A stretch of 31,126 nucleotides of DNA from NCBI GenBank assembly GCA_049472355.1, contig JBLIRP010000046.1, positions 1 through 31,126 of the forward strand, read 5' to 3'. This stretch comes from a bacterium (lineage in GTDB: Bacteria > SZUA-182 > DTGQ01 > JAFGSM01). The position numbers were made by a program, and so were the translations under genes. Positions 1 to 31,126 of the stretch are shown piece after piece; position 1 is the stretch's first letter; every line of letters begins with the position of its first letter. The notes below the pieces were generated by a model. It saw only the letters and a program-made list of their open reading frames with translations. It did no database searches and was not told where the DNA came from.

Positions 1-247
1 AGTAGTTGATCATGACCGGGGTCCTTCCGCTCATGAGTGCCCCGAGCACCGACAGGGCGCACCCCGACGAGGAGGGAATCATGATGCCGAGGAATCCTTC
101 CCCGTACCGTTCGAACTTGCGGGCGAGGATCAGTGAGGCGATGAGCGCCTTCGCGTAAGAAATCCGCCTGTTTGCGCTGCGATCGATAAAGGCGGTTTTC
201 CTGGCGTTACTTTTTGCCATTCTTATAAACCGGTGATGCAGGAGCAT
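1..247 (-). CDS. AMP-binding acyl-adenylate ligase (Aas-type acyl-ACP synthetase-like), N-terminal part, runs off the window
   Basis: Manual translation from ATG 247 (AAAGGG upstream): MLLHHRFIRMAKSNARKTAFIDRSANRRISYAKALIASLILARKFERYGEGFLGIMIPSSSGCALSVLGALMSGRTPVMINY. The G(I/V)M(I/L)P...GxxPVM(I/L)NY pattern is typical of Aas-like ligases. Not in the ORF track because it is truncated. Confidence 0.75.
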   Translation of the reverse strand, partial: MLLHHRFIRMAKSNARKTAFIDRSANRRISYAKALIASLILARKFERYGEGFLGIMIPSSSGCALSVLGALMSGRTPVMINY

Positions 248-340
248 GCGGTTCTCGCCCTTTCGTATGCATGACCTACCCCGCCCCAGGAGGCGAGATG
301 GCTGTTGCTTAAAAACCCCGAGAAGTTCAATCGGATTATA

Positions 341-407
341 GTGAAACACTCATGAGCCTTCGGCTCACAAAGAAGCATGAAAATCCTGGGGGATTTTCAG
401 AAGAAAC
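341..407 (+). repeat. Dispersed two-hairpin repeat unit, copy 1
   Basis: gtgaaacactcaTGAGCC-ttc-GGCTCAcaaagaagcaTGAAAATCC-tggg-GGATTTTCAgaagaaac. Near-identical to units at 13184-13246 and 24809-24939 (reverse strand). Confidence 0.9.
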
Positions 408-525
408 AAGCAGAATGTATCGTTTTGAAAAAGTATACCCAATCGTTCAACGGGGTGTCAATTGCCGGATTTAGCAGGCCTTCCCCAGTGATGCGACCCA
501 GTCCGACACGTCCGAGCCCGATCCC

Positions 526-563
526 TTGACACTTGAACGAAATGTGTACTACAATGTATACAT
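526..563 (+). promoter_or_regulatory. Sigma-70 promoter with an overlapping operator palindrome for the TA operon
   Basis: TTGACA (526-531), 18 nt spacer, TACAAT (550-555). Inverted repeat ATGTGTAC/GTATACAT (7/8 match) flanks the -10 box. The toxin ATG is 8 nt downstream of the -10. Confidence 0.7.
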
Positions 564-824
564 ATGCCTGTCTATGAGCGAACGATTCTAAAATCATTAG
601 AAAAAGGTAAGCTGCCGAAACCGACATTCATTCAATTTGATAATGCGTTTCGCTCATTGGAATTGACAAAGGATATGAGCCTCTTTGACATAACGAGACT
701 TCGGGGAAATGAATTGCGAAATTATTATCGTATCAGGAAGGGAAAGTATCGAGCGATTTTTTTTATCGAAAATGAAAAAATCAGCGTAATGAGAATTGAC
801 AAAAGGGAGGATGTGTATAAATGA
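564..824 (+). CDS. Type II toxin, RelE/ParE superfamily (RelE/StbE-like)
   Basis: 86 aa, basic. YRIRKGKYRAIF and C-terminal KREDVY match the RelE-family pattern. ATGA overlap with the next gene. Confidence 0.8.
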   Translation: MPVYERTILKSLEKGKLPKPTFIQFDNAFRSLELTKDMSLFDITRLRGNELRNYYRIRKGKYRAIFFIENEKISVMRIDKREDVYK

Positions 825-1042
825 GTGTAATTTCTGTTCGAGTAAATACTAATGAAGAAAAAATATTGAAACGCTTGTCCGAATATTTTAATGAAGATAC
901 ATCATCGCTCATCAAACATTCCATACAAAATTTGTATGAAGATGTCATTGACTCTCAAATAATTGACGATTTTGAGCGCAGGGAGAAACAACACAAAGTA
1001 GAATTTGTTCCTTCAGATGAAATATTGGATAAAATAAAATAA
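821..1042 (+). CDS. Type II antitoxin, ribbon-helix-helix (RelB/DUF6290-like)
   Basis: 73 aa. N-terminal beta-strand VISVRV followed by helices and an acidic C-terminal half (LYEDVID). Own RBS GGGAGG, translationally coupled to the toxin. Confidence 0.75.
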   Translation: MSVISVRVNTNEEKILKRLSEYFNEDTSSLIKHSIQNLYEDVIDSQIIDDFERREKQHKVEFVPSDEILDKIK

Positions 1043-1267
1043 GTGTACGGCCCAAAACCGTCCGAAAACAGCTTGATGGCCTTGGTGCAGTCACGCCTTC
1101 TCCCAAACGCTTTACCCCGCCTCGCCCTTGCAGTATCCACCCGTTATGTTCTACAATCGTGCCTGAATGTATATGCTGCATTCCGGTCACCGGGGTCATC
1201 TTCCGAATGCGGGAGCACGGGGGATCAGTGCATCTAAGGTCCTCTATGCAGTCTCCCAACTAGTTAT

Positions 1268-1402
1268 TGATGGCCTCGTAAAAAGTCGTCAAACCCGTCA
1301 CTCCGGCGAAGGCCGGAATCCAGAACTATCTAAAAAAACTGGATTCCGTGCCAAGCACGTAGTGACAGAATAGGGTAAAATCGATTTTTCACGCGTACAT
1401 CA
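1268..1402. repeat. MITE/REP-like palindromic element
   Basis: Imperfect terminal inverted repeats tgatggcctcgtaaaaagtcg / cgatttttcacgcgtacatca (16/21 match) enclose gtcactccggcgaaggccggaatccag...ctggattcc...gtgac nested hairpins. Confidence 0.7.
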
Positions 1403-1416
1403 TTTATTTAGTTAAT

Positions 1417-1483
1417 ATGAAAGTTTTCAAAGAATCACTTGTTTTTAAAAACTTTCATGCTTCGTTGTGATCACAAGATCATG
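1417..1483 (-). repeat. Divergent copy of the two-hairpin repeat
   Basis: Reverse strand reads caTGATC-ttgt-GATCAcaacgaagcATGAAAGTTTT...AAAACTTTCAT. It has the same linker (CACAAnGAAGCATGAAA) as 341-407, with different but still paired stems. Confidence 0.65.
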
Positions 1484-1850
1484 GCGGTTAAAAAGAGTTT
1501 AATTCCCTGGTAGATCGAAGGATCATGGGTGGTATCGAGACATGATGACGGAAAGGCTGGATATACCCATCAACCGGAGGGGCTTTCTCCGGTCTGGCCT
1601 TTCCCACCTTCGAGATACGGGTGGTGCCCCAGCCTCTGCACCCAAAAAATCCGGCGCTTCCCCCGTACGAGAGGGATCTTGCCGCCTATACCAACGCGAT
1701 TCATGACTTCATCCACAGCGGACCCGGTGAGCGTATTGCGTGCGTTTATCAGTTGATTATGGTGAACGATATGCCAGTAGTCCCTTCCGGGAACGATGTG
1801 CGCTCCACAGCATGGATCGCTGTGGTTTTGTGTGTGTGAGGCACTGACCG

Positions 1851-2279
1851 ATGACGCTCTCCGCAGGGGTGGTGATTGTCCGCAGGGAAAGGGGGGAGTG
1901 GCGGTATCTGTTTCTCAGGGCCTATCGAAACTGGGACTTTCCCAAGGGGATCGTGGAGCCCTCCGAAGGGCCCTTGCAGGCGGCGATCAGGGAGGTCCGG
2001 GAAGAGACCGGCATCACGGATCTGGACTTCAGGTGGGGCGAGGTGTTCAAGGAAACGGCGCCCTACGCCAATAACAAGGTCGCGCGATTCTATATCGCGG
2101 AAACGCACACATCACGGGTGACCTTCTCGATCAATCCCGAATTGGGCAGGCCCGAACACCACGAATACCGCTGGCTTTCCCATGATGAGATCCTCAGCCT
2201 ATCCCCCGAACGACTTGTGCCGATCATCGAGTGGGCCCATTCCCTCATTCGGGAGGATTCACCGGAACATCCCGCTTGA
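1851..2279 (+). CDS. NUDIX hydrolase, probably asymmetric Ap4A hydrolase-like
   Basis: Nudix box GIVEPSEGPLQAAIREVREETG, plus SAGVVI, WDFPKG and EHHEYRWL motifs. Confidence 0.85.
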   Translation: MTLSAGVVIVRRERGEWRYLFLRAYRNWDFPKGIVEPSEGPLQAAIREVREETGITDLDFRWGEVFKETAPYANNKVARFYIAETHTSRVTFSINPELGRPEHHEYRWLSHDEILSLSPERLVPIIEWAHSLIREDSPEHPA

Positions 2280-3129
2280 GCTCGGTCTCCACCATGAATG
2301 AGAGGGCGTCGAGGGAGCGGTCCTTGACCCGACGGCCGTTTATGAAAAGGGTGGGCACGCCCCGGACCTTGAGCCGGGCCCCCAGGGAGATGTCCTCGCT
2401 GACGATCTTTTTCACCGAAGAATCATCAATCGCCTCCTGAAATGCCTTCATGTCAACCCCCGACTCCTCCACGTACTGCTTGATGGTGGTCTCGTTCAGG
2501 TTGCGGAAGTTGTCGAAAAGGGCCTTGGTGACCGCCTGGTATTTATCCTGCATCGAGGCGGCGAGGGCGGCAAGGGACGCCTCCTCCGCATGGGGATGCA
2601 TCCTGAGGGGGAAGTGCTTGATGACGAGATTCACCTGCTCCGGATATTTTGCGAGCAACTGCTCGATGGTCGGGTACACCTTGGCGCAATAAGGGCATTG
2701 ATAGTCAAAAAACGCCACCACGCTCACCGGGGCGTCCTTTTTCCCGATGACCGGGGATGCCCCGGCATCGATATCGAATACATTCTCCACCCGGATCAGC
2801 GACAGACGCTTCGCGTCATTATCCGTGAGAAAGAGGGTCTCCCCATCCTCGGACAGGGCGATATGGGAAAACTGCCCAGTCATGGGAATGGTATCGGTGA
2901 TCTTATTCTCACCGATTGCATACACAAGGACGCTCTTGCCGCAGAGGATATAGGCGGTGGAGCCGTCCCTGGAAAGGGCGATATCATAGGGGGTGTCAGT
3001 GAGATTGACCTGCCTCAGCAGCTCCCATTCAACTCGTGCGAAGGCGCGCCGGGGAACGTTCAAGAATGCGCACAGAACACATGCCACGACTGCGATGCAT
3101 GCACCAAACCTGGTGTGGAAATGGTTCAT
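2245..3129 (-). CDS. Exported DsbA/thioredoxin-fold oxidoreductase with an N-terminal beta-repeat domain
   Basis: Start moved to ATG 3129 (RBS AAAGGAG). Signal peptide ending AFA; DYQCPYC active site, HFPL and GVPTLFING cis-Pro motif; YVTN-like beta segment at the N-terminus. The 3' end overlaps the NUDIX gene by 35 nt. Confidence 0.85.
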   Translation of the reverse strand: MNHFHTRFGACIAVVACVLCAFLNVPRRAFARVEWELLRQVNLTDTPYDIALSRDGSTAYILCGKSVLVYAIGENKITDTIPMTGQFSHIALSEDGETLFLTDNDAKRLSLIRVENVFDIDAGASPVIGKKDAPVSVVAFFDYQCPYCAKVYPTIEQLLAKYPEQVNLVIKHFPLRMHPHAEEASLAALAASMQDKYQAVTKALFDNFRNLNETTIKQYVEESGVDMKAFQEAIDDSSVKKIVSEDISLGARLKVRGVPTLFINGRRVKDRSLDALSFMVETELKRDVPVNPPE

Positions 3130-3418
3130 GGTCGTTGCTCCTTTCTCGCTTGCTCGTTTCAATGAATGCCTATGTAGTATACGGTAATCCATTCCGGAAA
3201 ACAACACAGGGGCTTTCCCTGTCGAGGGCCTTTCCAGAGGATGATGTCCCTTGAAGTTCCATGATTTGACTTTGCTCCCATGAGGTGATAAACAATTAAG
3301 ACAACGTTCAAAAACCATGATCATGCTCTTTGAGGCATCGATTTAGAGAGGGATACTATCAATCGAGTCACCGGTTTTTGGAACATGCTGGTGACTTTTT
3401 TATTTTGGAGGAAACACC

Positions 3419-4480
3419 ATGAAAAGGATGCTGTTGTATATTGTCACCTTATGTGCCTGCGGCGCGATGATTATGTGCTGCCAGAGAGGGGAGAAAACCG
3501 GCATGACACCTGAAGACACGGCGCGACCACGCCCCCTATCCGATACCGAGAACACGGATCCCAATGACGTCATTGCTCGTGTAAATAGCAGCGTTATCAC
3601 GCGCCTCAATGTAGACGAGGAACAGGGCAAGCTCCTTCAGCAACTGCAGGGCAGGGTTCCTCCCGAGCAGTTGGATCAGATCGGGCCGCAGGTGTGGAAC
3701 CAGGCCCTTGAAAATATTATAAATTTCAAGCTCCTGATCGAGGAGGCGAAAAGGGAAAACGTCGCCGCCGATGCACAGGAGGTGGCGGCGCACCTCGGCC
3801 AGATTTCCGGCCGATTCGCCACCCCTGAAAAATTCCAGGAGCAACTGGCGGCCATGGGGCTCTCGGAGGAAACACTCCGTTCACAGATAGAAGAGAGCCT
3901 GCGCATCAATGCCCTCCTTGAGCAACACACGGAGTCAGCCTCGGTTATTGATGACCAGGCCATCCAGGAATTCTACAGGGACAATTCCGAGAGCTTTCAG
4001 ACACCCGAGCGAATCAAGGCAAGCCACATCCTTATTACGGTCGATCCGAATGACGGGCCCGAGGCCAGGGACCAAAAACGTCAGCAGATTGCCAACCTGG
4101 CGGAGAAATTGAAGAAGGGTGCGGATTTCGCTCAACTGGCCCGCGAGCACTCCGATTGCCCGAGCAAATCACGGGGAGGAGACCTGGGATTCTTCGAGCG
4201 GGGAAGAATGGTCAAGCCCTTCGAGGATGCCGCCTTTCAATTAAAGGTGGGCGAGGTGAGCGGGATCGTTGAGACCGATTTCGGATACCATCTGATAAAG
4301 CTTACCAAACGTGAGGAGAGCAACCAGCAGCCCTTGAAAGAGGTCCGAGGGAAGATTGAGACCCTTTTAAAACAGCAAAAGAGGAATCAGGCGATCAGCG
4401 ATTACCTGACGACGCTCCGCGATAAGGCGAATATCTTTTATGCCGAGGGGTTTCAACCGGAACAACAGCAGATGCAATAA
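3419..4480 (+). CDS. Parvulin (PpiC-type) peptidyl-prolyl isomerase, PrsA/SurA-like, probable lipoprotein
   Basis: ASHILI, FAQLAREHSDCPSKSRGGDLGFF, MVKPFEDAAF and ETDFGYHLIK motifs; SurA-N-like helical region; RBS GGAGG. Confidence 0.9.
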   Translation: MKRMLLYIVTLCACGAMIMCCQRGEKTGMTPEDTARPRPLSDTENTDPNDVIARVNSSVITRLNVDEEQGKLLQQLQGRVPPEQLDQIGPQVWNQALENIINFKLLIEEAKRENVAADAQEVAAHLGQISGRFATPEKFQEQLAAMGLSEETLRSQIEESLRINALLEQHTESASVIDDQAIQEFYRDNSESFQTPERIKASHILITVDPNDGPEARDQKRQQIANLAEKLKKGADFAQLAREHSDCPSKSRGGDLGFFERGRMVKPFEDAAFQLKVGEVSGIVETDFGYHLIKLTKREESNQQPLKEVRGKIETLLKQQKRNQAISDYLTTLRDKANIFYAEGFQPEQQQMQ

Positions 4481-4575
4481 GAGCTGTCCTGTCGCTTTGC
4501 CGCTTCCCACGAATGTGTTTCGTGCGAAGGGGCCTGTCCGGGGGGTATAAGGGGGCTTGCCCGGTATCGTTGATA

Positions 4576-5208
4576 TCATCGATACCGGAGCGTATAGGGA
4601 ATGCCTCCGATCATGAACTGCAGATCCGCATAGAGGTCCTTCTTCAGCGCGATTTGACGTATCTTGCACACCATCCGGTACTTCAATTGATGGACCGCAT
4701 TGATCTTCATATTCATGATGTCCGCAACCTCGGAAAAATTGAACCCCTCTTCATAGATCAACCTGAAGAGCAGGTTGTATCGCGCCGGAAGACTCTCCCT
4801 CAGGATGAGTATCATTTCCCTGAGGTCCCTGCGATCCATCTTTGCGGAGATCCCCGAGGCCAAATCGAGATGCTGGATCCTTTCGATCTCGATGAAGGTC
4901 TTTTTCTCCCTCAGATAATCAACGGCAATGTGGAAGATGATCACCCTCAGATAGGCAAGGAACGAGCGCTCATTGCATCCACGGAATTCCCTTATTTTTT
5001 TACAGTTTTCACTCAGAAGCGCCAGAAATACATTGTTAAAAATGTCGTCCAGATCGTCCTCGTTATACGTATAGAGATATCGCTTCATGGTCTTGGTGAT
5101 ATAGTGGTAAATGATGCGGCCGTAATGCTCGATAAAGACCTCCCATGCGTCTTTATCCCTTTCTCCACACCTTTGCAGCAGCGCGCAAAAATCCTTTTCC
5201 GTGCCCAT
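4576..5208 (-). CDS. ECF-type sigma-70 family sigma factor
   Basis: Region 2 (AWEVFIEHY...DDLDDIFNNVFLAL...FLAYLRVI...AVDYLR) and region 4 (EEGFNFSEVADIMNMKINAV). Confidence 0.85.
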   Translation of the reverse strand: MGTEKDFCALLQRCGERDKDAWEVFIEHYGRIIYHYITKTMKRYLYTYNEDDLDDIFNNVFLALLSENCKKIREFRGCNERSFLAYLRVIIFHIAVDYLREKKTFIEIERIQHLDLASGISAKMDRRDLREMILILRESLPARYNLLFRLIYEEGFNFSEVADIMNMKINAVHQLKYRMVCKIRQIALKKDLYADLQFMIGGIPYTLRYR

Positions 5209-5398
5209 AGTTCACCTGTACCTTTATCCTTTCTTCTGTTACGCCGTAACTCAACATCACCTTTTCCTATCCTGCGTGTATAAAAATGCCTTCCAAAAAA
5301 CAGAGGGAACGAAGGGCTCTATAAAAGAACAATAGAGTAAGGCACTTGTGGGGAACAGAGGGAAGAGAGCAATCCCCACCTTAGAAATTTTTTAGAAA

Positions 5399-5414
5399 AG
5401 CATTTACTGTGCCA
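5399..5414 (-). promoter_or_regulatory. Putative sigma-54 (-24/-12) promoter upstream of the ECF sigma gene
   Basis: Minus strand TGGCAC-AGTAA-ATGCT, one mismatch to TGGCAC-N5-TTGCW, about 190 nt before the ATG. Confidence 0.55.
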
Positions 5415-5746
5415 CGTTATGCTGATCAGCGGGGATGCTGCATCAAGACGGCATATCCTGAACAGTATTCATGGGACGGTATCCGGTCACGGGAAGTCGA
5501 AACGGCGCACTCAGGCAGTTGATCGCATGATACGGCGGGCATTGGTTCTGCGGCAGGATTTCTCGTGGCTCATGTGCAGCGGCCGTTCCCTACCCGGGTA
5601 CGGCCGTTGCATCATACAAGAAAACGGGAAAGGGGATGCGCCTGTTCCACAAAATAGTGCATCAAGGTGCAAGCCGAGGCAACACCATCCGGCAGGAAAC
5701 TGCCTCCCCGCATCATGGGAAACACATGAGACATAATCGTCTATGG

Positions 5747-7492
5747 TCAGTTCTTGTACGTATCACGAATCAGTTCGTTCATGTAATTCTCGGGATTCTC
5801 GATCCCCTCGGCCGGGATGGTATACTTCCGCCTTCCCGTCTTTTCCTTTATGAGTTTCAGACCATGCTCATAGTTTTGAAATGATCTCTGCAGGAAGGTC
5901 CCGGAATCGGTCCCCTCTCTCCACACCTTTTCGACCAGCCGATCGATGGCCTCTTCGGTGAACGAGATCTTTATGTCATTGCGGCTTGAAAACATCTGGG
6001 CAAATTCCAGGATCTCATTGTGGATGGCCAGAACCTCCTCGATCACGGTGTCGAGATCCACCCGTTCCTCAACGGTCCGGGTGGTGATGAGCTTGATGCG
6101 CCGGTCGGAGAAAAAGAGCCCGTAACGCTCCTGGAGTTCGGTCTCCCTCTTTAAAATGGATCGATCGAGATTCCTCTCCTCGTCCACCATCAGGCGTTTG
6201 AAGATAGCCTCCCTCTCAGGGGTGTCCGGATGATCGAGGAGTCCCCTCAGTTCACGCTCCGGGTTATCCACCATTGCGGGAGTGACTGCGAGATAACGAA
6301 TATCCGTCGAGGGGAGGATATGCTCGAACTTCAACAATACCCGTTCAACGGCACTATTGAGACCGCGCGCACCGGTTCGTTCCATATGAGCGTTCTCGGC
6401 AATCTTATGGAGCGCCTCATCTTCGAACTGCAGGTCGATGCCGTACGCCTTAAAGTCCCGCTTCTTGCCGATAATGATCGGGCTCTTCGGATTCCGCAGG
6501 ATGTTATACAGGTCCTCGACCTCCAGGTGTTCGAACACGGTGACGACCGGCAATCTTCCCACAAACTCCGATTCGAAGCCGAATTCGATCAGGTCTTCCG
6601 CCTTTACCTGTTTGAGGTATCCGATGCGGTCGTCCTTACCCTTTATCTCAGCCCCGAACCCGATGCCTTGCGTATTGAGCCTCTTCTTGATGATCTCTTC
6701 AAGACCGTTGAACGACCCGCTCATGATGAAGAGGATATTTTTGGTGTTGATTCGCTTCTTCTCCCGTTTTCCGGTCCTCTGGAATTCCATGATGGCCTCC
6801 ATTTGAGAGATCGGATCATGCGGGACCTTCATCTCCACGTCGGTTTCCTCCATGGGCTTGAGAAGCGCCCTTTGAACACCCGAGCGGGACACATCCGGTC
6901 CGACGATGCTTTGAGAAGAGGCGATCTTGTCCACCTCGTCAAGGTAGATGATGCCATACTGGGCAAGGTCAATGTTTCCGTTCGACTCATACACAAGATC
7001 GCGGACCAGATCCTCCACATCACCGCCGACATAGCCTGTCTCGCTGAATTTCGTGGCATCCCCCTTGACGAAAGGCACGCCGATCTTGCGCGCAATAAGC
7101 TTGACCAGGTAGGTCTTTCCGACCCCGGTGGGGCCGATCATGATGATGTTGTTCTTTACTTCGCCCTGATTCTCGTGGCGGCAATTCCTGCGGTTCAATT
7201 CGAACTTCCTGATGCGGTTGAAATGGGTGCACACCTTGGTGGCCAGGACCTCCTTGGCATCCTCCTGTTTCACCATGTACTCGTCCAGATATGACTTCAA
7301 CTCCTCCGGCTTCATATCAAAACTGATGGAGGCGGGCTCGCTTCGCTGCTCTTTTCCCTCCGTCTCGCCTTTATTCGCGGATTGCTCGGGAAAAGGGCTG
7401 AATCCCGCAAACTGAACCCTCTTGCCATACTTTTTAGAAAGGTAGTCGTTGATATCCTTTTGAATCTCTTTTATGTCAATGTCTTTTTCCAT
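5747..7492 (-). CDS. ClpX-like AAA+ ATPase lacking the N-terminal zinc domain, with a C-terminal extension
   Basis: GPTGVGKT Walker A, GYVG pore loop, IIYLDEVDKI Walker B, DVSRSGVQRALLK, GIGF loop, GRLP and GARGL motifs. Confidence 0.85.
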   Translation of the reverse strand: MEKDIDIKEIQKDINDYLSKKYGKRVQFAGFSPFPEQSANKGETEGKEQRSEPASISFDMKPEELKSYLDEYMVKQEDAKEVLATKVCTHFNRIRKFELNRRNCRHENQGEVKNNIIMIGPTGVGKTYLVKLIARKIGVPFVKGDATKFSETGYVGGDVEDLVRDLVYESNGNIDLAQYGIIYLDEVDKIASSQSIVGPDVSRSGVQRALLKPMEETDVEMKVPHDPISQMEAIMEFQRTGKREKKRINTKNILFIMSGSFNGLEEIIKKRLNTQGIGFGAEIKGKDDRIGYLKQVKAEDLIEFGFESEFVGRLPVVTVFEHLEVEDLYNILRNPKSPIIIGKKRDFKAYGIDLQFEDEALHKIAENAHMERTGARGLNSAVERVLLKFEHILPSTDIRYLAVTPAMVDNPERELRGLLDHPDTPEREAIFKRLMVDEERNLDRSILKRETELQERYGLFFSDRRIKLITTRTVEERVDLDTVIEEVLAIHNEILEFAQMFSSRNDIKISFTEEAIDRLVEKVWREGTDSGTFLQRSFQNYEHGLKLIKEKTGRRKYTIPAEGIENPENYMNELIRDTYKN

Positions 7493-8101
7493 GATTTTTC
7501 AGCATCCCTCCAATGCATCCAAGATACCTATACTATAATACGCATGTGCCGTTATACAAAATTATGAGCAATTATGAGCCTTGCCCCCTCTCGATGCCGC
7601 GCGATCATAACGAAGATTCCACAACCGGTCAACCTCGGGAGGGGTGCCTTCCCATGCGCCCTGGTATGGGAAGCGGTGCGGGTGATCGACGAGCGGGCAC
7701 GATAACCGGATACAACTACTCTGAATATTAGACGGAAAAACATCGTAAAATTTTATACAGGAATGAATTTTGCCCGCATTCCCGGTCTGCTGTTTCCCAT
7801 CCATATAGTTATTGTATCGTCAAAAATCCCTGAATGAAAGGGCATCGGAATCATGAACAATCGCGCGGATGAAGGGCCGGCCCTTTTGAATATGTCCATC
7901 CCGCTCCGCGTTCAACGGATAATCATAGGGTGATTCCTCACGTGGTTATCCAATGAGGGAAAAACCGCTCAATCCGGGCATACCTTTTTCATGCTCGGCA
8001 ACGTCTTTATGCCGGGGATGCCGACTGTTCCAGTCAGGGTATGGGAACCGGATACCAAGGATAAAACGGGGGGGGAGATGCACGGGATATGTAACCAAGG
8101 C

Positions 8102-8524
8102 ATGGTACCGGTTGCCGGAACGGTCTATACCGTCGGCACGAGCAACAGAGGGCGTGATGAATTCATAGAACTTTTGACGGCCAACGGGATCACCATCGTC
8201 ATCGATGTGCGGCGATTTCCAACCAGCACCTTCCGCTGGTTCAGGAAGGAAAATCTCGGCAGGATGCTCGCTGCGCATATGATCGGGTATGTGTTCCTGG
8301 GAAAAGAACTGGGCGGATACCGCAGGGGGGGATACGAATCCTATGTCTCGACCGATGGCTTTCGAAAAGGGATTGAAAAAATTGAGGACTTCGCCCTATT
8401 TGACCGGATAGCCATCATGTGCGCCGAGCGATTCCCCTGGAAGTGTCATAGATGGCACATTGGAAAGGAACTGACCAGGCGGGGCTGGAAGGTTGAACAT
8501 ATCATAGAGAGGGAACGGGTGTAA
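8102..8524 (+). CDS. DUF488 family protein
   Basis: YTVGTSNR, IDVRRFPTS, LGGYR and MCAERFPWKCHR motifs. Start uncertain (the ORF opens at 7991). Confidence 0.8.
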   Translation: MVPVAGTVYTVGTSNRGRDEFIELLTANGITIVIDVRRFPTSTFRWFRKENLGRMLAAHMIGYVFLGKELGGYRRGGYESYVSTDGFRKGIEKIEDFALFDRIAIMCAERFPWKCHRWHIGKELTRRGWKVEHIIERERV

Positions 8525-8602
8525 AAACCACGGTCATACGAACACGCGGGCGGGTAGATTGAAGAAGGCGTGGTGGCCGGTAAAAAAGGCCGTAGAGAGT
8601 AA

Positions 8603-11600
8603 TTATGAAGGATGGGATGATCTGTTATTATTCTCCGCAACGCCTTTGGCGATCTGCCTGATGCGGGGGTCCGGGTCCTCTGCAAGGGATGCAAGTATTT
8701 CATCCCCTTTGGGATCGGACAACTGGGCCAGGGCAACTGCTGCGGCAGAGCGCACCTCGTCATTCCTCTTTTTCCAGAATGCCCAGGGCCTGTTTCGCTC
8801 CAGAATGTGGGCGAGCGGCTCCACGCTGCCCGGGTCCTGCAACTCCCCAAGGGCCTTACAGCAGGCGATTATCAGTTCCTCCTTTTTTGCCGATTTCAGC
8901 AGGGAGAGCAGTTCTCCGCTCGTCGCTCGAATCTTGAGTCTACCGAGACATCGTACTGCTGCGGTGGCAAGATGCATTGACTGGTTTCTTGCGCAGTTCA
9001 TCAGAAGGTCCACCACATACTTCTCGTTGAGTCGTTCGGCGAGTTCAAACGCCGCCTGCTGAACACGGGAACTCCTGTCACCCAGGAGGAGAGGTAACTC
9101 CCCCTTCAAATCATGCGTTAGGCTGTCAATAACCTCCAGTATGCGCACACGCTCCTCGGGATTGATCTCGATGACAAGCTGGCGCTTGAGGAGCAATCCG
9201 GCCTTGGGCCCTATCTTTTCAAGGAGGCTGGTGGCGAGCCTCCTCACCCGGTACTCGTCACCCTTCTTGACAATATTGACAAGAAGCGGCAGGGCTGCAT
9301 CTCCCAGGCTTCCCAGCAGTTGTACCGCCTTCTTTTGTTTGGACGCACTGCTTGACTTGAGGTCTTCCTCGATGAGCCGCTCGACCTGGGGCTCCAGTTT
9401 GAAATCGAGAACCTTGGTGAGATTCTGATAACGATCCTCACCTGATTCACGGATTTTCTGAGCCCATCGATGAAGATGAACAAGGAGCCTGCTCGCCGGC
9501 GGGTATTCGGCAAACTGGATGAAGATCACCGACATCTGCTTGAAGAGGGTGACAATCTTCAGGAGGATTTCCTCCTCCTTTTCGCTCCCCATGATGTCCG
9601 GAAGCGGATCCGAAAGGAGTGCACAGAGCTGATAGCGCGCATCGAGGTTAACGGTGTCGAACGTGCCCTGACAGATATCGATAATCCTTTTGCGGATAAG
9701 GAACTCACGCCCCTGGAACTCCTCGAACAGCCGGGTGACGGTTTTTTTCACCTGCCTTTTATCATCCTCGAGCAGATAATCGGTCAGCCGCTCCTGCGCC
9801 ACCTTGAGGAAATCCTCGAATGTTTCCTCGACATCGGATTTCTCCTCTTGTGTTTCCTCCTCTTTTGTTTTTTCCTCCTCAGGCTCCATTCCCACGGCAG
9901 GCATCGGGATGCCCTCCAGCATTTCATAGAGATGGCGGTTCACGAGCAGACCGGCGAGCCTGGCCTCGACTGCAAAACGCCCCCAGAAATATTCATCCGC
10001 CTTCCCCTCCCAGATCCGCCGAAGCGCCCCCAGAAAGGCATTCAGGTCTCCGTCGGTAAGGCCCTGCATGAAGGTGAGGCTGTGTATCATTGCCTCGTCG
10101 AGGAATTTAAAGAGCGAGTTCATCTGTTCCTTGAAATCCGTTGCCTCCACCTTTATGCCGTTGACAAGCAATGTGTCCTTAATCCGGGAAAAGGAGAGTG
10201 TCTGATGTGTGCTCAAGAGGGCAGTCAGGGCAGTCATGAGCTTTGCCACCGAATCGGACACCGCCTTGCTTTCCTGGGGATATAATCGCAGGTTCTTGAA
10301 TGTCCGAAGCAACGACCTGGTGACATCGAGGACCTGATCAAGTTCCGCCTGATCAAGATTCTGATCCTCGGCATGCAGGGTGAAAGAAGAGGAAAGACTC
10401 TCCAGATCGGGCTGGGCTGCATGCTCGCCCTCCTCAACCAGGCCCGCATCATCACCATGGTCGGCATCCTGATCATCCGCCCTGGTATAGCGTACCTGCT
10501 TTAATTTAATGTGGGTGAGGCCGTTTTCCGTACAGAAGTGCTTCCAGAACGCAGGGGCGATGATGCCTGACTTGAAGCGACAGAAGCCCTCGATCACGAT
10601 CACCAGTTCCTGCTCGGAAACCTCCCTGCAAAAGGCCATGCCCTTCAATTCAAGATGGTTGAGGAATTCGGTGAAATCCTTTGCCACGGGCCTGAATTCG
10701 GCGATATCGAGCTCCTGTTCATTGATAAGCAGGTTTTCCTCGGTGAGTGTGATCGTGAGCAGATCCGCATTCTCCGTTATCCGATCGAGCGCCTCCTTCA
10801 ATTGGGTGATGGCCTTCGTAACGGATTTGCTTCCCTGGGGGTACAGCTTGATTTTGTTTATTGTGCCAAGGAGCTGGCGCAGGAGTGCGGGCACCTGGCC
10901 CATACCTGCAGAATCAAGAGGTTCTTCGGCAATTGGAAAGTCATCCGCTATATCATCCTTATAGTCAAGTGCCTCCTTTGCATTGAAGATTTTGGTATTC
11001 CAGGAGGCGGTGACTTGCTCGTATTTTCTGGCACGCTCCTGGTCTGCCGAGCGCTTGAAATGATAGGCCAATGTCGCCGCCGAATGGAGCAACTTCTGAT
11101 TATAGAGCGTCTCCTGGTAGGTGCCGATACGCTCGTGCATCTCCTGCCTGCGAGTCTCTTCGATACCGCCATAGGTGATCTGGAGGATCCGCTTGCTCAG
11201 GAAATGGAGCATCTCATCATTGAGCTTGAATTCCGTGCTGATAAGGCCCTGATTCATTGCCTGATCAATGAATTCAAGCACATTGTTCTCGATTTTTCCC
11301 GAGCTTCCCACCAGGGAGCTCATCGAGACATCCTCACCGATGGCTGAGAAGTGCTCGAGAAGTTCCCGATTTTCCTTGTCCAGGGCGGCGATCTTTTCAC
11401 ACACGATCTCATCCAGGGATCGCGGGAGATATCCCTTCTCGAGAGGACGCATGATCCACTTCTGGCCCGCCATAACGATTTTCTGATCCTGGACCAGCTT
11501 GCGCAGGATTTCATTGAAAAAGAGGGGATTGCCCTGGGTGATTTCCATGAGATCCTGGACAAATTCCTTTGATGGGGAAAGATCGGCAAAAAGCCCGTGC

Positions 11601-12880
11601 ATGTGATCAATGGCATCCACCTCATTGAGGGGGGTGAGGGTAACCTTGACGATATTCAGTTCCTGATGATAGCTTTCGTAGAAACGCTGCAGGGAGAGTT
11701 GCCTTTCCCGTGTATCGCATGCTTCCGTAGAGGTGGCGCATACGAAAAGGGGGACCTCCCCGCGCAGGATCAGGCGCCGCAGCAACAGGAGTGTTGCCTC
11801 GTCACTGTAATGCAGGTCATCAATGAACAGGATGAGGGGGCGGTTGTTGAGCACCTTCGGGATAAAACGGAGCAGCGTCGTAAAGATGCCCTCCCGAAAG
11901 GATTTTTGATCCTTCTCCTGCACCTTTTCTTTTGTTTCTCCCAGAAACGGGAGGATGTGCGCAAGGTATGATCGCTCATCATTGTTCAGGTCGATGCATG
12001 CATCCGGACCGGAGTCATAGAGCTGGGTCAAAATGGAGATAAGGATGTCCGTCAGCAGATAGTATGGGCGGAACATCTCCTGGGGGAAACCGCGCACGCT
12101 GACCTGAAGGGCCTTCTGCTGCACCAGGTTGGTGCTGATCGCCCGAAGGAGCTCCGTCTTTCCCATGCCCGGGGAGCCTTCGATGACCAGAAACTGGCTC
12201 TGCCACTGGCTGAATTTTTTGAAGGCCTCCGCCACCTGCGCCAGTTGTCTTTTTCTCCCGGTAATCTTGATTTCGTTGAGGTGATAGAGGGCGGTCTTCG
12301 TCAGCACCTCATCAAGGTCGATGTCATCGGCATCGGCGAGACGATTTCGGCCAGTCTTTTTTGCGTAATACAGGGCGGTATCGGCCTTTTGAATGAGTCC
12401 CTTTCCACCCTGGGAGTTCATCAGGGTGGTTGCGATCCCCATGCTGAGCGTAATGGGCATGTCCCTGTCGTTTTCACTCGAATGAAAGGGTTGCTCCTGG
12501 ACCCGCCGGAGCATTCGCTCCGCCACTTCAAACGCCGCCTTTTTGTCCTGGAAGGGGAGAAGCACCACGAATTCGTCTCCCGCATACCGGACGGGAATCG
12601 CCTCATCACCGCTCACCTCCTTGAGGATGTGCGCAATCCACACCAGGGCCTCATCACCCATGTTGTGACCATAGCTATCATTGATCTCTTTGAAATGATC
12701 AACATCGATCATGATCAGGGAGAGGGGGTGATCTTCGGGATCATTCCAGGGAATCTTGAATTGCAGGTGATGATGCAGATAGCGACGATTGTAAAGCCCG
12801 GTGAGCTCATCCTCGAAGATCAGCCGCGCCGGATCCTTACCCATATGTTGTAGAAAATAGTGAAATTCTTTATATTCCAT
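8603..12880 (-). CDS. Diguanylate cyclase (AGDEF) fused to an AAA_16/STAND-type ATPase, two tandem internal domains and C-terminal HEAT repeats
   Basis: DELTGLYNRR, DVDHFKEIND, RYAGDEF and AKKTGRN; Walker A GSPGMGKT, Walker B LFIDDLH, TQGNPLF; HEAT-like repeats at the C-terminus. Start ATG 12880 with RBS GAGG. Confidence 0.85.
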   Translation of the reverse strand: MEYKEFHYFLQHMGKDPARLIFEDELTGLYNRRYLHHHLQFKIPWNDPEDHPLSLIMIDVDHFKEINDSYGHNMGDEALVWIAHILKEVSGDEAIPVRYAGDEFVVLLPFQDKKAAFEVAERMLRRVQEQPFHSSENDRDMPITLSMGIATTLMNSQGGKGLIQKADTALYYAKKTGRNRLADADDIDLDEVLTKTALYHLNEIKITGRKRQLAQVAEAFKKFSQWQSQFLVIEGSPGMGKTELLRAISTNLVQQKALQVSVRGFPQEMFRPYYLLTDILISILTQLYDSGPDACIDLNNDERSYLAHILPFLGETKEKVQEKDQKSFREGIFTTLLRFIPKVLNNRPLILFIDDLHYSDEATLLLLRRLILRGEVPLFVCATSTEACDTRERQLSLQRFYESYHQELNIVKVTLTPLNEVDAIDHMHGLFADLSPSKEFVQDLMEITQGNPLFFNEILRKLVQDQKIVMAGQKWIMRPLEKGYLPRSLDEIVCEKIAALDKENRELLEHFSAIGEDVSMSSLVGSSGKIENNVLEFIDQAMNQGLISTEFKLNDEMLHFLSKRILQITYGGIEETRRQEMHERIGTYQETLYNQKLLHSAATLAYHFKRSADQERARKYEQVTASWNTKIFNAKEALDYKDDIADDFPIAEEPLDSAGMGQVPALLRQLLGTINKIKLYPQGSKSVTKAITQLKEALDRITENADLLTITLTEENLLINEQELDIAEFRPVAKDFTEFLNHLELKGMAFCREVSEQELVIVIEGFCRFKSGIIAPAFWKHFCTENGLTHIKLKQVRYTRADDQDADHGDDAGLVEEGEHAAQPDLESLSSSFTLHAEDQNLDQAELDQVLDVTRSLLRTFKNLRLYPQESKAVSDSVAKLMTALTALLSTHQTLSFSRIKDTLLVNGIKVEATDFKEQMNSLFKFLDEAMIHSLTFMQGLTDGDLNAFLGALRRIWEGKADEYFWGRFAVEARLAGLLVNRHLYEMLEGIPMPAVGMEPEEEKTKEEETQEEKSDVEETFEDFLKVAQERLTDYLLEDDKRQVKKTVTRLFEEFQGREFLIRKRIIDICQGTFDTVNLDARYQLCALLSDPLPDIMGSEKEEEILLKIVTLFKQMSVIFIQFAEYPPASRLLVHLHRWAQKIRESGEDRYQNLTKVLDFKLEPQVERLIEEDLKSSSASKQKKAVQLLGSLGDAALPLLVNIVKKGDEYRVRRLATSLLEKIGPKAGLLLKRQLVIEINPEERVRILEVIDSLTHDLKGELPLLLGDRSSRVQQAAFELAERLNEKYVVDLLMNCARNQSMHLATAAVRCLGRLKIRATSGELLSLLKSAKKEELIIACCKALGELQDPGSVEPLAHILERNRPWAFWKKRNDEVRSAAAVALAQLSDPKGDEILASLAEDPDPRIRQIAKGVAENNNRSSHPS

Positions 12881-13122
12881 ATATTCCTCAACCTGCCTGA
12901 TTGCCAACAGGCAACCCCCTCGATCCACCAAGGCATGGGGAGTACTCACATAAAGGGTATGTGTACCTGTTTAAAAGAATATATAAGTTTTTATCGGAAT
13001 CCGGGGATAAAATGTTCTGAAATCAGCGCGTGATCCGCCATCGATGGGCATACCCAATGCCCTCCTGTTGGAATCTCGTGAGGAACGCTGTGGTGTGCAA
13101 CTATACCGGCGAAGATATCCTG

Positions 13123-13246
13123 GTGAAACGCACATGAGCCTGATGAAACTGCGAATGTAGAATGTAGAATGTAGAATGTAGAAGTGAAACGCACATGAGC
13201 CTTCGGCTCACAAGGAAGCATGAAAATGCCCCAAAGGGGATTTTTT
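13123..13246 (+). repeat. Composite dispersed repeat: heptamer module plus two-hairpin unit
   Basis: gtgaaacgcacatgagcc-tgatgaaactgc-(GAATGTA)x4 at 13153-13180, then gtgaaacgcacatgagccttcggctcacaaggaagcatgaaaatgccccaaaggggatttt. Confidence 0.9.
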
Positions 13247-13500
13247 GGTGAGCATGTTGACCACGCCCACCAGAAATGCACCCGGTGACCATCTCTTCGC
13301 ATCGGATCGCCATATCCTCGTTGACTGCGGAAGCGGCATCCTCCTTCTACCGGAGAGGGCGGGGATTGCTTCCCGGATACCATGCGTATCGAGGAATGTA
13401 AGAAGGTGTATGACGGGGATGTGGCGCCAGCGGAGGACCTTATGGCAAGGGAGATTCCCTGACCCTCTCACCGCACGGTGAGAGGGCCGGGGAATGAATA

Positions 13501-14151
13501 TTACCATCCCAAGAGTGCTGCCGGGGTCAGAAAATCAAAGATATCGGGAGCCGGGAAGAGTGTGGTCAGACCGGCCAGCGGGATCCCGGCATTCAGTGCG
13601 AGTATCACCTGCGGGGTAAGAGGCACCGTGGCCGCTGCGATCAGAGCCGCCGGATCCGCAATGCCCAGCAATGAGGGCCACGCCTGCAGGAAGTAGTTGT
13701 TTGCAAAGAGCACATTCTGCTGCAGCCAGAGGGTATCGGTGGGCGGCAGTTGATTGTACAGATCAGGAAGCCCCAGGGGAGCTGCCGCACCCGCTGAATC
13801 CAACAGGCTGCTTGGAGGCCAGAAATTGATTCCATAAAAGGGATCGAAGTAGGCCATACCCACAGGGGTATTATACAGCAGCCAGGGATAATTCAGGCTC
13901 GGATTCCATGTCAATCCTGGCTGCACCGGAAGCACCGTGGAAGGCGCCAGACTGCTCACCACCGGCGTGGGGAGCCCTGTGGCGGCATCCACCGGAGACA
14001 GGGCCGGAGACCACAACGGCCACAGCGTGTTATAGGGAGGCAGGGCCGTCCAGTAGTTCTGAGCCAGGGCCGCTCCCGCCACGGCAACACAGCACAAAAA
14101 TACGAGTGATACGACGACGATACATGATTTCCAAGGATTTTTTCCCATCAT
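13501..14151 (-). CDS. Secreted Pro/Leu/Trp-rich hypothetical protein
   Basis: Start ATG 14151 or 14148 after GAAAGGGG. Sec signal ending ALA-Q; the mature region has strongly biased composition. Confidence 0.75.
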   Translation of the reverse strand: MMGKNPWKSCIVVVSLVFLCCVAVAGAALAQNYWTALPPYNTLWPLWSPALSPVDAATGLPTPVVSSLAPSTVLPVQPGLTWNPSLNYPWLLYNTPVGMAYFDPFYGINFWPPSSLLDSAGAAAPLGLPDLYNQLPPTDTLWLQQNVLFANNYFLQAWPSLLGIADPAALIAAATVPLTPQVILALNAGIPLAGLTTLFPAPDIFDFLTPAALLGW

Positions 14152-14389
14152 AAATGAAACACCCCTTTCCGTAACCTTACACATGATGATAGAAATGGTG
14201 ATGTTGCTCCCCATCCCGCAAAAAGCCCACGAGAGTGTGAGGAGAAGATTAATGATAGCTGTTGACACCCTCCACCAAGTGGAGTGCTATGAAGCAATGG
14301 AACAGTGTTCGTGGAATATCTTCCCTGCTGTTCTCGTTTTCACCCCCTTCCGCTTCATGAACAGTTTTCTACCTCTTTTCAACAAGGGG

Positions 14390-14405
14390 AGCATAAACGG
14401 TGCCT
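14390..14405 (-). promoter_or_regulatory. Putative sigma-54 promoter
   Basis: Minus strand AGGCAC-CGTTT-ATGCT keeps the GG-N10-GC spacing. An AT-rich tract lies just upstream. Confidence 0.4.
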
Positions 14406-14550
14406 GAATAACGGGAATATTCTTTTGCCTTAAATTCAAAGAGATTATGGATAATGAACCCTGTGCACGAGGGGAGCGCATTCATAAAGGGTATGGGAAT
14501 GGGTGAAATTTTTATGAGGGGTTCATCGATCCTCAACGAGGCCCTATCCC

Positions 14551-16776
14551 TTAAATACACCCCTCTCCGATCTCTTCGCCGTTGTCGCAGGTAACATACT
14601 CCGGGATTTCGGGGTCCGCCCCGGTCCCTTCCGCACACTCGCAATTACTGCATGGGCTCACATAGGTAAGAACGAGGTCTTCCCCGTTGCAGTCCTGATC
14701 GATCCCGTCATTTGCAATCTCAGGGGCGCCCGGATAGATGGCGGGATCATGATCATTGCAGTCCAAGCCCCCAGCCTTGTAGGAAATATACCCGTCATCG
14801 TCCATATCCATATTGCCGATCCACCGGGCGCTGATGGCACGAAATTTATTGTCATCGTCGTCATCATGGTCATCATCGTCATACTTGTCATATTTGTCTA
14901 TTTTATCCCTTGATTGCTTGGGTGCCTTTTTCTCCGAGGCATCATTGCGTATATTGCCCTTCCTGGTAAGGGTGCGGTTCACCCCTGCCGGATACAATCC
15001 CCCGCCTTTCAAACCGCTGAGGAACGAAATGGCATCGCCGGCATTGATCAGTCCGTAGCCGTACTCGGCATCCCTGCCCTGAGGGCCGAGATCCCGCGCG
15101 GTCTTGGCAAGGATATCCCGTATACCCCCTGTATCGAGCGATGGGTCAACGGAGAGGATCAGGGCGATCACCCCGGTGGTGATTCCGGTTGCCATGGACG
15201 TTCCCTGCAGGAATGCATATCCGAGCCGTGAGGGGTCCGCCAGGATCTCACCCCTGTCGGTCATTTCATATCGCGGATCAAAGGTCTCCTGCAGTATACC
15301 GTCCGGATAAAGATCTTCATCCAGGTCGAGATAGATATTGCCTCCGGGTGCCACCACATCCACCTCAGGCCCACGATTTGAATAGTAGGCCAGGCGTGAG
15401 TCAAGCTGGACCGCCCCAACGGCGATAACCTCGTCGTAGGCAGCGGGATAGCATACCGCATCACGCGCATCGTTCCCGGTCCCGGCCACCACAATCACCC
15501 CCGCATTGTGGGCATAGAGGATGGCATCGCGAACCACGGGTCCCGGCTCAAGGCCGACGGGCCATGCAAGGCTCAGGTTAATGACATTCGCACCATGATC
15601 CACGGCATAGTAAATCCCTTCCGCCAGTGTGCAGGAAAAGCCCTTTCCCCGATGATCGAGCACCTTGACGATCATGAGCGTGCAATCGGGTGCAATACCG
15701 ACGCTCGCCTCTGTGGTGCTGTGCCAAATCAGATTTGCCAGGTGTGTGCCATGGCCGTTATCATCGTTGGGATGGGCATCATGATCGATAAAATCGAATC
15801 CGTTCACGTCGTCAACATACCCGTTCAGGTCATCGTCCAGGCCGTTGCGCGGCACTTCCCCTTCGTTTACCCAGATGGCTGCTTTTTCCAGACCCTGGGC
15901 GGCGATATATGCCCCATCGCTTGTTGTGGAAAGGCGGGAAAGCTCGTTCTCCTGGATCGGGTTCTCTTCATATGCCACCCCTGTGTCCAGGAGTGCGATC
16001 GTCAGCGCCGGGCTCCCGAAGCTCTCGGCCCAGGCGGCCTCGATGTCGATATTCTTGAGATACCAGAGGAATGTTCCATCCTTTGAGCTATAATCTCTGG
16101 GCATCCACCGTTTTCTCTTTTCGTTTCGTTCCAGCCTTGTATTCCCGATCCTCTTCTCGATGGAAGAGGCAAAGCGTTTCAAACGGTCCTTATCAAATCC
16201 GCCCTGGGCATCGCACTCGTAATCGAGCTGTGCATATTGCACCATGTCCGCATGATCGCCTTGATACTCCTCCAGAAGCCCCTCCACGGATCCGTCCGCT
16301 TCCACCTCCACCTTCCACACCCTTCCCTTGGGAAGCACGCATTGAAGTTTTCCCGGCACCGGGGGTTTTTCACCTTGATCGATTTCTTCCTCGACCTCGG
16401 GTGTGAATTTCACCAGGATATGCCTGGTGCTGTATCGAACCGGGCGGTATGACGTTTCCTCCTGCTCCCTGTCTTCTATGGTATCCTCCGATACCACGGC
16501 ATTCCCCGCATTGTGTTTCTTTGTGAGAAAAGAGCTGATGGACGACCCTTTTTCATTCAGAGCGGAATACCCGCTGCCTGTTTCATGCTCGGTCCTATCC
16601 CCTTCATTCTCACGGATCGGGTCCGTCAGACGGATTTCCGCCGCCGGATTGCTGCAAACAAAAGCTGCATTTCTCGATTCAAGGGCACAAGACAGGCACC
16701 ATACACCCAATCCCAGGATGGCAAGGGCACCTGCCACCAACACCGGCACAGGGACTTTTCCTATGTGGTTCCTCAT
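14551..16776 (-). CDS. S8 subtilisin-like serine peptidase with a C-terminal MopE-like metal-binding repeat
   Basis: Catalytic triad LLDTG, HGTH, GTSMA; oxyanion AGTGN; N-terminal signal/anchor and propeptide; [27 protein letters not shown] motif. Start probably ATG 16776 (alternative 16797). Confidence 0.9.
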
Positions 16777-16879
16777 TGTGATCCCTTCCTTTCCCATGAA
16801 TGCCCCTGAGTGTTTGGCATGTTTTACCGCTCATGGATTATAGGTCCACTGCTCGTTTAGGTATCACGATCATTCAGGT

Positions 16880-17377
16880 TCAGGGATTCATGTATACGAA
16901 TTTGATGCTCACCCTGGCCGTGAACTGGTTGGTCGTCTTCTTGTACTCGAGCACCCGATCTATTACGGGGATGAGCCCTGTTCCATAGACAAGGGCAGTC
17001 GCCAACTGTCCATCGGTGTCGACCATGCCGACCAATACCTTCGGCGTAAGGGAGTCGAATTCCTCCTTGGAGAGGTTTTGTACGTAGGTGACGAGTACCC
17101 CCTCGTCATATCGGTACTCATCCCGTTTGAGACATTCGCACTTTTTGACAAAAAGGTTCAGATGGGTGAGTGAAGGGCTTATGTAGTCGCCGACCAGGTA
17201 CCCTACCACATTCGACCCGACTGCAGGGGCGTTGAGGTAATCCTGGGCCGCCGTCCCCACAATGTATGCGCCTGCATAGCTGAAGGAGACCAGGCTCATC
17301 AGCAGGAAGAGCAAAAGGGCGAACATCAGAAACACACTGCACAAAAAGGAAATATCACGTCTTGTTGTTACGTTCAT
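16880..17377 (-). CDS. Secreted hypothetical protein
   Basis: RBS GGAGG before ATG 17377 (alternative in-frame ATG 17455). Hydrophobic signal ending SYA-G. No family recognised. Confidence 0.65.
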   Translation of the reverse strand: MNVTTRRDISFLCSVFLMFALLLFLLMSLVSFSYAGAYIVGTAAQDYLNAPAVGSNVVGYLVGDYISPSLTHLNLFVKKCECLKRDEYRYDEGVLVTYVQNLSKEEFDSLTPKVLVGMVDTDGQLATALVYGTGLIPVIDRVLEYKKTTNQFTARVSIKFVYMNP

Positions 17378-17563
17378 TTGTTCCTCCCCCCGTGAGTTGT
17401 TTACATCCCAAAGGAGCATGTCCTTGTGTTTTATCCAATGGTCTCCGTTGATCATTGTTCCCCTCTCCTTTTCTCCCCGTTCACCATAAATCCTCAATCA
17501 TCCTGTTCGGTTCGCTGTTTTGTTTTGATACCCCCTCTGCCCCGCAACGTTGTTCCCCTTGTG

Positions 17564-17579
17564 TGCAACCGCAATGCCA
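17564..17579 (-). promoter_or_regulatory. Sigma-54 (-24/-12) promoter
   Basis: Minus strand TGGCAT-TGCGG-TTGCA, essentially consensus, directly downstream of an enhancer-binding protein gene. Confidence 0.75.
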
Positions 17580-17734
17580 CCCTCGATAATATGAGAAGAA
17601 TGGTGAATGAAGGGTTTGCACGAATACCATCAACGCGATAGTAATATATTGTTATTATTGAGTTTTGTTAGACGCCGGCTGAACGAAGGGCGTGTGGGCC
17701 ATGTCCGGGCGGGGCAGGTTATGGGGAGCAGACC

Positions 17735-17874
17735 TGTTACTATTTGCTAACACCTTTCGGGCGGAGGATACACTCGAACGGATGCGGATTATGAGTAACA
17801 TTATGTTTTATTTATTTTTAATCGATATCGCCCGGGTGTGATTGAATACTAACACCTGTTACCATTTTCTAACT
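17735..17874. promoter_or_regulatory. Putative upstream activator (enhancer) sites TGTTA-N8-TAACA, three copies
   Basis: TGTTA-ctatttgc-TAACA (17735-17752), TGTGA-ttgaatac-TAACA (17837-17854) and TGTTA-ccattttc-TAACT (17857-17874). They lie about 155-295 nt upstream of the sigma-54 site. Confidence 0.6.
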
Positions 17875-19743
17875 GTTCCCTGTTTTTGAGCGATACTGAT
17901 AGATATCCAGGTTGTAGCGCTGGATCATCTGGTGGAGAAGGGACCGATTCATATTGGCCTGCCGGGCGGCCCGGGCGACATTCCCCCCGGTCTCCTTTAA
18001 AAGGTCGGTGAGGAAACGGGTGTCCATGTGCTCCTCCAATTCCCTTTTTGCCTGGGACTTCATCCGCTTATAGGCGGTATAGTCCCGTGCAGCGGCAATG
18101 GGGGCATCGGGGGCCATGAAACCGGCGTCCATGCCCCTCACCGCCTGTACATGATCGGGAAGGTCCTGGGGTGTTATCAGGGCGCCCTCCGCAATGACCA
18201 TCGCCCTCTTGATGACATTCTCAAGCTCCCTGATATTTCCCGGATAGGTATACATCAGAAGCAGTTCCTGGGCCTCGTCGCTGACACCCTTGATCCTGCT
18301 GTTCAAGGATGGACCGAACTTCTGCATAAAATGCCTCACCAGGAGGGGGATATCGTCCTTCCGCTCCCTGAGGGGGGAGAGCTTGAAGCTCACCACATTG
18401 ATTCGATAATAGAGGTCCTCCCTGAACCTGCCTTCCTTCATGAGATGGGCGAGGTTTCGGTTGGTTGCCGTAATGATACGTACATCCACCCTCTTGATCC
18501 TGTTGCTCCCCAGCCGTTGAATCTCCCCACTCTGCAGGAAGCGCAGGATCTTCACCTGGAGTTTCGGGTCCATATCACCGATCTCGTCCAGAAAGAGGGT
18601 CCCCTTATCGGCCTCTTCCAGGAGCCCGATCCTGGAGGTGTTGGCACCGGTGAACGCACCCCGCTCATAGCCGAACAACTCCGACTCCAGAAGGTTCTCC
18701 GGTATCGCTGCACAATTCACACAGATAAACGGGGCCTCGGCGCGCGGGCTGTTGTAATGAATGGCCTTCGCAAGGAGTTCCTTGCCGGTGCCGCTTTCGC
18801 CCTCGATGGTGACCGGTATATTGAACTGCGCCGTTTGCATCGCCGTTTCCATGGTCTTCACCACACCGTCATTCATGCCGACGATCTGAGAAAACCCGTA
18901 TTCCTTCTTTGTCTCCCTCCTGAGATTGATGTTTTCCTGGCTGAGGGATTCCTTGATCAACTTGAACTCATTCCAGGTGTTGATATTCTCGAAGGCAATG
19001 GAGATCTGGGAGACCAGGATCTGTATCAGGATCTCGTCCTCCTTGGTGAAATGTCCCTGTCTTTTGTTGAGCACCTCGAACACGCCGAAAGGCCTTCCGC
19101 TTGGATTGAGAATAGGTGTGCAGAGAATGCTCCTGGTGGTGTACCCTGTCTTCTTGTCGATGTCCGAATTGAAGAAGGGGCAGGTATAGGCATCGGTGAT
19201 GTTGACCAGTTTCCCTGTCTTCAGCACGTGCCCGGCAACACCGAGATTCTTGTCAAAATGGAGCACATTCCCCTTTGTGCCAAGGGCGATCAAGGAGCGG
19301 AGCTCCTTTTCGTTGCGATCGAGGAAAAAGATGCTGCTGCGCTCCGCCTCCATAATGGCGGGGGCCTTTTGGGCAATCAATTTCACCAGGGTATTGATGT
19401 CGGGATTTTCACTGATGAGGATGCCGATCTCGATGAAAAAGCCCATGGTCTTTATGTAACGTTGGATATTGTGATCCTTGTCCTGGAACACCAGGGATGA
19501 CAGGGGCTGATAGGGTTTCATGAGGGGGAGGAAGGTCATGTCGACCTGCATGGCCAGTGAGTCGAGGAGATCCTCCTCGCTGATGATGCCGCGCTGGATG
19601 AGTATCTCTCCGAGCCTTTTCCGTTGCTCCTTGTGTCTTTGCTGAACAAGGAGCGCCTCGTCCAGTTGCTTCTTGGTCAGAAATCCGTTCTGGAGCAGGA
19701 TTTCCCCTATGGGCAGGCGCTTTATGCTCGTGGTTTTCTCCAT
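17869..19743 (-). CDS. Sigma-54 enhancer-binding protein, MshEN-GAF-AAA+-HTH
   Basis: GESGTGKE, ESELFGYERGAFTGA, FLDEIG, FREDLYYR, YPGNIRELEN and a Fis-type HTH. GAF domain with DKKTGYTTRSILC and NK...F...D. Tandem (R)LGExL..G....L...L..Q motifs at the N-terminus. Confidence 0.92.
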   Translation of the reverse strand: MEKTTSIKRLPIGEILLQNGFLTKKQLDEALLVQQRHKEQRKRLGEILIQRGIISEEDLLDSLAMQVDMTFLPLMKPYQPLSSLVFQDKDHNIQRYIKTMGFFIEIGILISENPDINTLVKLIAQKAPAIMEAERSSIFFLDRNEKELRSLIALGTKGNVLHFDKNLGVAGHVLKTGKLVNITDAYTCPFFNSDIDKKTGYTTRSILCTPILNPSGRPFGVFEVLNKRQGHFTKEDEILIQILVSQISIAFENINTWNEFKLIKESLSQENINLRRETKKEYGFSQIVGMNDGVVKTMETAMQTAQFNIPVTIEGESGTGKELLAKAIHYNSPRAEAPFICVNCAAIPENLLESELFGYERGAFTGANTSRIGLLEEADKGTLFLDEIGDMDPKLQVKILRFLQSGEIQRLGSNRIKRVDVRIITATNRNLAHLMKEGRFREDLYYRINVVSFKLSPLRERKDDIPLLVRHFMQKFGPSLNSRIKGVSDEAQELLLMYTYPGNIRELENVIKRAMVIAEGALITPQDLPDHVQAVRGMDAGFMAPDAPIAAARDYTAYKRMKSQAKRELEEHMDTRFLTDLLKETGGNVARAARQANMNRSLLHQMIQRYNLDIYQYRSKTGNS

Positions 19744-20133
19744 CTATGCATGTACGTGTCGGGCACGGTCGGCGGACAAGGGTTCCGACATCTTTTGGAG
19801 GGCCTCGTCAAGCGAGTTATAGATCCTGGTGTAGCGCGTAATCCCGATCAGGTTGAAGATTTTCTTGAAATAATCGGACAGCCCGGTCAGGCCTATTTCC
19901 TGATCCCTCTTCATACCCTCGCTGATGAGGCTGATCAGGATGGCTATCCCTGCACTGGTGATGTAATTCTCCGGGTGAAATTCAAACAGGATCTTTTTAT
20001 GTCCCTTGTTGCAGAGGTCCTCATAGACATCCTCCATGACCTTTTCCATTGACAGGGTGAAATCGGTCATGGTGGAGATGACAACGACACCCTCGATCGT
20101 ATGGACCCTGAGTGTCTCCTTTTTCCGTGCCAT
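19744..20133 (-). CDS. STAS-domain anti-sigma factor antagonist (RsbV/SpoIIAA-like)
   Basis: YITSAGIAIL phospho-Ser motif, IFNLIGIT and YNSLDEAL. Start ATG 20133 with RBS GGAGG. Abuts the activator gene. Confidence 0.85.
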   Translation of the reverse strand: MARKKETLRVHTIEGVVVISTMTDFTLSMEKVMEDVYEDLCNKGHKKILFEFHPENYITSAGIAILISLISEGMKRDQEIGLTGLSDYFKKIFNLIGITRYTRIYNSLDEALQKMSEPLSADRARHVHA

Positions 20134-20335
20134 TGGAAACCTCCCGTTTTCCACTTATTTATCGACAGATTTCCTAAAACTCTCCTGCAAAAAGGAGTTC
20201 CGGGGGGGAACCAACAAGATATGTCAGGCGGAGCACTATGTTAATCCTTACAACCGCAGAAAAATCTGCAATGACATCATTGAAGGGAATTCAGAAAATA
20301 CACCCTCATTTATAAAATCCGTCCGATCGGATTGC

Positions 20336-23245
20336 TCAGGCCTCACCTCTGAAATGAACGATCATCCGGCTGGTGCCCCTGATGCTCGTTTGACTCAATC
20401 CCGTCTGTTCCGGAGCAAGCTCCAGACAATGATAATCCCCCAGAAGTTTCATACCCTTCGAGGCATCTCCCCTCCCTCCTCCATCGGGAGTTCCGGCATG
20501 CCCATCCTTAATGATCCCCCTGTTCAAACCATCCGGGAAGAATGAGGCCACCAGTTTATACCCATGAGGAGATTCCTGATGACACTGCGCCGCCTTTCGA
20601 TACATCCTCTTCAGGTGGTTTTTCATGGAGACGATTTCCTCGTCGCACAATGAATACAAGTGGGCCATGGATTCAATCCCCTGTGAAACGATCTTCAAGG
20701 TCATCGGAGAAAAGGGAAGAAACAGGAGCGTATCCACGGGGCTTGCCTCGATATGTTTGAGTATGATGATGGTCATATCATCATCAAAGCACCTTTTCCC
20801 TGAAAAGTCCCTTAATTCCTCAACGATCCGGTTATATATCTCCTCCGGGTCCAGGTGGACCGAATGCGCAAATATCTCCCGGAGTCGATGGAAGTTGAAG
20901 AACTCATTGTCCCTATTCTTGACCTCCAGCAGACCATCCGTGTACAACAGGATCACGTCCCCCTTGTTCAGGGAGAGGGTGAGCGGGGTATAGGAGAGTT
21001 CTTCGAATATTCCGAGGGGAAGACGCTCCCCTTCGGTCTTGAGAAATCTTGTCTCCTTCCGGTCATGGTCGTAATAGAGCGGAGGAGGCAGGCCGGCATT
21101 CGAGAGGATGATCCTCTTGTCAGGCAACAGGAGTGCATAAATGAACGCCACGAATGCCTTCTTCTTTGTCTCCCGGAGCATGTGCCTGTTTACCTCCTGC
21201 ATTACCGTTGCCACGTCCTTTATGCAGATGACCTGATTCTGGCATATCGAATGTGCCGCACTCATCAGCAAGGCCCCTGAGATGCCGTGACCGGAGATAT
21301 CCCCCATGACAATACCCAGTTCCTTTTCCCCCTGGGAGGGAAACTCAAAGAAATCGTAGAAGTCCCCTCCGATCTCACTGCTTGGGATGATCTGATTGTA
21401 CACGACAAAGTCCTTGATGGTAGGAGAACCCTCCGGCAGCATTCTCCGCTGGATGACTCCGGCGATCTTCAGGTCCTCTTCGATCTTCTCCTGTTCGATA
21501 CGGTCATGGATGAGGTTGACGTTTTCCAGGGCAATGGCCGTCTGGTCGGCAATGATACGCAGGAATTCCACATCGGCGATCGTATAGTACCTGCCCGATT
21601 TCATGTTCCCGAGCATCATGAAACCGGAAAGCTTGTCATGGGTGATAAAGGGAATGATCAGTTGCATGTTCCATGAATCAAAGATGCGGAGCATCTCCTT
21701 TTTATACGGGAAGTGCCTTGTTTGATCACAGTAGTTATCTTTCTGTACCTCCCTCTTTTCCCGGAGCAGCACCTTCACCAGAGGGTTCGATGCTCGAAAG
21801 ACCGCATTGTTTGATTTAATGAGTACGTTGTCGTGAGGATTGTATTCCCTATAGGTGCCATCCTCGCCGTCGAAGAGAAAAATACGTATATCCTCGATGA
21901 ACATAGTATTGGAGAGGATGTTAAGAACCCTCAAAATCAGCAGATCGGGTTCGAATATGGAGGTGATATCCTTCAGGAGCTGTTTCACCGGCTCCTTATA
22001 GTCATATTTCTGCCTGAAAAAGAGGCGGTTCACGAATACCTGCGCCCTGCTGGTAATCGGGTTGAAGAAGAATACCACCAGCAGGAGGAAGAGAAAATTG
22101 AATACATGGTGATGCTGTATGAATACCGGCTTGACGATGACATTGACACTGAGGATGAACAGAAGATACAAGAAGGCGATGAGGGTGGTGGCGAGGAGAT
22201 ATCCGGTGGTTCGCTTGACGAACACGTCGATCTCGAAAAGGTCGTGCTTCACGATTGCATAGGCTATGGACAGCGGGAATACGGTGATAAAGGGGAGCAT
22301 CGCCAGTTCGATGCTGGGGAAAATGAACACGCCGAAGAGCGTGTTGAGGATCGGCTCCACCAGCGGGAGAAGCACCCCGATAAAAAAGCCCAGGAGTATT
22401 ACCCGTATCTTCGATTTGGCCAGTCGGTAAGGGATCTTCCGGTATTTGTAGATGAGCACGCATATGAACACGAGAATCGAAAAGAATATATAGATGAGCC
22501 AGAAGATGCGCATATACCTTGGTGATTCGGTAAATGAGGAAGAGAGGGACCGTGTCGTTACGAACAGCAGCAATGACGCGGCATAGGTAATCGTGGTATA
22601 CCACAGATGCCGTCGTGCATGCTCCTCATAAAAGGGGAATATGAATGTCATGTGGAGGATGGTCGCGGGGAGAAAACAGAACCCGATGGTCTCGAAGATG
22701 AGGATCCAGGATGGCCTGAGGGGGCGCTGATTGAAAAAGATCATCACCAGCCCGGCGCAGAGGCAGAAGAGCAGGAATGACCATCGCCTGTCGGCTATGG
22801 GGGTGCTGAGGAAGACAAAGGAACCGATAACAATGAGGAGTATCCCCATGAGCCAGGGCACGCCGAAGACCAGGGCGGCCCGGGCCAAACCGAACTGGGT
22901 CGTCCGGTAGATGATGGTGTGGACCTGCCCGTTTCGTGACACCACGAAACGATTTTCCGCCCCTATCTGCCTGTTCACCAGGTCCCGGATGCCGGCCATG
23001 CTTTCCACCGGCATGCCGTTCACCTCCTGAATCCGGTCTCCGAGTCGAAATCCCGCACTGTATCCATCCTCATACACCCGGCCTACAATCGCCCATCCGC
23101 TGCATTTCCTCACCCCATGCCCGAAAAAAGGCGCAAAGCTCCATTGATAGATGTTGAAGAGATAGAGGACGGCAACAACGCCGACTGCGGCAAGAAAAAT
23201 GACGGATAGGATTATCTCGATATGTTTTACCTTCTTCTGTATCAT
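20336..23245 (-). CDS. Membrane PP2C/SpoIIE phosphatase: PDZ, multi-TM, GAF, PP2C and a degenerate HATPase-like tail
   Basis: AGFRLGDRIQEVNG (PDZ); several hydrophobic segments; YAIVKHDLFEI; GAF; intact GGDFYDF, GDISGHG, YTDG and DDMT motifs. Confidence 0.88.
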   Translation of the reverse strand: MIQKKVKHIEIILSVIFLAAVGVVAVLYLFNIYQWSFAPFFGHGVRKCSGWAIVGRVYEDGYSAGFRLGDRIQEVNGMPVESMAGIRDLVNRQIGAENRFVVSRNGQVHTIIYRTTQFGLARAALVFGVPWLMGILLIVIGSFVFLSTPIADRRWSFLLFCLCAGLVMIFFNQRPLRPSWILIFETIGFCFLPATILHMTFIFPFYEEHARRHLWYTTITYAASLLLFVTTRSLSSSFTESPRYMRIFWLIYIFFSILVFICVLIYKYRKIPYRLAKSKIRVILLGFFIGVLLPLVEPILNTLFGVFIFPSIELAMLPFITVFPLSIAYAIVKHDLFEIDVFVKRTTGYLLATTLIAFLYLLFILSVNVIVKPVFIQHHHVFNFLFLLLVVFFFNPITSRAQVFVNRLFFRQKYDYKEPVKQLLKDITSIFEPDLLILRVLNILSNTMFIEDIRIFLFDGEDGTYREYNPHDNVLIKSNNAVFRASNPLVKVLLREKREVQKDNYCDQTRHFPYKKEMLRIFDSWNMQLIIPFITHDKLSGFMMLGNMKSGRYYTIADVEFLRIIADQTAIALENVNLIHDRIEQEKIEEDLKIAGVIQRRMLPEGSPTIKDFVVYNQIIPSSEIGGDFYDFFEFPSQGEKELGIVMGDISGHGISGALLMSAAHSICQNQVICIKDVATVMQEVNRHMLRETKKKAFVAFIYALLLPDKRIILSNAGLPPPLYYDHDRKETRFLKTEGERLPLGIFEELSYTPLTLSLNKGDVILLYTDGLLEVKNRDNEFFNFHRLREIFAHSVHLDPEEIYNRIVEELRDFSGKRCFDDDMTIIILKHIEASPVDTLLFLPFSPMTLKIVSQGIESMAHLYSLCDEEIVSMKNHLKRMYRKAAQCHQESPHGYKLVASFFPDGLNRGIIKDGHAGTPDGGGRGDASKGMKLLGDYHCLELAPEQTGLSQTSIRGTSRMIVHFRGEA

Positions 23246-23419
23246 TATGTTTCAAGGCCCTTGTCGGGATTCTCTCTCCGGAAAAACAACTCGGGATAGT
23301 CGTGACGACCTGCCTGGACCATGAAATTTCCGGCGATCATGACCTCTCCCGAAAAATAACTTTGAATGCATATGGCAATCCCCAGTGCTTGCACCCTGCG
23401 CATACCTGCAGGGTCCCTG

Positions 23420-24760
23420 TTACTGATCCAATGGATGCGCCTCAATGACCCTATACAGAAGGACCTCCTTCTTTACGTTCTTGAACCTCTGGTATCCGAC
23501 CCATTCCAGGGAGAAAGCATCCCTGACCCTTGATGCAGTCTCGGCGCTCACCAGGATCTCCCCTTTGGCGGCAAATGATCCGATCCGTGCAGCCATGTTC
23601 ACGGTTGACCCCAGGGCCGTATATGTCCATCGTGAACCGTAATATCCTTCAAGACGTGTCGATCCGATATACGCCTCACCTGAATGGATCCCGATATTGA
23701 TAACGAGGGGTATCTTCGTCCCCTTTATTTCCGGTATGAGCTGCTGCGTCCTGTGCTTGATGGCAAGGGCCGTTCTGACCGCATTCAGGGCATGAATGCA
23801 TCTATCCTTGTTGTGAAAGATGATCATGAGTCCATCCCCGGCGGTCATGTTGATATCCCCGCCGTATCGATAGATGTCGTCAAAAAAACGGGAAAAATAG
23901 GTCTCGATGATCCGGGTGATATCCTCATAGTTGAGGGTCTCGCTCATGGCGGTGAATCCCTCGATATCCAGAAACAGGACGGAAATATCCTGCTCCTGTT
24001 TCTCACACTCAAGTGATTCAGGGTGGTCCTCAATGATCCTTTCAAGGGATTTTGGTACATACTTGCACAAAAGGGTCTTGGCCTTTTCAAGGAGCTGGAT
24101 CTTTTCCAGTGTTTCTTCGAGGGTCTTGTTTTTATTCCTGAGGTCGGTGTTCAGGTGCTTGATGATTTCAAACGACTTGGCGTTCTGGATATTGATGGCA
24201 AGCTGTTTTGAAAGCGTGGACAAGAGCTCACCCTCTATCTGGGAAAACGGCTCACCGGAAATCCTTGTGCTGAGGGCGATCCCCCCGGAAAATCGCTCAT
24301 CGATCACGAATGGGATAAAGGCGGATATCCCCGCCGCCCTCAAAAACCTAATAAATCCCTTTTCCGCGGTGTTCAATCGAGTGTGCTCGTAGACACGCCT
24401 TGGTTCAAAAAAGGAGAGCAGGCGTCTTTTACAGAAGATCCGGGTTATATGTTCCCTGTTCAAAAATTCTATAACCAGTTGAAGTTTTTCCTTTTCCGTG
24501 TCCCTGCCTTCAATAAAGTCTATCCGCGCCTGCTTCTTGTCGATGAGAAGGATGAATCCCTGAAAGATTCCGAAAGTCCCCATGATCATCATGAGAAAGG
24601 CATTGATGATCTCCTCGGTGTTATTGAGCAGTGCTATTTCCTGGTTTACATCATAGAGGGTCTTGAAATAGAAGTATTCGAGGTCCCTCTTCTGCAGTTC
24701 ATTCTTCAGCTTCGTTATCTCTGCTGTAAGGGTTATGTGTTCCTTGCCTATTAAGGACAT
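23420..24760 (-). CDS. GAF plus class III nucleotidyl cyclase
   Basis: VLFLDIEGFT, AGDGLM, IGIHSG and YTALGSTVNMAARI motifs. Start probably ATG 24760. Confidence 0.85.
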   Translation of the reverse strand: MSLIGKEHITLTAEITKLKNELQKRDLEYFYFKTLYDVNQEIALLNNTEEIINAFLMMIMGTFGIFQGFILLIDKKQARIDFIEGRDTEKEKLQLVIEFLNREHITRIFCKRRLLSFFEPRRVYEHTRLNTAEKGFIRFLRAAGISAFIPFVIDERFSGGIALSTRISGEPFSQIEGELLSTLSKQLAINIQNAKSFEIIKHLNTDLRNKNKTLEETLEKIQLLEKAKTLLCKYVPKSLERIIEDHPESLECEKQEQDISVLFLDIEGFTAMSETLNYEDITRIIETYFSRFFDDIYRYGGDINMTAGDGLMIIFHNKDRCIHALNAVRTALAIKHRTQQLIPEIKGTKIPLVINIGIHSGEAYIGSTRLEGYYGSRWTYTALGSTVNMAARIGSFAAKGEILVSAETASRVRDAFSLEWVGYQRFKNVKKEVLLYRVIEAHPLDQ

Positions 24761-24808
24761 AGCGGTCGTCCATACCCTTTGTTGACGTATCGGTTCAAAC
24801 ACCCAGAC

Positions 24809-25000
24809 ATTTCATCTGAAAATCCCCTTTGGGACATTTTCATGCTTCTTTGTGAGCCGAATGCTCATGGGCGTTTCATCTGAAAATCCCCCAGGATTTT
24901 CATGCCTCTTTGTGAGCCGAAGTCTCATCTGCGTTTCACTTCTACATTCCACATTCTACATTCGACATTCGCAGTTTCATCCGGCTCATGTGCATTTCAT
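24809..25000 (-). repeat. Composite dispersed repeat: heptamer module plus two tandem two-hairpin units
   Basis: Reverse strand: catgagccggatgaaactgc-(GAATGTN)x4-gaa, then two units of about 60 nt with loop variants tcctggggga and tgtcccaaagggga. Confidence 0.9.
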
Positions 25001-25400
25001 CCCATCACCACATATCGTGTATGCACTGTGAAAAAAGCATGCACAATGCGGTGCCGGTTTTCATGCATGCCCCATCGGCAGCAATGATCTCTCATAATCC
25101 CTGTGACAGGGAATGCTTGGACTCCTATTATTCTATCGGTGATTGGGATGATTATTTTCATTGATAAAAGGTCATAAGTTTTAAGACATTTATTGCTCAT
25201 TACAATGTGGAACAGATGCCATTTCAGGGCCTACGAATGACCATAGTGAAGACTTGGGCACAATCCGGGAAACAAGGGCGCAACCAGACTCTCAGGAGAT
25301 GGCCGGCGATATACAATCCAACCGATACATATGAGTGCATCGGGAACGCATCGCAAAAATCCCACACATCTCCATGATGAGATGCCTATAGCGATTTTTT

Positions 25401-25416
25401 TGGCCCGTTTTTTGCA
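25401..25416 (+). promoter_or_regulatory. Putative sigma-54 promoter upstream of the csp gene
   Basis: TGGCCC-GTTTT-TTGCA, about 200 nt upstream of the csp start. Confidence 0.5.
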
Positions 25417-25615
25417 TAACTGGCAATCGAACAGTAACAGGTAGTGAATCAACCATGGAGCATAGGGCTTAGCGCCAGACAGGAGATATTTTCAAGATTT
25501 TCTTAAAGACAGTCGTTTAAATAGCAAGACAGACAGTTTTCACCAAAGAAATGCTCTGAAGCTAGTTTTGAACGCTCTGTCGAAATAAATCTTGAACGGA
25601 AAGGGGGTGTTTATT

Positions 25616-25828
25616 TTGGCAGAGCGTGAAATCGGCATTGTTAAGTGGTTCAACTCCGAGAAGGGATACGGGTTTATATCCCGCGATAATGGACCTGACG
25701 TATTTGTTCATTATACCGGCATCAGCGGCAAGGGCTACCGTACCTTGCAGGAAAATCAACGGGTAGAATTCACCATATCTCAGGGCAAAAAGGGCCCCCA
25801 GGCCCAGGATGTAACAATCGTGCCTTAG
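25616..25828 (+). CDS. Cold-shock domain protein (CspA family)
   Basis: [21 protein letters not shown] and GKKGPQA motifs. Likely TTG start at 25616 after AAGGGGGTG. Confidence 0.92.
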
Positions 25829-25984
25829 AAGCCATGAAAACTCCGGGGACGTGCGGCATGAATGCAGCACGTCCCCGTCTGGCGCTCATTCCCAAGACAC
25901 TCATCATTTTTTGCACATCCCCATGTGCTGATTTTGACAGGCATTTCATTGCAGGGTATACTTTCTGCAAGGAGAGTACCCTCC

Positions 25985-26941
25985 ATGGGACGGAAACCAA
26001 AACAGGATACAACCGGGCATTCGGATAAAGGAACACGGAACATTCGAACAGCGATACCAAGGGTTGTCGATTCATTAATCCGAACCTGCAACCAAAAGGG
26101 GCACTTCGACCACGTGGGTCCCGATCCCATCCCATCCCGGGATGCCGTAATTGATATCATCCGCCGGATACGACAGCTCCTCTACCCGGGGTATTTTATT
26201 AAATTCCGACTGGACGAGGTGAATCTCGGATACTATCTGGGGGAAGAAACCACCGCCCTGTATGAGGCGCTTTCGGAGCAGATCGCCCTTGCACTCAGGC
26301 ACGAATGCATACGCCATAACACCCCGGCTGTCGCATGCGAGCAAGAGGGACACACCACGGCCATCTGGTTTCTGGAACAGCTTCCGCGCCTGAGGGGTAT
26401 GCTGGCCAAGGACGTCCGTGCCGCATATGAAGGCGATCCCGCTGCCAAGAGCTACGACGAGATCATCTTCAGCTACCCCGGACTCTATGCCATTACCATC
26501 TATCGTGTCGCACACATGCTCTTCGAGAAGGGCGTACCCATGCTTCCCCGCATTATGACCGAACATGCACACAGCGAGACCGGCATCGATATCCATCCCG
26601 GTGCCACCATCAAGGAGGGCTTTTTCATCGATCACGGCACCGGGGTGGTGGTGGGAGAGACAACCGAGATCGGAAACCGGGTGAGGCTCTATCAAGGCGT
26701 CACCCTCGGCGCCCTCTCCGTGTCCAAGGAGGAGGTGGAACGCCTCAGAAGCGAAAAACGCCACCCCACCATCGAGGATGACGTGATCGTGTATTCCGGT
26801 GCAACCATCCTGGGCAATACGCGCATCGGTGCTCGCTCGGTGATCGGCGGCAATGTGTGGATCACCGAATCCGTACCGCCCGATACAAAGGTATTCCTGA
26901 AAAAGCCGGAGCTGATTTACAAAGGGACAACCCGAACATAA
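25985..26941 (+). CDS. cysE: Serine O-acetyltransferase
   Basis: GDPAAKS, YPG, TGIDIHPGA, FIDHGTGVVVGET, KRHPTI. Start ATG 25985 after GGAGAG. Adjacent to cysK. Confidence 0.92.
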   Translation: MGRKPKQDTTGHSDKGTRNIRTAIPRVVDSLIRTCNQKGHFDHVGPDPIPSRDAVIDIIRRIRQLLYPGYFIKFRLDEVNLGYYLGEETTALYEALSEQIALALRHECIRHNTPAVACEQEGHTTAIWFLEQLPRLRGMLAKDVRAAYEGDPAAKSYDEIIFSYPGLYAITIYRVAHMLFEKGVPMLPRIMTEHAHSETGIDIHPGATIKEGFFIDHGTGVVVGETTEIGNRVRLYQGVTLGALSVSKEEVERLRSEKRHPTIEDDVIVYSGATILGNTRIGARSVIGGNVWITESVPPDTKVFLKKPELIYKGTTRT

Positions 26942-26971
26942 TCTTCCATCTCATAATAGAAAGGCCCTGTC

Positions 26972-27901
26972 ATTCACTGCATATTTTCGGATATTATCGG
27001 GACAGTGGGAAATACCCCCCTGGTGAGGCTCAATCGGATCTGCGGCGGGCTGCCTGGGATCGTTCTCGCCAAACTGGAATTCAAAAACCCCCTGGGAAGC
27101 GTCAAGGACCGTATTGCGGTGTCCATGATTCAGGCTGCGGAAAAGAAGGGATTGATCCGTAAAAACACCCTGATCATCGAGCCAACCAGCGGGAACACCG
27201 GGATCGGCCTTGCATTTGTCTGTGCAGCCAAGGGATATCGGCTGGCATTGACCATGCCCGAGACCATGAGCATGGAAAGGCGGAAGCTCCTTACTCATCT
27301 GGGTGCCGAATTGATCCTGACACCGGGGGAAAGTGGCATGAGGGGGGCATTGAACATGGCAGGCACAATACTGGCCCAAGGGCCGGATGTCATCATGCTC
27401 AACCAGTTCACCAATCCGGCGAATCCCGAAATCCATCGGCAAACAACGGCAGAAGAAATCTGGCGGGACACCGGGGGCGAGATCGACCTGTTCGTTGCGG
27501 GTGTCGGCACAGGGGGGACGATTACCGGCGTTGCGGAGGTGATCAAGGCACGCAAGCCCTCGTTCAAGGCCATCGCGGTGGAACCGGAGGACTCTGCGGT
27601 GCTCTCCGGAGGAATACCCGGCCCCCATAAGATACAGGGTATCGGCGCGGGTTTCATCCCCGCGGTGCTCAACCGGAAGATCATCGACGAGGTAATAACC
27701 GTCGGCAATGACGAGGCATTTGAAATGGGAAGGGACCTGGCCAAGCGGGAGGGGATTCTGGGTGGCATCTCCTCCGGGGCCGCCGTGGCCGCTGCCCTTA
27801 AGGTGGCACGCCGGCGTCAGAATAAGGGGAAGATAATCGTGGTGGTCCTGCCGAGCACCGGGGAACGGTATATCAGCACCGAGCTGTTTGCGAAGGTCTG
27901 A
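26972..27901 (+). CDS. cysK: Cysteine synthase A (O-acetylserine sulfhydrylase)
   Basis: GNTPLV, SVKDRIA (PLP lysine), [15 protein letters not shown] and [10 protein letters not shown]. Start placed at ATT 26972; the ORF track uses GTG 27005. Confidence 0.93.
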
Positions 27902-27910
27902 CCGGGAGGA

Positions 27911-29929
27911 TTAATCCCTCATGCCCACGAGGGGGGCCCTTCTCTTTTCGATTTCGAGCAATTTGCCCAGGCATTCCATGATCTTGGGATCGAATTTCCC
28001 CCATGCGGTTTCGCTTTCCAGTTCCACAAAGGCGGCAAGATAATCCCAACTGTTGCGGTTCGGCCTCCAGGAGGTCATGGCATCGTAGGCATCCGCAACC
28101 GCCAGTATGCGGGCACCCAAGGGAATGGCATCACCGGAGATCCCGTTCGGATAGCCTGAGCCGTCATATTTCTCATGGTGATACTCGATAATCTCGAACA
28201 GTCCCTCATTCACATACCCCATCTTTTTGAGGATCCTGACCCCTTCCCTGCAATGCTTGGTGACGATCTCGTATTCATCCTTGTTCAGGGTTCCCGGACG
28301 ATTCAGGAGGTGATGCGGGATGATGATCTTCCCTATGTCGAAAAGGTATCCGGCCATCAGGATATCGCTCTTTTCCTGATCCGGCAGGCCCAGCATGTCG
28401 GCTATGGCATAGGAGAGGAAGCCGACCACCCTGGAATGACCCACGCATCCGTCGAGACACTCGATGGGAAGGATGAGATCCTCGGGGTACTTAGCCTGCT
28501 TGGTGATCTGCTCGCTGTAACGGTCGTAAAGCGACCGAGGAATCTTGTCCCTTTTCTTCAGAGGGTCCTGGAGATGGATGATTTCATACAGGTGAAGCTT
28601 TTCCTTTTTCCCCCGTATGGCAACGTCATGGCATTCTTCAAGCATGAGGGAATTTTCAGCAAAGGCCACCTTTATGTGATCGTCATTGGGATCGAGCTCG
28701 AGGGCACGCCTTATATAGTCATGGGCGAGGACATAATCCTTGCCCCTCATGAGCAGTATGCCGATCTTCTTGAGGATTTCCACATCGTCGGGATTCTGAT
28801 CGAGCTGTCTCGTGCACGTGTTGATCTCTTTGACCAGCTCAGGGTCCTTGATGGTGGTGAGGGATTGGACCGTCTTTCGATTGGCGTCCACAAACAGTCT
28901 CACGTTCTCAAAGGTTGCCTCATCAACAGTGACGGTACCCGGATCGCATATCTCCTGTATCCGATTGGCAACGTTTACCACATCGCCGAGTGCGGTGTAT
29001 GCTTGGCGCTTGCGACCGATCAATCCGATGATGAGTTCCCCGGTGGAGATCCCGATCCTCATCTTCCAGGGGTAGCCGCCTTTTTTCATTCTCTCCTGCA
29101 TCTTGAGACCTGCCACCACCGCCATGAGTGCGTGACGATCGTTCGCGATAGGTGCGCCGAATTCCGCCATGATGCCGTCACCAATGTACTTATCGATGTG
29201 GGCACCGTAACTGAGAAGGATGCTCTCCATATCCCCCAGGAATTTGTTCAATTCCGTGATGACGACCTCGGGCTTATGCTCTTCCGAGTAATGGGTAAAG
29301 TTTTCAAGGTCCGAGAACATAATGCTCAGGGTCCGCTTTTCGGTGCGCAGACGCTTCTCGATGATCAGCTTTACCACCGATGGATCCATCGTGTTGTAGA
29401 GGGTTTCCTCGACCATCTCCTTCAGGTTTTCCACCGCAACCTTGGCCTTTTCAAGGTGCTCGGTTCGCTCCTGCACCTTCTTTTCAAATAGCTCCGTGTT
29501 TTCATGAAGCTGCTGGGTCACCTGATCCAAGGCAACCTTGTTATCCGAAAGATCCTGGATGAGACTTGCCTTGTAGGCTATCTCCCGGCGCAGCCTGTCC
29601 TGAATCCTTCCCACGATGGCGCCGGTCAGGATCAGGAAGCTGCCCCAGACGATGATGAACATAGAAAGGTCAAGAAAGGTGCTCTTGATGGCAAATGAGG
29701 CTGGATAGAGATACGCATATATAATCACCAGAAGGATACAGAACACCGATCCAAGTATGGTTTTCTTGGAGTTGAGATAGTACCCGGCAAGAAGTATGGG
29801 GATAAAATAGAAGTTCAAAAAGGCAAGCTTATACGGGATAAAGTAATTCAGTCCGGCGACACTGACCAGCAAAAGGAGCACGAAAAACTGTTCGAAATTC
29901 TCGATCAGATAGCATTTAAATCGCTCCAT
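27911..29929 (-). CDS. Membrane class III adenylate cyclase with a TPR insert, fused to an HD-GYP domain
   Basis: About 4 N-terminal TM segments and a coiled coil; FSDLENFT, IDKYIGDG and YTALGDVVNVANR; TPR RRALELDPND; GHSRVV, LFDIGK, HHEKYDGSGYP and ADAYDAMTS. Confidence 0.88.
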   Translation of the reverse strand: MERFKCYLIENFEQFFVLLLLVSVAGLNYFIPYKLAFLNFYFIPILLAGYYLNSKKTILGSVFCILLVIIYAYLYPASFAIKSTFLDLSMFIIVWGSFLILTGAIVGRIQDRLRREIAYKASLIQDLSDNKVALDQVTQQLHENTELFEKKVQERTEHLEKAKVAVENLKEMVEETLYNTMDPSVVKLIIEKRLRTEKRTLSIMFSDLENFTHYSEEHKPEVVITELNKFLGDMESILLSYGAHIDKYIGDGIMAEFGAPIANDRHALMAVVAGLKMQERMKKGGYPWKMRIGISTGELIIGLIGRKRQAYTALGDVVNVANRIQEICDPGTVTVDEATFENVRLFVDANRKTVQSLTTIKDPELVKEINTCTRQLDQNPDDVEILKKIGILLMRGKDYVLAHDYIRRALELDPNDDHIKVAFAENSLMLEECHDVAIRGKKEKLHLYEIIHLQDPLKKRDKIPRSLYDRYSEQITKQAKYPEDLILPIECLDGCVGHSRVVGFLSYAIADMLGLPDQEKSDILMAGYLFDIGKIIIPHHLLNRPGTLNKDEYEIVTKHCREGVRILKKMGYVNEGLFEIIEYHHEKYDGSGYPNGISGDAIPLGARILAVADAYDAMTSWRPNRNSWDYLAAFVELESETAWGKFDPKIMECLGKLLEIEKRRAPLVGMRD

Positions 29930-30098
29930 TATACCCTCTTATATATGCAGGATCACGGATTCCATGATGTGGTGACGACCCTTTTTCATAAATTATAAGA
30001 ATATAGTAATTACATCGGAAGCGGCGGGCAATTCATTCATCCGGATATCGGCAATTCTGATGTTGGATCTTCGGGTCGGGAATGCGGGGCTCCATAAA

Positions 30099-30222
30099 CA
30101 TGTCCGCCCGCAATGGGTTAAGTTAAAACCAGAATTGCCGTCAGGATTCAGGCCGGCTGGGCAATTGAATTATGATGATCCGAAACCACGGCGGCACGAC
30201 CTCGGATAAGCGGACGGACATG
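30099..30222 (-). ncRNA. Candidate structured leader RNA upstream of the cyclase/HD-GYP gene
   Basis: A 13-bp closing stem encloses two hairpins. Mismatches resolve as G-U pairs only on the minus strand. No known family recognised. Confidence 0.35.
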
Positions 30223-30285
30223 CCTTCTGATATCGAGTCATTTCCGGTACCTTAAAAAACGTATAAAAAAACCATCATGCCGGTG

Positions 30286-30313
30286 TTGACTCAGGGTTGA
30301 ACTATGATATACT
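30286..30313 (+). promoter_or_regulatory. Putative sigma-70 promoter toward the hydrogenase gene
   Basis: TTGACT, 16 nt spacer, TATACT with extended -10 TGn. Confidence 0.45.
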
Positions 30314-30533
30314 AATCAGAATAAAACGAGCTTCCATTTCCTTCGGCATCCAAGCCTTGCGATGCGAGAGCCTGGATCTTTTCCATATAATCGTCGCTTT
30401 ATCAAGTAGTTAGGCAACAAAAAGGGATTTTTCTATATATAACAGTGTTATATAGAATCCATTTAGGTATTGTAGGTCACTACTGCATGGACGTCTTTAG
30501 ACAGATTCAACACACGGTCTTTAAACCCTTTAG

Positions 30534-30614
30534 GTTCAATTCCCCGAAGCTTGCTTCAATAAAAAACTATTTTTGCACGAGATACCCCGCAGCTTGCTGC
30601 GGGGAGGATTCATT
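30534..30614. repeat. REP-like palindrome pair
   Basis: ccccGAAGC-tt-GCTTC (30542-30557) and perfect CCCCGCAGC-tt-GCTGCGGGG (30585-30604) followed by aggattcatt. Confidence 0.6.
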
Positions 30615-30653
30615 CCGCAATCCTTATCATCATCCAGTTAAGGAGGAAATGTT

Positions 30654-31126
30654 ATGGCGCTAAAGGACATCATGTCAGGCCGGGACGGAAAGAACAGGGC
30701 GTATTACGATGCTTTGATGAAAAAGTGCGACGAGAACCTCGCGCGAATGGATGGGGAACTACCCCCGGCGAATGAGGGGTGGAACGAGACACTCGAGTCC
30801 CGGGGAGTGAGCCGTCGTGACTTCTTGAAATGGTCATCCATTATGACCACGGTATTGATGCTGCCGCCGATCTTCGATTCCCGGGTGGCCAAGGCGGCTG
30901 AAATGGCAAACCGCATCCCCGTGGTGTGGCTGAACTTTTCCGAATGCACCGGCTGCACGGAGGCGGTCCTCCGAAGCTCCTATCCCAATATCGATGAACT
31001 CATCCTGGAAACCCTCTCCATCGAATATCACGAAACCTTGATGGCCGCCGCAGGGCATCAGGCAGAGGCCTGTCTTGAGGAGGCGCTGGAGAAATTTCCC
31101 GGCCAGTTCGTATGCGTCATCGAAGG
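30654..31126 (+). CDS. Periplasmic [NiFe] hydrogenase small subunit (group 1), partial
   Basis: Manual translation from ATG 30654 (RBS AAGGAGG): Tat motif SRRDFLK, then PVVWLNFSECTGCTEA, YHETLMAAAGHQAE, VIEG. Runs off the window. Confidence 0.92.
   Translation, partial: MALKDIMSGRDGKNRAYYDALMKKCDENLARMDGELPPANEGWNETLESRGVSRRDFLKWSSIMTTVLMLPPIFDSRVAKAAEMANRIPVVWLNFSECTGCTEAVLRSSYPNIDELILETLSIEYHETLMAAAGHQAEACLEEALEKFPGQFVCVIE

Follow-up and report, generated by a model that had tools for sequence, protein, structure and literature searches.

A σ factor-less Rsb-type partner switch encoded beside an MshEN-GAF σ54 activator, and its possible control of that activator by a STAS protein

The RsbU-RsbV-RsbW-SigB and SpoIIE-SpoIIAA-SpoIIAB-SigF switches of Bacillus combine a PP2C phosphatase, a single-domain STAS protein bearing a serine and an HATPase_c_2 kinase. 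For most partner switches that have no σ factor (SypA, BtrV and others) we know of no established target. PrsR of the PrsK-PrsR pair (XrtA/PEP-CTERM) is a σ54 activator (bEBP) that drives exported proteins. In Pseudomonas SiaABCD, Sinorhizobium BgrSTUWV-BgrR and Pseudomonas HsbR-HsbA-HsbD, a STAS or STAS-like protein has a non-sigma target. In these cases the output is a diguanylate cyclase, and SiaC-SiaD, BgrV-BgrR and HsbA-HsbD are precedents for a STAS protein acting on an adjacent non-sigma protein (PMC8457831). The Vibrio fischeri syp locus unites a STAS protein, kinase/phosphatase functions and a σ54 bEBP in one locus for an extracellular product. No cognate σ70 factor is known for syp, and SypG, a bEBP with a receiver domain, transcribes the locus holding sypA.

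The locus considered here resembles each of these systems in part. It lies in a window of 31,126 nucleotides (the whole stretch of DNA analysed), where switch genes, candidate target, enhancer and promoter fall within 6 kb. The features are as follows.

23420..24802, minus strand: class III nucleotidyl cyclase (Guanylate_cyc match; likely start ATG 24760); genus-specific neighbour, not core
20336..23245, minus strand: PP2C/SpoIIE membrane phosphatase (PDZ_6, GAF and SpoIIE matches)
20339..20740, minus strand: phosphatase C-terminal tail, RsbW-like pseudokinase (aa 836-969; HHalign against the kinase alignment)
19744..20154, minus strand: single-domain STAS protein (STAS match; likely start ATG 20133)
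17869..19743, minus strand: MshEN-GAF σ54 activator, bEBP (GAF, Sigma54_activat, HTH_8 and MshEN)
17857..17874, minus strand: distal enhancer-like palindrome (TGTTA-N8-TAACA type, 1 mismatch); overlaps the bEBP stop codon
17837..17854, minus strand: second enhancer-like palindrome (TGTTA-N8-TAACA type, 1 mismatch)
17735..17752, minus strand: proximal enhancer palindrome (exact TGTTA-N8-TAACA); wholly intergenic, 173 nt upstream of the -24 element
17564..17579, minus strand: σ54 -24/-12 promoter element, TGGCATTGCGGTTGCA; upstream of the secreted-protein gene
16880..17497, minus strand: small secreted protein (likely start ATG 17377; signal peptide)
14551..16797, minus strand: subtilase, S8 (Peptidase_S8 match)
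14390..14405, minus strand: weak second -24/-12-like site, AGGCACCGTTTATGCT (2 mismatches); not core
13501..14268, minus strand: Pro-rich secreted protein (likely start ATG 14151); not core

An earlier note on this DNA had described seven co-oriented genes, and all seven are real open reading frames on the minus strand. Its domain calls (SpoIIE/PP2C, PDZ, STAS, GAF, σ54 AAA+ and subtilase) agree with the domain profile matches. The seven-gene cascade that it proposed was not upheld; the cyclase is genus-specific and the Pro-rich gene adjoins the subtilase in two genomes only. The conserved unit has five of the seven genes, namely the PDZ/membrane/GAF/PP2C phosphatase, the STAS protein, the MshEN-GAF bEBP, the small secreted protein and the subtilase. 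Outside this unit, the window also holds an ECF σ70 gene (4576-5208).

Judged by sequence, the parts of an Rsb/SpoII-type switch are all present: a PP2C phosphatase, a single-domain STAS protein with its serine and an HATPase_c_2 kinase. Beyond the Bacillus design, the phosphatase has a PDZ domain, a membrane bundle, a GAF domain and a pseudokinase tail. An N-terminal transmembrane segment is followed by the PDZ domain (aa ~55-117), about 8 more hydrophobic segments, the GAF domain (457-575) and the SpoIIE domain (640-830), which scores 145 bits in a profile search. The metal-binding motifs GGDFYD, GDISGHG, YTDG and DDDMT are intact, with small variations across 11 orthologues. The tail matches the kinase alignment with an HHalign probability of 94.7%; the catalytic Glu/Asn box and the G boxes are not recognisable in it. 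In P0233, a distant relative, an intact HATPase_c_2 domain takes the place of this degenerate tail. The best PDB match of the phosphatase is 6k4e, which we take to be SiaA, the top solved-structure candidate for this protein. The region made up of the membrane segments and GAF resembles PrsK (TIGR02916), in a match that stays below cut-off (E 2.2e-17). The present system differs from PrsK-PrsR in that it would use a serine phosphoswitch instead of His-Asp transfer, and in that its bEBP has no receiver domain.

The phospho-acceptor serine of the STAS protein (ITSAG, codon 19954-19956) is invariant in 46/46 aligned relatives, and aligns with the serine of SpoIIAA DSSG. The statement in the earlier note that there is no intact kinase holds for the window, but not for the genome. 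An intact RsbW-type kinase with an HATPase_c_2 domain (84.7 bits) is encoded on another contig (C5:9950-10399), and is the sole RsbW-type gene of the genome. Its nearest solved structure is RsbW (6m36, E 8.7e-11), and it scores below the RsbW and SpoIIAB cut-offs. SpoIIAB Arg20, which matches RsbW Arg23, is needed for sigma binding. At this position 7/7 module kinases have Ala; the Arg is kept in 3/3 RsbW-like kinases of the SigB-bearing genome.

These proteins occur together. The kinase is found in 7 of the 20 phylum genomes (56-100% identity), and the same seven encode the STAS protein, the secreted protein and a near-full-length phosphatase (two of the latter cut by contig ends). The bEBP is present in six of the seven, and is missing only in a 63%-complete genome; three of the carriers are at least 95% complete. 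A shared distribution would, on the other hand, be expected for any cassette of physically linked genes, and the carriers are related to one another. SigB/F/G (TIGR02980) exceeds its cut-off in a single phylum genome, a non-carrier, and in 0/7 carriers, in line with the earlier note's claim that no SigB-type factor is present. The carriers differ from Bacillus both in having no SigB/F/G and in having a kinase without the Arg23 equivalent that falls under the RsbW/SpoIIAB cut-offs.

The switch could nonetheless be a canonical one with an unlinked target. The kinase would then hold FliA/WhiG, an RpoS-like factor or RpoD, the STAS protein would free the σ factor, and the bEBP would be a co-transcribed regulator in the same response. 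The genome does contain a FliA/WhiG σ factor over cut-off, and no FlgM or flagellin was found in the assembly, which is 87.5% complete. This orphan FliA/WhiG and two RpoS/RpoD-like factors are available as conventional kinase targets, which counts against direct control of the bEBP. The STAS protein also retains the Asp known in Bacillus to pair with RsbW. Chlamydial RsbW targets the primary σ factor, which is unlinked to it (PMC8256260, PMC11619594). Conversely, no σ gene occurs in any cluster copy examined, FliA-sized σ matches are also found in phylum genomes that have no switch, and the kinase lacks the Arg23 equivalent. We consider this explanation unlikely.

In the window, the bEBP ATG directly follows the STAS stop codon. 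STAS is the gene preceding the bEBP in 9/9 loci with upstream DNA, at a distance of no more than 14 nt in 8/9, which confirms the abutment that the earlier note had remarked on. In one locus the two genes are separated by an insertion of 360 nt, a point against direct control. In two other families (genomes G006 and G007) the order is kinase, Lnt, phosphatase, outer-membrane protein, STAS, bEBP, secreted protein and S8, so that the kinase orthologue is inside the cluster. Synteny of phosphatase, STAS and bEBP extends beyond this genome; that of the cyclase does not extend outside the genus. Also against direct control, none of 9 more distant relatives of the STAS protein, from outside the phylum and with 26-38% identity, adjoins such a bEBP. 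About 11 clusters of the bEBP were found among 5.8 billion proteins, and as far as genomes show they belong to one uncultured order, which limits the reach of any conclusion.

The bEBP comprises an MshEN domain (aa 11-66), a GAF domain (115-252), an AAA+ domain with Walker A/B and GAFTGA motifs, and a C-terminal HTH (HTH_8, 18.5 bits, under the cut-off of 22). rpoN was found in the genome. The MshEN call of the earlier note was substantiated by matches to Vibrio cholerae MshE (5htl, E 1.7e-6) and PilF (6f8l, E 1.5e-13), and by the fit of both halves to the relaxed motif of Wang 2016. Across 13 family members the relaxed motif fits both halves in 7, one half in 4 and neither in 2. The tandem 24-residue motif is shared with the MshE and PilB/PilF receptors. 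Conversely, the linker has 8 residues and not 5, Pro (position 11 in the window protein) replaces the first Arg of motif 1 in most members, and the domain is fused to GAF and bEBP domains. The MshEN paper states that perfect motif conservation may not be required. No σ54 fusion of MshEN is named in the passages and two supplement files of PMC5013675 that were available, and none was found in the literature searched, most subscription papers lying outside it. The GAF domain is nearest to those of PmGH (the best match), CyaB2 and PDE2A, and keeps NK..F..DE; a literature search found no description of GAF ligand residues. It is likely that c-di-GMP at the MshEN domain is a second input. A cyclic mononucleotide at the GAF domain is only possible.

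Next we consider the DNA that this bEBP may recognise. Taken alone, the -24/-12 site at 17564 is within chance expectation; the window has 4 matches at ≤1 mismatch, and 14/100 shuffles reach 4. The site is kept in 8/9 related regions. A TGTTA-N8-TAACA enhancer pair occurs in 7/9 regions of this locus type and 0/3 of a paralogous type (see below), against a chance expectation of 0.02-0.09 per region, and the conserved enhancer sits 100-300 nt upstream of the promoter. Conservation in relatives bears out both the promoter and the palindromes that the earlier note had picked out. On this basis the bEBP is likely to be the protein that binds TGTTA-N8-TAACA sites, and it likely turns on the secreted protein and the subtilase. 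Genome-wide there are 39 enhancer sites at ≤1 mismatch; of these, the three described here and one on contig C79 are the only ones followed by a -24/-12 site. A wider bEBP regulon was rejected, the exact enhancer not being enriched genome-wide. In loci of this type, none of the genes for cyclase, phosphatase, STAS and kinase was found to be preceded by a -24/-12 site with ≤2 mismatches. Hence, the bEBP appears not to transcribe the switch, and this possibility was rejected.

A paralogous locus in the same genus (G004 and G002) has genes for Lnt, phosphatase, outer-membrane protein and STAS, then a -24/-12 site, secreted protein and S8. Neither the MshEN-GAF bEBP nor its enhancer is present there, and two of the copies carry a receiver-type bEBP instead. 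In the present genome a paralogous locus would be expected in the assembly gap that follows contig C5. Both finished trees set the paralogous copies apart, in grouping only and with no order relative to the root; the phosphatase tree was made by a quick method. In G003 and G004, the locus type described here has lost the enhancer and the S8 gene, and has retained STAS-bEBP.

Retention of the switch at the paralogous locus, where this bEBP is missing, argues against gating of the bEBP by STAS, as do the losses in G003 and G004. With the secreted unit as the constant partner of the switch, the paralogous locus fits parallel control of the syp type. The bEBP would answer its own ligands and drive the secreted protein and protease. 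The STAS protein would have a separate post-transcriptional target (maturation, export or activity of the secreted product, Lnt or the outer-membrane protein), and both arms would be needed for one envelope function. There is a precedent: in syp, SypG drives transcription and SypE/SypA exert separate post-transcriptional control (PMC4517449). The bEBP, moreover, already has two ligand-type domains. The likeness to syp is incomplete. The syp bEBP transcribes a locus starting with the STAS gene, but here the bEBP gene closes the switch cluster, no -24/-12 site was found ahead of STAS in loci of this type, and the likely targets are a secreted protein and a subtilase. Nor is any other cytoplasmic target conserved beside STAS, which abuts the bEBP in 8/9 loci. 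We regard parallel control as doubtful, and nearly as likely as direct control of the bEBP by STAS.

Our preferred reading, held tentatively and with a little less than even confidence, is a σ factor-less Rsb-type switch beside a bEBP, on which the dephosphorylated STAS protein is predicted to act directly. Same-genome occurrence, gene order, the tight STAS-bEBP junction and the lack of SigB/F/G in carriers favour it. The phosphatase would be activated from outside the cell, the signal at its PDZ/membrane part likely being a peptide or an envelope protein. Phosphatase and kinase would together set phosphorylation of the STAS serine, as intact motifs and knowledge of the families suggest. Unphosphorylated STAS may then bind and gate the co-translated bEBP, by analogy with SiaC and the adjacent SiaD, and the bEBP would bind its enhancer and open the 17564 promoter. 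The more specific proposal, that this gating integrates the membrane PDZ signal and c-di-GMP on one AAA+ activator, is held with somewhat less confidence still. The output would be a bEBP and not the diguanylate cyclase of the Sia, Bgr and Hsb systems. STAS control of a bEBP was not found in the literature searched, from which subscription papers were mostly absent. If correct, the proposal would give bEBPs a mode of input, and partner switches a class of output, that are both new. A bEBP bearing MshEN would also connect c-di-GMP to σ54 transcription by another path than FleQ, which binds c-di-GMP in its ATPase domain. A complex prediction with STAS (aa 1-122) and two copies of bEBP aa 67-462, excluding MshEN, lid and HTH, gave no usable answer, with a score of 0.00 and controls that did not fold; the AlphaFold model of the bEBP is poor (pLDDT 57). 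The layout is compact enough that five genes plus a reporter would rebuild it in Escherichia coli, which makes STAS control of a σ54 activator directly testable.

The earlier note had gone further. In its scheme the cyclase makes a cyclic nucleotide for the GAF domains of bEBP and phosphatase, and the Pro-rich protein, as part of an extracellular structure, is under bEBP control too. The similarities of the bEBP GAF domain noted above agree with this, as does the position of the cyclase, before the phosphatase in 4/4 loci of this genus with upstream DNA. The Guanylate_cyc match is sound (E 1.6e-19), with metal Asps and Asn/Arg kept; the N-terminal GAF part of the "GAF-cyclase" is weak and under cut-off (GAF_3, E 0.0032). 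Against the scheme, a cyclase ahead of the phosphatase is peculiar to this genus, and there is none at the cluster position in G006 and G007. In 4/4 copies, Met (NMTAGD/NMTSGD) replaces the purine-selecting Lys (DKFVGD in CyaB). The Pro-rich protein (11-13% Pro; no Pfam or Atlas match) is one of 34 family matches in the assembly, none with an enhancer nearby and 3/34 near a -24/-12-like site. This genome and the sister species are the only ones in which its gene comes after that of the subtilase. The second -24/-12 site is there at 14390-14405, but has 2 mismatches and no enhancer, and was seen only in this genome and the ~90%-identical sister genome. We judge the full cascade very improbable; cyclase and Pro-rich gene would be later neighbours.

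The "structural protein module" of the earlier note likewise gained no support, the secreted protein having no family or fold match. Searches of Pfam, NCBIfam, the Atlas and PDB sequences returned nothing, and Foldseek found nothing at E ≤0.001 with its beta-rich predicted model (pLDDT 79). There were 11 profile matches among 1.84 billion representatives, several being repeats or chance. The protein has a conserved CEC motif. The subtilase begins with a hydrophobic segment in its N-terminal part, shows the motifs of the D271/H349/S534 triad, and contains a metal-binding repeat resembling that of MopE.

A gene duplication on contig C105 was considered and rejected. This contig is 99.9% identical to a contig of the sister species, and other contigs are ~90% identical; therefore, C105 is likely mis-binned.

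The window is one entire contig (C90) of a 3.49 Mb assembly with a completeness of 87.5%. The seven open reading frames described in the earlier note are co-oriented, as it stated:

Cyclase, minus strand: Pfam Guanylate_cyc
Phosphatase, minus strand: Pfam PDZ, GAF and SpoIIE
STAS gene, minus strand: Pfam STAS
Sigma-54 enhancer-binding protein (bEBP), minus strand: Pfam GAF and Sigma54_activat, with HTH_8 below threshold
Secreted protein, minus strand: no Pfam match
Subtilase (S8), minus strand: Pfam Peptidase_S8 and MopE-like repeat
Pro-rich secreted protein, 13501-14268, minus strand: no Pfam or Atlas match

Catalytic motifs are intact in the phosphatase, the bEBP AAA+ domain and the subtilase, and the genome encodes rpoN. 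At its N-terminus the bEBP matches MshEN domains of solved structure. Both MshEN halves, joined by an 8-residue linker, match the published relaxed motif here, as do those of 7 of 13 family members. Judged by these residues, the domain likely binds c-di-GMP. The GAF domain is of the PDE/CyaB sequence type, and type alone does not establish the ligand. Directly downstream of the cassette (8603-12949, minus strand) is a 1448-aa GGDEF-AAA ATPase-HEAT protein, a possible local source of c-di-GMP; it was seen in that place only here (genome G000) and in the sister genome, G001.

The earlier note saw no intact kinase. A HATPase_c_2 search of the assembly gave 8 matches at E < 1e-6. Seven were histidine-kinase-sized frames; the single strong gene, of RsbW type, is at C5:9950-10399. 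Its product shares 63% and 57% identity with the kinases of G007 and G006, genomes from two other families of the order, where the kinase gene lies inside the cluster, two genes 5' of the phosphatase. The order in both is kinase, Lnt, phosphatase, a 430-aa likely outer-membrane protein (one relative matches Phenol_MetA_deg), STAS, bEBP, secreted protein and S8; metagenome locus L052 has the final five. This Lnt, a second one (31-34% identical to the genome's other Lnt), and the likely outer-membrane barrel protein are constant phosphatase neighbours in fuller clusters (L034:10793-12385 and 6625-7935; also L035, L037 and L039). The C-terminal tail of the phosphatase itself is kinase-like (HHalign 94.7%) but lacks catalytic residues; a distant relative carries an intact kinase at that position.

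Kinase orthologues, STAS, secreted protein and phosphatase occur in the same 7 of 20 phylum genomes; an eighth has kinase relatives of only 30-36% identity. The bEBP is found in six carriers and the outer-membrane protein in five. The module is absent from 8 of the 11 genomes at least 90% complete, one of them from the same family. This pattern is that of one linked cassette; the carriers are kin, so it speaks for linkage and not for mechanism. Outside the phylum, STAS proteins of the wider subfamily occur in 9 of 381 genomes, none with an MshEN-GAF bEBP alongside. With bEBP residues 1-270 as query we obtained 125 matches. Among the 120 listed, 11 clusters were close relatives (60-95% identity) and most others were GAF-bearing adenylate cyclases. 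Proteins P0212, P0154 and P0009 are all encoded on contigs 11,490 bases long, and P0151 and P0010 on contigs of 4,888, which hints at two further co-located sets. The cassette is real and narrowly distributed.

The proposed synteny extends to two other families for STAS, bEBP and SpoIIE phosphatase, but not for the cyclase. The latter lies 5' of the phosphatase only in its own genus (G000, G001, G002 and G004; the G003 locus is cut), with the purine-selecting Lys replaced by Met in all four copies. Only in G000 and G001 is S8 followed by the Pro-rich gene, whose family has 34 matches in the assembly. Neither gene is part of the conserved core. The full seven-gene cascade is very unlikely. Pro-rich family members also stand in tandem, with as many as 8 copies per array (contigs C82, C116, C52, C27 and C72), and one such domain sits within a 4574-aa protein.

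The predicted -24/-12 promoter and enhancer palindromes are conserved. Among regions of this locus type, 8 of 9 carry TGGC-N8-TGC ahead of the secreted gene (in L052 the TGC is replaced by TGA); so do 4 of 4 regions of a paralogous type. TGTTA-N8-TAACA sites, two or three per region with no more than one mismatch, are present 116-312 nt upstream in 7 of 9 regions, or 6 of 8 excluding G002, whose contig starts too late to show any bEBP; local shuffles predict 0.02-0.09 per region. The distal site shares bases with the bEBP stop codon, and the proximal site is intergenic. In G003 and G004 this locus has neither the sites nor S8. The TGTTA-N8-TAACA sites are absent from all three paralogous regions scanned. 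Genome-wide the motif shows no enrichment, so a local regulon seems likely. The second proposed -24/-12 site exists but is weak, with 2 mismatches and no enhancer. Across the whole assembly there are over 20 bEBP genes, and of 71 strict -24/-12 sites many lie 5' of genes for secreted Gly/Tyr/Ser-rich proteins; a large programme of exported proteins seems to be under sigma-54 control.

As target of the switch, we tentatively favour the bEBP, under direct control by STAS. As first noted, STAS abuts the activator: it is the preceding gene at all 9 loci, and at eight of them no more than 14 nt away. No carrier genome has SigB/F/G, and loci of this type have no sigma-54 site 5' of the switch. Module kinases have Ala at the position of Bacillus RsbW Arg23, which contacts RsbV according to PMC7340262; kinases of a SigB-bearing genome retain Arg. 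This too argues for the bEBP as target. STAS-like proteins gate adjacent enzymes in the Sia, Bgr and Hsb systems (PMC8457831). A switch acting on an unlinked sigma-70-family factor is unlikely; candidate targets would be the genome's RpoS-like sigmas and an orphan FliA/WhiG factor (L102:2423-3184, contig C77). Neither FlgM nor flagellin was found in the assembly.

The paralogous locus of the genus counts against direct control, having neither the MshEN-GAF bEBP nor its enhancer. Its order is kinase, PAS kinase, receiver protein, Lnt, phosphatase, outer-membrane protein, STAS, promoter, secreted protein and S8, with a sigma-54 site 5' of the receiver gene. It is contiguous in G004 and pieced across contig ends in G001 and G002, which have an extra receiver-type bEBP between receiver protein and Lnt. 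Contig C5 stops within the PAS kinase, so this locus probably falls in an assembly gap in G000. After duplication, the bEBP stayed in one copy, and the kinase, Lnt and outer-membrane protein stayed in the other. This split fits components shared in trans, and equally a switch whose partners are the secreted products. A syp-like arrangement, with bEBP and switch as separate arms, is a serious and only somewhat less probable alternative to direct control. In mode of working the cassette resembles syp, Sia and Bgr, non-canonical partner switches; the absence of a cognate sigma factor places it outside the canonical Rsb/SpoII class. Among open papers, we found none that describes a bEBP controlled by STAS or an MshEN domain fused to a bEBP.

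A duplicate cassette on contig C105 (13.7 kb) was rejected. The contig is likely mis-binned, being 99.9% identical to a sister-species contig, versus about 90% for other contigs. In one metagenome copy a transposase-like ORF (L049:185-1174), its family judged by eye, is immediately 5' of STAS. In two unrelated genomes (L090:7578-9482 and L091:9885-11900) a wider-subfamily STAS and a cNMP-binding/ParA-like/patatin fusion gene are arranged tail to tail. Elsewhere in the window, 27911-29929 (minus strand) encodes a membrane adenylate-cyclase-TPR-HD-GYP fusion, a single protein that unites the synthesis of one messenger with the likely degradation of c-di-GMP. An ECF sigma-70 gene (4576-5208, minus strand) has a -24/-12-like site at 5399-5414, ~200 nt upstream. 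Intergenic MITE- or REP-like repeats of 60-140 nt (337-407, 13108-13251 and 24806-25001), two copies of which flank the described region, and a second short intergenic family (1265-1490) each have dozens of copies assembly-wide.
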